Positions 1 through 64,000 of a DNA stretch of 64,000 nt are shown in pieces. Source of the DNA: Candidatus Poribacteria bacterium (GTDB lineage Bacteria; Poribacteria; WGA-4E; WGA-3G); assembly GCA_963665235.2 (NCBI GenBank), contig CAXXLX010000002.1, positions 320,001 to 384,000 of the forward strand. Direction: 5' to 3'. The position numbers and the translations under genes were made by a program. The notes beneath the pieces are model-generated. The model was not told where the DNA came from. It saw only the letters and a program-made list of their open reading frames with translations, and made no database searches. The first letter of the stretch is position 1. Each line of letters starts with the position of its first letter.

Positions 1-642
1 TACTTCACCATCAAACAGAAGGGTGACATGAACAGATAGGTCATGAGGCGTGTTGTTTGTGAGTTCAACAGCCAGCCTCGGATTGTGAGGGTCAAGGCGG
101 AAGTCTCGACTAAAACTCTCGGTAAGCGCAAATTCGTGTTTCGTATTGTAGATAAACTCACCGTTGGCGGTCTCAGTAAAATCAGTGGAGACAAGAAGTT
201 CCAACTTTTCAGGGGCTCCAGAGTCTCCAATCTTTTCTATTTTCCAGGAGTTGTCGTTGCGCCTCTGAGCAATCAGGGTAATAGGGGTGCCATTTATGGA
301 AAAATTTTCAAAATTTACTCGGCCGTCGCCTCGAATAAACATATTCAGAATTCTAAGCGTCCCATCATCAAGGACAAACATCTCGATATCTGTTCCAGGA
401 TAAAAGCAACTTTCCCCAGGCTGTAAGATATCCCCTGCTTTGCAGAAGGGGCCATCAGTAGGTTCAGTTGGGGTCGGAGGACTGGGTAAGGTAAATTCTA
501 TCTTTACGGTCGCTATTTCAGGAACGGTCGTTTCTTCGCTATCTTCGCCACAACCTGCAACGAAAATAGATAGGGAAACTAAGACTGTCATTAGGAGAAT
601 TGACAAAGTCATTTTTCCAGTCATAACGAACATTTTCATCAT
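1..642 (-). CDS. Lipoprotein (partial, runs off window start) with a CKAGDILQPGESCFYPGT...WKIEKIGD domain
   Basis: Read manually on the minus strand: AGGAG SD, ATG at 642, lipobox FVAGC, open to base 1; the domain matches that of 5873-6301. Confidence 0.8.
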   Translation of the reverse strand, partial: MMKMFVMTGKMTLSILLMTVLVSLSIFVAGCGEDSEETTVPEIATVKIEFTLPSPPTPTEPTDGPFCKAGDILQPGESCFYPGTDIEMFVLDDGTLRILNMFIRGDGRVNFENFSINGTPITLIAQRRNDNSWKIEKIGDSGAPEKLELLVSTDFTETANGEFIYNTKHEFALTESFSRDFRLDPHNPRLAVELTNNTPHDLSVHVTLLFDGEV

Positions 643-693
643 AAACTCCTTTTGCATGATTTTCGATTGGATTGGGCAATCGTATTGTTGAAT

Positions 694-727
694 GGAAGGA
701 TGGCAGACAACAATCCGCCATCCTTCC
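694..727 (-). terminator. Hairpin GGAAGGATGGC...GCCATCCTTCC after the C-terminal domain; copies at ~4620-4653 (degenerate) and 5324-5357
   Basis: Inverted repeat directly downstream of the stop at 746, repeated at gene junctions. Confidence 0.6.
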
Positions 728-745
728 AACTTTCTCTGGTCCGTC

Positions 746-3700
746 CTACTTGCGTATCAACATCTTACGCGTGGCGGTGAAATCGCCTGCGGTGAGTGTG
801 TAGAAATACACACCACTTGCAACAGGTTCACCGACTGCGTTTCTGCCATCCCAATAGGCGGCACGGGTGCGAGTCTGATAGGTGCCTGCACGTTGATGTC
901 CTAAGTCTAACGCCCGGACAACACGCCCTTGGATGTCGTATATTGTCAATGATACATCCGCAGATTTGGACAACTGATAGGGTATCCATGTCTCCGGGTT
1001 GAACGGGTTCGGATAGTTGGCAAGCAGCGCGGTTTCTTCGGGGGCAACCAGTGCCAAGAACTGCTCAAGCACAGCGATCCCCGCTGATAGGTGTGAGAGG
1101 TGTTTCCCGATGCGCGCGCCTCAGTGAGCCACGCTTGGAGTTGGGCTGCGGTGAAATGGGAGTGCACCTGTGCGCGGGCAGCGGGCGCGGCTGCTGCCGC
1201 AGTATCTACCGCCGCTGCTACCAATATGAAATCGTCTACGTCGACGACTTCATCGCCGTTGACATCTGCGGTGTTGGTGCCGGTTTTCCCATACTGCAGT
1301 CCGACCTGTGCCAAATCTTGGACATCCACGACCCCATCACCGTTCACATCCTCTTTGCGGGTTACCGGTGCGGGGGTATCAGGCGGTGCACCAGCTGACG
1401 GAAGAACACCAAGAGCTATGCCGAATGGACCCCCTACTCAATCCTAATTGTGACGAGGTCTTCAATGTTTGATCCATCCAAGTTCGCACGTTGGATTTTA
1501 TCCGTGCCAAAATCTGTCCAATACATCTTGCCACCCTCAACATCTAACGCTATGCCTATGGACTACTCAATCCTTGTGTGACGAGGTCTTCAACGTTAGA
1601 GCCATCCAAGTTCGCACGCTGGATTTTATCCGTGCCATAATCTGTCCAATACATCTTGCCACCCACCACATCTAACGCTATGCCGTCTGGACTCCTCAAT
1701 CCTTGTGTGACGAGGTCTTCAATGTTTGAGCCGTCCAAGTTCGCACGTTGGATTTTATCCGTGTTAAAATCTGTCCAATCTGTCCAATACATCTTGCCAC
1801 CCACCACATCTAACGCTATGCCGTCTGGACCCCTCAATCCTTGTGTGACGAGGTCTTCAATGTTTGATCCATCCAAGTTCGCACGTTGGATTTTATCCGT
1901 GCCAGAATCTGTCCAATACATCTTGCCACCCTCTACATCTAACGCTATGCCGTCTGGACCCTCAATCCTTGTGTGACGAGGTCTTCGATGTTTGAGCCAT
2001 CCAAGTTCGCACGTTGGATTTTATCCGTGTACCAATCTGTCCAATACATCTTGCCACCCACCACATCTAACGCTATGCCGTCTGGCCCTCAATCCCTGTC
2101 GTGACGAGGTCTTCAATGTTTGAGCCATCCAAGTTCGCACGTTGGATTTTATCCGTGTCATAATCTGTCCAGAAAATCGTCAACAGGTCTTCGCCTCTAC
2201 TTGCAGTGACGAGGACTTCTGTGGTCAGCGCGGGGCCTTTATAGGTTGTGATCGCGCCATCTGCCACACTGAAGGTCAACGCACTATCCCTGACAAAGTC
2301 GGTGCCATCAAAATTCAGTTTGACCCTTATTTGTCTATCGCCGAGGCGTTTCACGGTAGCGGTGTCTACTGCTACCCCCTTGATGCCGGAGACTGTCACG
2401 GCGTTTCTGATTTTGGCAATATCCTTTTCGTAAGTCGCATCGGACAGGCTCAGCGTAACGACGCTGCCATTTAGCGTCGCCTCTGTCAATGGGGACACCA
2501 TCGAAGCGGAAACACTTTCCTTAACGGGGGTAACAGAGACTTCTGCGGTTAATGCCGCTCCCGTGTAGTTTGTGATTGCGCTTGCTGCCACGCTGAAGGT
2601 GAGTGTCGCAGTCTTGTCAAGGTTGGTACCGTCAAAATCGAGTGCAACTGTTATCCTTCTATTACTGAGGCGTTTCACTTTTGCAGTGTTTATTTTTACA
2701 CCAGTGATGCCCGATACCGTCACGGCGTTGCTAATTTTGGAGAGGTCTCGCTCATAAGTGGCACCCGTAAGGGTCAGTGTGACAGGGTCCGTATTTAGTG
2801 TCGCCTCTGTCAACCGAGATACAACCGAAAGGCTTTCCTTATGAGCAGTGACAGCTATTTCTGTAGTCAATGCCGCTCCTGTGTAGTTTGCTATAGCACC
2901 CGATGCAACGTTAAAGGTCAGTGTCGCATCCGTGTCAAAGTCGGTGCCGTCAAAACCGAGTTCAACGGTGACTTTTTTATCACTGAGACGTTGCACCTTA
3001 GCGGTATTTACCGTTACACCAGTAATACCCGATACCGCCACCGCATCCCTGATTTTGGAGAGGTCTTGCTCATAAGTGGCACCTGTCAGCGCCAGTGTGA
3101 CAGCACTCTCATTGAGTGTCGCCTCTGTTAATAGAGACACAACCGAAGCAGAGATATTTATCTCAACGCGTCCCTCAATAGCAGTGACAGGGATTTCTGT
3201 GGTGAAGGCATCTCCCGTGTAGCCTGCTATAGCCCCCGATGCAACATTAAAGGTCAGTGTGGTATCCGCATCGAAGTTCGTCCAATCAAAATCCAATTCA
3301 AAGGTTATTTCTGTGTCGCTGAGGCGTTGTACTGTTGCCGGATCTACCGTTACGCCAGGGATCCCGGATACCGTCACTGCATCTCTGATTGTAGAAACGT
3401 CCGCCTCGTAAATCGGACCTGTCAGTGTCAGTGTGACCACACTCTCATCCAAAGTCACTTCTGTCAACGGAGACACAACCGAAGCAGCAACGCCTTCTTT
3501 AATAGCAGTGACAGGGACTTCTGCGGTGAAGGCATCTCCCGTGTAGCCTGCTATAGCACCCGATCCCACGTTAAAAGTCAGTGTGGCATCCGCGTCAAAA
3601 TCAGTGCCATCAAAGGTAAGTGCAACCGTTATCTCTGTGTCGCTGAGACGTTGAATTTTAGAAGGATCTGCTGTCACACCATCAATCCCGGTTACTGTCA

Positions 3701-4568
3701 CTGTATCTCTGATTGTAGAAACGTCCGCCTCGTAAATCGGACCTGTCAGTGTCAGTGTGACGACGCTCTCATCCAAAGTCGCCTCTGTTAATGGAGACAC
3801 AACCGAAGCAACAACGCCTTCTTTAATAGCAGTAACGGGGACTTCTGCGGTGAAGGCATCTCCCGTGTAGTCTACTATAGCCCCCGATTCCACGTTAAAG
3901 GTCAGTGTGGCATCCGCGTCAAAATCAGTGCCATCAAAAGCAAGTGCAACCGTTATCTCTGTGTCGCTGAGACGTTGCACCGTGGTCAAGTCTACCGTTA
4001 CGCCATTGATACCGGATACCGATACGGCATCTCTAATTTTGGAAATGTCCTGTTCATAAGTGTGTTCGTTTAGTGTTAATGTGACGACACTCTCATCCAA
4101 AGTTGTTTCTGTCAAAGGTAATGTAACCGAAGCAGAAACCTGTGAGGGTTCGTCAAGCACGCAGGTGATGGATGTTCCAGAAGGTGCGTAACGCGTCAGA
4201 ACGCGAACGTCACCCCTCGGAACAAGTGTAAGCCAGCCGAAGTTAATACTACCACCAGCCTGAGACCTGAAGCGACCTTGGATCACAATCCCGCTTCCAT
4301 CAGAAGTATGGCCAACCAGGACGGTATGCGCCTCATTTACCGCAAAGGTATCTCTCGGAAATTCAAGTCCCTCACATAAGCGCGTTGCACGATCCAAGAG
4401 TGCTTGAAATTTATTTCCTGAAGCTGCGAAAAGATCACTTAATGCAGGATCTTCCGGCACAGTAACCGCTTCAGCAACACGGTTTACGCCTTGAAAACTA
4501 CATACCAACACTATCATCACAAAAATTGACACGGTGATTTTTTCAGTCATAACGAACATTTTCATCAT
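746..4568 (-). pseudogene. Large secreted modular protein, frameshifted: six ~107-aa beta-rich repeats, YWTD/LDL-receptor class B repeats, dockerin, Poribacteria-type C-terminal (T9SS-like/FlgD-Ig) domain
   Basis: ORFs 2073-4598, 1556-1921, 946-1347 and 746-1072 are consecutive parts of one architecture in different frames; frameshifts cluster in the repeats (possibly assembly errors). Confidence 0.8.
1425..2170 (-). repeat. Tandem ~129-bp coding repeats (GIALDVVGGKMYWTD..TDKIQRANLDGSNIEDLVTQGL)
   Basis: About six near-identical units visible in DNA and protein. Confidence 0.9.
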
Positions 4569-4730
4569 AAACTCCTTTTGCATGATTTTCGATTGCACTG
4601 GGCAATCGTATTGTTGAATGGAAGGATGGCAGACAACAAACTTCCCCCCTTCCAGATTTTGTACTGCTAACGGTTATTCAGACCAAAAATTAGCAAAGTT
4701 AAGACAAGTTTTGTCGTTGAAATTCCATAG

Positions 4731-5000
4731 GTGTCAAATATCCTAACGCCGAGTGCGGGCGTTTTTGATTCCCTCTAGCGTCAATACCAATGCCCCAAAA
4801 TCCGTGTCAAATATCCTAACGCCGAGTGCGGGCGTTTTTGATTGGACACTTGTGTGATAAAATGACCGATGTGATGTCTCGCTTCCGTGATATCCTTGTC
4901 CTCGTTGAGATGCACTTCTTCCTCCTTGAGGGTTCGGATAAGTCTTTCAGCATACCTGTTCTCCCAAGGACACCCTCTTCGGGCTAAGGAAATCTCATAA
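4731..5000 (-). mobile_element. IS3-like integrase-core C-terminal fragment with a 40-bp direct duplication (4731-4770 / 4804-4843)
   Basis: PWENRYAERLIRTLKEEEV...NQKRPHSALGYLT motif. Confidence 0.75.
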
Positions 5001-5379
5001 AGTCTGACATTTCTCAGATGTATCAAGAAAGTAGTAATCATATAGAGTTCGCAGGTATAGCCAACTGAAAATATGATATTTTGAAAAAGTTTCTTGACTT
5101 TTAATGCATGAGATGGCATCGTAATTGTTGATAATATTGACTTTAGGAGGTCATCTCATGCAAGAGAAGCTTATCAAATCTACAGAAATTTTTCAAGAAC
5201 TTTTTCTACTTACTTTCAGCGTATGTCCGAGCGTATAGTTAGGACGCTATTGTCGGTGTGTGTGCTGTCTTTTTGGTCTTTTTGCGTAATTTTCGATTGC
5301 ATCGGGCAATCAGATTGTTGAATGGAAGGATGGCAGACAACAATCCGCCATCCTTCCCCGTTTCTCTGATCGCCTTACT

Positions 5380-5658
5380 TATAGTTTGTATCAACATTTT
5401 ACGCGTGGCAGAAAAATCGCCTGCGGTGAGTGTGTAGAAATACACACCGCTCGCGCCAGGTTCACCCTGCGCGTTTCTGCCATCCCAATAGGCGGCACGG
5501 GTGCGAGTCTGATAGGTGCCTGCACGCTGATGTCCTAAGTCTAACGCACACACAACACGCCCTTGGATGTCGTATATCGTCAATGATACATCCGCAGGTT
5601 TGAACAACTGATAGGGTATCCACGTTTCTGGGTTGAACGGGTTCGGATAGTTTGCCAA
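5380..5658 (-). pseudogene. Orphan C-terminal secretion-domain relic, cut off upstream near a MITE
   Basis: ANYPNPFNPETWIPYQL...RKMLI, near-identical to 746-1020, with no N-terminal part. Confidence 0.75.
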
Positions 5659-5679
5659 TGTGAACCACCCCTCAATAAA

Positions 5680-5837
5680 TTAACGCGAGTTTGAAAAAAA
5701 GTTTTGACCTAGAGCGTTCTGTGGTAGTTTTAGCAAAAAACAGCACAAACTAGGAAGTTTATGCTACAATTATTCCGCTTTTTTCGCGATGAAAAAGGTT
5801 TAGAGCAAACGGATATTTATTATCAAGCTCACGTTAA
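5680..5837. mobile_element. ~158-bp MITE (TIR TTAACGCGAGTTTGA / TCAAGCTCACGTTAA) with an internal GTAG-REP hairpin; second copy at 42131-42285
   Basis: Imperfect TIRs; two highly similar dispersed copies. Confidence 0.75.
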
Positions 5838-5872
5838 ATTAGGTCTATCAGACGACTATTGATTCCTTAAGG

Positions 5873-6301
5873 TTAATCTCCAATTTCCTCTATTTCCCAT
5901 GAGCCATCAGCGCGTTTATTGGCAACAAGGGTATAACGTTTACCATTGATATTTGAATCCTTAATATTCAGGCCTCGGCCGACAGTAAAGAACAAGAACT
6001 GTGCGCTTCCGTTATCAAGAATAGTCAGCTCGTCATTGGTCCCAGGGTACGTACAACTGTCACCGGGTTGGAGAATATCACCGACTTGACATACCCCCTG
6101 TTCTGCGGGTTGAGGCGGTTGTTCCGGTTGCGTTTCAACCTCTTGTTCTGCGGGTTGTTCCGGTTGCGTTTCAACCTCAACAGGCTCCGGCGACTCATCG
6201 TCTGCCCCGCAGCCTATTAAAAGAGTTATTGAACAACCGATTAATAAACCCACTAAGATCAATATGAGGTGTTTTTGCGTCAATTCGTTGTTTCTAAACA
6301 T
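5873..6301 (-). CDS. Lipoprotein with Pro/Gln/Glu linker and CQVGDILQPGDSCTYPGT domain
   Basis: AGGAG SD, lipobox LIGC, domain shared with the gene at 1-642. Confidence 0.8.
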   Translation of the reverse strand: MFRNNELTQKHLILILVGLLIGCSITLLIGCGADDESPEPVEVETQPEQPAEQEVETQPEQPPQPAEQGVCQVGDILQPGDSCTYPGTNDELTILDNGSAQFLFFTVGRGLNIKDSNINGKRYTLVANKRADGSWEIEEIGD

Positions 6302-6375
6302 AAGTAGAACTCCTTTTTAGAAAAGTGTCAAGTGAGTGCTGAAGCTCTCGCTTGATCGAGAATACTTGAAAGTCT

Positions 6376-6462
6376 ATTTTCGTATCAACATCTTGCGCGC
6401 AGCGGTGAGTGTATAAAAATAGACACCATCCGCTATAGGTTCATCGAACGCGCTTTTGCCAT
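6376..6462 (-). pseudogene. Eroded C-terminal domain relic (GVYFYTLTAARKMLIRK)
   Basis: Direct translation matches the family C-terminus. Confidence 0.6.
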
Positions 6463-6533
6463 TTGCTCGGTTTTGAAGCCTCTTGGCTATGAAACCGAGG
6501 TTTCCCCAGCCTTTAGGCTGTGGGTGCTATCAC
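6463..6533 (+). mobile_element. Small IS200/IS605-type end relic (hairpins, ending CTATCAC)
   Basis: CCCCAGCCTTTAGGCTGTGGG...CTATCAC resembles the right end of the tnpB element at 18524. Confidence 0.45.
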
Positions 6534-7444
6534 CTATTGCTTCTCATGATAAAGAGCATATCTTCCGCAAGCTCTGTGAGCACTTCTACTAAATCTCTAT
6601 TTAGACGGGGGCTCACTTGACAAGGTCCATCAATCTCTAAAAAATAACCTGTGAACTCAAAATCTCCCCTGATCGTTTCAAAGTCCTGTTCAGGAATATC
6701 GACTACAAAACGGAACCCGTTATTCCGTACTTCAATAGTCCCTGACCTGGGTTTACCTACTTCAAATTCTGATAATTTACCATCTGGAATTGACCGGAAA
6801 CCCTTAATAAAATCTCCTCCAGGAGGCTCCGTAATAAAATCTGCTCCAGCAAATTTAACGGAGGCCCGCTTGGATGTTAGAACCGGCCCACCTGCTACCA
6901 GGAGACTATCACCCGGTGAGGCAGCAACTGCAACGAGATCTCCATCTGATAACAAAACCAACCCACGATTACCTACCCCAAATACAATAGGTGTCCCTCT
7001 ATAATCTTCATCTAAAGGAGGGATCCGGCAGCCGACAGTGACCTGAAAAGTTATAGGCGTTGCCGTTGCGTTGGCCTGTCCGCTGTCGTCTGCGGCGGAA
7101 ACAGTAATTGTTGTCACGCCACCCCCCATACCTGTGATAGTCAAGGTAGTGCTATTCACTGCTACAGTAGCGATAGTCGTGTCATTAGAAGACGCGCGGA
7201 TGATATGTGTGTCCCAAAGATCGGCATCGGTTATGTTGACTACTACCCTTGCCTCGTCATCCACACCAAGCGTCTGATCGGATATCGCCGCAATCACCGG
7301 TTGATTATTTTTTTCAACAATCACCGGTTGGTTATTTTCCTCTTCTTCAATTTCCCCGCACCCAACAAGAACGAAGGATGCAAGCAGAAGGGTTAGGATC
7401 AACGCGAAGCACTTTCGAGCTATAGATAACCTTTTCATATTCAT
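6530..7444 (-). CDS. Lipoprotein with an Ig/cadherin-like (NNQPVIAAISDQTL) domain
   Basis: AGGAG SD, lipobox LVGC. Confidence 0.8.
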   Translation of the reverse strand: MNMKRLSIARKCFALILTLLLASFVLVGCGEIEEEENNQPVIVEKNNQPVIAAISDQTLGVDDEARVVVNITDADLWDTHIIRASSNDTTIATVAVNSTTLTITGMGGGVTTITVSAADDSGQANATATPITFQVTVGCRIPPLDEDYRGTPIVFGVGNRGLVLLSDGDLVAVAASPGDSLLVAGGPVLTSKRASVKFAGADFITEPPGGDFIKGFRSIPDGKLSEFEVGKPRSGTIEVRNNGFRFVVDIPEQDFETIRGDFEFTGYFLEIDGPCQVSPRLNRDLVEVLTELAEDMLFIMRSNR

Positions 7445-7622
7445 AAGCAACTCCTTTTGATTAATTTCCGATTGCACCGGGCAACCGTATTAGTGAAAAC
7501 ACTGAATAAAACCCAATGCAACAAAAATAGCCCGCGACGAAACATTTCGTACAAGACGAAACTCGCGCGAGCACAAATAGAGTCCCGCAATAAGTGCTGG
7601 GACTGTTAAATTTCTAATAATA

Positions 7623-7680
7623 GTTAATTTATAATTAACATTTAGAAGGGGGGGGTAATTATCGTTAATTTAATATTAAC
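7623..7680. promoter_or_regulatory. Two 17-bp AT-rich imperfect palindromes (GTTAAT-N5-ATTAAC) flanking a G8 tract
   Basis: GTTAATTTATAATTAAC 7623-7639, GTTAATTTAATATTAAC 7664-7680, G8 7648-7655. Confidence 0.45.
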
Positions 7681-8026
7681 GATATGTTTCGAAGCTGAAC
7701 AAACGCAAGCACGACAAGGATTCGCACCGCCTGCACAGCAACTGTACGGCACGGCTAAAATCGGTTTTGGGATGCTAAAATTGTGGTGCATTTTCTGCAT
7801 CTTTTTTACCTGCATTTGCTTTATGGTTCGGAAAATTGCACGGGTTGCATTTTCCTTACCGTGTGTTAATCAATATAAACTTGATAACATCGGACTAAAG
7901 TTTGGACGATGTGTCTGCGTTTGCTGAGAGGGACAGAGATGGACTCATCTCTTTATTACCGCGTCCGGGCGGCATATCGGACCTCTCCCGATTTATAACA
8001 AATGGTGCCCGTGTTTGAAGGCATAG

Positions 8027-8168
8027 CATCAGACCGAAGTAAGCACGGTTTGCTACACACGAAGGCACAATCGTTAAAATTGTCGAACGGCGACATCAGA
8101 CCGAAGTAAGCACGGTTTGCTACCCCTGATGCGACCGGGTGCCAAAAAACGAGCAGAATCTATCAGAC
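8027..8168 (-). CRISPR. Orphan CRISPR-like mini-array: two identical 30-bp repeats plus a partial third, with 37-bp unique spacers
   Basis: CATCAGACCGAAGTAAGCACGGTTTGCTAC at 8027-8056 and 8094-8123; TATCAGAC at 8161 (exact 67-bp period); no cas genes in the window. Confidence 0.45.
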
Positions 8169-8200
8169 ATTTTCCAAACTTTCACTTTATCACTTTAATA

Positions 8201-8229
8201 ATTATACAAACAATTGCATTTTTTGTCAA
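8201..8229 (-). promoter_or_regulatory. Consensus sigma70 promoter TTGACA-17-TATAAT reading into the mini-array; second promoter TTGACC-17-TACACT at 8323-8351
   Basis: Exact consensus hexamers with 17-bp spacing. Confidence 0.75.
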
Positions 8230-8361
8230 CTTTTTTTGAAAAAAATGACAAATATGCCTGTACAACATCTTTTTTTGCGATGTGTTTGGTGAAAATCGTT
8301 GATTTTTCCGTTCACATATTTCAGTGTACAATATTTCACGAAAAAGGTCAATTAATTTTTC

Positions 8362-8473
8362 AGGACTTACGCAGCGCGTTGATAAAGTCCATAGATAATG
8401 GGATTTAAAGTGAGACCTAGCGGGCGAGGTGACCTCGCCCCTACGAGGTTCCTACTAAATTTGCGTAAGTCCT
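8362..8473. mobile_element. MITE-like element, TIR AGGACTTACGCA/TGCGTAAGTCCT, containing the REP GTAGGGGCGAGGTCACCTCGCCC
   Basis: Perfect 12-bp TIR; internal GTAG palindrome. Confidence 0.7.
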
Positions 8474-8573
8474 ATTTTTGATATTTTGCCAGAGGTATTT
8501 AGAATGGGCAATCGCTTGCACAGCACGCTCCTACAGAAGAAAATCGCGTGCCCAGCACGCTCCTACAGAGCTG

Positions 8574-9764
8574 CTATGAATGAGGTTCCGCTGAATAGAG
8601 GTGGACATCCCGTTGTGGGTAGGGAATTTGGACTTCGTATTCCTTAAATTTTTCCCAAATCATAAAGTGAAGGTCGCTGTTAATATCAAACCGCTCAAAA
8701 GCGTTCGGAATCCATGATAATAGTTCAAAATTTAAGGTGTATTCACCGAAGTTGGTGAATCGAACGGATGGTGCGGCGACATCTTCTATTTCAGGTATCG
8801 GTTCTTTAAGGACTTCTGGGTGTGCATGTGCAACTTCAAGTAGGGTTTTTTTGACGAGCTCTACGTCCGATTTATATGATACGCTGACAGGTATACGTAT
8901 GCGGAAGAAGTTGTTATAGTGTGTGAGATTGTGAACTGATTCCGAAATTAATTGTGAGTTCGGAACGATAATCTCCTTTTCATCGAGGGCGACGATGACT
9001 GTCGATCGGAAATTGATGGAGCTCACTTTGCCAAATACGTCTATATCCATGATTTCCACAAGATCGCCGATCTTGATCGGTTTCTCAAATATCAGGATAA
9101 CACCGGAGATTAGGTTCGATGCAAGATTCTGTAGACCGAAACCGATACCGATACTCAATCCACCGAAGATGAGTGCCATGCTTGTTAAATCTAAACCGAG
9201 TATCCCGAAGCTGATAAGAACGCTGATAGTGATAAGGGTAACGTGAAAGAAACGGAGTATAAGAAATTGGGTGTGTTGTTCAATTTGAAAAGCTTGTAAA
9301 ACTTGTCGGCGCAGCACCCATTGGGCATATTTTGAGAGGACAAACGTGCCAAAGATGATAACGAATGCGTAGAAAAGTTTCTCTAATGTCAGTTGCCTTC
9401 CATCTTCTGTGGATACTTGTTGCTGGTCGTTTTCTGAGGATGCTTCCTGCTCAGCTTCGGTCTCATCCTGCTTTTTGGAGGGTTGGAATAGGTCCGTGAG
9501 GGATGTTGTTAAGAATTCATCCAGCTCGATGGTACCTATTCCTGATAGATTAAACGCTAATCCGATTCCTATACCGACAACGATGAGAAAGAGCAGTGCA
9601 AGCAATCGGGTTCGGATGTTTTGAGGTATTTCCATCCGATTGAAAAGTCGCCTGAAACTTCGACGTGAAATTTCGGCAAGCACTAAAGCACCTATTAGAA
9701 TTCCGACAAACGTCAGATGTTTGAGGTTAATTGTATTTAGGAGTTGTTGGAACCATTGACTCAT
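8574..9764 (-). CDS. mscS: Small-conductance mechanosensitive channel family protein
   Basis: GLSIGIGFGLQNLASNLISGVILIFEKPIKIGD and IPYPQRDVH motifs. Confidence 0.9.
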   Translation of the reverse strand: MSQWFQQLLNTINLKHLTFVGILIGALVLAEISRRSFRRLFNRMEIPQNIRTRLLALLFLIVVGIGIGLAFNLSGIGTIELDEFLTTSLTDLFQPSKKQDETEAEQEASSENDQQQVSTEDGRQLTLEKLFYAFVIIFGTFVLSKYAQWVLRRQVLQAFQIEQHTQFLILRFFHVTLITISVLISFGILGLDLTSMALIFGGLSIGIGFGLQNLASNLISGVILIFEKPIKIGDLVEIMDIDVFGKVSSINFRSTVIVALDEKEIIVPNSQLISESVHNLTHYNNFFRIRIPVSVSYKSDVELVKKTLLEVAHAHPEVLKEPIPEIEDVAAPSVRFTNFGEYTLNFELLSWIPNAFERFDINSDLHFMIWEKFKEYEVQIPYPQRDVHLYSAEPHS

Positions 9765-9817
9765 TTTATATCCATCCTAAGCGCGTTCCGTGCGCGTAGT
9801 GTCCGTTCTATCTAATC

Positions 9818-10150
9818 CTATATTCCGAGAGGCAGTCCGATGTTTGCGATAAGTGATAGCCCAAATAGGCCAATGAGAAAACCGATACCGATAGAGATGG
9901 CAAATCCCACTGCGGCATAAAGGAGTTGAATACTTCTTGCCTTGGCTGTATAAGCTTCGGTGTAAAATAGGATGTATTCCTGCGATTTTTCAAGCAGCCG
10001 GGCTGCTGGCGGTGTTGACTGATAGATGTATGCGATGAGCAGTCCTACTGGGCCTAGGAAACAACCGACAAGGAGCCATAGAATTTTGGTGACATCAACT
10101 TCTGCCTCCTGTTCGGCAATCATTCGGGCTTGGTGTTGTTCATTATTCAT
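9818..10150 (-). CDS. Small membrane protein, hypothetical
   Basis: Two hydrophobic segments; AAGGA SD before MNNEQ. Confidence 0.7.
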   Translation of the reverse strand: MNNEQHQARMIAEQEAEVDVTKILWLLVGCFLGPVGLLIAYIYQSTPPAARLLEKSQEYILFYTEAYTAKARSIQLLYAAVGFAISIGIGFLIGLFGLSLIANIGLPLGI

Positions 10151-10274
10151 TGCTAGCTTTCCTTTACAGTCTGTGAATTTGATAAATAATTGACGCATTT
10201 TTTGTCCAAAGAGAACCCTTTCGGTATAATGGAACAAGAATCTCTAACAAAAGGAGTTCTCTCAATGGATATTA

Positions 10275-10712
10275 TACCATTTTTTAATTATTCTATCATT
10301 ACCGTTTGTTAGAAATGAAACGGAGAACGGAAGACCCAAACTGGAAGTTTATGCTACTACAAAGAGGCACAAACTGGAAGTTTATGCTACAAGAAAGAGA
10401 CATTTTCCAATTAGAAACGGAGAACGGAAGACCCAAACTGGAAGTTTATGCTACTACAAAGAGGCACAAACTGGAAGTTTATGCTACAAGAAAGAGACAT
10501 TTTCCAATTAGAAACGGAGAACGGAAGACCCAAACTGGAAGTTTATGCTACTACAAAGAGGCACAAACTGGAAGTTTATGCTACAAGAAAGAGACATTTT
10601 CCAATTAGAAACGGAGAACGGAAGACCCAAACTGGAAGTTATGCTACTACAAAGAGGCACAAACTGGAAGTTTATGCTACAAGAAAGAGACATTTTCCAA
10701 TTAGAAATGGTA
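10275..10712. mobile_element. MITE (TIR TACCATTT..TAATT / AATTAGAAATGGTA) containing four ~97-bp tandem units, each with two REP hairpins GTAGCATAAACTTCCAGTTTG
   Basis: 97-bp periodicity (10411, 10508, 10605); same ends as the element at 49710-51089. Confidence 0.8.
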
Positions 10713-10885
10713 TTATAACACGTTTCTGCAAAATAGACGAGTTTTTTTGGGGTGTGTAATACAAACGGGTGTACAAAAACTTTACGCACCCCAAGTTTAG
10801 TATTAAGTAGACACTTTTTCCGTTTCATGATAGACTTTATGTTACGCAGGGTTCTATAAACATATCGTTTCTAAGGAGATGCAAT

Positions 10886-11599
10886 TTGAAAGACAGATTA
10901 ATCGTCGCATTGGACACAGATGATGGTGAAGATATTGATTGGTTATCAGGAACACTTATAGACATAGTGCCGTGGGTTAAGCTCGGTTTTCAGGCGTTCA
11001 GTACTCTTGGAATTGAGGCTTTTCTGTGGTTGACCGGAAGGGGTCACAAGGTTTTTGTTGACCTAAAATTCCATGACATTCCGAACACAGTGGCACGCGA
11101 TGTCGGGATGATGACAGAACACGGTGCAAATATGATTAACATGCACGCCTCCGGCGGCCTTGAAATGATGCAAGCTGCACGGGCCAGTGCAGAGGATGCT
11201 GCGGACACAGCGCGAATTCGGAGGCCTATCCTGCTCGGTGTGACTATTCTAACCAGTATTGGCGAAACCGGCTTTCAACAGGATTTCGGCTCGGAGCGGC
11301 AACTGACAGAGCAGGTTGTCTATCTCGCGCAGTTGGCACAGGCAGCGGGGCTAGATGGCGTTGTCGCATCTCCGTTAGAAATTGAAGGAATTCGGCAGAC
11401 ATGCGGGGATAGGTTTTTGATTGTGACACCGGGCATCCGTCCGGAATGGGCAGAAAGCGATGATCAGCGGCGCATCGCTACGCCAGCAGAGGCAATTCAG
11501 CGGGGGGCGGATTATATTGTTGTCGGCAGACCCATTGTTGAGGCGGAAGACCCTCTGGAGGCTGCTGTAATGATACTCGAAGAGATGAGAGAGGCATAA
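10886..11599 (+). CDS. pyrF: Orotidine-5'-phosphate decarboxylase
   Basis: DLKFHDIPNT, VTPGIRP, VVGRPI. Confidence 0.97.
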   Translation: MKDRLIVALDTDDGEDIDWLSGTLIDIVPWVKLGFQAFSTLGIEAFLWLTGRGHKVFVDLKFHDIPNTVARDVGMMTEHGANMINMHASGGLEMMQAARASAEDAADTARIRRPILLGVTILTSIGETGFQQDFGSERQLTEQVVYLAQLAQAAGLDGVVASPLEIEGIRQTCGDRFLIVTPGIRPEWAESDDQRRIATPAEAIQRGADYIVVGRPIVEAEDPLEAAVMILEEMREA

Positions 11600-11603
11600 C
11601 TTT

Positions 11604-13040
11604 ATGAACATTATCTGTATCTGTTTAGACACTTTTCGCGCGGACATTATCGGTGAAGGTAAGAAGTTTAGCCACGTGCAAACGCCAAACCTAGATGCGT
11701 TTGCGGCCGAGAGCGTCCGTTTCACCCGCGCGTTTGGCGAAGGACAACCGACGCTTCAGGTGCGCCGGGGTTGCTTCACAGGCATGCGGAGCTTTCCATG
11801 GAAATATAATTTCGATCGCCGTGGACATTGGCATCACGCCCCCGGCTGGCATAAAATCCCGCCGGAACAGGATACGCTCGCAGAGGTCTTGTTGGAACGC
11901 GGTTATCTGACCGCACTCATAGCTGATACGTACCACATGTTCAAGCCGACTATGAACTTCTCGCGCGGGTTTGCACATTTCGATTTCATCCGTGGACAGG
12001 AATCTGATAATTGGCACAGCGGTGACCCTCGGTTGATTGAGGCACAACTCCGAAAACATGTCCGTGAACCGCTCAATTGGAGACGGCATGCAGGACTCGT
12101 GAACTATCTACTTTCGCAACGACATCGGCAATCGGAGGATGATTACAGTTGTGCTCGTGTGTTCCGTGCTGCTGCGGATTGGCTTCAAGACAATCACACT
12201 GTCGGGCCGTTCTTTTTGTGGGTAGACAGCTTTGACCCGCATGAACCCTGGGATCCGCCGAAATCTTATGCGGATATCTATTTTCCAGAGTATTCAGGGA
12301 AAGATTTCATCACACCGGGCAGCGCAAATGAAGGAGATGGACCGACTGAGGCTGAACGCAACCGTATTGAAGCACTCTACCTCGGTGAGGTGACGTTCGT
12401 TGACAAATGGGTGGGGGTGTTATTGGATAAACTTGAGGCGTTGAATATCCGGGAGGAGACGCTTGTTGTCGTGATGTCTGACCACGGGACGCAACTCCGA
12501 GACCACGGCGGTTTTGGGAAGGGGGCAAACAAGCTACACCCGTTCAACACGCAGCTAAATCTCATGATTCGACATCCGGATGGTCCGAATGACAAAGATA
12601 TTTCGGCGTTTGTGCAAAACCATGACCTTATGCCGACGCTGCTGAATCTGCTTGATATTCCGTGCAGTTGGACAGATGGTGAGAATATGTGGCCACTTGT
12701 TACACAGCAGAAAGCATTTCTACGTGAACGGATTATCACGGGCTGGGCAGGGTTTACTACAGGCAACGCTGTCGGACGCGTAAGTGTACGCGATAATCGT
12801 TGGAACTTCTGCACCTCGGTAGGCTATAAGGAGGAGCGGGGTGCTCAGCTCTTTGATGTCCTGAATGATGTTGAGGAGAAGCGGAACGTTGCAAGTGAGC
12901 ATCCGGAAATTGTCGCGGAACGTCAGCGTGATGTGGAGGCGTTGATTGGACAACCGCTGCCTGGGCATTTTATTGAGGTTTGTGACCCAGGGCATGCCCC
13001 GATGCGGCAATGGCTACAGAAAAAGTTGGCGGAGATGTAG
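11604..13040 (+). CDS. Sulfatase/alkaline-phosphatase superfamily hydrolase
   Basis: N-terminal DTFRAD, FDPHEPWDPP, SDHG motifs. Confidence 0.85.
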   Translation: MNIICICLDTFRADIIGEGKKFSHVQTPNLDAFAAESVRFTRAFGEGQPTLQVRRGCFTGMRSFPWKYNFDRRGHWHHAPGWHKIPPEQDTLAEVLLERGYLTALIADTYHMFKPTMNFSRGFAHFDFIRGQESDNWHSGDPRLIEAQLRKHVREPLNWRRHAGLVNYLLSQRHRQSEDDYSCARVFRAAADWLQDNHTVGPFFLWVDSFDPHEPWDPPKSYADIYFPEYSGKDFITPGSANEGDGPTEAERNRIEALYLGEVTFVDKWVGVLLDKLEALNIREETLVVVMSDHGTQLRDHGGFGKGANKLHPFNTQLNLMIRHPDGPNDKDISAFVQNHDLMPTLLNLLDIPCSWTDGENMWPLVTQQKAFLRERIITGWAGFTTGNAVGRVSVRDNRWNFCTSVGYKEERGAQLFDVLNDVEEKRNVASEHPEIVAERQRDVEALIGQPLPGHFIEVCDPGHAPMRQWLQKKLAEM

Positions 13041-13067
13041 TCGGAGCCACACACCGAATTTTTTAAG

Positions 13068-13096
13068 TTGATGCAGATTTAATTTTTAGATATAAT
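13068..13096 (+). promoter_or_regulatory. sigma70 promoter TTGATG-17-TATAAT
   Basis: Hexamers and spacing upstream of fpr. Confidence 0.55.
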
Positions 13097-13149
13097 AATC
13101 GGATAGGCAATTAAACCTCACTCTCTTTTATTTTTGTAAGGAAACTATT

Positions 13150-13920
13150 ATGCAAAAAAGACGCGCTAGAACGCGATATTGTAAAGGTGAATTAATTGAA
13201 CGCGAAGATTTTTCTGAAGATTTAGCCGCGTTCAAATTCCGGACCGATATGGAGCTGCCGTTTATTCCTGGGCAATATGCGACTATCGGTTTTGAAGTGG
13301 ATGAAAAAATCGTCCAACGGCCCTACTCCATTGTCTCCTCTCCGCATGAACCGTTCATGGAGGTTTTCGTGGAATTGGTGCCGGAAGGGGCAACAACCCC
13401 GCTATTTTGGGAACTCAAATTGGGGGACACGGTGTTCATTCGGGACCGGCTTGTTGGGAAATTTGTGATGGACACAGAAAGCGGTATGACAAGGCATATC
13501 ATGGCAGGCACAGTCACAGGGGCTGCGCCGTATATTAGCATCGCTCGAACACAAAAGATTGAGCAGGAACAGGGGAAACCGAGTCAGCATCAAATCCTCT
13601 CGATTGTAGGGGCGAGCCGCTCTTGGGAGCTGGGCTACTACATGGATGAACTCAACGAGCTCGCGGCGCAGGAGGAATGGTTCACGTTCGTTCCGACGGT
13701 AAGTCGGCCGTGGGAGGACACGGAGTGGCAAGGTGAAAGCGGTCGTGCTGAAGACGTAATCAGAAAATACGGCGATGAGCTCGGGTTTGACCATACGAAC
13801 GCTGTTGTTTATGCATGTGGGCATCCCCAGATGATCGAAAATGCGAAGGCTATTTGGGGTCGGGCACGGTTTCCGGAGGAGCGGATTAAAGAGGAAAAAT
13901 TCTTCGTGATTAAGGAGTAG
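13150..13920 (+). CDS. fpr: Ferredoxin/flavodoxin-NADP+ reductase
   Basis: RPYSIVS, GTVTGAAPY, YACGHPQMI. Confidence 0.85.
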   Translation: MQKRRARTRYCKGELIEREDFSEDLAAFKFRTDMELPFIPGQYATIGFEVDEKIVQRPYSIVSSPHEPFMEVFVELVPEGATTPLFWELKLGDTVFIRDRLVGKFVMDTESGMTRHIMAGTVTGAAPYISIARTQKIEQEQGKPSQHQILSIVGASRSWELGYYMDELNELAAQEEWFTFVPTVSRPWEDTEWQGESGRAEDVIRKYGDELGFDHTNAVVYACGHPQMIENAKAIWGRARFPEERIKEEKFFVIKE

Positions 13921-13938
13921 CCTTTTTAAGCGAAAGAC

Positions 13939-14712
13939 CTACAAATGCATGCTGAAAACCTTTGACATTTCGACCTGCAAAATATCTAAGAGCTCCCTTT
14001 TCAAGTCAATTAGGGCAGCATCGGTGACATTTCGGGGGCGCGGGAGCGGAACAGCGATTTCTGCCTTCAATGTTGCTGGTCTGGCTGTGAGTACATAGAT
14101 TTTATCAGCGAGGAGGAGGGCTTCCTCAATATCGTGGGTTATCAGGAGGATGGTCTGTCCGTCTTTGTGCCAGATATCGAGCAGGATGGATTGCATCACG
14201 GTGCGTGTCATTGCATCCAGTGCGCCAAAGGGTTCATCTAGCAGCAGAATTTCTTTTCGAAAAAGCAGTGTCCGTACGAGGGCAGCGCGTTGCCGCATTC
14301 CGCCTGAAAGTTGGCTGGGATAATTCGATTCAAACCCGTTCAACCCCAATTGCGCTAAGAGTTTCATCGCTTCTGTTTCCGCTTTATCCAGGGGCTCCTT
14401 CTGAATTTCTGGGCCGATGAGCACGTTCTTTAGGACGGTTCGCCACGGCAATAGGAGGTCTTTCTGTTGCATATAGGCGAACGCCCGCGTGTTATCTTGG
14501 AGACGCTTGCCGTTGAGATAAATTTCTCCGGTGTCCGGTGAGAGCAGTCCCGCGATGATATTAAATAACGTGCTTTTCCCGCACCCCGAGGGGCCGAGGA
14601 GGGTGACAAACTCGCCTTCATCAACGCAGATGTTTAGCTTGTCCAATACCTGTAGGTGTGTGTTGTCCTGTGCAAAGGTTCGTGTGAGATTTCTGATTTC
14701 AAGTTTCGGCAT
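13939..14712 (-). CDS. ABC transporter ATP-binding protein (NitT/TauT family)
   Basis: GPSGCGKST, LSGGMRQR, LLLDEPF; likely start MPKLEI. Confidence 0.92.
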   Translation of the reverse strand: MPKLEIRNLTRTFAQDNTHLQVLDKLNICVDEGEFVTLLGPSGCGKSTLFNIIAGLLSPDTGEIYLNGKRLQDNTRAFAYMQQKDLLLPWRTVLKNVLIGPEIQKEPLDKAETEAMKLLAQLGLNGFESNYPSQLSGGMRQRAALVRTLLFRKEILLLDEPFGALDAMTRTVMQSILLDIWHKDGQTILLITHDIEEALLLADKIYVLTARPATLKAEIAVPLPRPRNVTDAALIDLKRELLDILQVEMSKVFSMHL

Positions 14713-14716
14713 AGTA

Positions 14717-15598
14717 TTATTGACGTGCGCTGCGCTGGCGAAAAAATCGGATGAGTGGTGTGACATAAGGTTCATCCGTTCGGATGTCAATAGAATCGAT
14801 TTGGCTTGTTCGGAAAGCCTGCTGTCGTTCCGCGTCGGCGTTCTTGTTGAATTCAGCGTATAGCTGGCGTGCCTGTTCTGACCTTGTGTCAACAATTATC
14901 CGCTCCCCAGTTTCAGCATCCGCTAGTTCTATCAACCCGACGTTTGGTATTTCCGCTTCCCGCCGATCCTGTAGGATGATGGCGATTAGGGAATGCCGTT
15001 TGCTGCTCAATCGGAGCTGCTTTTCGTACCCTGTATCCTTAAAATCGGAGATAAGAAAGGCAACGCTGTGCCGTTTGAGAACCCGCTCGGCGAATGCTAA
15101 TGCGGATGTAATATCGGTGCCCGGTTGCCGAGGCTGAAAATGGAGGATGTCGCGAATGATACGCAAAACATGTCTTTTGCCCTTCCGTGGCGCAACATAG
15201 TGTTCAACCGTATCGGTGAAACATATAAGTCCGACCTTGTCGTTGTTTTTGATAGCAGAAAATGCCAGTAGGGCAGCAATTTCGGCGGCAATCTCCGCCT
15301 TTGTGTTCCGACTAGTTCCGAACGCTGTGGAGGCACTCATATCCACGATTAACATCATCACCAATTCGCGTTCTTCCACGTACTTTTTGATATAAGCCTG
15401 TCCCATGCGCGCTGTGACGTTCCAATCGATTGTCCGGATTTCATCGCCTACCTGATACTCTCGCACTTCATCGAACGTGATGCCTTGCCCTTTGAAGACG
15501 CTTTTGTATTCGCCAGCAAAGACGGTGTTGACTAACCGATTTGTGAATATTTCAATGTGCCGAATCTTTTTGAGGATTTCTTTTTCTTTATTAGCCAT
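14717..15598 (-). CDS. DUF58 / vWA-domain protein
   Basis: REYQVGDEIRTIDWNVTAR, DMSAS, ISDF. Confidence 0.9.
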   Translation of the reverse strand: MANKEKEILKKIRHIEIFTNRLVNTVFAGEYKSVFKGQGITFDEVREYQVGDEIRTIDWNVTARMGQAYIKKYVEERELVMMLIVDMSASTAFGTSRNTKAEIAAEIAALLAFSAIKNNDKVGLICFTDTVEHYVAPRKGKRHVLRIIRDILHFQPRQPGTDITSALAFAERVLKRHSVAFLISDFKDTGYEKQLRLSSKRHSLIAIILQDRREAEIPNVGLIELADAETGERIIVDTRSEQARQLYAEFNKNADAERQQAFRTSQIDSIDIRTDEPYVTPLIRFFRQRSARQ

Positions 15599-15599
15599 C

Positions 15600-16892
15600 T
15601 TATTTTTTTAAGATTAGAATCCAATCCATGTTGATACGTTCTTCTCTCGGCACCTTAATGAAGTGTTTGATAATCTCCGAACCGAAGTAGGTTTCAATTT
15701 CAAACCCGATTTTTTCGGCGATTGGCATGAGGTATCTCCAATTTTCGAACAGGTGCCCCCGAATGCGATTATTGCCTACGACGATGACGTACCTACCGCC
15801 TTCGCGTAAAACTTTGTATACTTCATTGAGGTTTTTTCGCATGTCATCTAGGTATTTGAAGGCAATGAATGCTCGCCTCGGCTCGACCTCAAAGATGTTC
15901 GCTATAACTGCGTCTGCCTCGGGGACACCTATTTCGTGCCTCTGTTTGTAATTCCGGGCGGAAACGCTTTCCGTGCCGATGTTCTGTTTTTTCAAGGCAG
16001 TTAATGAGTCCTGGGCGAAACCTAACCAGTACATCTCCAATTGGTGAGTTCTTGGATAGTCAACGGCATTGACATACGGCGGAGAGGTTACCGCGAGATG
16101 GAAATAGTTTTCTGCATACTCAATATTCCGCGCGTCCATGTGCTCTGGGAAATCTACGGTAATGTCGGGGGGAGAATTGAGAGAAAACGCGACTATTTTT
16201 GGCACCTTAGCGAGCATCACTTTTGCGAAACGGTTCAGCGCGTCGGAAGGTTTCACCAATTTGTGCAATTTCTTGCGAATCACTGTCCGGGTACAATTAT
16301 CGTCTGCATTGGAGACAGAGCGGATAATAGACGAAAAACAGACCTTGAAAAAGTCTTTCACCTCATCCATCGTATCAAGTTGCTGAATGTGCTTTTTTAA
16401 ATAGGCCAATTCCAGAAGAATTTCTTTGTTAAACCAGTTATCTCTATACGGGAAATTCGGTAGGTCGGACTCGTGAACGCAAGCAGGATGGTAATTAAGA
16501 ACAGCCTCTAAAAGCACTTTTTGTGCAGACCTGAGTTCCGTTTCTGGCAAAGGGGTTACCTTTACTTTGGAAATGAAGCGGGAAAATGGGTCGACATCAA
16601 TTCCGACAGAGTTTCGCTTTGAAAGGAGTGCCTCCACATTTGTAGTGCCACTGCCTGCAAATGGATCGAGGATTTGGTCGTGTTCCTGAGAATACCGTTT
16701 AATGAGCCAGCGCGGTAATTCTGGAAAAAATTTGGCAGGATATTTGTGCAAACCGTGCGTCAGCAAACTCTGGTCGTGGCTGATAAACAGAAATCTATCG
16801 CCATTTTTAGCGGGGAGGTTGACAGGAATATCGCCATCCACCCGAACAATACGCTCGCCAAAATCGTTTATAATTTGGGTAATGTTGTCCAC
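15600..16892 (-). CDS. DNA amino-methyltransferase (likely m4C), orphan
   Basis: HKYPAKF, DPFAGSGTT, TSPPY. Confidence 0.88.
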   Translation of the reverse strand: MDNITQIINDFGERIVRVDGDIPVNLPAKNGDRFLFISHDQSLLTHGLHKYPAKFFPELPRWLIKRYSQEHDQILDPFAGSGTTNVEALLSKRNSVGIDVDPFSRFISKVKVTPLPETELRSAQKVLLEAVLNYHPACVHESDLPNFPYRDNWFNKEILLELAYLKKHIQQLDTMDEVKDFFKVCFSSIIRSVSNADDNCTRTVIRKKLHKLVKPSDALNRFAKVMLAKVPKIVAFSLNSPPDITVDFPEHMDARNIEYAENYFHLAVTSPPYVNAVDYPRTHQLEMYWLGFAQDSLTALKKQNIGTESVSARNYKQRHEIGVPEADAVIANIFEVEPRRAFIAFKYLDDMRKNLNEVYKVLREGGRYVIVVGNNRIRGHLFENWRYLMPIAEKIGFEIETYFGSEIIKHFIKVPREERINMDWILILKK

Positions 16893-17368
16893 TGTTTTTG
16901 TGTCCCGTGAAGCATTTGTGAGGCAATTCGGATGCTTATACCTCGTTTATTGCATGTTTTAGACCCGTTTTCTATCAAACGTTACCAATTGTAGCACAAT
17001 TACCGAACAGGAGCAAATAAAATAAGAGTGTGTAAAGTTTTTGGACTATGATAGATGGAAGGGTGGAAGGGTGGAAGAATGGAGGAATGGATTTGGCGTG
17101 TGTTGTCTGAATCGCGGATTATCGCGGATTACACGGATTTCGCGGATTTTAAGATGTGTAACAATCGAAGTTTTTTGATTAAGGTTGTCCTATTTGCGAA
17201 GAGGCAGAAACCCCTGCTTCTATGAACATACTGCCCATATTGGACTAATACTGAATTAAGGTGTTTATCAATTTATACTTGTACAAAAACCTTGATAAAA
17301 TAGTATTGGAAAGATTATCGCGGATTTGATACAATGTATTAATTTCACAAGGAATTAAAAGGACAGCT

Positions 17369-18208
17369 ATGCAGAACGTTTTTTTGAATGGAACAGCGAT
17401 TGAAATTCATCGCGATATTCAGCGTGGAAATATTCGTCACGCCGTTTTCGATTTTGATGGCACTATCTCTCTCATCCGAGATGGATGGCAGAACGTTATG
17501 GTACCGATGATGGTTGAATGCCTGCAAACCGAAACGGATACCACCGAAACTCGTGAACAATTAGAGACGCTCGTCGTTGAATTTGTGGATAGACTGACAG
17601 GTAAGCAGACTATCTATCAGATGATTCAGTTAGGCGAAGAGGTTGAGAAACGTGGGGGTACCCCGAAACCGCCGCTGGCGTACAAAGATGAATACAACCG
17701 CCGTTTGCTTCCCGTCGTTGAGCAACGGATTGCTGACCTTGCGGCGGGGACGTTACCTGCGGAAACGCTTCGTGTCCCGATGTCCCTTGAGTTTCTCCAA
17801 AGCCTGCGTGCTTTGGGTGTTCGCTGCTATCTTGCTAGCGGCACCGATGTTGAGTTTGTCAAAAATGAGGCGAAACTGCTTGGGGTGGCGGAGCACTTCG
17901 ATGGCGGTATCTTCGGGGCATTACGGGACTATAAGCGGTTTTCTAAAGCGATGGTTATCCAGAAAATTCTCACCGATTTCAATCTCAGCGGCAGTGAACT
18001 GCTAATCATTGGGGATGGCTATGTGGAGATAGAGAACGCCAAAGCGGTAGGGGCAATTGCTGTCGGGGTTGCCTCTGTAGAGGATAACGTTTACAATATG
18101 AACGTGGATAAACGTGAACGTCTGATACGTGCCGGGGCGGATATCATCATCCCCGATTTTCAGGAGGGAGCAAAACTTCTCGCCTATCTATTTGACGCGG
18201 AAGGTTGA
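17369..18208 (+). CDS. HAD-family hydrolase
   Basis: FDFDGTIS, SGT, IGDG. Confidence 0.88.
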   Translation: MQNVFLNGTAIEIHRDIQRGNIRHAVFDFDGTISLIRDGWQNVMVPMMVECLQTETDTTETREQLETLVVEFVDRLTGKQTIYQMIQLGEEVEKRGGTPKPPLAYKDEYNRRLLPVVEQRIADLAAGTLPAETLRVPMSLEFLQSLRALGVRCYLASGTDVEFVKNEAKLLGVAEHFDGGIFGALRDYKRFSKAMVIQKILTDFNLSGSELLIIGDGYVEIENAKAVGAIAVGVASVEDNVYNMNVDKRERLIRAGADIIIPDFQEGAKLLAYLFDAEG

Positions 18209-18565
18209 ATTGACAAGGGCATTAGTCATAAACACGGTGCCAAATCACAGCTTAAGAACGGGCAATAAATGGTTTCCCTACTACCAGCCATTAGTTCTAT
18301 GCACGGTGCCAAATCATGCCTACGGTGGGTAGCAGGTTTCCAACTACTCGTTTGCGGGTGCAAGCGTATAAAATTTAACTGTGCCGAGTCGCCCTTTTCC
18401 CTGCACTGTTTTTTGCAGAATTCGCACAGCATCTGTATAGGCAGCTAACTGAATCTCAATCGGAAAATCGATGCGCCTCTTAATACTTTTGATTTTCTTC
18501 CAGCCAAACTCGCTATCCCGCACGTGATAGACCCCCAGCTAAAGCATGGGGGCTTCCGTCCTATG

Positions 18566-19777
18566 TTAGACGAAAGCATTTGTGGAATTCAGAAGCCGAC
18601 TGGTGGCTTCAACGGCAATGCCTACAATTTTGTTGAACAAAACAATAGGTCTTACAATACCTAACCCAAAGGAGGCTACCCCCTCCTTAAGAATATTGAT
18701 AGCAGCGTTGTGGTCTCTGTCAAGATGCGTATGGCAACTTGGACAGGTCCATTCTCTCTCTGCTAATGTGATTGTTTCGTTTTTATGTCCGCAAACAGAA
18801 CAAGATTTTGTTGTGGGGGTCCAGCGGTCAATCTTCAGAACGCTTTTAATACGCTTACTGGATTGATGTTTTAGTTTCTGCATGAACTCGCCAAAAGCAA
18901 GGTCAGAAATCTGTTTACCCCAGAGTGCTTTCATGCCATTAAGGTTTAGGGCTTCAAAGAACAGAATATCCGACTGTCTACAAAGTTCTATCGCTAACTT
19001 CCAATGGTGGTCTGACCTTTGATGCGCAGTTCTTTTATGGATACGTGCAACTTGCTGCCGACTTCGGGCTTGATTATTAGAACCTGGAACCTTGCGTGAA
19101 AACGCCCTTTGTGCCTTGGCTAAGTCTTTCGCGTTCTGTTGGTAGAACATAGGAGAACTATATCGTTTTGCGTCACTGCCAGTCAGGAAGTCTTTGATAC
19201 CCATATCAAACCCTTCAGCTTTACCTGTCTTGGGTTCGGGTATGACTTCGCTATAGTCTTCAGTGAGTGTGATATATATGTCTCCGAGGGCATCACGAGT
19301 GACATGAACTTCTTTGATGGCACCTTGTATCTCGCGATGCAAAGCAAAACGATACCAGTGTCCGTTTAGGCGAATTTTATAGGTAGGATGATTTCTTTCT
19401 TGCTTTTGTGGGGCAAGCAACTTTTCTATTTTCACCTGTTCACCGCGAAACGTCATGCCTTTGTGTTTTTGACATTTCTTGAATTGCGGGTGTCCGCGTT
19501 TGTGCGTCCGCATCTCTCTAAACGATTGAGCAAGGCGTTTCACTACATTTTGTAACGCCCAGGAATACGGAATATTCCAATGGGCATACTTCTTCAGTTG
19601 CTTCAGTTTTGTCAGGTGTGCTGACATCTGTGAATACGACAAACCTTTACCATATCGACGGTAATATCGCATAGACAAGGCGATGAAGTGATTTCGCACA
19701 ACACCACAGATATTAAGCTCGTTATGTAGACGCTTTAAGGTCTTATCGTGAAAGAGTTTGTGTTTTGTATTTCGCAC
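18566..19777 (-). CDS. tnpB: RNA-guided endonuclease TnpB
   Basis: RuvC GFDMG / FFEAL / DRDHNAAINI; zinc finger CSVC-CPSC. Confidence 0.93.
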   Translation of the reverse strand: MRNTKHKLFHDKTLKRLHNELNICGVVRNHFIALSMRYYRRYGKGLSYSQMSAHLTKLKQLKKYAHWNIPYSWALQNVVKRLAQSFREMRTHKRGHPQFKKCQKHKGMTFRGEQVKIEKLLAPQKQERNHPTYKIRLNGHWYRFALHREIQGAIKEVHVTRDALGDIYITLTEDYSEVIPEPKTGKAEGFDMGIKDFLTGSDAKRYSSPMFYQQNAKDLAKAQRAFSRKVPGSNNQARSRQQVARIHKRTAHQRSDHHWKLAIELCRQSDILFFEALNLNGMKALWGKQISDLAFGEFMQKLKHQSSKRIKSVLKIDRWTPTTKSCSVCGHKNETITLAEREWTCPSCHTHLDRDHNAAINILKEGVASFGLGIVRPIVLFNKIVGIAVEATSRLLNSTNAFV

Positions 19778-20190
19778 TATACACCTTTTTCATCTTCTAC
19801 ATACTGCTGTAAAACATCTAGGGTTACACCGCCTGTAGAGGCTACAAAATAGGAACGTGTCCACAAGTTCGGAAGTCTTGATTTTAAGTGTGGGAACTCC
19901 TCGCGTAACACTTTTGCCGTCATTCCTTTTATCCTGCCGATCAGGATACCAACAGCTTCGGTGGGAGGAATGCTAATCAACAAATGCACGGGGTCTGCAA
20001 GGGTTTCCACTGCACGGACAACGTAACCGTATTTATCTTGAGATTCTAATACAAGTTCTTTAAACCGAGTTTGGATTTCAGTAGACAAAACCGGGCGTCT
20101 GTATTTTGTACACCAAATGATATGATACTCACAGGCGTATGTAGAGGACCGTGTCTTTTGATATACTAACTCCGGCGTTTCTAATTTCAT
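19777..20190 (-). CDS. tnpA: Y1 HUH transposase TnpA (HUH motif altered)
   Basis: YHIIWCTKYRR, LWTRSYF; DPVH instead of DHVH. Confidence 0.92.
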   Translation of the reverse strand: MKLETPELVYQKTRSSTYACEYHIIWCTKYRRPVLSTEIQTRFKELVLESQDKYGYVVRAVETLADPVHLLISIPPTEAVGILIGRIKGMTAKVLREEFPHLKSRLPNLWTRSYFVASTGGVTLDVLQQYVEDEKGV

Positions 20191-20224
20191 TCTAAAAAAC
20201 CTTATTGTGTTAGATTATATATAT

Positions 20225-20253
20225 ATTATACCACATTGTTATTAGAATGTCAA
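20225..20253 (-). promoter_or_regulatory. IS-internal promoter TTGACA-17-TATAAT with extended TG
   Basis: Perfect consensus upstream of tnpA. Confidence 0.75.
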
Positions 20254-20614
20254 CTCTTTTTTTTACAAAAACGCTGTTAGCGGTGTCTACATCCCCCAGC
20301 TAAAGCTTGGGGGTTTTGACACCGAAGACACTGATAAATATCTATGTTGTGAACGACACCTTCGCCGGTGATAACAATTTTTCGGATGTCACTTTTAAAT
20401 GGTATGGAAAAAACGACGCCGGACCAGACATACTTTTCGTTAACAACCGCCTCAACCGGGATGTACTTCTGTTCTGTGAAGAGTGTTGCACACCCGATAA
20501 AGAGCACACATAGCAATAGAATCAGATAGAATTTAGACATCTCTGAGCTTCGTCTGAGAATGAGAATTCGTTATTTGTAGGTTGGGTTGAACAGATGCTG
20601 TGTATTAGGAAAAA

Positions 20615-20688
20615 TGGGCGGTACAGGACTTGAACCTGTGACCTCTTGCATGTCAAGCAAACGCTCTAGCCACCTGAGCTAACCACCC
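20615..20688 (-). tRNA. tRNA-Val(GAC)
   Basis: Cloverleaf GGGTGGTTAGCTCAG...GGTTCAAGTCC, anticodon GAC. Confidence 0.95.
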
Positions 20689-20702
20689 ACATATAGAGGT
20701 AA

Positions 20703-20777
20703 TGGAGGTGGCGGTCGGAATCGAACCGACGAATAAGAGTTTTGCAGACTCTGGCCTTACCACTTGGCTACGCCACC
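20703..20777 (-). tRNA. tRNA-Cys(GCA)
   Basis: GGTGGCGTAGCCAAGTGGTAAGGC...GGTTCGATTCC..CCA. Confidence 0.95.
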
Positions 20778-20781
20778 GGAA

Positions 20782-20856
20782 TGGAGCGGGAGACGAGATT
20801 TGAACTCGCGACCTCCACCTTGGCAAGGTGGAGCTCTACCACTGAGCTACTCCCGC
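20782..20856 (-). tRNA. tRNA-Gly(GCC)
   Basis: GCGGGAGTAGCTCAG...GTTCAAATC..CCA. Confidence 0.95.
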
Positions 20857-20897
20857 AATTTGTAGATGTGAATTTTTACACATCTGATAGTGTATAT

Positions 20898-20926
20898 AGT
20901 TTAACATGCTTTAATGAAAATGTCAA
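20898..20926 (-). promoter_or_regulatory. tRNA operon promoter TTGACA-17-TAAACT
   Basis: Hexamers and spacing. Confidence 0.6.
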
Positions 20927-21011
20927 GTTAATTTTGATTAAAAACAGAAAAATTCCGAAATTTTGTCAAAAAACTTCGAAATTTTTCAGGATTTTCGCTA
21001 TGTGAATGCTA

Positions 21012-22217
21012 TCAGGTGCGGTAGTCCGCATTGATTCGGATGTAATCGTACGAATAATCGCAGGTCCACATAGTTATTTCAGCGTTGCCTGCTTGGAGGT
21101 CAATGGTAATTCTGACAGGGTCATTGGCGAACAATTTGGTCGCTTTCGCCTCGTCATATCCAGCATCCATGCCGTTTTTAACGAGCAGATAGTCGCCGAG
21201 GAGCACGTCGACCTGATACGGGTCGAACGTTGCCCCGGATTTTCCGATTGCCATCATGATCCGTCCCCAGTTGGCATCGTTGGCGAAAACGGCTGTTTTG
21301 ACGAGTGGGGATTCGGCAACTGCCCGGGCGGCTTTTTCGGCATCGTCCCGATTTTTTGCGCGTTTAACGACAACTTCAACCAATTTCGTCGCGCCTTCGC
21401 CATCACGAGCAAGCATCTTGACCAATTCGGTGCAGACAGACTGCAACCCTTCACAAAACGCCTCGTAATTCGTCCCCTCCGGTTGAATAATGTCAGAGTT
21501 GCCTGCCCTGCCCGTTGCAAGAATCAATACCGTGTCATTTGTACTCCGGTCGGTATCGACGGTCAGTAGGTTATAGGTGTTATCTGTGACGTGGGTTAAG
21601 GCGGCTTGAAGTGCTTCGCTTCCGATGCATGCGTCAGTTGTCAGGTAGGAGAGCATTGTGGCCATATTGGGTGCTATCATCCCTGACCCCTTGGCAATTC
21701 CTCCGATTTTGATAGGGGTGCCGGCAATTGTCGTTTCAATCGCGAACGCTTTCGGGTGCGTGTCAGTTGTCATAATAGCTTCGGCGGCATCGCTTCCGCC
21801 TTCCACGCTAAGCGCGTTTGCTGCCAATTGAATGCCGTTCTCAATTTTATCCATCGGCAATTGTTGACCGATAACGCCTGTTGAGGAGACAAGAACGTGC
21901 TTTTCAGCGATGCCGAGTTGTGCTGCTGTTAACGATGCCATCCGTTGGGCGTTCGCCATGCCAGCCTCACCGGTACAAGCGTTGGCATTCCCACTGTTGA
22001 CAACAACGGCTTGTGCTGTCGCCTCGCTGAGGTGCTGACGACATACCAAAACTGGGGCAGCTGTGACGCTGTTTTTTGTGAAGACACCTGCAGCGACCGC
22101 TGGGGTATCGGTGACGATTAAGGCTAGGTCTTTTAGTTCTGATTTTTTGATACCGGCATGGATGCCTGCTGCTCGGACCCCCGGCACTGCGGTAATTCCA
22201 CCATCTATCTGTTTCAT
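21012..22217 (-). CDS. argJ: Ornithine acetyltransferase / N-acetylglutamate synthase
   Basis: NSGNANACTG, KGSGMIAPNMATML, DRSTNDT, DGEGATK; likely start MKQIDGG. Confidence 0.96.
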   Translation of the reverse strand: MKQIDGGITAVPGVRAAGIHAGIKKSELKDLALIVTDTPAVAAGVFTKNSVTAAPVLVCRQHLSEATAQAVVVNSGNANACTGEAGMANAQRMASLTAAQLGIAEKHVLVSSTGVIGQQLPMDKIENGIQLAANALSVEGGSDAAEAIMTTDTHPKAFAIETTIAGTPIKIGGIAKGSGMIAPNMATMLSYLTTDACIGSEALQAALTHVTDNTYNLLTVDTDRSTNDTVLILATGRAGNSDIIQPEGTNYEAFCEGLQSVCTELVKMLARDGEGATKLVEVVVKRAKNRDDAEKAARAVAESPLVKTAVFANDANWGRIMMAIGKSGATFDPYQVDVLLGDYLLVKNGMDAGYDEAKATKLFANDPVRITIDLQAGNAEITMWTCDYSYDYIRINADYRT

Positions 22218-22247
22218 CAAGTTCTTCGGATTGGAAACCCCCAGCAT

Positions 22248-23300
22248 TTATGCGGGGGAGGAAAATCCGCCTTTATAGTTGAAGTTCAAGCGTGTTAGCA
22301 CTTGAAAATCTGCGCGTTTTGCACCCGTTGTGAGGCGTTCACCTTCTAAGCTATAGATAGAAAACAACCCCTTTGCATTAATACCCGTAATAGGATGTCC
22401 TCGGTGGGACCTCGGACGTGTGATACCATGCTTACCATGTTTGATCAGTGTGTTTTTGATAAGTCTATCACTTAACACAGTCCCCCCATAGCGGGGTCTC
22501 TTTCCCCCGGTTTGTGGGTTCTGCCGATGCAGTTCCCGCCTGCGTATGGGTATCGGTGAAATGCAGAATATGTCTGTATTGTCCACGGTTTCCGCATCAC
22601 CCCCCACGGTATGGTAGGCTAAGCACCACGCGTCAACGCAATGTGCCTCAAAAGTCTCTGCCAACTTTTGAGATGACTTTTTCAAACCGAGCCTGTCGCG
22701 CAGCTGTTTTGTCTGCCACCCTTGAAGGGTTAGCAGTTCCCACCGCTTTTCTATTTCGCCATAAAACCAGGTCTTGCCCACCTCAAGCGGACTAAAAGAT
22801 GTGTTCCATTTCTTAGCACGTTCAATAGTCCGTGCTTTGATGTCCTCAACACAGACGTGTGTAACAGGATAGAGTTTAGACAACCAATCTAATATCCGAA
22901 GTTTCCAATCCCAACGGGCACGGGTGCCTGCCGGGAGACGGTCTTTCTTCGCTACTCGATTTGTTCGATGCTTCCGGTTTGGACACTTCCGGGTTCTACG
23001 ACCCCGTCTCAAGATACGTCTTCTTTTAACTTTTTTTCCAACCTTGTTATGTGCATCCGCTTGCACATTCAGATATGTGTGTGCCTCAGACTTCACCGTG
23101 AAGCCTTCTTTCTTGGAACCAGGGTCCACGCCCACACAGATTTCCTGTGTGTGTTCTTTTGTCTCGTAGTTTAGCCGAATACAAAAGATACCGTTACGCC
23201 AATATGGCGTTGCCAATTCTTTTTTGATTAGCACGCCCGCTTTGTTAGAATCTGTCGGCATTAATGGATTGCCAGACTTGCTTTGAACCGGAACAAACAT
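22248..23300 (-). CDS. isrB: IsrB (HNH-less IscB homolog, RNA-guided nickase)
   Basis: PLMP, RuvC-I GVDPG, Arg-rich bridge helix, RuvC-II VEDI, RuvC-III HCVDA; no HNH; 350 aa. Confidence 0.88.
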   Translation of the reverse strand: MFVPVQSKSGNPLMPTDSNKAGVLIKKELATPYWRNGIFCIRLNYETKEHTQEICVGVDPGSKKEGFTVKSEAHTYLNVQADAHNKVGKKVKRRRILRRGRRTRKCPNRKHRTNRVAKKDRLPAGTRARWDWKLRILDWLSKLYPVTHVCVEDIKARTIERAKKWNTSFSPLEVGKTWFYGEIEKRWELLTLQGWQTKQLRDRLGLKKSSQKLAETFEAHCVDAWCLAYHTVGGDAETVDNTDIFCISPIPIRRRELHRQNPQTGGKRPRYGGTVLSDRLIKNTLIKHGKHGITRPRSHRGHPITGINAKGLFSIYSLEGERLTTGAKRADFQVLTRLNFNYKGGFSSPA

Positions 23301-23304
23301 AGTT

Positions 23305-23511
23305 TGTAATCTCCCTTTCGGGTTGTATATTTCCCCATCCAGATCAGGTATTCAGAGAGGGGTCGGACTTGGGGAGCATCCGAGACATCTTATGAGCTGC
23401 CACGCTCAGAATACCCGATATATTACTGTAGTGAAGAACTTAATCCTTGACAGGGAACGTGTGTGGCTACGCTTTGTCAAAGCACCCAAGCTTTAGCTGG
23501 GTGATCTTTAC
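23305..23511 (-). ncRNA. omegaRNA scaffold upstream of isrB
   Basis: Position between element end and ORF; blocks conserved with 63290-63487. Confidence 0.75.
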
Positions 23512-23991
23512 AAAAAAACGCTCCTGAGTATGTAGTGTTCCCATTTTAGGATATTTCGATGAAATCGTCAAGTTTTTTATTAATACTGAACTTTGGACAA
23601 TTTTAGGGGGCATCCAGTCAAAGGGCAAAGAGATAGGGAAGGATGGAAGGGGGGAAGATTAGATTTCGCGTGTGTTGTCTGAATCACGGAGGACACAGAG
23701 GACACAGAAAACGCGGAAAGAAGTTTGGCTAAAATCTATAAACATACCGCCCCGCTGGGGCTAGCTTGTCTGGTGTTCGCGTTTTCTATTTTCCTGTCAA
23801 CCGATCAAAACTTTTAGAGCTACCAAGTTGAACAAGAAATGAGACCTACACAATAAATGCTTCTATTACAACTACGATGGGTGATGAATTGCCCTACTAC
23901 AAACGACGGGCGAGGGGCTCTCGCCTCTACGAACGATGGACGATGAATTGCCCTTAGAGGAGCGGGCTGCTTGCCCGAATACTGAACGACC

Positions 23992-25668
23992 TCACTTTAT
24001 TACGCCGTGCCCCTCTTTAATGTGCAGAATTTGATTTGCCTTCACATCGAAAAATTGCTCAGTGTGTCCACTCGGCCAGTGGAGCTCTAGCATATCAACC
24101 TGTTTGTGCTGCCCAAGTCCGAAGTGAGCGCGCAGGTCGTTTTGGGAGAGATAGCTTGACCCACTATGCACCTCTCTGATAAGCGTGTGTGCGCCTATTT
24201 TTAAGATTATTTTTGTGCCGATACCGGAGGCGTTGCTTTGTGTACCGATAGTCCGAATTGTTAGATAGTTGTTGCTGTTTCCCCCATCGTTTCGGAGTAG
24301 CATTGCGGTTTGATTGGAATGGTTGAGAAAAATATCGATATCGCCGTCGTTATCGTAGTCGCCGAAGGCTGCGCCGCGGCTGACCTTTTTGGGTAGCCGC
24401 GTTAATCCAACTTCAGCAGACACATCTGTGAAACGATGTCCCTTACCTTGGGAATTGTTTTGGAAAAGGAGGTCGAGTTGGGGGTAGGTGGCATCGGAGA
24501 AGTCTGCGATATTGTCCTGAAGATGCCCGTTAGCGAGGAAGATATCGAGTCGGCTATCGTTGTTGTAATCTAGAAAATCGACTGCCCACTTAAAATAGGG
24601 AAGTGTTGTTGCGCCAATCCCTGAAGCGAAAGAAACCTCTGAAAAAAATAGTGTTTCTTCATTGTGATAAAGGAGTACAGGTTGCGCGGGAGCATTACTG
24701 ACGATTAGGTCGAGGTATCCATCGTTATCGTAATCGCCGAAAGCACTACCCATGCCGCTGCCGGGCATGCCATTTTCATCGTAGCCTGTGCCGTTGAGGT
24801 CAGCGATTTCAGTGAATGTGCCATCGCCATTGTTTTGATAAAATAGGTCAGGTTCCATATCGTTGGCAATGTGAAGGTCAGGGTCGTTGTCATTATCGTA
24901 ATCGCCGACTGCCACGGCGAGTCCGAGGCCACGGTGTGAAATTCCAGCGGCTTCGGTGACATCGGTGAACGTCCCATCTCCGTTATTGCGATAGAGGATA
25001 TCCGCTTCACTGACAAAGCGGGTGCGTTCCATTTGGTCTACAGGACTGCAATAGATTCGTACCCCCCGTGTTTCCCACCCTTGATTGTCTGGAACGGAAA
25101 ATTGCATATAGTTGACGACGTATAGGTCGACGTGTCCATCCAAATTGTAATCCAGGAAGGCGCATCCTGTTCCCCAACGTTCGTCTCCGACGCCTGCTTT
25201 CTCTGTGATGTCGGTAAAAGTGCCATCGCCATTGTTATGATAGAGTCGATTGGGGGTTCCGTAGTTTGTCACATAAATTTCAGGGTATCCATCATTGTTG
25301 ATATCGGCTGCGGCGCATCCGACCCCGTATCCTGTATCGCCAACGCCTGCCTTGTGTGTAATGTCGGTAAAAGTGCCGTCTCCGTTGTTGTGATAGAGGC
25401 TGTTTTGTGCGGAGGGGATGTTTGCTGGAATTGCGGGGGCGATGTGTGTACCGTTCACAATATAAAGGTCAAGGTTTCCATCGGCATTGTAGTCAAAAAA
25501 GAGTGCCCCGGAGCCGAGGGTTTCAATGAGAAATTTTTGACCTGTTCTGCCATCCACATGCCGAAAAGCGATGCCTGCTGTGGCGGTTGCATCGATGAAG
25601 TGAACCTCTGTATAAGCAGGCCGACTGACGAGACTCAAACAGAGCAGAATTTGACAGATACATCTCAT
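23992..25668 (-). CDS. CRTAC1 / ASPIC-UnbV family FG-GAP repeat protein
   Basis: Repeated DYDNDGD.D, LY.NNGDGTFTD; SYLSQND..HFGLG. Confidence 0.92.
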   Translation of the reverse strand: MRCICQILLCLSLVSRPAYTEVHFIDATATAGIAFRHVDGRTGQKFLIETLGSGALFFDYNADGNLDLYIVNGTHIAPAIPANIPSAQNSLYHNNGDGTFTDITHKAGVGDTGYGVGCAAADINNDGYPEIYVTNYGTPNRLYHNNGDGTFTDITEKAGVGDERWGTGCAFLDYNLDGHVDLYVVNYMQFSVPDNQGWETRGVRIYCSPVDQMERTRFVSEADILYRNNGDGTFTDVTEAAGISHRGLGLAVAVGDYDNDNDPDLHIANDMEPDLFYQNNGDGTFTEIADLNGTGYDENGMPGSGMGSAFGDYDNDGYLDLIVSNAPAQPVLLYHNEETLFFSEVSFASGIGATTLPYFKWAVDFLDYNNDSRLDIFLANGHLQDNIADFSDATYPQLDLLFQNNSQGKGHRFTDVSAEVGLTRLPKKVSRGAAFGDYDNDGDIDIFLNHSNQTAMLLRNDGGNSNNYLTIRTIGTQSNASGIGTKIILKIGAHTLIREVHSGSSYLSQNDLRAHFGLGQHKQVDMLELHWPSGHTEQFFDVKANQILHIKEGHGVIK

Positions 25669-26921
25669 TTTTTTTGTAGGGCATCCCGTCTTTCGCGGGC
25701 TTGTTGTGCTTCGCTGTTTAGTGCTAGGTGGGTGTATATTGTGGCGAGCGTGTCCCAATAATTCGCTTCCGCTGGGGCAAGGCGGGTGGCAGTTTGCGCG
25801 TGCTTAAGTGCTTTTGATAGATGTCCCATCAATTCTGTGTAGCAGACAGCGATGTTGTTATGGGCAATTGCGAGCGTAGCATCGGCATCTATCGCTTTTT
25901 GATATGCCGATATTGCGAGTTTAATTTTCCCCTGTTTATGGTAAGCGTGTCCGAGATTGTAATGAGGACTGGCTAAAGCGGGGGCTAGGGAAATTGCATG
26001 TTTATAGTTTTCAATTGCTTTGTCGTAACGGCGGCGTGTCAGATAAATGATGCCGAGATTGTTATAACCTTTTGGGTCGTCGGGACGCATTTTGACCCAC
26101 TTCTGTGCTTTTTGAAGAAGGGGGTCGGTGGCGCGAAGGATTTTGAAGAACGTCATTGCTGCCGCGGCTTTCTCTTTCTGACCACGCTTGATATGGACCT
26201 GCGCTATTTGATAATATGCTGCTGTCCTATCTATCTGAATCTCAATAACCTTCTCAAAGGCAGTCATGGCAGCATCATACCGTCCGCTCTTCGCGTATAC
26301 CCGCCCTAATCCGTAAATGGCCTCGGTTCCGTTGGGTGTGAGCTGGACCGCTGCTCGATATGCCTGCTCGGCTTGCGTTGTCTGCCCCTGTTTGAGGGAC
26401 ACCTCACCGAGGCCAATATAAGCAGCTGTCCATTTCGCATCGATGGCAATAGCGTGTTTAAACGCTTCGGCAGCACGTGCGAGCATGCCCTGCTTGAGAT
26501 AGACTAAGCCAATATTATAGTGTGGCTCCGCTGTTTTATCGGACAATTGGCACGCCTTCCGATAAACGCGTAGTGCTGCTTCGTACTGTTTGAGTTCCGA
26601 GTAGGTAATGCCGAGCGCGTTGTAGATAATAGCGGAACTCGGGTTGTGCGCGATGGCTTTTTTGTAGGCGGAGACCGCTTTTTCAAATGCCTCTAACGCA
26701 TGGTGAGCAGAGGCGATTCTATAATGTACCTCTGCCAACCAGTCAGCATCAGAATCTGCGGTTCGTGAGCGGACTGCTTCTTCAAACGCTGTGAGTGCTT
26801 TCTGATACCGACCTGCTTCATAGGACGCTATGCCGCGTTGATAGTGTTCATTAGCAACATTGGCTAAAGCAGTGTTTCCTAAAACACTACAGAGAAGAAA
26901 CATTGTGATATATCTGAGCAT
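25665..26921 (-). CDS. Secreted tetratricopeptide-repeat protein
   Basis: Multiple TPRs; the upstream ORF extension is heptamer-repeat DNA, so likely start MLRYIT. Confidence 0.88.
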   Translation of the reverse strand: MLRYITMFLLCSVLGNTALANVANEHYQRGIASYEAGRYQKALTAFEEAVRSRTADSDADWLAEVHYRIASAHHALEAFEKAVSAYKKAIAHNPSSAIIYNALGITYSELKQYEAALRVYRKACQLSDKTAEPHYNIGLVYLKQGMLARAAEAFKHAIAIDAKWTAAYIGLGEVSLKQGQTTQAEQAYRAAVQLTPNGTEAIYGLGRVYAKSGRYDAAMTAFEKVIEIQIDRTAAYYQIAQVHIKRGQKEKAAAAMTFFKILRATDPLLQKAQKWVKMRPDDPKGYNNLGIIYLTRRRYDKAIENYKHAISLAPALASPHYNLGHAYHKQGKIKLAISAYQKAIDADATLAIAHNNIAVCYTELMGHLSKALKHAQTATRLAPAEANYWDTLATIYTHLALNSEAQQARERRDALQKK

Positions 26922-27066
26922 TGGCGATTGGCAATTAGCAATTAGCAATTGGCGATTAGCAATTGGAAACCAGAGAAAGAGGGTTTTGACGCGCGGCAGA
27001 GATATGCTTAGCATCACAACCTTCTTGCTAACAGCCAACAGCCAATAGCCAATTGCCAACAACCAA
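26921..27066. repeat. Composite element: opposed heptamer tracts (GCAATTA / AGCCAAY) around a core; relatives at 40481-40626 and 51121-51223
   Basis: Shared CTTGCTAACAGCCAACAGCCAATAGCCAAT and GACGCGCG.CAGA-like core. Confidence 0.7.
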
Positions 27067-27843
27067 TTAACGCTGTGATGCTTTTATAGCACCCCATGTC
27101 GTAGCAAGTTTTCCTGCGGGTTCTACCGGTAGAAATCCATCCGCTCTAATGGTATCAATCTCCGCTTGCGTAAGGACTCGGTTGAAAAGATACACTTCGT
27201 CAATGGTGCCTGTGAAGAATTCGTCGCCTGGATGTCTTGCGCCGACCATAACGGAGCCGCTAATCTCAATAATTGCTGGCGGTTTTCCACCACTACCTAC
27301 TTTTTTGCCATCATAGTAGATGCTAACATCGGAGTCAACGTCATGTGTTACGGTAAGATGCACCCAATCTTCGGGTTGATTTTCATCGGAAATACATTTT
27401 TGTGTCCAGCCTGGTGCTTTGGACCAGAGATAAGTTTTTTTGGTATTGTTATTGAAAATAGTTGCCCATACGAGTGGACCAGCAGCGACCATATAGTTCC
27501 ATTCTGCAGCTTGAGTATTTCCGCGTTTAACCCAAAAAGTGACAGAAAATTTTTCTCTTAGCTGTAAGGTATCGTTAATCGGCACTTTTACATACTGTCG
27601 CTTAGTGCCATCAAATTCAAGGGCTTTCCCACCAAATTGTCCATCAACCACTGTAGGATTTGCGACCAGTTCGCCATCATTGCCGTGTACTGAGCCATCT
27701 TTGGCGGTGTTCCCTTTTACATCGTCGAAGGATAGGTATAGCACGAGAGATTTATCGTCTAAACCTGCGTTCGAGGGGGCGGTAACGATGAACAGAGTGA
27801 AAATTGCCACGATTGCTGTTGTCCATTTTATACATTTCTGCAC
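27067..27843 (-). CDS. LamG-like jellyroll secreted protein
   Basis: LVLYLSFDD, GKALEFDG, FTGTIDEV, C-terminal PAGKLATTWGAIK. Confidence 0.88.
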   Translation of the reverse strand: MQKCIKWTTAIVAIFTLFIVTAPSNAGLDDKSLVLYLSFDDVKGNTAKDGSVHGNDGELVANPTVVDGQFGGKALEFDGTKRQYVKVPINDTLQLREKFSVTFWVKRGNTQAAEWNYMVAAGPLVWATIFNNNTKKTYLWSKAPGWTQKCISDENQPEDWVHLTVTHDVDSDVSIYYDGKKVGSGGKPPAIIEISGSVMVGARHPGDEFFTGTIDEVYLFNRVLTQAEIDTIRADGFLPVEPAGKLATTWGAIKASQR

Positions 27844-27889
27844 GGTTTTCAAAGCCTCCTTATAGAGATTTTTCCAAACTGAAAAGAGC

Positions 27890-29647
27890 TTAGCAAGCCC
27901 CACATTTTTTACAGACTGTCGTATCACATTGGCTTGTCATAAACCCTTTTTCCTGTTTACTGAATTCGAGTTGTAGGAATTGCGGTTTAACGTTTAGGTC
28001 AAGATGGTCCCAGGGGTTAACTTCGTTGAGCTCCCGTTGTCGGAGTGCGTAAAAATCGGGTGCAAGCCCATATTTACGGAAGGCGTTGTTCCATGATAGG
28101 TTTCCGCTGGCGAGTTCGGCAATTACTTTTCCGAGCCGGCGGTCGCCTCGTGCGAAGACAGCTTCTTGGTGCGCGAGGCGCGCGCTTGCGGATGACACTT
28201 TTAAACTACCGAGCCTGTTAATTTCGCGTTTCAGGTAATCAAGTTTTTTCGCGATTGTTTTCGGTGGCTCCATGGCGACCCACTGGAACGGGGTATGCGG
28301 TTTTGGTACCATCGGCGAGATGGTAAAGCTGATGCGTCCTATTTTTCCAGTGCGTTTTGCGTGGGGTAGCAGGATTTTTCGCATATCCTTTGCCATATCC
28401 ACAATGGCTGTCACATCGGCGGGGGTTTCCTGCGGGACACCGATGAGAAAATAGAGGCGGAGGTTAAGAATATCACGTTTCAACGCTTCTTCAAAGACAT
28501 AATAGAGCCGTTCCCGGGGTATTGCTTTATTGACAACCCTTTGAAGTTCTGGTGTGGCAACTTCGGGTGCTATGGTAATTGTGCCCTGTTCGCTGTCAGC
28601 GAGGGCATCAAGTAGGGGCGTACGGACAGTCTCTGCCCGGAGCGAGGCACACGAAATACGGAACCCGCGTTCCACGAGGCCTGTTGCGATGTCGTCAATC
28701 TGCGGGTGGTCAGAGATAGATGCCCCGACAAGTCCGATTCTGTCTGTAATACCGCGGGCTCTTTCAGCGAGGGCGAGTGTATTTTCGACAGAGCGGCGCC
28801 TCGGCCATCGGCGGGCATAGTCTGCTACACAGAAACGACATTGTCTGCCACACCCGCGTACAATTTCAATGAGATGTGCGTTCTGGAACTCCGTATTCGG
28901 GGTATGAATATGCGTACAAGTTTCCACAGCGTCCAATTTTGGGACTGCGGCTGCGCTAATTTTTTGAGGGAATCCCGGTTTTGGAACTACCTGTTTGACT
29001 GTATTATCTGCGTGATACGTGACATCATAAAAGCTGGGGACGTATAAACCCGGGAGTTTGCCAAGGGTGTGCAGCAGGTCAGTCTTTGGCGCGTTTGCCT
29101 GTTTCCACTCGTGGAATTCATCCATGAGTTGATGTACAAGGAGTTCGGCTTCACCGACGACAAAGATGTCAATGAAATCCGCTATCGGTTCCGGGTTGTA
29201 GGAGATATTAATTCCCCCCGCAATAACTAGTGGGTGCCATTCTGACCGTTCTGCAGCGAGGGCGGGAATTTTTCCGAGTGTCAACGCCTGCGGAATGTGG
29301 ATATAGTCGGATTCAAAGGAGACTGAGAAGCCGACTATATCAAAGGCATGCAGTGCGGTTTGTGTCTCTAGTGAGAAGAGGGCTTCGTTCCGCTTCTGGA
29401 GTTCTTGAACGTACTTGGGTTCCGGTATGAAAACTCGTTCACAAGCGGTATCTTGCCTGCTATTTAGCGTAGCATGGATGACCTGAACGCCGAGGCTTGA
29501 CATCCCAAGTTGATAGGTGCCCGGATATACGAGCGCGAACCGGTTGGGTTTTCTGTAGGTACGCTTGCCTGAGTGCGCCCCGTGCTGTCCGTGTATTGCT
29601 TGTGTTTCCGTATTCACCAAGTGTTGCGCGTGTTGGCGTAAATTCAT
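27890..29647 (-). CDS. Radical SAM protein (B12-binding-like N-terminus)
   Basis: RGCGRQCRFC (CxxxCxxC), YFLIGVP, PKPHTPFQW. Confidence 0.9.
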   Translation of the reverse strand: MNLRQHAQHLVNTETQAIHGQHGAHSGKRTYRKPNRFALVYPGTYQLGMSSLGVQVIHATLNSRQDTACERVFIPEPKYVQELQKRNEALFSLETQTALHAFDIVGFSVSFESDYIHIPQALTLGKIPALAAERSEWHPLVIAGGINISYNPEPIADFIDIFVVGEAELLVHQLMDEFHEWKQANAPKTDLLHTLGKLPGLYVPSFYDVTYHADNTVKQVVPKPGFPQKISAAAVPKLDAVETCTHIHTPNTEFQNAHLIEIVRGCGRQCRFCVADYARRWPRRRSVENTLALAERARGITDRIGLVGASISDHPQIDDIATGLVERGFRISCASLRAETVRTPLLDALADSEQGTITIAPEVATPELQRVVNKAIPRERLYYVFEEALKRDILNLRLYFLIGVPQETPADVTAIVDMAKDMRKILLPHAKRTGKIGRISFTISPMVPKPHTPFQWVAMEPPKTIAKKLDYLKREINRLGSLKVSSASARLAHQEAVFARGDRRLGKVIAELASGNLSWNNAFRKYGLAPDFYALRQRELNEVNPWDHLDLNVKPQFLQLEFSKQEKGFMTSQCDTTVCKKCGAC

Positions 29648-29701
29648 AATAGTTAAATACTCTTCAACCTCAGTTAACTGGCGGCGATAACTATTCCTGC
29701 C

Positions 29702-31093
29702 TTAGTTTCTGCGATTGTTTCCTTTCTTAACTCGAAGGAATGTCGGAATATCCCACGGTTTTTCCTGGTTTCCGGTATCCGTATTCTTATCATCGGGTTG
29801 TTCCGTATCGTCAGGCTGTTCTCTATCTGGTTGTGAGCTGTCTGCTTGACGGTTGGAGGTTCGTGTATTTCTAGCGGGAGGATTGGCACTTTCCTGCTCG
29901 TTGCCTCTTCTTCCGGCTGGCTGCCTTTCAGGTGTGGCTGCCTGCTCTCTTGGATAGGGGTTTCTTGCTGACCTGCTATCCGTTCTGCGGATTCGGCTGC
30001 CTTGTAAGATAGGAGTGCCTCGTTCGGTTTGGCGAAATCTTTGCGGAGAGTTCACAGCGTTCTGTCCGCCTGTCCCGGTGGGACTCGTTGGGCCTGTGCC
30101 AACGTAAGGTTCCCTGCCTTGGTCTGAATCTGAATCGAATCCGGTTGCGATGACAGTGACGAGGACTTCATCGTCGAGTTCCAATTCATTTTTGTTGACT
30201 AATCCGAAGATGGGTTCAGCGTTTTCGGATACGTCCCGGATGACTTTCATCGCCTCGTGCAATTCATGCATCATAAATCCGGGGGGGGCTGTAACATTGA
30301 CAATCATTCCGACTGCCCCTTGAATGTTTGTTTCTTCGAGGAGCGGTGAGGAGATAGCGGCTTCAGCGGCGATTTGCGCGCGATGGTCGCCGGTAGCTCT
30401 TCCCATGCCCATCAGGGCAGTGCCAGCGTCCCGCATAATGGTTTCGACATCGGCGAAGTCAACGTTAATTTCGCCAGCTTCGGTGATAATGTCGGAGATG
30501 CTTTGCACCCCATGCAAGAGGACTTTGTCGCCTTCTCGGAATGTTTCCGTTACCGGCATTTTCCTGTCCATTGCGTCAATGAGCCGTTGGTTCGGAACAA
30601 CGATGACCGAATCTGCGGTACTTCGAAGTTCTTGGAGTCCTACTTCCGCTTGTTCGGCGCGCCGGCGGCCCTCGAAATCGAAGGGACGCGTGACAATACC
30701 GATGGTTAACACCCCTTTTTCACGGGCAAGCGATGCGACAAACGGGGCTGCACCTGTACCAGTGCCGCCGCCCATGCCTGCGGTGATAAAGATCATGTTT
30801 GCACCATCAACGATTTCTTGCAAATGTTCTCGGTCCTCTTCGGCGGCTTTCCTGCCGATTTCTGGGTTTGCCCCGGCACCGAGGCCCTCTGTTGTGTTTA
30901 CACCAATCTGAATTTGTTCAGCCCCTACACATGTTCTCAGGGCTTGATGGTCCGTATTAACAGCATAAAATTCGATACCAGAGAGTCCGGCTTCAATCAT
31001 CCGCTTGACAGCATTTCCGCCTGCTCCGCCTACGCCGATAACTTTTATTCGTGCCGGTGAACTCTTAAATTCTTCTTGTTCAAATTCTATCAT
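29702..31093 (-). CDS. ftsZ: Cell division protein FtsZ
   Basis: GMGGGTGTG, NVDFAD, C-terminal DIPTFLR. Confidence 0.98.
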   Translation of the reverse strand: MIEFEQEEFKSSPARIKVIGVGGAGGNAVKRMIEAGLSGIEFYAVNTDHQALRTCVGAEQIQIGVNTTEGLGAGANPEIGRKAAEEDREHLQEIVDGANMIFITAGMGGGTGTGAAPFVASLAREKGVLTIGIVTRPFDFEGRRRAEQAEVGLQELRSTADSVIVVPNQRLIDAMDRKMPVTETFREGDKVLLHGVQSISDIITEAGEINVDFADVETIMRDAGTALMGMGRATGDHRAQIAAEAAISSPLLEETNIQGAVGMIVNVTAPPGFMMHELHEAMKVIRDVSENAEPIFGLVNKNELELDDEVLVTVIATGFDSDSDQGREPYVGTGPTSPTGTGGQNAVNSPQRFRQTERGTPILQGSRIRRTDSRSARNPYPREQAATPERQPAGRRGNEQESANPPARNTRTSNRQADSSQPDREQPDDTEQPDDKNTDTGNQEKPWDIPTFLRVKKGNNRRN

Positions 31094-31580
31094 TTTTCAT
31101 TTCAGTCGCCTTTGTGGCAAATAGTTCGATGCTGAGCTACATAGCGTGAGCATGGCATCAAATATTTTGATTGTGCTGCACGCTTCTATGCGTTAGCATT
31201 ATTCACCCCGTAGCAACCTATTCCTCCTTCGGCATGCACTTTGTCTTCTGTCGGAGTGCTCTCCTCGGAGCGCTCTCCTATGTCCCAATATAAGTGTTTT
31301 GAATCGTAGCCTCCGCTCACCTGCGGCCGTTGTTGCAGACAGGTTTGTTGTTAAATTAGCTTGTACCTATAGATGCAGGAGGTCCTTTATCTTAGGTATA
31401 TTATACAGTTACTTTAGAATTAAATCAACAAAATGTTTCATGGATGTTCTAAGGTTTGGACATTTTGTTGAAAATAGTTGTCAGAAAGAGGCGTTTTGAT
31501 GCTTTCCAAACCGGTTTGGTGCCTTGCGTCACCTCTTATAGAAAACGATTTGTCAGGGTTCTATAGGTTCACCTGACCTA

Positions 31581-32816
31581 CTAATAGCCGAACCATTCTT
31601 TTACGTGGCGGACGAGTCGGTGGAGCGGGCCCCTGCCTCGTTGCGATAATCGGGCGTGTCTTTCCGCTTGTTGTGAGTATTCACTGTAAAGCACTAATCC
31701 CAGCCCAGTAGCATACGTCGGATAATTGACACGGTCTGTCAGTCCCCCGAGTGTCTTTGGGTATCCGACTTGTGCGCGAAGCGGTATTATCTGTTCCGCC
31801 AATTCTGGCAGCCCTTCCATCAAGGCTGTTCCGCCTGTCAAAACAAGCCCGCCGGGGAGTTCCATGTCTCCAAGCTCACCAGCTATGTGTTCTAAAAGCT
31901 CGACCATCCGGTATTGAATCACTTCTGTGAGTTCAATTCGGCTGATAAAACGGGGGCGGTTGGAACCGCTGGCTATCTGAATGGGGTGAGCGTCATCGTC
32001 TTCCACCCATTCCATCCAGGCGCAGCCTCGGTGAAGTTTAAGTTCTTCTGCTGCGGGCAGTGTTACTTTTAGATATTGGGCTATATCTTTTGTCACGTGT
32101 TGTCCACCGACAGGAAACACTGCAGTGTGTTCAATAGCGTCTTCCTTATAGACAACGATTTCGGTCGTCTGGTCCCCGATATCGACGAGGGCACTGCCGA
32201 CTTTAATTTCATCGCGTGTCAGCACGCCATAAGCCGAGGCTAACGGGGCAACGGCGAGGGCTTCCACATTTGGGATTTCCGCTTTTTCCACGCTATTCAG
32301 TAGATTTTGGATGGCACTGATGCTCCCTGTTATGATATACGCATAGGCTTCCAGACGGGAACCGGACATACCAATAGGTTCCTTAATCTTGTTCTGCTTG
32401 TCAATGACGAAGTTTTGTTCAATGACGTGCAGAATGTGTTGATTATCTGGGATAATGGCATGTGCTTCAGCTGCAGTCATCGCCCTTTCGACATCGCCGT
32501 TGGTAATCTCTGTCGGGTTAGCCACCCTTACCATCCCGTGTGCAGTTTGTCCGACGACATGGTCCCCTGATATACCTACACACACCGCTTCTATTTTGAT
32601 ACCTGCCATCAATTCAGCATCCGAAATCGCTTCTCGGATTGCCTCGGCTGTTGAATTAATGTCAACGATAACGCCTTTCTGCAACCCTTCCGAGTTTGCA
32701 GTGCCAACCCCGATGATTTCCATCTGTGTATTCATGTTAGGCGTAGTGTGACCGACAACGACCGAAATCTTGCTTGAGCCGATATCTAACCCGGCGATGA
32801 TTGTTCCTTTTGCCAT
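31581..32816 (-). CDS. ftsA: Cell division protein FtsA
   Basis: GLDIGSSKI, VLTGG, YATGLGL. Confidence 0.96.
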   Translation of the reverse strand: MAKGTIIAGLDIGSSKISVVVGHTTPNMNTQMEIIGVGTANSEGLQKGVIVDINSTAEAIREAISDAELMAGIKIEAVCVGISGDHVVGQTAHGMVRVANPTEITNGDVERAMTAAEAHAIIPDNQHILHVIEQNFVIDKQNKIKEPIGMSGSRLEAYAYIITGSISAIQNLLNSVEKAEIPNVEALAVAPLASAYGVLTRDEIKVGSALVDIGDQTTEIVVYKEDAIEHTAVFPVGGQHVTKDIAQYLKVTLPAAEELKLHRGCAWMEWVEDDDAHPIQIASGSNRPRFISRIELTEVIQYRMVELLEHIAGELGDMELPGGLVLTGGTALMEGLPELAEQIIPLRAQVGYPKTLGGLTDRVNYPTYATGLGLVLYSEYSQQAERHARLSQRGRGPLHRLVRHVKEWFGY

Positions 32817-33908
32817 TTATCTGTTTTCACCTCCTAAATAAAGTGTATCTTCATATCGGGCATCTAAGTACTTGTAGTTCCTGAATGGGAACGGTGCTCT
32901 GTGGCTCGCTTGTTTTTTGTAGGCGGTGTCCTCCGCTTGTCGGGGGTCTCTGTTTTGAACCCGAACTACGGCGGTATTCGCTTGGGGGTGCTGCTTTGGG
33001 GCGTTTTCCGCTGCAGGCTCTTCTTCGGTTTGTAACAGGAGATGTGCACCCTGTTCCACAAATATAGCGATATGATGGACCCCTACCTCAATTAAATCTG
33101 CTGCAAGCCACACGGGCATCGACAAGGGGACCACCTGAATTTCAATTTTCTGCGGGACTCGTGCGTCAATCTGCTTAACCCGGCTTAGAAGTTCAGGCTC
33201 CTGCAACATCATGATATGTAAGACGCGCAGGCCGAGCTGCGTCGCCTCCGTTTCAATCTGTTCACCAATTTTCAGTACCCCTTTGCCTTCCTCCTGAATT
33301 AGCGGGAATCTATCTTGAAATTGGTCAGGTTCGATAGACTCTAATACATACCCTTTACCGTCTATCAGAAAGAAGTCGGTGCGCTTTTTGCGTGCTCGGG
33401 CACTTGTGCCGACTTGCTGTTGCACGTAAGCTAAGCGTGCAAAACGGCTCCGCTCCGTAATTTGGATAGTTAGCTGCCGTTTTGCCAAATTTTTAGAAAT
33501 CCGCGCCGATTTAATGTAGCTGAGATTTTCCTGTAAATATGCAGCAGCGCGTGTCTCCGAGTCGGTGACAATATTCTCCAGATTGGCCCCTAACACATCG
33601 TAGATTTGCCCTTCTGTATAGTGCACATTTCCGGAAAGTGCCAGGGATACATTTTCAACGTTGAAAAATCCGAGGACGATTTTCGATACGAACAGCAATG
33701 TGACCAAAACAGCCCCTAAGACTGCGATGCGTCGGGCTCGGTATTTATCGGATTTTTTCCTTTTGAGCACAACATGCATCGGACGCGTGTTCTGCGTTGA
33801 GGGCGTTTGAGATTTTTTCACACCTCTGGCTCGCCTGCGCTGTTGTTGCAGGCGGATTTCTGACGAGGATAAGACGGTCTGTCGCGAACGAGAGGCAACG
33901 TTTTTCAT
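32817..33908 (-). CDS. ftsQ: FtsQ/DivIB-like protein
   Basis: Single TM, POTRA-like region, C-terminal YLDARY; lies between murC and ftsA. Confidence 0.75.
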   Translation of the reverse strand: MKNVASRSRQTVLSSSEIRLQQQRRRARGVKKSQTPSTQNTRPMHVVLKRKKSDKYRARRIAVLGAVLVTLLFVSKIVLGFFNVENVSLALSGNVHYTEGQIYDVLGANLENIVTDSETRAAAYLQENLSYIKSARISKNLAKRQLTIQITERSRFARLAYVQQQVGTSARARKKRTDFFLIDGKGYVLESIEPDQFQDRFPLIQEEGKGVLKIGEQIETEATQLGLRVLHIMMLQEPELLSRVKQIDARVPQKIEIQVVPLSMPVWLAADLIEVGVHHIAIFVEQGAHLLLQTEEEPAAENAPKQHPQANTAVVRVQNRDPRQAEDTAYKKQASHRAPFPFRNYKYLDARYEDTLYLGGENR

Positions 33909-35275
33909 TTTTCTCTTTTCCTTAAAAATTCGTGTCCAACGTTCACGATGTCCCCAGCACCTAGTGTGATGACTAAGTCATTCGGGCGCGTAATTTCCAT
34001 CAATATGTCTACTATCTTATCCATATCCGCTGCGTAAATTACATTCGGATGCCCATGTGCCTCTATTGCCCGCGCCAAATTTTCGCCAGTCACATTCTCT
34101 ATCGGTTGCTCACCGGCCCCATAGATTGATGTCACAATTAGGACATCTGCCTGATAAAAAGCACGCGAAAACTCTTCAGCTAAATCTCTGACTCGGGCAT
34201 ATCGGTGGGGTTGGAAAACAGCGACAATTCGCCGGTTGTATCCATCCCGTGCTCCCTGGAGGGCTGCTCTCAGTTTGGCTGGATTATGTGCGTAATCATC
34301 CACGACAATAATATCATCCTGATCTTCAAGCACCTCAAAACGGCGATGCACCCCCTGAAACCTCTCAAGTTCCTGCCGAATCAGGTCAAACGGAAGCTCC
34401 AATTCAAGACCGACCGCAATTGCGGCTAACGAATTGGCAATGTTGTGCCGCCCTGGCATCTTAAGATGAACCTCGCCGTAGGCATCACCATTTTTCTTAA
34501 CCTGATACCGTGAGGTGGGCCCCTCAATCCGAATGTTATCGGCTATGATGTCTGCGCGCGTTTCCAAACCGTACGTCACAAATTTTTTCCTTATCTCCGG
34601 GATAAACTTTTGAATGTTTTCCTGGTCAAGGCACAAAACGGCTGTTCCGTAAAACGGAACCTTATTAATAAAGTTCAGAAACGTTTTGCCGATTTCATCG
34701 ATATCGTTGTAATAGTCTAGATGGTCAGCATCTACAGAGGTTACGACAGCAATAGTGGGATAGAACATCTCTATTGAGCCGTACGCTTCGTCTGCTTCAA
34801 CGACCATGACTTCTCCGTGTCCACTGCGAGCGTTACTCCCTCCCATCAGTTTACCGCCTACGACTACTGTCGGATCAAGTGAGGCTAAAACGGCGGATGT
34901 CATTGCGGTTGTAGTTGTTTTTCCGTGCGTTCCACTTACAGCGATGCTGTAACTCATCCGCGTAATCTCGTTCAACATCTCCGCCCCCCGGACGATGGGG
35001 ATTTTTTCATGAATGGCTGTTTGTAATTCCGGATTGTCCGAGGGAATAGCGGGCGACATGACAACGACATCGGCACCTTCAACCTGGCATGCAGTGTGCC
35101 TGTACCATATCTTTGCGCCATGTGCTTCGAGATTCTCTGTTGTGCTCGAACGCTGCAGGTCAGAGCCTGTCACATGAAAACCTTGGTCTATAAGCACTTT
35201 GGCAATTCCGCTCAAACCTGCCCCGCCTATGCCTATAATATGAATGTGTCGCGTCTTTCCAAATTTTTGAATCAT
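33905..35275 (-). CDS. murC: UDP-N-acetylmuramate-L-alanine ligase
   Basis: GIGGAGLS, GTHGKTTTT, DDYAHNP, FQPHRY. Confidence 0.97.
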   Translation of the reverse strand: MIQKFGKTRHIHIIGIGGAGLSGIAKVLIDQGFHVTGSDLQRSSTTENLEAHGAKIWYRHTACQVEGADVVVMSPAIPSDNPELQTAIHEKIPIVRGAEMLNEITRMSYSIAVSGTHGKTTTTAMTSAVLASLDPTVVVGGKLMGGSNARSGHGEVMVVEADEAYGSIEMFYPTIAVVTSVDADHLDYYNDIDEIGKTFLNFINKVPFYGTAVLCLDQENIQKFIPEIRKKFVTYGLETRADIIADNIRIEGPTSRYQVKKNGDAYGEVHLKMPGRHNIANSLAAIAVGLELELPFDLIRQELERFQGVHRRFEVLEDQDDIIVVDDYAHNPAKLRAALQGARDGYNRRIVAVFQPHRYARVRDLAEEFSRAFYQADVLIVTSIYGAGEQPIENVTGENLARAIEAHGHPNVIYAADMDKIVDILMEITRPNDLVITLGAGDIVNVGHEFLRKREK

Positions 35276-36456
35276 GAAGCCTCCGTTTGCCTACCACTGC
35301 GGACTGCCGATGAAGGGTGTGCCGCTGCGAGCCGATAAATTGATTCAGCAATTGTATCGCTTGCAAATGGGCGGCCGAGCCCTTCGCTCGCTGTTTTCAT
35401 CTGCCGATAGGTCTCTTCATCTGTAACAATATGTATCAGCTTTGACACAAGTGCTTCAACTGTCAATTGCTCCTGTTCAAAAACGATGGCGGCTCCAGCA
35501 CTTGCAACAGTCTCCGCGTTCCTGACCTGATTATTGCCAACAGCCGCAGGTAAGGGTATAAAAATTGCAGGAATACCGCACGCGGTCACTTCCGAAACGG
35601 TCATGCCCCCTGCCCTACAAATCATGACATCTGTAATGCTATAAATTTCCTCAACCTGCTCGAAAAAGGGCTGCACGTGATGCCGTATCCCCCACTTCTC
35701 GTAGGCCGCCCGAACTCGCTCGGCATCTGTCTTCCCAGTTTGATGCACGACTTGTAGCAGAGACGCTGCAGCTTCAGCAAGCAGCGGACTCGCTTCTATC
35801 ATTGCGTCATTAACAGCACGGGCACCTTGGCTCCCGCCCATCACAAACACCGTTTTAACCCCTGCCAGGTCTCCGTCGCTGGTGAGGGAGATGGGGGGTA
35901 TCAGGTTCAGCTTCCGATAGGTCTCTGCACGCCGCGGGTAGCTTGTTATCCCGGGACGAATCGGGTTGCCTGTTACCTCTACAATATTCTCCGGGAAACG
36001 TTGTGCCTCCGGGGTTAATGCAAGATATGCCGCCTTGGCCCTTCTTGCAAGCAGGCAATTTGTTAAACCGGGTGAGGCGTTTTGCTCCTGTATCGCTGTC
36101 GGTATACCCAGTAGGGACGCAGCAAACAGCACCGGGCCTGATACATACCCACCCGTACCGATAACAACATCCGGACGAAGTTGTCTCAGATACTTCAAAG
36201 ACTGTAAGAGCCCCAGGCAGCTTTTGGAGATAACCGGAAACCACCGCCATGTCACTCGACGCGGGAAACCTTCAACGGTAATAGGTAAAAACTGAAAACC
36301 TACTTGCGGGACCAACGTTGCCTCTAAACGTCCTTTGCCTCCGATAAAAACGATATCCACGTTCGGATTGCGCCGCTGAAGGGCTTGTGCAATACCGATA
36401 GCAGGATAAATATGCCCGCCTGTCCCGCCGCCTGCCAAAACAAATTTTTGAATCAT
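35272..36456 (-). CDS. murG: Lipid II GlcNAc transferase
   Basis: GGGTGGHIYP, GGSQGA. Confidence 0.97.
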   Translation of the reverse strand: MIQKFVLAGGGTGGHIYPAIGIAQALQRRNPNVDIVFIGGKGRLEATLVPQVGFQFLPITVEGFPRRVTWRWFPVISKSCLGLLQSLKYLRQLRPDVVIGTGGYVSGPVLFAASLLGIPTAIQEQNASPGLTNCLLARRAKAAYLALTPEAQRFPENIVEVTGNPIRPGITSYPRRAETYRKLNLIPPISLTSDGDLAGVKTVFVMGGSQGARAVNDAMIEASPLLAEAAASLLQVVHQTGKTDAERVRAAYEKWGIRHHVQPFFEQVEEIYSITDVMICRAGGMTVSEVTACGIPAIFIPLPAAVGNNQVRNAETVASAGAAIVFEQEQLTVEALVSKLIHIVTDEETYRQMKTASEGLGRPFASDTIAESIYRLAAAHPSSAVRSGRQTEAS

Positions 36457-36557
36457 GTGGCCTCCGTTCGCCTGCTGCCGTTGTTGCAGGCGGGGTTGTT
36501 CCTAAAAAATCTCACAATCATGAGATGAGGTGTTGTGAATTTGACATGTACTGTCTG

Positions 36558-37745
36558 TCAACGTTGTGTTTTCTGTACATGACGGGAAACGTTCAAAAGC
36601 ATCCCAACGCTTACCAAACTAACTACCAGGGATGAACCGCCGTAACTCAGAAACGGAAGTGTAATCCCCTTTGTGGGCAACAGTCCTGTTACAACGCCAA
36701 TATTGATGAACGCTTGTAGCCCAATAACGATTGTCAGTCCTGTTGCAAATAGTGCCCCAAACCGGTCCTCTGTGTGCATCGCGATAGAGATGCCACGCCA
36801 AATAAAAATCATAAAGATAAGCGTGACACTCCCTGTTCCGATAAATCCGAATTCTTCTGCCAGTACCGAGAAAATAAAATCTGTATGCGGATACGGCAAA
36901 TAATTTATTTTCGCAACGCTCTCGTCAATGCCGACCCCGAATAGGCCTCCCCATCTCAGCGCATTTAGGGAACGTTCCAACTGATAGCCAATCTCACCTG
37001 TTGATTGTAAGGATGCCCAATAATCTGTTAAACGTTTCAAACGGTAAGGGTCCATCATAATAAACACTGCTAATACCGCCACGCCAACGCCTGCCAATAT
37101 AAGGGTTTGTGAGAAGCGAATCCCCCCTACGAAAAGCAGAAACCCCACCGTTGCAGCTAGCAGCACAGCGGAACCGAAATCCGGTTGGGCGGCTACTAGG
37201 GCAAATGCTGACCCCAGCACGATGACGTTCGGCAGAACGCCGTTGAAAAAACTCTTGATACGTTCCGGATTTCGTGCTAAAAAACGCGCCGTGTGGATAA
37301 TCAACGCAATTTTCGCAAATTCCACCGGTTGAAACCGGAGCCCTCCTCTTTCTATCCAGCGATTAAATCTTCCGCCCGCCGCCCCCTGAACAGCACTCCC
37401 GAACCAAGGCGTGAATACCAAAATTAACCCTACAAACGCCAGAATAAGCAATTTCGTACTGTGTCTTTCATAAAATCGATACGGAATATAGGAAGCCACT
37501 CCCATCCCTATCAAGCCGATGATGCACGCGATTACCTGCACCTTTAAATAGCGGTAACTATCACCGTCATACTTTATCGCCGATAGCAGGTGACCGGCAC
37601 TGTAAACCATCAAAATACCTATCCCAACTGAGCATAGCGTGACGGCAAGTAGGACAGCATCAGCTTTGCCTGACCCAGCACTTGGTGCCTCTGTTCTCTC
37701 AATTTGCTGCGTGCGCGAATACGAATGATTAAGGGTTTGAATCAT
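36558..37745 (-). CDS. ftsW: SEDS family protein FtsW
   Basis: QPVEFAK, HTDFIFS, LPFLSYGGSS; start MIQTLN. Confidence 0.95.
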   Translation of the reverse strand: MIQTLNHSYSRTQQIERTEAPSAGSGKADAVLLAVTLCSVGIGILMVYSAGHLLSAIKYDGDSYRYLKVQVIACIIGLIGMGVASYIPYRFYERHSTKLLILAFVGLILVFTPWFGSAVQGAAGGRFNRWIERGGLRFQPVEFAKIALIIHTARFLARNPERIKSFFNGVLPNVIVLGSAFALVAAQPDFGSAVLLAATVGFLLFVGGIRFSQTLILAGVGVAVLAVFIMMDPYRLKRLTDYWASLQSTGEIGYQLERSLNALRWGGLFGVGIDESVAKINYLPYPHTDFIFSVLAEEFGFIGTGSVTLIFMIFIWRGISIAMHTEDRFGALFATGLTIVIGLQAFINIGVVTGLLPTKGITLPFLSYGGSSLVVSLVSVGMLLNVSRHVQKTQR

Positions 37746-39285
37746 TTGACCTCCCCTCGCCTGCTTTGAGTGCATTCACAGCCTTTTTAAAGGCATCTCC
37801 ACGTGCTTTATAGTCCGTATACATATCAAAACTTGCGTTCGCCGGTGATAAAAGGACGATATCCCCGGGGATTGCATGCCGATACGCAACACTAACGGCA
37901 TCTTCCATCGTCGCAGCATGCCACATATCGCTGCATCCAGCAAGTGTCTGCTCTATGTACTGTGTATGTTCCCCAAGTAAGACTAAGCCTTTAACAGTCG
38001 TCCCAACAAGTTCAGTGAGTGCTGCGTAATCGTTCCCTTTATCGTAACCGCCTATGATTAAAAGCACGCGTTTCGAGGTGCTAGCTTGTGTGAACATGCC
38101 TGCGACCGATTCAAGTGCTGCAGCTGTTGCTATGACGTTCGTTGCCTTAGAATCGTTTATAAATTCTACATCGTTGATGAGGGTTACCTTTTCAAAAGCG
38201 TGCTCTAGTGCAGGGTGCCCTCTATTAAATTCTATGAGGGCCTGTCGCATCGCCGCGGGGGTTACCTCAAAAATCGTTCCGACGGTTATGGCTGCAAGCG
38301 CGTTTCGCACATTATGTGCTCCTGCCAACGGCATATCGGTTATATCACAAACCCACTGCTCTCGGTTGTTCCTATTCGCGTAGATGCCAATCGTGTTTCC
38401 ATTCTTTTTAAGTCGTGTGTCTGTCCTGCTGGTCTGCCTATGCGTTTCCTCTGCTAACCCTGCTGTTTGCGTTTCTTCTGCTAACCCCCCTGCTTGTGTT
38501 TCCTCTGCTAACCCCCCTGCTTGTGGGGGGGATATGGGGGGGCCGCAGCCCGTATCTGTGAAGTATGCTTTTTGAGCAGCTGTCACCTGCCCAAAGCTTC
38601 TCACTGTTGCATCATCGGCATTTAGGACTATCCACTCCGCGTCTGTCTGGTTAGCATATATCTTCCGCTTAGCGTTACAGTAAGCCTCCATGGTACGGTG
38701 TCGGTCAAGATGGTCGCGTGAGAAATTCAGCACAACACTCACCGCAGGCCGAAAAGTTTCAGTAGTTTCTAACTGAAAACTGCTCGTCTCAACGACTGCT
38801 ATATCGTCGGGGGTGAGCGTTAAAACCTCGTTCGCTAATGGAACCCCAATATTTCCGGCAACCGCAACCTTACCAAACATGTTGCTTTCCTTCAGAATCG
38901 CTGCTGTCAACAGCGTCGTCGTTGATTTCCCTTTTGTCCCTGTGATAGCGACAATAGGGGCTTGACAGAGACTTGCCGATACCTCTAACTCACCCAAAAT
39001 CGGGATGCCGTTTTGCTGTGCTTCGTGCAGAATCGGAATATCCAACGGGACCCCAGGAGATACCACAATTAACGCAGCGTTGGCGATACACGCGGCTTCA
39101 TGCCCACCCAGGTGAAATTGAACCGCGGTCCCCTTCAACTGTGCTATCTCTGCGGACAATGCATCGGCATCACGCATATCCGTAACGGAAACAGATGCAC
39201 CGAATTTATTTAGCAGCTTCGCAATTGCAATCCCACTTCGGTTCGCCCCGAAAACAGTGATAGGTAATTGGTAATCGGTTTTCAT
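37729..39285 (-). CDS. murD: UDP-MurNAc-L-Ala-D-Glu ligase
   Basis: GTKGKSTT, DHLDRH, NDSKATN, LLSPANASFD. Confidence 0.95.
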   Translation of the reverse strand: MKTDYQLPITVFGANRSGIAIAKLLNKFGASVSVTDMRDADALSAEIAQLKGTAVQFHLGGHEAACIANAALIVVSPGVPLDIPILHEAQQNGIPILGELEVSASLCQAPIVAITGTKGKSTTTLLTAAILKESNMFGKVAVAGNIGVPLANEVLTLTPDDIAVVETSSFQLETTETFRPAVSVVLNFSRDHLDRHRTMEAYCNAKRKIYANQTDAEWIVLNADDATVRSFGQVTAAQKAYFTDTGCGPPISPPQAGGLAEETQAGGLAEETQTAGLAEETHRQTSRTDTRLKKNGNTIGIYANRNNREQWVCDITDMPLAGAHNVRNALAAITVGTIFEVTPAAMRQALIEFNRGHPALEHAFEKVTLINDVEFINDSKATNVIATAAALESVAGMFTQASTSKRVLLIIGGYDKGNDYAALTELVGTTVKGLVLLGEHTQYIEQTLAGCSDMWHAATMEDAVSVAYRHAIPGDIVLLSPANASFDMYTDYKARGDAFKKAVNALKAGEGRSNDSNP

Positions 39286-39305
39286 GAGCCATTAACCATT
39301 TCCCT

Positions 39306-40436
39306 TTATCTCAATTTTAGCGTACTTAACGCAAGCAGCATCAAAATCAGCCCAACAATCCAAAAACGGATAACGACTTTAGATTCCTTCCAGCCCGAAA
39401 GCAAAAAATGATAATGAAGCGGAGACATCTTGATAACACGTTTCCCAAATGTTCTGTAAGACCATACCTGAATGATAACCGATAACGCCTCCGCTACAAA
39501 GATACCGCCAACGATGATGAGGAGAAATTCCTGTTTTACCAATAGGGCAGCAGTCCCAAGCGTCGCGCCGAGCGTTAAGGAGCCTGTATCTCCCATAAAA
39601 AGTTGAGCGGGGTGCCCATTGTACCATAAAAACCCTAACCCTGCCCCTACTAAGGCCGCACAAAAAACCGTTGCAACTTCTCCTGCAATAGGTAGGTGAA
39701 AAATATTCAGGTAGTCTGCCCCGATACTGTGACTCGTCATATACCCTAACACACTGAAGGTGACGGCAACTAAGAGGGTGCATCCAATAGCTAGGCCATC
39801 CATACCATCTGTCAGATTAACCGCGTTTGAAGTTCCAACAATCACCAAGGTTGCAAAAGGGATAAATAGAATGCCGAGATTCGGCTGCAAATCCTTGAAA
39901 AACGGGAGACTCAGCGAGGTCCGGACGGCAATATCGCTTGCCTCCGCTGCTGCTATAGGCGGGCCCCACTTATAAAGATAGAAGGCAATAGCTAAGCCGC
40001 CTACAGTTTGCAGTGCTATTTTATGCCACCCGCGTAACCCGAGTGATTGCCCTTTGCTGATTTTGCTTATATCGTCCAGGAAACCCAACCCGCCAAAGTA
40101 CAGTGTCGTGAAAAGCATAAGATAGATATACGGCTGATCGAGACGGGCCCAGAAGAGCACAGATATAAGCACCGAAACAATGATAAGGATACCGCCCATT
40201 GTTGGCGTGCCTGCTTTACCCTGCTTCTCGCTACTCTCTTGTGCCTTTTCCACCTCCTCCTGAATATGCTCCCCGATACGTAGCTGTTTCAACCGAGCTA
40301 TCATAAACGGGCCCAGGACGAGGGAGATAATCAGCGCGGTCGCGGTTGCATAAATTGCGCGGAAGCTGATATAACGAAAAATATTGAAAGGCGAAAACAG
40401 CTCTAGGAGGTTTTCAAAAAACAGATGATAAAACAA
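39306..40436 (-). CDS. mraY: Phospho-MurNAc-pentapeptide transferase
   Basis: KAGTPTMGG, NLTDGMDG, FMGDTGSL; likely TTG start (MFYHLF). Confidence 0.95.
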   Translation of the reverse strand: MFYHLFFENLLELFSPFNIFRYISFRAIYATATALIISLVLGPFMIARLKQLRIGEHIQEEVEKAQESSEKQGKAGTPTMGGILIIVSVLISVLFWARLDQPYIYLMLFTTLYFGGLGFLDDISKISKGQSLGLRGWHKIALQTVGGLAIAFYLYKWGPPIAAAEASDIAVRTSLSLPFFKDLQPNLGILFIPFATLVIVGTSNAVNLTDGMDGLAIGCTLLVAVTFSVLGYMTSHSIGADYLNIFHLPIAGEVATVFCAALVGAGLGFLWYNGHPAQLFMGDTGSLTLGATLGTAALLVKQEFLLIIVGGIFVAEALSVIIQVWSYRTFGKRVIKMSPLHYHFLLSGWKESKVVIRFWIVGLILMLLALSTLKLR

Positions 40437-40647
40437 TTGAATCGTAGCCTCCGCTCGCCTGCGACCTGACTGTTGACTTCGCTGGCTATTGGCTTCGCTG
40501 GTTATTGGCTTGTGGCTTGTGGCTATTAGCAAGAGAAAGAGGACTCTAAAGCGCGTCAGAAACCTATTTAGAATCTGAAACTCTTGCCAATTGCCAATCG
40601 CTAATCGCCAATGAGCTAATCGCCATACTACAACAAACCGCAAGGAA

Positions 40648-41856
40648 CTATGAAAGCTTCCCTAAATTTGCCTCCACCTGATTAAGCAAGTTCGTTGCGT
40701 AAGAATAGACTAATCTATTCTTCTGTTCATGTGTTTCAACAGCAAGTTCAATCAGTTGTGACACTAACTCCGGAAACGAAATCCCAACGGGATCCCACAG
40801 GTAAAAACTGAAGGAGCCAGGGATAGTATTGATTTCATTCACGTAAACTTCTTCATCGCTATCGAGCAAAAAATCGATTCGTGCAACGCCTGCACAATTA
40901 ATTGCCTGAAATGTTGCCGTAGCGAGTTTCTGTATATGTAACGTCAATTCTTCCGAAATCGGTGCAGGAATTTCACGTTGCGCCCCTGCCATCCCGGAAG
41001 ATACCCCCCCAATGTCCTCTGTAGTAGTGGGAGGACTATCGGTTGTTTCCTCCCTCTGATGGATATATTTATCGTCGAAACTGAGGAAATTGTTACTACT
41101 AATCGGTTTTTCACAGACAGAAGCGGTCGGCGTGTGTGTTCCCATCACGGCGCAGTTAATTTCAGAAGCGTTTTCTATACCCTGTTCAACGAGCACGCGA
41201 TGGCAATATCGGCAGGCAAGCTCGATAGCCTGCCGAAGCGTGTCCGTATCTGTTGCTTGACTTACCCCAATACTTGACCCGCTGACTGCTGGCTTAACGA
41301 ACACTGGATACGACAACCGCGATTCAACTTCTTTTAGGATAGCCACATCTGCTGTATTCCAGCCGTGCTTTGTCACAGGGAGATAGGGGAGTATCGGCAG
41401 TCCGTTCTCACTGAGGGCTGCTTTCATCATGATTTTATCCATGCCGACACTAGACCCTAGGACACCTGCGCCGATGTATGGGATATTCATGAGTTCAAGT
41501 AACCCTTGGAGAGACCCATCTTCTCCGTGTACGCCGTGAATTGCTGGAAATGCTACGTCGACCGGAAGTTCCGTTTTTTTACGCCGCCAGCCGGGCCGAC
41601 TCGGTGCTGCAACGAATTTCGGTGTCCCCTTAAACTCCACAGTGACCCTATTAAAATCGGAGGCGCGAGGGAGCGTTCCGCTGGTGAATGTGCTCAGTTC
41701 ATTGAGACCATCCCCTGTTAACCATTCCCCCGTTTTGGTAATATAAATCGGGATAACCTCATAATTTTCCGCCAATGCAGTATTGACCTGATGTGCCGTA
41801 ACGATGGAGACTTCGTGTTCAGGCGAGCGTCCGCCAAATATGAGAGCCACCTTCAT
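40648..41856 (-). CDS. ddl: D-alanine-D-alanine ligase
   Basis: FGGRSPEHEVS, HGVHGEDG, NEINTIPG. Confidence 0.95.
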   Translation of the reverse strand: MKVALIFGGRSPEHEVSIVTAHQVNTALAENYEVIPIYITKTGEWLTGDGLNELSTFTSGTLPRASDFNRVTVEFKGTPKFVAAPSRPGWRRKKTELPVDVAFPAIHGVHGEDGSLQGLLELMNIPYIGAGVLGSSVGMDKIMMKAALSENGLPILPYLPVTKHGWNTADVAILKEVESRLSYPVFVKPAVSGSSIGVSQATDTDTLRQAIELACRYCHRVLVEQGIENASEINCAVMGTHTPTASVCEKPISSNNFLSFDDKYIHQREETTDSPPTTTEDIGGVSSGMAGAQREIPAPISEELTLHIQKLATATFQAINCAGVARIDFLLDSDEEVYVNEINTIPGSFSFYLWDPVGISFPELVSQLIELAVETHEQKNRLVYSYATNLLNQVEANLGKLS

Positions 41857-41912
41857 CAAATTCTTCGGGCAGAAAAACCTCACCTTTTAAGGCGGAGAGG
41901 AGTGCCCGCTCC
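41857..41912 (+). mobile_element. IS200/IS605 left-end relic abutting the ddl start codon
   Basis: TCAT|CAAATTCTTCGG + hairpin, same pattern as the IsrB element ends. Confidence 0.55.
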
Positions 41913-42130
41913 TTTGCATCCGCATTGTCGGACGCTAGTTTTTTTGACCTTTTTGTTTTCTTCACATCTAAATAGTAGCAGTCGGAATGGGTTGTAGTTG
42001 CCTGAGAAGCAGGCTTGATGAAGATTAATTTTTAAAATTCGGAACGGATGATAAATCACCTACTACGAGCCCTTACTGAACTATTTATTTAAACTTTATA
42101 CAGATTATGTTACAAAAGTGGTGCCTTAGA

Positions 42131-42285
42131 TTAACGCGAGTTTGAAAAAAGTTTTGACCTAGAGTATTCTCTGGTAGTTTTAGGAAAAACCCGCACAAAC
42201 TAAAAGTTTATGCTACAATTACACCGCTTTTTTCGCGGTGAAAAGGTTTGGAGCAAACGGATATTTATTATCAAGTTCACGTTAG
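42131..42285. mobile_element. Second copy of the TTAACGCGAG MITE
   Basis: Aligns with 5680-5837. Confidence 0.75.
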
Positions 42286-42337
42286 ATTAGTAAGAAACCG
42301 CCTGCAACACCGGCGCAGGCGAGCGGAGGCCAATGAT

Positions 42338-43978
42338 TCAAAGACCTGTTTCGTTGTAGTTATCGGGTAAATCGTTCTCAAAAAGGACCACATCGCCCGG
42401 TTTTACGCGTTTTTCCAGCTGCTGCTGTGCCTCAGCAAAGTCAGCAGCAACAAAAACTTGCTGCTGCGGATAATTAGCGGCCTTGAGCCCATCTATAATG
42501 GGCACCGTTCTCATTTTCCCTACCAAAATAATAAAATCGCACACCCTTGCAGCTTCCGAACCGAAATGCTTATTTTCATCATATTCACGTTCACCTAATT
42601 CTACCATCCCGGGGGTTACCAGAATCTTTTTCCGGTGCTTCTCACTCGTAAAGTCGTTAAGAACGTCGAGAGCTGTTTTCGCTCCCAAGGGATTTGCATT
42701 GAAACTGTCGTCAATAACGGTCACACCTGCCTCGCCATCTATCAACTGTAAACGGTGCGGTACCGATTGTAAGGTTTCAACTGCCTCCCGAATTTCATGC
42801 AGCGTCATGCCGCACGTCAACGCAACACCTACTGCAGCGAGGATATTGGAGACGTTATGCTGACCCAACAACCGGGTTGTCATCACAACACTCCCAGCAA
42901 CATCGTCTATCACGGTAAACGTTAACCCTTTGTAGCTCTGCTCAATCTGGGATGCTCTCAATTTCACTACCGTGTCGTCAGCCGATGTGGGCGACATGCT
43001 CTGGATACCGTACCGGATAACTGGCACATGTTCAGTCTTATCGGCAAGTTTTGCACAGATTTCGTTATCTACATTGATGACAGCGAGCCCATCTGGGGGG
43101 AGCGATTCGATTAGCTCATATTTCGCACGGGTGGTATTTTCAATGCTCTTAAATCGCTCTAAATGTTGCGGCCCGACGGCGGTAAGTATGCCGATAGATG
43201 GCGATGCAAGATTACACAGCTGCCGGATATCACCACGTTTATAGGCACCCATCTCAACGATAAACAGCTCGTGCTCCTCTGACAAATCACCCCGAATCAC
43301 CTTACAAATGCCCATCGGCGTGTTATAACTATCCGGTGTCATCAACGTGTTAAACTTTCGTGACAAAATCTGGTGTAGAATATATTTCGTGCTCGTCTTT
43401 CCGTAGCTGCCTGTGATTCCGATAACTTTAGGTTGAAGTGTCTTAAGTCTCCGTTTTGCATCGCGTAAATACGCACCGTTTATGAGACGTTCCAACGGCC
43501 AAATTAAAAGGTTGCTCACAACTAGATTCAACGTTGTCAGTTCACTGAAAAGAAAAAGCGATACGCGCCACCTATTCTCTCTTAAACCGAGAGCTAACCC
43601 GATGGCGAGTACTGATAGCAGTGCAAGGGACAGACCGAAAACCCGTTTTGCCCGGGCGGTATAAACGAGCGGTTTTTTCGCAGGAGGCTTCTTCTTACCA
43701 ACAATTTGATAGGTTTGAAACGCAATCCAAGCGAGACAGACTGCCGGAAAAACCCAATTCGTTTGACCCGCAGGATATCCCCACGTTAGTAGAATCAGGA
43801 AACCTGCTCCAAGGCAAATATCTTCAATCGCGAAGCAGCGCCTCGGATGCATCCAAATCCATTTCAGATAACGTCCCGTTTTATAGCCATCCAATTGGAG
43901 TATGTGGAGTCCGTGTGTTGTTCTAAAAACTGCCCTTACGAAACAGGCAAAAACTACGAGATAGAAAAATAGAATCAT
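42338..43978 (-). CDS. murF: MurF with an N-terminal membrane domain
   Basis: GITGSYGKTSTK, SYNTPMG, DDSFNANP, FENDLPD; several N-terminal TM segments. Confidence 0.92.
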   Translation of the reverse strand: MILFFYLVVFACFVRAVFRTTHGLHILQLDGYKTGRYLKWIWMHPRRCFAIEDICLGAGFLILLTWGYPAGQTNWVFPAVCLAWIAFQTYQIVGKKKPPAKKPLVYTARAKRVFGLSLALLSVLAIGLALGLRENRWRVSLFLFSELTTLNLVVSNLLIWPLERLINGAYLRDAKRRLKTLQPKVIGITGSYGKTSTKYILHQILSRKFNTLMTPDSYNTPMGICKVIRGDLSEEHELFIVEMGAYKRGDIRQLCNLASPSIGILTAVGPQHLERFKSIENTTRAKYELIESLPPDGLAVINVDNEICAKLADKTEHVPVIRYGIQSMSPTSADDTVVKLRASQIEQSYKGLTFTVIDDVAGSVVMTTRLLGQHNVSNILAAVGVALTCGMTLHEIREAVETLQSVPHRLQLIDGEAGVTVIDDSFNANPLGAKTALDVLNDFTSEKHRKKILVTPGMVELGEREYDENKHFGSEAARVCDFIILVGKMRTVPIIDGLKAANYPQQQVFVAADFAEAQQQLEKRVKPGDVVLFENDLPDNYNETGL

Positions 43979-43995
43979 GTGGCCTCTGTGCATCG

Positions 43996-44772
43996 CTATT
44001 GTGTTGATGCTAAAAAGGTTGTTACGTGTTGTCGAAACTGGGGAAATTGGTCGAGATAAGAGAAATGCCCAGCATCTTTAAGGATGACCAATTCGGTGTC
44101 CGGTATTTCCTTCTCCATTATTTTTCCGAAGGAGACAGGGGTATCCTTATCGTTTTCTCCCCAAATTAATAACGTAGATGCCCTGATTTTTGGGAGAAGC
44201 GGTCGCAAATCCTGCTTAACAGACTTGACAAGCGTTGCTCGCATCGTCCCCGCATTCCGATAATCTGTCGAACCTGCCCGTTCTGACAGGATATCCGCCC
44301 AGTTGTTACCGAAGGTGCCGCAACGTCTCAGCAAGCGTCCAATTTTTGAAAGGCTCACCCGCATATAGTATTTCGCGTTTCTGCGTTTGAGCCCGGCACT
44401 ATTCACTAAAATTAGTTTATCTACGTTTTCCGGTGCCTCGGCTGCCATCACTATGGAAATTCTGCCGCCGTAAGAATGGCCGATGAGATGTGCCTTGTCA
44501 ATACCAATTTTGTCAAAAAAGGCTGAAAGACATCGGGCATAGTCGGTTGCATTCCAGCCTGTCAAAGGCGGTTCGCTCAACCCGAAACCGGGGAGGTCAA
44601 GTGCATAAACCTTGTATGAAGGCGAAAGCCACTCAAAAATAGGCGTAAAACTGTTCGATTCTGCACCCCACCCGTGTAGCAGCACAACAGTTTCACCTTC
44701 CCCCGCAACCTGATATGAAATCTTTAACCCATTAATTTCTATGAACAAATTCTGAGGCGACTTTTCGGTCAT
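43996..44772 (-). CDS. Alpha/beta hydrolase
   Basis: LLHGWG, DLPGFG, GHSYGG, AGHFSYLD. Confidence 0.9.
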   Translation of the reverse strand: MTEKSPQNLFIEINGLKISYQVAGEGETVVLLHGWGAESNSFTPIFEWLSPSYKVYALDLPGFGLSEPPLTGWNATDYARCLSAFFDKIGIDKAHLIGHSYGGRISIVMAAEAPENVDKLILVNSAGLKRRNAKYYMRVSLSKIGRLLRRCGTFGNNWADILSERAGSTDYRNAGTMRATLVKSVKQDLRPLLPKIRASTLLIWGENDKDTPVSFGKIMEKEIPDTELVILKDAGHFSYLDQFPQFRQHVTTFLASTQ

Positions 44773-46252
44773 CGAATGGGAACCGTTCGCCATGAATTTC
44801 CTGGTAGTCCTCATGTCCTTTTCCTGCAATGACGACGATATCCCCTGGATTTGCATGCGCGATTGCATATTGAATCGCTTCGCGTCTCTCCGGGATACAC
44901 AAATATGCTGCACCATGTGGTAAATTTGATACAATTTCTTTAATGATTTCATTAGGGTTTTCCGTGCGCGGATTGTCGGAGGTAATCACACTTAAATCAG
45001 CCAATTCGAGGGAAATTTTCCCCATTTTGGGTCTTTTTTTCCTATCTCGGTCCCCGCCACAGCCGAAAACGGCGATTAATTTTCCATCTGTGATATTGCG
45101 TGCGGCGGTCAGTACATTTTCCAAACCATCAGGGGTGTGTGCATAATCTACGATGACAGCGAAATCCTGTTCCATCTTATTCGCGGCGGTAACAAGCTCA
45201 AAACGCCCAGGGACGACAGTTGCAGCGAGCCCGTGGCGAATCGCTGCCGGGCTACAATTGTAACGCATCCCCACCCCTATTGCAGCAAGGGCATTGTAAA
45301 CATTATAATTCCCGAGTAGATGAATAGTCGCCTGAATCTTCCGGCTTACGTTGTTTTTTAAAGCTTTATTACCGTTCTCGCTCTGCACCACTGTAAACGC
45401 TAGCTCCTTCAGGGATACTGCTATATCGCGCGCCTGCAAATCGGCATCCGTTTCAATGCCGTACCGTAAAATGTTTGCATGTGGCAAGTGCTTCGCTATG
45501 CGTGGTGTAGCTGGTGAATCGGCGTTTAAGATTGCTACGCCTTCCGGACTGAGTTGTGAGAACAGCATTAGTTTAGCAGCGAAGTAGTTCTCCATTGTGC
45601 CGTGGTAGTCTAAATGGTCTTGCGTTAGGTTGGTAAAGACAGCTGTATGATATGTGAGCCCTGTCAATCGGTGTTGTGCAAGTCCCTGGGAGGAGGTTTC
45701 CATAACGACATATTCAATGCCTGCATCAGCCATCTGTTTTAGCAGTGCGTGAAGTTGAAATGCATCGGGGGTCGTCAGTTGTGCGGGAATATCAATTTTT
45801 GTCGGGGATTTTGCGTCTGTTTCATAGGTATGTCCAACTGTTCCGAGTACAGCGGTTTTCAGCCCGTGTGCCTTCAGAATGCCGTATGTCAGATGTGCTG
45901 TTGAAGTTTTTCCGTTTGTGCCAGTGATACCGATGAGTTTCAATCGTCTTGCGGGGTTCCCATGCCAATTAGCGGCACTTAAGGCTTGAGCACACCGGCC
46001 GTTAGCGGTCCTAATGTATGTTACACCTATAGGCACCTCGGATGTGTGCTTTTCTGCGATGATTGCTCGCGCCCCGTTTTGAATCGCCCCGGCAATAAAG
46101 CGGTGTCCATCAACGTTTAAACCTTCATAGCAGATAAAGGCGTATCCGGGCTTGACTTTCCGGTGGTCGCTGACAACCCCTGTGATTTCTACATTGTGTT
46201 CCCCTGTGATGTCTATGATTTCAATACCGTTCAGAAGCTCCTGGAGTTTCAT
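44732..46252 (-). CDS. murE: UDP-MurNAc-tripeptide synthetase (meso-DAP type)
   Basis: GTNGKTST, DYAHTPD, DNPR, GKGHE. Confidence 0.96.
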   Translation of the reverse strand: MKLQELLNGIEIIDITGEHNVEITGVVSDHRKVKPGYAFICYEGLNVDGHRFIAGAIQNGARAIIAEKHTSEVPIGVTYIRTANGRCAQALSAANWHGNPARRLKLIGITGTNGKTSTAHLTYGILKAHGLKTAVLGTVGHTYETDAKSPTKIDIPAQLTTPDAFQLHALLKQMADAGIEYVVMETSSQGLAQHRLTGLTYHTAVFTNLTQDHLDYHGTMENYFAAKLMLFSQLSPEGVAILNADSPATPRIAKHLPHANILRYGIETDADLQARDIAVSLKELAFTVVQSENGNKALKNNVSRKIQATIHLLGNYNVYNALAAIGVGMRYNCSPAAIRHGLAATVVPGRFELVTAANKMEQDFAVIVDYAHTPDGLENVLTAARNITDGKLIAVFGCGGDRDRKKRPKMGKISLELADLSVITSDNPRTENPNEIIKEIVSNLPHGAAYLCIPERREAIQYAIAHANPGDIVVIAGKGHEDYQEIHGERFPFDDRKVASEFVHRN

Positions 46253-48147
46253 AAACCGCCTCCCTGCTCCAACGCGGCATTTGATAACACTGTCGTCTGC
46301 GAATCGTCTCTGCGCGTCAACCCCTCTCTAACCCCACCGTTTTGTGGCTCGCTCCGAAGGCTAAGCGCGTTGGCATCTGAGGTTTTTACCTTACGTCTAC
46401 TTATGGCATCTTCCTTTGTTGAGTAGTCAGGCTCGTCCTCAAAAAAGTCTGTCTGTTCAATATACTGAATAGCTTGGGTGGCAATTTGTTTGAAAATTGG
46501 TGCGGCAACTTGACTGCTGTACCGTGCGCCTTTCGGTTCGTCAATAGTGACAATAATCGCAATTTGTGGGTTATCGGCTGGCAGGAATCCCATAAATGAC
46601 ATGACCTCCTTACCCGCGGCGTAACCTTTTCCTCTTTCAGCCTTCTGTGCTGTTCCTGTTTTCCCTGCGACGAGATACCCCTCTATTTTGGCACGTCTGC
46701 CGCTTCCATTTTCTACAACCCCTGTCAGGATGTCAGTCATCTGTCTGGCTACTTCCGGACGCAACACCCGTTGCATTTCAATCGGATAAACCCTTTTGAT
46801 AAGGTTACCTTGTGCATCGCGAATTTCTTTGGTAATATAGGGGCGGCGGAGAATACCGCCATTCGCAATTACGTTCAAGGCGTTCACCATTTGCAAAGGC
46901 GTAACCGCAATACCCTGCCCATAAGGAATGGACCCGAGTGAGTTCGCATCCCAATGCCGCAACGCATAGAGGTTGCCAATCTGTTCGTATGGCAGGTCAA
47001 CGCCTGTCAATTTTCCGAAACCGAAACGTTTTATGTACGCTTGAAATTGCTTATGCCCTAACCGCTCCACAATTTTTATCATGCCGATATTGCTCGATTT
47101 GTGTAGCACCTCGGCAAGCGTTAGCCACCCTTTCGCAGAAACATCTTTAACAGTCCGCCCATTGGGAAGACGATATCGGCCATTTTGACAAAAAATGCTT
47201 GAACTTGGGCTCATGATGCCTTCGTTCAGGACAGCAGCAGCACCGACAATTTTGAAAATGGAGCCAGGCTCATAGGTATACCAAATTCCGAGATTCCGCT
47301 TCGTTTCCTCGTCCCCGTGTGCGTAATTGTTCAGGTCGTAAGATGGATAACTTGCCATCGCTAAAATCTCTGAGGTTGACACGGACAAAACAATTGCGGT
47401 CCCCCGAGGCGCGTTCCACTCTCGACACCCAACTGATAATGCCTTTTCGGTAATATCCTGGATATACTCATCAATCGTTAGAACGACATTACATGCATAA
47501 TTTCCGAGCATGTCTGAACCGACTTGTCCGTTGGCTCCGGGCGCGCCTACGTTTGCGCTCCTATGAACTGAGCCTCTATGCTGCTTCTGAAGATAGTTGT
47601 TGTAGTAAAATTCAACGCCTTCTCCTTCTTCAGCATCGTTGAGGTATCCGATAACTTGTGCAGCGAGGTCCCCCTTCGGATAGATGCGTCTCTGTTTCAC
47701 CTTATAGCGAATCCCGCTATATTTTTCGGCAAGATTTTGGATTGCATCTAACGCTTCATAATCAACGTTCTTCTGTAGGGAAACGAACTCTCTCTGCTTA
47801 CGCCGCAGTTGTGCCAGCAATTGCGTTTTATCAGCGCCTAAAATCTCAGCCAATTCGGCGGCGACACGGGTCGGATTAACATTTTTCGCATTCAGATACC
47901 TCGGATCGGCGGAAACCCAAAGCCGGTCTTGACTGATACCTAGCACGTGGCCATGCCTGTCTAAAATTTTGCCGCGTTTAACCTGCTGTTTGTCCCGAGA
48001 ACGCCAATCCGCGCGTGTTTCCGTGGCAGCCTCACGTTCTAAAAACTGAAGAGTGAACAGCTTGCCCATCAATAATAGAAAGCCGCCCTGTAAGACTACC
48101 AAAATAAGGATAAGACGGATAACTGAAATACGTAGGGTTTTTTTCAT
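46249..48147 (-). CDS. ftsI: Class B penicillin-binding protein (FtsI)
   Basis: EPGSIFK (SxxK), SSN, KTGT. Confidence 0.92.
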   Translation of the reverse strand: MKKTLRISVIRLILILVVLQGGFLLLMGKLFTLQFLEREAATETRADWRSRDKQQVKRGKILDRHGHVLGISQDRLWVSADPRYLNAKNVNPTRVAAELAEILGADKTQLLAQLRRKQREFVSLQKNVDYEALDAIQNLAEKYSGIRYKVKQRRIYPKGDLAAQVIGYLNDAEEGEGVEFYYNNYLQKQHRGSVHRSANVGAPGANGQVGSDMLGNYACNVVLTIDEYIQDITEKALSVGCREWNAPRGTAIVLSVSTSEILAMASYPSYDLNNYAHGDEETKRNLGIWYTYEPGSIFKIVGAAAVLNEGIMSPSSSIFCQNGRYRLPNGRTVKDVSAKGWLTLAEVLHKSSNIGMIKIVERLGHKQFQAYIKRFGFGKLTGVDLPYEQIGNLYALRHWDANSLGSIPYGQGIAVTPLQMVNALNVIANGGILRRPYITKEIRDAQGNLIKRVYPIEMQRVLRPEVARQMTDILTGVVENGSGRRAKIEGYLVAGKTGTAQKAERGKGYAAGKEVMSFMGFLPADNPQIAIIVTIDEPKGARYSSQVAAPIFKQIATQAIQYIEQTDFFEDEPDYSTKEDAISRRKVKTSDANALSLRSEPQNGGVREGLTRRDDSQTTVLSNAALEQGGGL

Positions 48148-48215
48148 GATTCTCCTTACAACTGTTTACAAGTACCGGACACTGCTACCTTAGTGGGAAC
48201 GTCAAGAGAAAAGGG

Positions 48216-48539
48216 TTATTTATCCTGGAGCCGCTGTGTTTCGCCAGTCCATTCCTCCATCCCCAACTCTTTCGCAATTTGACGCACCCGCTTCACTTCA
48301 GTTAATGTTTCCACCACCAGCTCCAACTTATGAATTTCATGTTGAGTTTGGCTGCGTTGCTTCTGAAACACTGGCCCCTGCCGAAGCACAACCCGCTTTG
48401 CATAAGATGAAAACCAGACGCTGGCACTAAAAACACATAAAGCTAGTGCTAACACTACGTAGACAATCGAAATTGTCAATTTCGGTTTGCGTTCCTCTTT
48501 TTCTTCAGTTTGTGTTGTGTACTTGTTTGAATTCCGCAT
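48216..48539 (-). CDS. ftsL: FtsL-like bitopic protein
   Basis: TM plus coiled coil, RVRQIAKELGM; lies between rsmH and ftsI. Confidence 0.7.
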   Translation of the reverse strand: MRNSNKYTTQTEEKEERKPKLTISIVYVVLALALCVFSASVWFSSYAKRVVLRQGPVFQKQRSQTQHEIHKLELVVETLTEVKRVRQIAKELGMEEWTGETQRLQDK

Positions 48540-48567
48540 CTTTAAATCTATACGTTCAATTTCAAGG

Positions 48568-49572
48568 TTAAGATACACTTTTTTGACTATCACGTCCGGG
48601 CTCGGATAACTTGACTGCAACACGCAACTTTGCACTCCGGGCCCGCGGGTTTGCTGCAACTTCGTTCGCTGATGGCTGCACGGGGGTCTTCGTTACAACA
48701 CGCAGCAACTGACGATGTTCACAAATACAGATAGGTGTTTTCGGCGGACAGATACAAGACTTCGCTAAATCACGAAACCGCCGCTTCACTAAACGGTCCT
48801 CTAACGAATGGAAACTAATAACACACAGGGATGCCCCCGGTTTCAATACTGAAACGACTGTATCTAATCCAATCGACAAATTCTCCAACTCCCCGTTTAC
48901 CTGAATTCGGAGTGCCTGAAACACCCGCGTGGCGGGATGTAATCGCACCCCTTTCCGATGGGAAGACGAAGAGACTTTACCTCCTCCGACCTTATGGCGG
49001 TAAGCACGTTTTACTATTTCTGCCAATTCTATAGTTGTTGTTATCGGTTTCTCCGTGCGTCGTGCAACGATGTCCCGAGCAATTCGTCTGGCAAACCGTT
49101 CCTCGCCATATTCCTTGAATATATTCACCAATTCCTCAGGTGTGCTTTCGTTAACAAGGTCTGCAGCGGAAACCCTATCGCGCAAATCCATCCGCATATC
49201 TAAAGCCCCAAGGTGTTGAAAACTGAACCCTCTGCTAGGTGTATCTAACTGCAACGAGGATACCCCGAGGTCAAGCAGGACACCGTCTACCTCACTAACG
49301 GTGTGCGTTTGTAGCAGTTGCTGAAGATGTGCAAAGTTCCCGTGAATCAAGGAAACTCGGTCCTTGAAAGCGTGCAAACGCGTGCTTGCAATTCCGAGAG
49401 CTTCTGCATCTCTATCAATACCAATGACGCGACCGGTCGGACTGGATTTTTTCAAAATTCGGAGACTGTGTCCGCCTAAACCAATTGTCGCATCTATATA
49501 AATGCCTTCCGGTTCCGGTTTAAGAAAATCGAGTACTTCATCACATAAAACGGGTATGTGCATTTCCTGCAT
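48568..49572 (-). CDS. rsmH: 16S rRNA m4C1402 methyltransferase
   Basis: HIPVL, DLGVSS, FHSLEDR, NPRARSAKLR. Confidence 0.97.
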   Translation of the reverse strand: MQEMHIPVLCDEVLDFLKPEPEGIYIDATIGLGGHSLRILKKSSPTGRVIGIDRDAEALGIASTRLHAFKDRVSLIHGNFAHLQQLLQTHTVSEVDGVLLDLGVSSLQLDTPSRGFSFQHLGALDMRMDLRDRVSAADLVNESTPEELVNIFKEYGEERFARRIARDIVARRTEKPITTTIELAEIVKRAYRHKVGGGKVSSSSHRKGVRLHPATRVFQALRIQVNGELENLSIGLDTVVSVLKPGASLCVISFHSLEDRLVKRRFRDLAKSCICPPKTPICICEHRQLLRVVTKTPVQPSANEVAANPRARSAKLRVAVKLSEPGRDSQKSVS

Positions 49573-49709
49573 AGTGTTACCTCAAACATAATTTTATAGC
49601 AAGAACCGTGCCAAAATTTTGGGGTAATCAGGATTATGCTCTTTAATAAGAAAAATCTTGCACTTTTCTCCTTAATATGCTAATTTAACCTAAGGTGCCA
49701 CCTTTGTAA

Positions 49710-51089
49710 TACCATTTTTATTAATTATTCTATCATTACCGGTTGTTAGAAATGAGACGGAGAACGGAAGACCCAAACTGGAAGTTTATGCTACGATAAA
49801 GGGCACAAACTGGAAGTTTATGCTACGATAAAGGGCACAAACTGGAAGTTTATGCTACGATAAAGGGCACAAACATTCCTATTGTCCCAGGAGGTATTGT
49901 CTTATGTCAAAACGCCATGAACTTGAACTCAGTAAAGATGAACGCCAAAGACATTGAACGATACAGGGGAACCCGCTTATCTTCGGGAACGTGCGGCTGC
50001 CCTGCTAAAGATAGCCGCGGGAACTTCTCCACACAAAGTCGCCCTCAAAGGGCTGCTAAAGAAGCGAGATCCGGACACTGTTTATGCCTGGCTTCGCCGA
50101 TACCAAGAAGAGGGCATTCAAGGATTGTTTCATAGACCGGGCCGTGGCCGCAAACCCGCGTTCGCCCCCTGGATCCCCCGAAGAAGCAGAAACCGAGGCG
50201 TTGACGGCTATAGGACAAGACCCGGGACAAGTCAAGGCACATCAAACGCGCTGGACGCTTCGCACCGAGGTTGTGCCGTGGCTTGCTAAATCTCTGTGCC
50301 GGGTATCCATCAAATCTTCTCACGCCTGGGCATCAGCTATAAGCGTGCTAGACTTATGCTACAGACTATGCCAAGAAAATAATACAGCAAGTTTTAGAAG
50401 AAATCAAAACCCACAGAACACGGCTGTGCTTTATCAAGATTTCTCTACCGAAACCCCACTATAACTGGGCACAGACAGGGACAAAAACGCCATTAGCATC
50501 AGAGTTATCAATCGGATAAAACTAATCGGTGCTATGCCCCCATACAGGAGACGTTGTTTATCAGCAAGTGCCAAGCTGCACAGTTGTAGCCCTCCATACA
50601 TTTTATACCGATTTGCCAACGCTAGACAAGCAACGGAATCTTACAAGATAATCGGGCGGCCAAGATGGAGGCACTGCTGCCGCAATCGGTCTCCTTTGTG
50701 AAACCGACGATTGGACCGGAAAACTTTCCGAGAAAATCGGTGAACTGACAAACTGATTGAAGTTTATGCTACGGATAAAGCCTCTGCACAAACTTGGACA
50801 AGTTTATTGCTACGCTATCGGATTATTACCGAATTAATAAATTAATCTTCATGAAGTTTATGCTACGATAAAGGGCACAAACTGGAAGTTTATGCTACGA
50901 TAAAGGGCACAAACTGGAAGTTTATGCTACGATAAAGGGCACAAACTGGAAGTTTATGCTACGATAAAGGGCACAAACTGGAAGTTTATGCTACGATAAA
51001 GGGCACAAACTGGAAGTTTATGCTACGATAAAGCGCACAAACTGGAAGTTTATGCTACAAGAAAGAGCCATTTTCAATTAGAAATGGTA
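49710..51089. mobile_element. MITE with 32-bp tandem REP units, interrupted by an IS630 relic and flanked by a 19-bp direct repeat
   Basis: TIRs as at 10275; unit GGGCACAAACTGGAAGTTTATGCTACGATAAA; TAAGGTGCCRCCTTTGTAA at 49691 and 51090. Confidence 0.8.
49904..50400 (+). pseudogene. IS630-family transposase N-terminal HTH fragment, frameshifted
   Basis: RERAAALLKIA, TVYAWLRRYQEEGIQGL..RPGRGRKP, RWTL. Confidence 0.75.
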
Positions 51090-51236
51090 TAAGGTGCCGC
51101 CTTTGTAACATAATCTACCGGAATTGGCAAATTGGCAAGATGTTGTGATTCTAATACGCGGTCTGACGCGCGTCAGAGGGTTTAGATTCATCTCTTGCTA
51201 ACAGCCAACAGCCAATAGCCAATTTAGGAAAACCTT

Positions 51237-52505
51237 ATGCCGAACCAACGCGAAACAACTATTACAAACGAACTCGTCAACATCCTTCGACACATGCGAC
51301 ACGGATGGGATATTGAAATAGAGGTCAGAGCCTTCATAAAGGGCAGCAGTGAACTTGACGCGCTCGTGATTGAACACGGGAGAGAGCCGGTCGGCATTGA
51401 AGCAAAATTCGCCACTACCACTAACGCCAAAAAACTGCTCGAGCAGGCGGAAACACGACTTGTACTCGAACTTGAAACTGGATACCAGACCACCAGCAAA
51501 ACCCTTGATAACGTCATGGCAATTCTCTATCCCGACCGCTTTAAGACGGTGCCGGGACGCGATATTCAGGCAAAATTACGCGAGGCAGCCGACCTACAGT
51601 ATAAACTCGTCAATGCTGTCGGCGACACCGTGGGACACTTCCCGAAAAACGGATGGGCAACAGGCACAGCAGGCGACATTGCAAACGCACTCCACATCGG
51701 CGCAATGCCTACCTCTCAACTTGAAGAAGCTGCCGAAGAGATGAAGAAAAGTATCAACAAGGCGGCTTACCTACTTCAAGATGCTATTGTTGACCACCCT
51801 GCCATCGGCACAAAAATTGAGACGATTCTGCACCAAGCGGTTTTCTCTGAGTCGGCAGATAACACAGAAGAAAAACCGAACATCCAGACACTCCGCATGG
51901 CAGCCTTGATTATCACCGATGCCTTTGTCTTCCAAAGTTCCCTCGCGGGTAAACCGGAAATGAAAGCTGTCCGGTCCCTTCGCCAGCTCCTGCCCACAAT
52001 TGATTACGCCGATGTTATCACGGACTGGAACGCTATCCTTAAGGTTAACTACCGTCCAATCTTTGAGGATGCCCGGAACATAGTCGAGGCACTCGCTACG
52101 GATGATAGACTCGTCAACCCTATCTTAAAACTTCTATGTGAAGCTGCCAGAGACCTTGTGGATACCGATATTGCCCAAATCCATGAACTCGCGGGGATAG
52201 TGTTTCAAAAACTCATCACCGACCGGAAATATGTGAAGGCAAACTACACGTTACCGGAAAGTGCCGTGCTGCTCTCCAGCCTTGTAATGCCTGAACTGCC
52301 TGAAGGTAAACTTCCAAAAGTGGCAGACTTTGCATGTGGGACAGGCGCGCTGCTCAATGGGGTATACCAACGGACTCTGTCGCTGTATGAACAATCGGGT
52401 GGTAACGGTAGGGACATCCATCAGCGTATGTTAGAGAAGAATATCGGAGGGGTAGATATCATGCCGAATGCGACACACCTTACAGCCGCTGCGCTTGCCA
52501 AATGA
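51237..52505 (+). pseudogene. Truncated type IIG-like restriction-modification (N6-MTase) gene
   Basis: N-terminal D..GIEAK nuclease-like motif, YTLPESA, DFACGTGALL; stops before any NPPY/F motif, at a small AAATGACG/CGTCATTT inverted-repeat element. Confidence 0.7.
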
Positions 52506-52662
52506 CGGGTTCGTTTTTTGGGTGTATGCCTCCGTTATAGGCCCCGCCTAAGTTTCGACCCAAATAGCACTACGTCATTTTAGAAACGGCGGAGAACTAC
52601 ATGGTCCATTGACCCATAAGTACAAAATATTTACACACCCTCCAAAAACTTTACACACCCCC

Positions 52663-52691
52663 TTGCAATCCCAAACAAAATATGATATACT
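52663..52691 (+). promoter_or_regulatory. sigma70 promoter TTGCAA-17-TATACT
   Basis: Hexamers and spacing upstream of nadD. Confidence 0.6.
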
Positions 52692-52742
52692 TAAAACAGT
52701 GTAGACCGCGTAACAATATCTTACCCCGTTGGGGAGCAACAG

Positions 52743-53324
52743 ATGAAAATCGCCATTATGGGGGGAACTTTCAACCCAATCCATTACGCCCATTTGCTCA
52801 GTGCCGAACAGGTACGGGAAGGATTAGGTTACGACAAAATTTTGTTTATCCCCGCAGCACGACCACCGCATAAATCGCAACCGGATATGGTGTCCGCTGA
52901 GCATCGGTACCAGATGGTGCTGTTAGCAACAGCGGAGAATCCATATTTTGAGGTGTCTCGGATTGAACTAGACCGCGCGGGACCCTCCTACACAATTCAG
53001 ACGATAAAAGCGTTACAGCAGCTGTATGATGAAACAACGAAGCTTGCATGGATTATCGGGGCAGATTCGTTGATTGAATATGAAATTTGGAAGGATTTTG
53101 ACGAACTATTAACACAGTGCACTATGATTGCCACAACACGCCCCAATTACGACCTAACGAGTGTTCCCCCAGAAGTCCGAAACCGAGTTACAACGTTTCA
53201 GATAACAGGGTTTGATATGTCCGCAACCTACATTCGGGACCGCATCCGCAAAGGTGTTTCCATCCGATACCTTGTACCTGAAGCGGTTGCTGCCTATATC
53301 TACGAGCATCGGTTATACCAGTAA
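52743..53324 (+). CDS. nadD: Nicotinate-nucleotide adenylyltransferase
   Basis: GGTFNPIHYAH, SYT, IIGAD, SATYIR. Confidence 0.96.
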   Translation: MKIAIMGGTFNPIHYAHLLSAEQVREGLGYDKILFIPAARPPHKSQPDMVSAEHRYQMVLLATAENPYFEVSRIELDRAGPSYTIQTIKALQQLYDETTKLAWIIGADSLIEYEIWKDFDELLTQCTMIATTRPNYDLTSVPPEVRNRVTTFQITGFDMSATYIRDRIRKGVSIRYLVPEAVAAYIYEHRLYQ

Positions 53325-53357
53325 AGAGAAAGTCGACAACTTTGGAAAGGAGACAAT

Positions 53358-53597
53358 ATGGAACATAAATGTAGCATCTGCAACACAGTCTACGAATTTA
53401 ATTACCAAAAAGGGATACCGTTACCCTCACACTTCCCGTTCTGTAGCGACCGGTGCAAGACAATAGATTTAGGAAAATGGCTCAACGAGGAATACTGTAT
53501 CAGCACGCCGCTGCCTGAAGCTGAGATATTAACAGACATGGACCGAAAAATTCTAGCGGAACTGCTTGGAGACGACACCGAATCCGAGGAAGCTTAA
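53358..53597 (+). CDS. yacG: DNA gyrase inhibitor YacG
   Basis: CSIC...PFCSDRCKTIDLGKWLNEEY. Confidence 0.88.
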   Translation: MEHKCSICNTVYEFNYQKGIPLPSHFPFCSDRCKTIDLGKWLNEEYCISTPLPEAEILTDMDRKILAELLGDDTESEEA

Positions 53598-53624
53598 CTA
53601 ACAACCAATCGCTAAAAGAGATAC

Positions 53625-54272
53625 ATGACAATGCACAACCCTTTTTCATCAGCTCAGCGTGACGATGGACAGCGTCCCGTTCCTACTGCTTTAGCGGAAC
53701 TCCGAGAACACCCAAAATCGATAGAAATCCAGCAATATCTGTCAGAAAAATTGACTCCGAAACGTTACACGCATGTCCTTGCTGTTCAGGAAACGGCTGT
53801 CGCATTAGCACAGCGACATGATGCCGACATATCTAAAGCCAATTTGGCTGCCCTACTGCACGACGTTGCAAAATGGATGAACAAGACGCAGCTATACACT
53901 GCCGTGGCAGATTATCAGATTCAACTCGATGCAATTGAAAGAATTACGCCTGCGTTGTTACATCCAATTATCGGGGTCAAGCTAGCTATTGAACGTTTCG
54001 ATATAACCAACCTTGAAGTGCTTGAAGCAATCCGCAACCACACAACGGGTAACGCCTCAATGGGTTTAATAGCGCAAGTAGTATACGTAGCTGATTTTAT
54101 TGAGCCGACCCGCATCCATGAAGGTGTCACACATGTAAGAGAAGTGGCGGAGACGGACCTGTCGCTTGCGGTGCATCACGTTGCTCGCTATAAAATTGTT
54201 CATCTCCTTCAAGAGGGAAGGATAATTCATCCCAACACTTTGCACACCTACAACAGCACCTTGGCGGAATAG
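53625..54272 (+). CDS. yqeK: HD-domain Ap4A hydrolase YqeK
   Basis: KRYTH, LLHDVAK, HTTG, ADFIEP; lies next to nadD. Confidence 0.88.
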   Translation: MTMHNPFSSAQRDDGQRPVPTALAELREHPKSIEIQQYLSEKLTPKRYTHVLAVQETAVALAQRHDADISKANLAALLHDVAKWMNKTQLYTAVADYQIQLDAIERITPALLHPIIGVKLAIERFDITNLEVLEAIRNHTTGNASMGLIAQVVYVADFIEPTRIHEGVTHVREVAETDLSLAVHHVARYKIVHLLQEGRIIHPNTLHTYNSTLAE

Positions 54273-54393
54273 CAAGCCGAATTTTGAAAAAAACTTGCAA
54301 TTTTCCTGAAAATTGGGTACGATTATTGATATGGAAAACGCGCCAAAATTTGCGGTTTGATAAAGCGGGCTCCTTAAAGAGAGGACTAGAAAC

Positions 54394-55056
54394 ATGCAGA
54401 CTTACACACTCTCACAGTTCAATGAAGAAACACTCAAGACTCTCGTCACACTAAGCGAAGTGGACGGCACAGCAGAAACCTGGGAGAAGATGCGGATAGC
54501 CTTAACCGCCGAGGAAAACGCGATAATTGACTACTCCATCAGGTCAGATGCCCAACAACGCCATCTGCCAATTTTGAATGAGGCGACACTCTGGGGACGA
54601 GCAATTTATCCACTGTTACAGCTGGCAGAACAGGGGCATATTCAAGCGTGGGCAGATGTTCCGCTCAAAGCCACCTATCCCACATTTACGCTTGAAGGCG
54701 AAGTGGCTGGCGCGCTTGCACCCTCCGTAGGCGGTAGAATTCAACTTCCCTATCTACAAATTGTGCATCAAGCCAAGCGGGGTATCAATGCTCCTAATCC
54801 GCAATTCCAACTCTACGGCGAAATACTCGCCGCTGCATGGCTTAACTGGCAAAGCGATACTAAGCCGAAACAAAGGATTTTTGGGTGCTACACGCTCATT
54901 GACCGATGGCATTTCGCTCGCTGCGTTGTTGAGGGTATTGAAACAGAAAAACCGATGCTCAACATTGAATTTGCACCTGTATATAACGGCATCACTGACG
55001 CGGAACGCATCGTGCAATTGCTAAAATTTATCGTCGCGGAACAGAGCAATAACTAA
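54394..55056 (+). CDS. Hypothetical protein (degenerate PD-(D/E)xK-like fold possible)
   Basis: GAGGA SD, own promoter 54295-54323; NEATLWGRAIYPLL, QLYGEILAA. Confidence 0.7.
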   Translation: MQTYTLSQFNEETLKTLVTLSEVDGTAETWEKMRIALTAEENAIIDYSIRSDAQQRHLPILNEATLWGRAIYPLLQLAEQGHIQAWADVPLKATYPTFTLEGEVAGALAPSVGGRIQLPYLQIVHQAKRGINAPNPQFQLYGEILAAAWLNWQSDTKPKQRIFGCYTLIDRWHFARCVVEGIETEKPMLNIEFAPVYNGITDAERIVQLLKFIVAEQSNN

Positions 55057-55070
55057 TTGGGGAGATTACT

Positions 55071-55919
55071 ATGGCAACTTTTGGAACCGGGGACTATCGG
55101 TATGAGGTCGTAGAGGGGTGGGGCATGATTCCGCAACTCGGCCTCGTTTCAGGGGTAGCGTGCGACTCAAATAATCGGGTCTATGTTTACAATCGCAGCC
55201 CGCAACCCGCCATGCTCGTTTTTGAAGCGGATGGCACTTTCGTCACAGAATGGGGCAAGGATATTTTCAAAAAACCCCACGGAATTTGGATAAGTCCAGA
55301 TGATGAAATCTATACCACAGACACCATTGACCACACTGTCCGGAAATTCTCGCTTGATGGCGAGCTGTTGCAAACGTTCGGCACCGTCGAGCAGCCGGGT
55401 GCCCCAGGCACACCGTTTAATCAACCGACGCGTGCTGTCCTTTCTGCCACCGGAGAGATGTATGTCTCTGATGGCTATGGACAATCGCGCGTTCACCGCC
55501 TAACCCCCGATGGCGAAGTTATCGTCTCATGGGGAGCACCCGGAACTGGGCCCGGTGAATTCAACCTGCCCCACGATGTTACAGTAGACGCAAACGACAC
55601 TGTGTATATACTCGACCGGGGCAACCTTCGATGTCAAATATTTAACAACGATGGCGAATTTCTGACCGAGTGGACAGACCTCCGCTCCCCTAATGACCTA
55701 TTCATCGACACCGATAATATCATTCACATTGCCGAAGCGAGGCAAAGCATCTGTATCATGACACTACAGGGCGATATCATCGGACGCTGGGGAGAAAAGG
55801 GAACGGCACCAGGACAATTCAGCGATTCACCACACGGAATCTGGATTGACTCAACAGGAGACATCTATGTCAGCGAAGTCATCGCTGAAAGACGTTTCCA
55901 AAAATTTGTGAGGATATAA
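55071..55919 (+). CDS. NHL-repeat beta-propeller (peptidyl-alpha-hydroxyglycine lyase-like)
   Basis: PHGI, YVSDGYG, GEFNLPH repeats. Confidence 0.88.
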   Translation: MATFGTGDYRYEVVEGWGMIPQLGLVSGVACDSNNRVYVYNRSPQPAMLVFEADGTFVTEWGKDIFKKPHGIWISPDDEIYTTDTIDHTVRKFSLDGELLQTFGTVEQPGAPGTPFNQPTRAVLSATGEMYVSDGYGQSRVHRLTPDGEVIVSWGAPGTGPGEFNLPHDVTVDANDTVYILDRGNLRCQIFNNDGEFLTEWTDLRSPNDLFIDTDNIIHIAEARQSICIMTLQGDIIGRWGEKGTAPGQFSDSPHGIWIDSTGDIYVSEVIAERRFQKFVRI

Positions 55920-55925
55920 CCTGTT

Positions 55926-56960
55926 TTGAAGAAATGTTATCTCTATATTTTTAGTATCGTTTTTATCGGTTTTGTAGCAGGCACAACCGCTTTTGCTGAT
56001 GGCGGACATGAACATTCAGGGGACTGGTTTAAAAACTTTATCACACAACCGATGACGTTCCAATTGGCAATCGCCGCGCTAGTTGTCTCGTTTGTGCTAG
56101 GCGGATTACACGCCTTGACCCCCGGACACGGAAAAGCGGTTGTCGCAGCGTATCTCGTTGGCTCTAAAGGTCGCGTAATTGATGCGATTTTCTTGGGACT
56201 TGTCGTCACCTTCACCCACACCTTCAGCGTTATTGTGCTGGGGGTCATCATGCTGTTAGCAGAGGAGCATTTTGTCCCAGATGATATTGTTCCGTGGCTG
56301 AGTTTGGTTTCCGGGGTTTTGATTGCTGGCATTGGAGCGTGGCTGCTCGTCAGAAATGTGAAAGGGGCTGCCCACGGACATACACACAGCCATGGACCTG
56401 GGCATCATCATCATCCGCACGACCATTCCCATAGTCATGAGCACGACCATTCTCACGACTCTGAACATACCCATTCTCATGACCCGGAGGATGCTCATTC
56501 TCACAGTCATGAACATGGGCATTCTCACGACCCGGAGGATGCTCATTCTCACAGTCATGAACATGGACATTCTCACGACCCGGAGGATGCCCATTCCCAC
56601 AGTCATAGCCATGGACATGGGCATTCACATAGTCATGTGCCATCAGAGCGCCCTGGTTTCTGGGGATTGTTATCGCTCGGCATCTCTGGCGGCATCGTGC
56701 CGTGCGTTGACGCGCTTATCGGTCTGCTGTTTGCTATCAGCCTTAATAAAATTGCGCTGGGGTTGATTATCCTCTGTGCCTTCTCTTTAGGACTTGCCGC
56801 CGTACTAGTTGCTATTGGCATTCTGATGGTTTTAGCGAAACCGATTATTGAACGTTTCACAGGTGAAGGTGTTTGGCTACGCCGCTTACCAATTATCAGT
56901 GCCGCCGTCGTTATCCTACTTGGAGGCTTATTGGTAATCAAAGCAATCAACACTATTTGA
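55926..56960 (+). CDS. RcnA/NiCoT-like Ni/Co transporter with a His-rich loop
   Basis: HALTPGHGK, THT, GIVPC; 48-bp tandem His repeats. Confidence 0.88.
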   Translation: MKKCYLYIFSIVFIGFVAGTTAFADGGHEHSGDWFKNFITQPMTFQLAIAALVVSFVLGGLHALTPGHGKAVVAAYLVGSKGRVIDAIFLGLVVTFTHTFSVIVLGVIMLLAEEHFVPDDIVPWLSLVSGVLIAGIGAWLLVRNVKGAAHGHTHSHGPGHHHHPHDHSHSHEHDHSHDSEHTHSHDPEDAHSHSHEHGHSHDPEDAHSHSHEHGHSHDPEDAHSHSHSHGHGHSHSHVPSERPGFWGLLSLGISGGIVPCVDALIGLLFAISLNKIALGLIILCAFSLGLAAVLVAIGILMVLAKPIIERFTGEGVWLRRLPIISAAVVILLGGLLVIKAINTI

Positions 56961-57076
56961 ATCATGTTATTAGGCCGCTGCACCTATTACCTAAGAGTTG
57001 TGGGGTTGTGTATTTCTATAAAAACTGTACACACTCCGAACGCAACATCGGGCATCAGGAGACAGTTAAATATTTT

Positions 57077-57965
57077 ATGCTAAAGACTGTAGGTATTTTG
57101 AGCCCTGGCGATATGGGACACACCGTCGGCACTGTTCTCAGTCAAAATGGTTTACGCGTTATTACCTGCTTGGCGGGACGCAGCCAGCGCACCCGGCAGC
57201 TTGCGGAAAAAGCGGGCATTGTGGATGTACCGACGTATTCGCAACTTGTCATCGACGCTGAGCTGATTCTCTCAATTATGGTACCAGCACAGGCGATGTC
57301 TGCTGCAAGTGAAGTCGCGGAAGCCTTGCAACAAACAGGGACATCCTTGACCTATGTCGATTGTAATGCCATTGCACCGCAAACAACGCGCCAATTAGGG
57401 GAGCAGATTACATCAGCAGGGGGTGTATTTGTCGACGCGTCTATCATAGGACCGCCCCCACGCAGACCAGGGACCGGGGGCGACGCGTTTCTATGCATCG
57501 GGCCCCAACCTTGACATTTTCTCCCAGCTCAACGATTACGGCTTAGAGGTACGCACGCTCGGTAACGAGATAGGGCAGGCCTCTGCAATTAAGATGTGTT
57601 ATGCCGCATTGACGAAAGGACTAACCGCGCTCTGCACCGAATTACTGACCGCTGCAAAACGCCTCGGCGTAGCGGACGCACTAACAGCAGAATTTCAATT
57701 GAGTCAAGCGGCTCTTTTTGCACGGATGGAAAACGGACTGCCCGGCATGCCACCCAAAGCCAGACGTTGGATTGGAGAGATGGAGGAAATCTCGGCAACA
57801 TTTGCACACGTTGGATTGACACCGGACCTCTTGGCAGGCGCAGCGGATATGTACCGACTGGTAGGTGAAACCCATCTCGCTGACCTACCCCCGGAGGCAC
57901 GGGACCAGTTCCCGACATTGACAGAGTTAATCGCAGTCCTAGCAGAACAGCTTGAGAAGATGTAG
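57077..57965 (+). pseudogene. 6-PGDH-like NAD-binding / DUF1932 oxidoreductase, frameshifted at ~57466-57480
   Basis: SPGDMG, DASIIGPP, KMCYAALTKG in two frames; an ACCAGGG-ACCGGGG duplication explains the shift. Confidence 0.8.
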
Positions 57966-57990
57966 ACGAACGGACCGCTTACCTACATTG

Positions 57991-58779
57991 TTATTCTGCT
58001 TCGTCCACGGGCTGTTTGACTTCAGGCTCCGCAAGAATCCATTCTTGGAATGCCGGCGCGTCTACAAAAAATGAACGCATCAGCGCAAATTCATCGGGTG
58101 TTGCAATTGCACATCGCAGCATACCTTCCCTGGCCCCGTGCGTCTCGATACGCTCCCGCCATGCCTGCTGAAACACCTTCGTGTCATCTATTATGAGCTT
58201 GGAAAACATACCCATCTGCACCATTTGAGAACTCAGACCGGAGGTATCCGAAACGTGTTCCATTAGCGGTTCTATCAGATGCTCCTGCTGGAGTTTGGTC
58301 ATTTCTCCTATTTCCTCACGCGGTTCTGGCACTGTCGTGCACCACTCCCAGATTCTGAAGTAGTAATCCAGCCAATGTTGTAATTCTGCAGCGTCCTTCT
58401 CATCCCCCACAACCGCTTTAAGCCGGGACGATACAGCGGTTCTATGGTTTTCCGTGGGCATCGCGGCGACATAAGCCGAAAAATCTGTATACGCCTCCCC
58501 ATCGCGCATTTTTAAATAAGAGAGATAGGGTTCACTGGACAAAACGTCTTCTAAATCAATTTCTTCAGCTTGTAGAAGTTGGTTGAGCAGGTTTTCTTGG
58601 TCTTCAGTTAAGGGGGCATGTGCAAACGTCTTTAATTTTTGTGTGTAGATACGATGCTGCGCGGATACCTCTTTCATCTCCTGCGTTATTTTGCCAATCC
58701 ACTTTACCACAAAAATTATTCCGCCAGCGAGAAGCACAACAAATATGCCGATAAGAATCAGAACAATAGGTTTTTTCAT
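57991..58779 (-). CDS. Hypothetical membrane-anchored protein
   Basis: N-terminal TM; C-terminal HGAREGMLR resembles the neighbour's HGTEAGMLR. Confidence 0.75.
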   Translation of the reverse strand: MKKPIVLILIGIFVVLLAGGIIFVVKWIGKITQEMKEVSAQHRIYTQKLKTFAHAPLTEDQENLLNQLLQAEEIDLEDVLSSEPYLSYLKMRDGEAYTDFSAYVAAMPTENHRTAVSSRLKAVVGDEKDAAELQHWLDYYFRIWEWCTTVPEPREEIGEMTKLQQEHLIEPLMEHVSDTSGLSSQMVQMGMFSKLIIDDTKVFQQAWRERIETHGAREGMLRCAIATPDEFALMRSFFVDAPAFQEWILAEPEVKQPVDEAE

Positions 58780-59927
58780 TATTTTCTCCCCGGTTTCGGC
58801 GCGGGTTGACGCGCAGGCGGTTTAGCAGGGGGGCTCCCAGCCGTTTGTCCAGAAAGCCACGCCTCTATTTTTGCAGGTGTGTCGAACTGCTTCAAAATCC
58901 AACCTGCAGCCTCCTTATCGGTTTCAAGCAGACGTAACATACCTGCCTCTGTGCCGTGGAGCAACAAAACCTCCCGAATCTTCGCTACGCGCGCAGGCGA
59001 TAGCGGTGCAGGTGCCGCTGTGGCAGGGTTCGGGGCATGCCCACTATCACTGTTTGTAGACGTAGGCGAAGCATTAACAGTGTCTGTCTGTGGGACTGTG
59101 TCTTGGGGGTTAAGTGCAGGCATTGCTGGTCCCTGTGTCATGGTTCCGGCAAAACTTTTTATGAATTCGGACATGTCCTCAGTATCAGAATATTCAACGC
59201 CTTCCAATGCCCCCGCAGCGATGATTTCGCCACGCATCCACTCTATTTGTTGACCGATTTTACCTTGAAACTGAGCAAGTGTCCATGCGGTAAAATCCTG
59301 TTCTTTATGGAGTTTCACCGCAACAGCTGTCATTACCTCATGAAAGTCGCCTGGCGTAGCGGCGACTATCTCGTGAATGCGCGTTGCCATTTGTGCCTCG
59401 TAATCGGCAGGCGTGCCTTCAGGAAAATGCTGGCGGAACACCTTCATCCCGATTTCCGCAAAATTAATGGGCAGCCCCATAATATCATAGAGTTCCTGCA
59501 TATCAATATCCGGTACTTCCCCTGGCGTAATTCCATCAAATTTTTCAGAGAACCACTTTTCAGCTGCTTCCATTCGCTCCAAAGCTTCTGCACTCATAAG
59601 GGATTTAAGTTTATCAGTGAACTCCTGAGCGTCTTCAGGATTTTCAAACCCCTTAAAGTTTTCAAGGTCGTTCGTTTTCAGCAGCTCTTTGAGTTTGTTT
59701 GCATCTATGCCGAAGGTGGATGCTTGCGGGGGTACACCTGTTTCAGTAGTTGGGGCAACATCGTCCACGGCCTCGGTTTCGGACATCTCAGTGGGTTCGT
59801 CTGTCTCCTGTTCCTGAACCGATTCCATTTCGACCGGCGTATCGGTTTGGGGCCCTGATGTCAGGAAAACCACCACGCCGAGGAGAAAGCATATACCCAT
59901 GAAAACGGGAAATAAACGCTCTTTCAT
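58779..59927 (-). CDS. Hypothetical membrane-anchored protein
   Basis: GAGG SD, N-terminal TM, acidic linker. Confidence 0.75.
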   Translation of the reverse strand: MKERLFPVFMGICFLLGVVVFLTSGPQTDTPVEMESVQEQETDEPTEMSETEAVDDVAPTTETGVPPQASTFGIDANKLKELLKTNDLENFKGFENPEDAQEFTDKLKSLMSAEALERMEAAEKWFSEKFDGITPGEVPDIDMQELYDIMGLPINFAEIGMKVFRQHFPEGTPADYEAQMATRIHEIVAATPGDFHEVMTAVAVKLHKEQDFTAWTLAQFQGKIGQQIEWMRGEIIAAGALEGVEYSDTEDMSEFIKSFAGTMTQGPAMPALNPQDTVPQTDTVNASPTSTNSDSGHAPNPATAAPAPLSPARVAKIREVLLLHGTEAGMLRLLETDKEAAGWILKQFDTPAKIEAWLSGQTAGSPPAKPPARQPAPKPGRK

Positions 59928-60024
59928 TGGAAACCTCTTTCTTCTGTAGGAGCGAGCTCCTTCCTACGGTTATCAATGTCATAGTCACATCAGTTCTTGA
60001 TTAATCTATCATTCCTGCATTATA

Positions 60025-60426
60025 CTACATGCTCACTAAACTTGTCAATAGGAAAGAATCAACAACGGCATAAAACTGCCCTGATTTCCGTTCTTGTATG
60101 TATGCTGTAGCACTACTGCCATCTGTGGCTACAGCGGTGCCGAGCAGTGTATATGCGGATTCTCGCTGGGGTGGTTGCCAGTTGAGCCGTCTAAAGATGT
60201 TATTGTCAATAATCGCTTGATAGAACGCCTCAGGGTCTACCCCCTGAGACTCCTCGCCTTTTGAAAGTGTCGGCAGAGGACGAGCTCGAGTCACCGATAC
60301 TATGTCCGCGTCCGAGATTTGAGGGGACGCGGGTGTATCAGGCCTGTGCCCACCCCAAAATAGGAGTAGCAGCCCACATGCACACACAGTTGCGAAAATA
60401 CCAGCAATCATTAGGATACGCCGCAT
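60025..60426 (-). CDS. Hypothetical bitopic protein (GspC-like features, possibly truncated)
   Basis: GGAGG SD; TM; IIDNNIF, YTLLGT. Confidence 0.5.
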   Translation of the reverse strand: MRRILMIAGIFATVCACGLLLLFWGGHRPDTPASPQISDADIVSVTRARPLPTLSKGEESQGVDPEAFYQAIIDNNIFRRLNWQPPQRESAYTLLGTAVATDGSSATAYIQERKSGQFYAVVDSFLLTSLVSM

Positions 60427-60463
60427 TGTCCCTCCATTGATTACAGCACACAAGGGGGTTTCC

Positions 60464-61843
60464 CTACTCCTGCGCCGCCGGTAATTCCGAGGGGGTGGGT
60501 GCTTTGGGTTTTGAACGTTCTGGGGAACGGTGCCCTGGAGGAGTCCCCTTCGGTTGCATCCTTTCTTCGCCTGCCTGTCGTATCGCGTCAAGCTCCTTTA
60601 TCACTTGTTGTAGCTCCCGGAGATCTCTCGGCAAATCACCTCCATGCCATTCCTGCAGAATCTCAAACCACAGCTGGATGTTGTGCGGGCCAGGAGGTTC
60701 AGGAGGCAGTATGTCAAAGGGGAACTCCCGCTTCGATTCGGGTCCACCGGGGCGTTGTGAGGGGCGTTGCGCGTTCTCTTGTCCATCCGACTTGTCGTGT
60801 GGATGTGGATGCAGGCGTTCATCCTGTGAGGGCGTTGTGAGGGGCGGGACGATTTTCTGTGTTTTCTCAGATTGTGATTTGAAGAGTGCCTCGTGGTCAG
60901 CTATCAGCTTTTCAACATGTTCCTCTACTGCCTCGAGTGCTGCCATCTGGCGTTCATAAAACCTCGGCGGGGGAAGGCCAGATGGCATTGGATTGCCATT
61001 TTCATCTGTATAGATAACGGTGACCCCCTTCGGTGCAACACCATACATCGTTATATCGTTTTTCTGTTCTTCGGATAACATCGCACCTGTAAACGTCGAC
61101 AGCGGTTTATCTTCAGACACATGGACATACACAGTGTTGGGGGAAAAAGGGGTATAGACACCATTTAGATCGGTGATGCCCCCGGCTATGGACGGATCCC
61201 GATCCACTGCACGCTGCGTGTTGAGCCTTGCAACAATACTAAACTTAATCCTGACTTCTTCAAGTTCTTCCCAAGTTGCGTCCTCAGGTAACCTGTAACC
61301 CTTAAGAATATTTAATCTTGTTTCTGGGTTATCGAATTCGGACTTATCCTGTAACATTTGAAATCTTAGATCCGATGCCATTTTATACTGCCCAAATATA
61401 AGAAACGGGTACCCATTATCCAAGAGGTGTTGAAGCCATGCCTCTTTTGGCCAGTAATCCTCTCCGCGCGCCACCAATCCACGTGATGGGTTCTCAAAAG
61501 TCTTATACTCTTCTTCCCATTTTTCTATCATTTCTGGGACAGTGTGGGGTTGATAGTCTCTTTTGATGGCTGCAAGGTCAAGGTTATCCCATACACGGAG
61601 AATAGAATGTTCTGCTATAGTATCCGGCGTGGTTGTTTTAGATGGAGCTGCAGGCGGCAAAATAGGTGGATGGGTATGCTCAACCACCTCACCCTCCGGG
61701 ACCACATGCTGATGCGGTTTAGAAATAGGGATCCGGTCAAGTATCGACTTTTCCTCTTTCTTTTGTAGGATACCTACATAGGATGCAACACCGACAATAA
61801 CAATAACAATAGAAATAAGTAGAAAACGAACCTGTTTTTTCAT
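60464..61843 (-). CDS. Hypothetical membrane-anchored Pro-rich protein
   Basis: AGGAG SD before MKKQVRF; N-terminal TM. Confidence 0.75.
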   Translation of the reverse strand: MKKQVRFLLISIVIVIVGVASYVGILQKKEEKSILDRIPISKPHQHVVPEGEVVEHTHPPILPPAAPSKTTTPDTIAEHSILRVWDNLDLAAIKRDYQPHTVPEMIEKWEEEYKTFENPSRGLVARGEDYWPKEAWLQHLLDNGYPFLIFGQYKMASDLRFQMLQDKSEFDNPETRLNILKGYRLPEDATWEELEEVRIKFSIVARLNTQRAVDRDPSIAGGITDLNGVYTPFSPNTVYVHVSEDKPLSTFTGAMLSEEQKNDITMYGVAPKGVTVIYTDENGNPMPSGLPPPRFYERQMAALEAVEEHVEKLIADHEALFKSQSEKTQKIVPPLTTPSQDERLHPHPHDKSDGQENAQRPSQRPGGPESKREFPFDILPPEPPGPHNIQLWFEILQEWHGGDLPRDLRELQQVIKELDAIRQAGEERMQPKGTPPGHRSPERSKPKAPTPSELPAAQE

Positions 61844-62067
61844 AGCAATCTCTCTCCTTTTAAATCCTTCGTCAGGGCGTGGAGGAGAAGTATCTCCCTT
61901 TTCATGTTTCAGAAAATACGCGCTCCTTACTTTTGATGCTTGTTGGATAATAGAGCGGGCAACGACCAATATGTCTCTAATCCCAATTAGTTGGACAACG
62001 CTCGCTCTTCCGATAGATGCAATGCAGTAGGAATCCGCATAACGTTAGAGCGTTAGGTTTAATGTCC

Positions 62068-62331
62068 TTAGTGGTTCACTCGCTAAACATTTATCATATC
62101 TAAAACTCACATAATCGCTCAAAAAACCCATTCCCCCCGCCTGCGGGGGGTTAGGGGGGGGCGATTCGGAACGGGCAAAAGCACATCTAATTACCGAGTA
62201 AACCACTTAGTGGTCTGCTCGCTAAGTTTATATGGTAATATGGACACGCCATTGTTGTAAGCACAATAGTATGTCCCGGCTATTATCTGGAAACTTAAAT
62301 GACATAAGAATTTACCGAGTGAACCACTTAG
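62068..62331. mobile_element. Two tandem MITEs (TIR TAGTGGTTCACTCG / CGAGTGAACCACTTA) joined at TTAG
   Basis: TIRs at 62068, ~62195-62225 and ~62315-62331; internal CCCCCCGCCTGCGGGGGG palindrome. Confidence 0.7.
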
Positions 62332-62528
62332 TTAGCGCAGTGGCATTTGAAAATAACACTCATGATTGCCTATAAATACTGCATAGATGTCTGGTGCTTT
62401 TATAGTAGTACCTAATTCTCCGGTGACTGTTGCAGATTTATCCTGTTGGGAGTCTAGACCTCTGAACCGGTCCCAAGAAGGTGACTCCAATGTAAATGAA
62501 AATCCGTAGGGGTATGCGTGAACCTCAT

Positions 62529-63487
62529 CAAAATCTTCGGTGTGGAGACCCCGTTGCTTTAGCACGGGGAGGAAACACCGCTCCTATATTGAAAGTTCAA
62601 GCGTGTGAGGACTTGAAAATCTGTGCGTTTCGCACCCGTTGTGAGGCGTTGACCTTCTAAGCTATAGATAGAAAACACCCCTTTCGCATTAATCCGTGTG
62701 ATACCGTGTTTGCCGTGCTTTATCAGCGTGTTTTTCACAAGTCCTTCGCCTAACACAGTTCCGCCATATCTTGACCGCATTCCGCCCTTTGAGGTTGTTC
62801 TCGGTGCAAGTTCCGCCTTGCTACGGGTATCGGGGATATGCAAAAAACGGCTGTATTGTCGGGTTTCAGTGCCATGGCTTTCTTTGTGTTGCCATTGACA
62901 ACCGAATGTGCCATCACCCAACTATCAACACAATGTGCATAGAAGTCATCAGAGAGTTTGTCTTGGCTCTTCTCTAATCCTAATGCCTTCCTCCGCGCAG
63001 CAGTCCACCTGCCTTTATAGCAAAACACATTTCCAACGCCAATTCCCCCAGACTTCTTGTACCCGGTTTTGGTGATTGTTGAGTCTGATACCCTAATCTC
63101 AATTTCCCGTCTCCCGCTGTCATAACTGGATCCATCATGGGCCTCAGATTTTAAAACTTCCCGGATCCACACCGACAACGACACACTCGGTTCTTTGTTG
63201 ACACAATAGACACCGTTGTTCAATAAGGCGTTGCCTCACCGCGTTTGACAAGTTTCCTGCACGCCAATGAGCGTCCATCTTTCATAAGTTTGTTGTTCTC
63301 CTTTCGGGTATATATTGCCCCATCCAGATCAGGGGTTCGTTGGGATCAGACTTGGGGAGCATCCGAAACATACTTGCCACGCCCAGAACCCCCGATATAT
63401 TACTGTAGTCCAAGTTACCCTTGTCTCTGTGATAGCCTTGGCGGGCATCAAAGACAAGCCCCCATGCTTTAGCTGGGGGTTATTGAG
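62529..63487 (-). mobile_element. isrB: Second, degraded IsrB element with omegaRNA (~63290-63487)
   Basis: C-terminal GGTVL..KNTLIKHGKHG..RLNF, HCVDSW, VGVDPG remnants; same end hairpins. Confidence 0.8.
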
Positions 63488-64000
63488 ATTTCTGACCCTA
63501 CAGTCCATTTACCGGTGACCTTTCCCAGCCCGCGCCCAACTTCTACATCAATTCCCCCAGACTTCTTGTTGGTGAGTTGAGTCTGATACCCTAATCTCAA
63601 TTTCCCGGCTGTAGTCAACCCCATCTCCAATGAGCGGGTAACATTAGGGGTAACACTTCCACTACAAGAACTATTACCCGCAGAGGCAGAGAGATCCACT
63701 CTCACTCCAAAAACCATTTGGGCTTCCCTAGTCCTTTTGGCATTAATCTGTTCAGCATTAGCTTCGTTAGGGTCGTACACTTGCCCACCATAACCGTTAT
63801 AGAGTGGTGAGGCATAATATCTGAGTGCCCAGGAAGAAGCGGAGCCGGTACCGTTACCGCTGGAACCAGAATAGTCTGTATTGCTCCTTGGATCCACAGA
63901 ATATATAAAAGGAGGACACGGTCTCCCTGTCCAATAATCAACCTCGAACTGCGGAGGGTGATCCATATTTGTATGATCTCCTCCAAGACCATGCCCAAAT
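63488..64000 (-). CDS. Hypothetical protein (partial, open to window end), interrupted by the IsrB element; probable continuation 62332-62528
   Basis: Frame of ORF 63469-63966 stays open to base 64000. Confidence 0.55.

Follow-up and report, generated by a model that had tools for sequence, protein, structure and literature searches.

The division and cell-wall (dcw) cluster of this genome carries copies of what is probably one family of small interspersed repeats, non-coding, about 50–75 nt long and each with a hairpin. The family is restricted to one clade (three or more genera of a single bacterial family) and probably brings a ribosome-binding site (RBS) and a start codon to unrelated genes and spreads by copying with a local bias. 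The element supplies the predicted start of at least 21 long ORFs in this genome, and comparison with relatives shows the start to be lineage-specific.

The window, i.e., the whole stretch analysed, comprises 64,000 nt (contig CAXXLX010000002.1, positions 320,001–384,000, forward strand). The first-pass annotation had described eight places in the dcw cluster, and all of them hold the sequence in question. Seven copies are statistically supported (nhmmer profile search of the genome, E<1e-3), with match spans 31291–31360, 33822–33872, 35261–35297, 36439–36508, 37728–37765, 40428–40466 and, on the plus strand, 42282–42350; the eighth is a 15-nt fragment. The core 16-mer GCAGGCGAGCGGAGGC occurs six times in the window with up to three mismatches, against 0.26 expected, and 0/100 shuffles reach six. 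Covariance model R1, run over the whole window, recovers six of the seven dcw copies at E≤0.001 and has no match in the rest of the window. The absence of further copies holds for the window and not for the genome, which has about 41 copies (nhmmer E<1e-3), 34 of them outside the dcw cluster; the genome search with R1 gives 36 matches at E<0.01. The dcw copies are as follows.

36438..36512, minus strand: murG-start copy, full-length (R1 82.8 bits, E 1e-18; nhmmer E 3e-18), with -10-like box, hairpin CGCCTGC/GCAGGCG, GGAGG and ATG ATT CAA; murG ATG at 36456–36454.
35257..35321, minus strand: murC-start copy, 3' half copy (GTAGGCAAACGGAGGCTTCATGATTCAAAAA; nhmmer E 1.5e-5; R1 E 6e-4), holding the Shine-Dalgarno (SD) sequence and start of murC, ATG 35275–35273.
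37728..37765, minus strand: ftsW-start copy, 3' half copy (nhmmer E 2.4e-5), with SD and start, ATG 37745–37743.
40427..40507, minus strand: mraY-upstream copy, 3' half copy (nhmmer E 3.9e-7; R1 E 7.5e-4).
31289..31361, minus strand: ftsZ-upstream copy, full-length, in the ftsA-ftsZ spacer (R1 74.5 bits).
33806..33874, minus strand: ftsQ copy, decayed, in frame inside ftsQ (R1 47.4 bits, E 2.5e-9).
42280..42351, plus strand: murF-end copy, full-length, inverted, at the 3' end of murF (R1 73.6 bits).
43972..43988, minus strand: murF-start fragment, AGAGGCCACATGATTC, with ATG 43978–43976, giving MIL...

MurG (Pfam PF03033/PF04101), MurC and FtsW (PF01098, from the ATG of the ftsW-start copy) begin MIQ because of the element, whose own ATG opens each of them, and the earlier claim to this effect is borne out by the letters at each site. 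The same copies reach into the genes that precede them. The murG stop falls within the ATGA of the murC-start copy, the C-terminal MurG tail ...SGRQTEAS is read from that copy, and matches to MurG of relatives stop at query residue 374–386 of 394. The murD frame continues through the ftsW-start copy to a stop at 37729, so that the C-terminal tail of MurD is element-encoded. Mycobacterial MIRUs are short repeats in the intercistronic spacers of operons, where small frames overlap the flanking stop and start and suggest translational coupling, and the murG/murC ATGA is comparable to this overlap. MIRUs are tandem direct repeats, do not have the hairpin-plus-SD design and are not known to replace the N-terminal codons of a downstream gene.

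In the mraY-upstream copy ACG stands in the ATG position (40445–40443), and the start of mraY (PF00953) is most likely the TTG at 40436–40434. Immediately upstream of this copy lies a second, different repeat family. In the ftsZ-upstream copy ACG again replaces ATG; it opens a short frame only and lies ~200 nt upstream of the ATG (31093) of ftsZ, whose product was confirmed by Pfam. A promoter-like site is found upstream of this copy at 31428–31400. The two ACG copies have in common a 16-mer found nowhere else in the genome. The ftsQ copy encodes about residues 17–29, IRLQQQRRRARGV, of an ORF with ATG at 33908, and the FtsQ POTRA domain is encoded downstream of it. As had been noted, the inverted copy gives the stop of murF, a TGA at 42340–42338 within the reverse complement of ATGATTCAAAG. 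This copy is also the highest-ranked terminator-like site of the region, with nine pairs and the tail TTTCTTACTA on the dcw strand, and opens only an 8-codon frame on its own strand; in contigs from runs X6 and X7 (likeness threshold 85), 41845–42349 are replaced by 38 other letters. The fragment at 43972–43986 probably marks the start of murF. Its 15 nt, GAGGCCACATGATTC, match the murG copy exactly; this 15-mer has no third occurrence in the genome, and the fragment is not significant by nhmmer profile or R1. RsmH, FtsL and a PBP are located upstream, as usual, and the reported lack of mraZ extends to the whole genome (92.6% complete), in which no MraZ (PF02381) match was found.

The unit begins with an AT-rich, -10-like box followed by TCAGAAACC. 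The box (TAAnTT/TTAG) lies ~10 nt before the hairpin and has no conserved -35, and a sigma-70 consensus scan reported no promoter site at the elements. The stem of 7–9 bp is variable in sequence and the loop (G/A)ACAACGG(C/A) is invariant. The hairpin is followed by GAGCGGAGG and by an A/T-rich tail abutting the start codon, which in this genome reads CC-ATG-ATT-CAA-A with GGAGG 4–5 nt upstream. Single-copy folding energies are those of shuffles (z -2.4 to +0.3). The alignment of 57 copies has both-side changes at all seven stem pairs, and 37 of its cells are compensatory, where shuffles average 10.0 (sd 2.4) and 0/500 reach 37; paired cells amount to 85.8%, against 34–48% with the partners slid. 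As covariation shows, compensatory changes maintain the predicted hairpin, and the loop (G/A)ACAACGG stays fixed across three genera while the stems covary. The counts of G-U and A-C pairs (17 vs 11) do not discriminate the folding strand. Rfam 15 at the gathering threshold yields only three tRNAs in the window, and E-value searches of Rfam with the murG copy and 12 copies from three genera return nothing below E 0.5. The element lacks the hallmarks of a MITE: the alignment of 31 copies has no terminal inverted repeats, the consensus ends TTAGTCAGAAACC and CCATGATTCAAA not being complementary, the flanks of 32 copies have no common direct duplication by eye, and no target-site duplication was found.

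Genome-wide, the copies are strongly biased to start codons; the first-pass annotation had named the lack of such a bias as grounds for rejecting its proposal. An ORF of at least 100 aa starts within -8 to +22 nt of 29/41 copies, compared with 14% of 5000 random windows, and in 21/41 the element's own ATG or GTG opens such an ORF. All but one of the 41 copies point into a downstream region, the murF-end copy alone lying at the 3' end of a gene. At 11/41 copies no ORF of at least 60 aa begins, as would be expected if insertion were random and followed by decay. Among start 9-mers preceded by an SD, ATGATTCAA is the commonest in the genome, and GGAG-N4-9-ATGATTCAA occurs 24 times here and 0–5 times in each of 30 relatives. 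Orthologs without the element do not begin MIQ, contrary to the second outcome that would have spoken against the earlier proposal: 0/19 MurG and 0/19 MurC of relatives do so, MurC starting there with MFGKT, MLGKT or MFGAT, compared with MIQK+FGKT here. The element is upstream of none of the 19 MurG genes, and model R2 detects no significant copy at the murG-murC loci of these relatives. The part of the earlier proposal that saw a domesticated repeat supplying SD and first codons is thereby upheld.

Many gene starts might also have come to look alike without common descent, through separate selection of each for the best initiation signals (GGAGG, spacing and A/U-rich early codons). A/U-rich early codons are generally favoured, and CGGAGG-N4-5-ATGATTCAAA is all that the shortest matches contain. 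The alignment already contradicts this very improbable account: similarity among copies extends over 70 nt and includes the loop and the 5' box, which have no role in initiation, ORF-less copies and the inverted copy also carry the sequence, and long k-mers are common to neighbouring copies only. The relatives with their 0–5 such starts, moreover, use the same translation apparatus.

Spread of a repeat from copy to copy accounts better for these features. In the sister genome G003 the copies hardly differ in sequence; 49-nt units abut one another, a unit of 112 nt is arranged in tandem and a hairpin of 44 nt sits within the loop, and the genes downstream of these copies are unrelated; such near-identical, tandem and nested copies are the behaviour of a proliferating repeat. 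In the two sister genera, model R2 detects 40 copies (g4, a single genome) and 4–46 copies per genome (g6, 9/9 genomes), the latter a tenfold variation within one genus; g3 (0/9 genomes) and g5 (0/2) have none. Copies also cluster, since 22/41 have a neighbour within 12 kb (random mean 6.9, maximum 18 in 2000 trials) and 7/41 fall in the 11 kb of the dcw cluster. For 5/7 dcw copies the nearest relative is another dcw copy, and three long k-mers occur in dcw pairs alone; nucleotide comparison shows the dcw copies to be derived from one another. Because they are each other's nearest relatives, the dcw enrichment fits local copying, which would explain it without co-regulation.

Several points would nevertheless tell against copying. 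The conserved loop and the fixed ATG distance in the sister genera would suit a functional leader recognised by a regulator just as well, the genes served tend to have roles in growth (peptidoglycan, DNA topology and nucleotide synthesis), and no mobilising enzyme of the element was found. A cis-regulatory RNA leader, whose ACAACGG loop and GGAG box are read by a protein or small RNA controlling translation or stability, would define a post-transcriptional regulon that recruited division, cell-wall, DNA-topology and nucleotide-synthesis genes here. This is consistent with the invariant loop and covarying stems in three genera, with the constant co-orientation of copies with the downstream gene at a fixed ATG distance (kept in 13/23 copies of the sister genera) and with the genes served, which include murC, murG, ftsW, mraY, murJ, anmK, gyrA, gyrB, topA, era, carB, a pyrR-like gene and purL. 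Neisseria REP2 has been reported upstream of 14 co-regulated genes (PMC3184786). Sulfatases, a TonB receptor, a WD40 protein and a phage-type DUF5131 are, however, served as well. Sister-genus copies precede other genes than here and the gene sets differ completely between genomes, no element precedes murG in the 19 relatives and their murG-murC loci yield no significant copy with R2, tandem, nested and ORF-less copies occur, and genomes of one genus differ in copy number between 4 and 46. The dcw copies descend from one another and no candidate factor was identified. Such a regulon is therefore rather unlikely, and a shared RNA element coordinating the translation of cell-wall genes, as first put forward, does not agree with 34/41 copies lying outside the dcw cluster before unrelated genes, with the other genes preceded in sister genera, or with an enrichment explained by local copying.

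The first-pass annotation had further likened the element to GTAG-type REPs. REP/BIME sequences are, as here, short G+C-rich hairpin repeats in tens of copies, mosaic or nested with other repeats. The 31-copy consensus nonetheless has no GTAG on either strand, CTAC before GATTCAA (GTAG in antisense) occurring only in the ftsZ-upstream and mraY-upstream copies; there is no flanking RAYT gene, and the units are single and not inverted pairs. The element lies 5' of genes and co-oriented with them (29/41 copies at an ORF start), whereas REPs lie mostly at 3' ends or between convergent genes, often as inverted pairs. The likeness did not survive these comparisons. It is more broadly conceivable that a REP-like or IS200/IS605-derived single-stranded DNA hairpin is cut and pasted by a Y1 (HUH) transposase or RAYT whose gene lies elsewhere in the genome, with RBS and ATG as passengers. 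A hairpin with conserved loop and flanks would suit such an enzyme, the unit ends TTCAA, the right-end cleavage site of IS608 reportedly being TCAA, and Y1_Tnp (PF01797), with 13 genomic matches including one at 19792–20142 of the window, is present in every element-bearing genome searched. It is equally present in element-free genera (7/9 g3 genomes; one g5 genome with 34 matches). Ten Y1 genes were inspected, and no copy lies within 600 nt of any of them, even at E≤100, these genes lying within their own repeats of >1.1 kb; each unit has a single hairpin and not two ends, and the co-oriented placement 5' of genes is unlike that of REPs. Mobilisation by Y1 enzymes is accordingly judged improbable.

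The closest known kind is the repeats of the Neisseria REP2 (CREN) and Borrelia IR-A type, the likeness being one of design. REP2 and IR-A are described with promoter, RBS and ATG (PMC3184786). Like the present element, REP2 and the Borrelia plasmid repeats IR-A/IR-B are multi-copy, intergenic and directly upstream of ORFs, contain internal stem-loops and an RBS and ATG fused to the ORF, and have no terminal inverted repeats; their mode of proliferation is given as not established (PMC3184786). The RBS and ATG cassette is found in the 21/41 copies opening a long ORF, with the GGAGG spacing given above, and the internal structure is one covarying 7-bp hairpin. REP2 is 120–150 bp long with two stem-loops and a reported promoter (PMC3184786), whereas the present element has 50–75 nt, one hairpin and a putative promoter; it is also shared by several genera, in which its stems covary and its loop is constant, stands at housekeeping genes and is found within an operon. 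In-frame fusion with genes is mentioned in the same account for Rickettsia palindromic elements and other repeats (PMC3184786), and the ftsQ copy and the tails of MurG and MurD are comparable, but most copies here lie at gene starts and not inside genes.

The favoured reading, spread of a repeat with its own initiation signals, would work as follows. Copies would spread via a copy-and-paste or gene-conversion process, most effective locally. Since the tail carries ATG-ATT-CAA with GGAGG upstream, insertion of a copy at a gene's 5' end would displace the original RBS and start codon and give a protein that begins MIQ. Each copy in the dcw mRNA may be a complete initiation signal acting in cis. 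Its hairpin, directly before the SD, would keep SD and AUG unpaired regardless of the upstream sequence and might protect a 5' end that arises from processing or from a putative internal promoter. Termination and initiation would be coupled at murG/murC by the ATGA of the element, and the inverted copy after murF may serve as a 3' hairpin or terminator. The constancy of the loop suggests recognition of the hairpin by some protein, and we tentatively consider that the ACAACGG-loop hairpin may be the handle of a new protein, a mobilising enzyme or an RNA-binding regulator.

A selfish-looking repeat thus appears to have changed, within one genus, where translation begins and which residues come first in core genes (murG, murC, ftsW, gyrA, gyrB, topA, era and carB) while leaving the genes unbroken, which parallels in bacteria the regulatory rewiring brought about by transposons. 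For this clade, start codons and N-termini are not transferable from orthologs, and ORF-less copies may mislead gene callers. The element is a compact natural 'insulated RBS' design, and its covarying, fixed-loop hairpin offers a clean, testable handle on whatever factor copies or recognises it. If this were a mobilising enzyme, the repeat would be a non-autonomous element whose cargo is a portable RBS and start codon overwriting the N-termini of essential genes; if it were an RNA-binding regulator, the repeat would be the vehicle by which new genes, here those of the division and cell-wall cluster, join a post-transcriptional network. Either role would be new.

The dcw cluster lies on the minus strand of the window, in an assembly of 5.31 Mb with four contigs and 47.7% G+C. 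Its genes were confirmed by Pfam.

Genes of the dcw cluster (Pfam) and tRNA genes in the window
48571-49572, minus strand, RsmH
48219-48659, minus strand, FtsL
46252-48147, minus strand, PBP
44735-46252, minus strand, MurE
43999-44952, minus strand, alpha/beta hydrolase
42341-43993, minus strand, MurF
40651-41883, minus strand, Ddl
39309-40436, minus strand, MraY
37732-39285, minus strand, MurD
36561-37745, minus strand, FtsW
35275-36456, minus strand, MurG
33908-35275, minus strand, MurC
32820-33908, minus strand, FtsQ
31584-32816, minus strand, FtsA
29705-31093, minus strand, FtsZ
20615-20856, minus strand, three tRNA genes in a row, the sole Rfam matches of the window at the gathering threshold

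The cluster is without mraZ, as had been noticed earlier, and the MraZ domain (PF02381) was undetected genome-wide (genome 92.6% complete); RsmH, FtsL and PBP are in place despite this. The alpha/beta-hydrolase gene between murE and murF, and ddl between murF and mraY, are both unusual in a dcw cluster. MurF has 551 aa, with the Pfam ligase middle domain from residue 193 on only, and it carries an unusual N-terminal extension, hydrophobic over the first ~100 residues. Inside murD (about 38430-38545, minus strand) three in-frame tandem 27-nt units (QAGGLAEET-like) are placed between the middle and C-terminal ligase domains.

The element of interest is a small hairpin-bearing repeat carrying GGAGG and ATG ATT CAA. 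The sequences quoted for it in the first-pass annotation are present on reading the minus strand. Seven of the eight dcw copies listed there were recovered at E<1e-3 with an iterated nhmmer profile, but the eighth, at the start of murF, amounts to no more than 15 nt matching the murG copy exactly, a 15-mer with no other occurrence in the genome. A 16-mer core with at most three mismatches occurs 6 times in the window vs 0.26 expected. Full-length copies (murG, the ftsA-ftsZ spacer and an inverted, plus-strand copy at the 3' end of murF) read TAAnTTAnnAAnAAACC-CGCCTGC-AACAACGGC(n)-GCAGGCG-AGCGGAGGC-nCC-ATGATTCAAA. The murC, ftsW and mraY copies consist of the 3' half only, because the remaining space is taken by the upstream gene or by another repeat. 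Among the terminator-like sites of the region, the inverted copy behind murF ranks highest.

The MIQ starts are derived from the element, as had been proposed. In 19 relatives with MurG 52-75% identical to that found here, MurG begins MIQ in 0/19 and the element lies upstream of MurG in 0/19; covariance-model search found no significant copy in their murG-murC loci. Comparison of ortholog N-termini gave the same picture for MurC, which starts MFGKT, MLGKT or MFGAT in 19/19 relatives and here reads MIQK followed by FGKT, so that ATGATTCAAAAA occupies the place of the ancestral ATG. Alignments of MurG to its relatives end at residue 374-386 of 394, which agrees with a MurG tail (...SGRQTEAS) probably read from the murC copy. 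The ATGA of this copy both ends murG and starts murC, and the murD reading frame passes through the ftsW copy. The combination GGAG-N4-9-ATGATTCAA occurs 24 times here vs 0-5 times per genome in 30 relatives, ATGATTCAA being by frequency the top SD-preceded start 9-mer of the genome.

The earlier remark that no copies were seen elsewhere in the window holds for these 64 kb, where a covariance model based on 31 copies of this genome returned six dcw copies and nothing else; the genome as a whole has 41 nhmmer copies at E<1e-3 (57 at E<=1). Covariance-model scanning of the genome (36 matches at E<0.01, 49 at E<=1) likewise argues against a dcw-specific element. The suspected start-codon bias is real: an ORF start (>=100 aa) lies within -8 to +22 nt in 29/41 copies vs 14% of 5000 random windows. 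In 21/41 copies an ORF of at least 100 aa begins with the ATG or GTG of the element itself, and 11/41 copies have no ORF of 60 aa or longer that starts there. The genes served, by Pfam, encode a DegT aminotransferase, a GFO/IDH/MocA oxidoreductase, two phosphoribosyltransferases, PurL, lipoyl synthase, GyrB, GyrA, TopA, Era, CarB, shikimate dehydrogenase, MurJ, AnmK, two sulfatases, a TonB-dependent receptor, a VIT-VWA protein, a MacB/FtsX permease, UPF0182, RraA-like, PPK2, a solute-binding protein, a methyltransferase and an ABC auxiliary protein; three more have no Pfam family. On a rough ORF map, 26 copies have an upstream ORF on the same strand (within 150 nt in 13 cases) and 11 have a divergent one, so the element sits within operons and also at first genes; four copies are inside an ORF. 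At G000:C1:946189-946276 (contig C1 of this genome) a divergent gene pair shares a single, different hairpin (CCTATCG/CGATAGG) with an SD-ATG module on each side; one module is of the GGAGGCATCATGATTCAAAAA type.

Comparison with other genera indicates that the element family predates this genome. The exact core is absent from 18 same-family genomes, and weaker copies were found by covariance model in genera g6 and g4. Matches to a second model (R2), built from sister-genus copies, are lower bounds because scoring covered 119 candidates per genome.

R2 matches at E<=0.01 per genome (lower bounds)
G003, the one g4 genome: 40
nine g6 genomes: 26, 13, 33, 40, 4, 7, 44, 6 and 46
this genome (genus g1): 25
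three g2 genomes: 1 weak match each
g10: one match, in 1/5 genomes
g3: 0/9 genomes
g5: 0/2 genomes
other families f3 and f4: none

Stems in the sister genera differ yet pair (GCTTGC/GCAAGC, GTTTTC/GAAAAC, GATTTT/AAAATC, GCCCGC/GCGGGC), and unchanged parts are the loop (G/A)ACAACGG(C/A), TCAGAAACC on the 5' side and GAGCrGArrCC-CAATArTTAAAAA on the 3' side. In 57 copies, 7/7 stem pairs have changed on both sides, compensatory cells number 37 vs 10.0 (sd 2.4) in shuffles (reached by 0/500) and 85.8% of cells are paired vs 34-48% with partners slid, figures that lean high because the alignment is model-fitted and the sequences are kin; the pattern is plain to the eye. Covariation from this genome's copies alone is weak (17/500 shuffles reach the count), in part because six rows of the MAFFT alignment are shifted by one column. 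RNAalifold yielded no consensus from the gapped nhmmer alignment, single-copy z-scores lend the hairpin no thermodynamic support, being unremarkable, and wobble counts (17 vs 11) do not favour either strand for folding.

An ATG with an open frame follows 13/23 sister-genus copies (antisense control, 4/23), and twelve of these 13 ATGs are found at offset -8 to 0 from the element end, right after TTAAAAA (antisense, one). In sister genera the GGAG-like box, frequently degenerate, stands at a distance of 16-20 nt from the ATG. The working SD-ATG pair found here seems to have arisen from an older unit by a lineage-specific change in the tail, ATA to ATG. Searches with MurG protein patterns revealed no relatives in the genome contigs or metagenome contigs searched, and a degenerate element pattern had no match in metagenome contigs; its only matches among genome contigs, one in each of two Xenorhabdus contigs, were taken as chance. 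Some g6 loci (L085-L090, L102) carry a long-form subfamily, in which the same hairpin has a second module 35-45 nt behind it (CCGCAAGG or the complement CCTTGCG, in either case together with AATTAAAAA), with the ATG next. By eye only, the stretch before murC in genome G005 (locus L010) resembles this module, that in G003 more weakly.

Each dcw copy probably acts as a self-contained initiation cassette. In centroid folds of the full copies of this genome, the hairpin is closed and GGAGG and AUG are unpaired. With a stable hairpin just ahead of the SD, upstream coding sequence would be kept from pairing with the start; if a 5' end forms just before the hairpin, that end would be protected as well. 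Protection of 5' ends by 5'-terminal stem-loops is established. The conserved unit includes a -10-like box ~10 nt 5' of the hairpin, with no conserved -35, and a sigma-70 consensus scan found no site at the elements.

The element shows the behaviour of a proliferating repeat. Of the 40 copies in G003, 20 were sampled; these differ very little from one another, 8/20 have no nearby-starting ORF of at least 60 aa, and copies follow each other directly, head to tail, as 49-nt units. One G003 copy (L124, 230-330) has its ACAACGG loop replaced by a foreign 44-nt G+C-rich hairpin, a nested insertion, with a normal copy adjoining it head to tail; one copy belongs to a 112-nt tandem unit. Genes behind nine of the sampled copies (DUF5131, SNF2 helicase, WD40 protein, subtilase, DUF3800, EF-G and three family-less) showed no regulon coherence. 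In the present genome, topA has two tandem copies in front and a third back to back, and other high-copy repeats, of which further families are abundant, directly precede 5/32 full copies.

Copies are also clustered. The dcw region holds 7/41 in 11 kb vs a maximum of 4 in 500 random placements, and 22/41 have a neighbour within 12 kb vs a random mean of 6.9; other local groups are at carB/pyrR-like genes, gyrB/gyrA, topA and C1 1.861-1.870 Mb (four copies). The murG and murC copies are identical at 31/36 positions and have a common 17-mer unique to the pair; the ftsZ-upstream and mraY copies both have ATG changed to ACG and a common 16-mer unique to them; and the murG and murF copies have the 15-mer given above in common. 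These shared features indicate that the dcw copies descend from one another. Coordination of cell-wall genes, the function first suggested, is not borne out, given this mutual derivation and the position of most other copies before unrelated genes: the dcw enrichment can be explained by local copying or gene conversion, with no need to invoke selection for co-regulation.

A ~160-bp repeat (42127-42290) adjoins the inverted copy. Contig C2 by itself has at least 13 more copies of it (87-92% identity), its parts recur elsewhere as 30-35-nt tandem arrays, and its depth is very high in 4/4 metagenome runs. Upstream of mraY (40499-40627) lies a second repeat family, of CCAAT/GCCAAT-like heptamers. 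BLAST gives dozens of matches to it on C2 (237 lines in total), and blocks of this sort also stand before several of the other element copies. Logan contigs of other samples were searched at a likeness threshold of 85 and call for caution; contig ends near 31352 and elsewhere, as well as uncovered stretches, were set aside. Those from X6 (DNA run, side 50, depth 20.5) and X7 (RNA library) join 41844 to 42350 via 38 other letters. Missing from this form is the ddl-murF spacer, together with its inverted copy and the 160-bp repeat beside it; 9 nt inside the murC copy are absent from another X6 contig. Such variants fit, and hint at, an unstable, recently remodelled set of spacers.

The likeness to GTAG REPs seen in the first-pass annotation did not hold, and REP identity was ruled out: the consensus is without GTAG, no RAYT flanks the copies, the placement is wrong and only single units occur. 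A link to Y1 transposases was also rejected, as the element flanks none of the 10 Y1 genes examined and there is no phyletic correlation, Y1 genes being common across the whole order, element-free genera included. The Y1 transposase gene of the window (PF01797; 19792-20142, minus strand) is one of 13 genome matches; these genes fall into few families of repeats >1.1 kb and therefore resemble IS200/IS605-type insertion sequences, not RAYTs. MITE identity is ruled out by the absence of terminal inverted repeats. The element matches no Rfam family and is undescribed in the full-text literature searched. Neisseria REP2, according to a review, is a repeat of 120-150 bp with 26 copies, two stem-loops, promoter, RBS and ATG, no terminal inverted repeats and an unknown spreading mechanism, to which Borrelia IR-A is similar (PMC3184786). 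Compared with REP2 and IR-A as described there, the present element is shorter, has a single hairpin and occurs in several genera. By analogy, the element family is a variant of the REP2/IR-A kind, its closest known counterpart.
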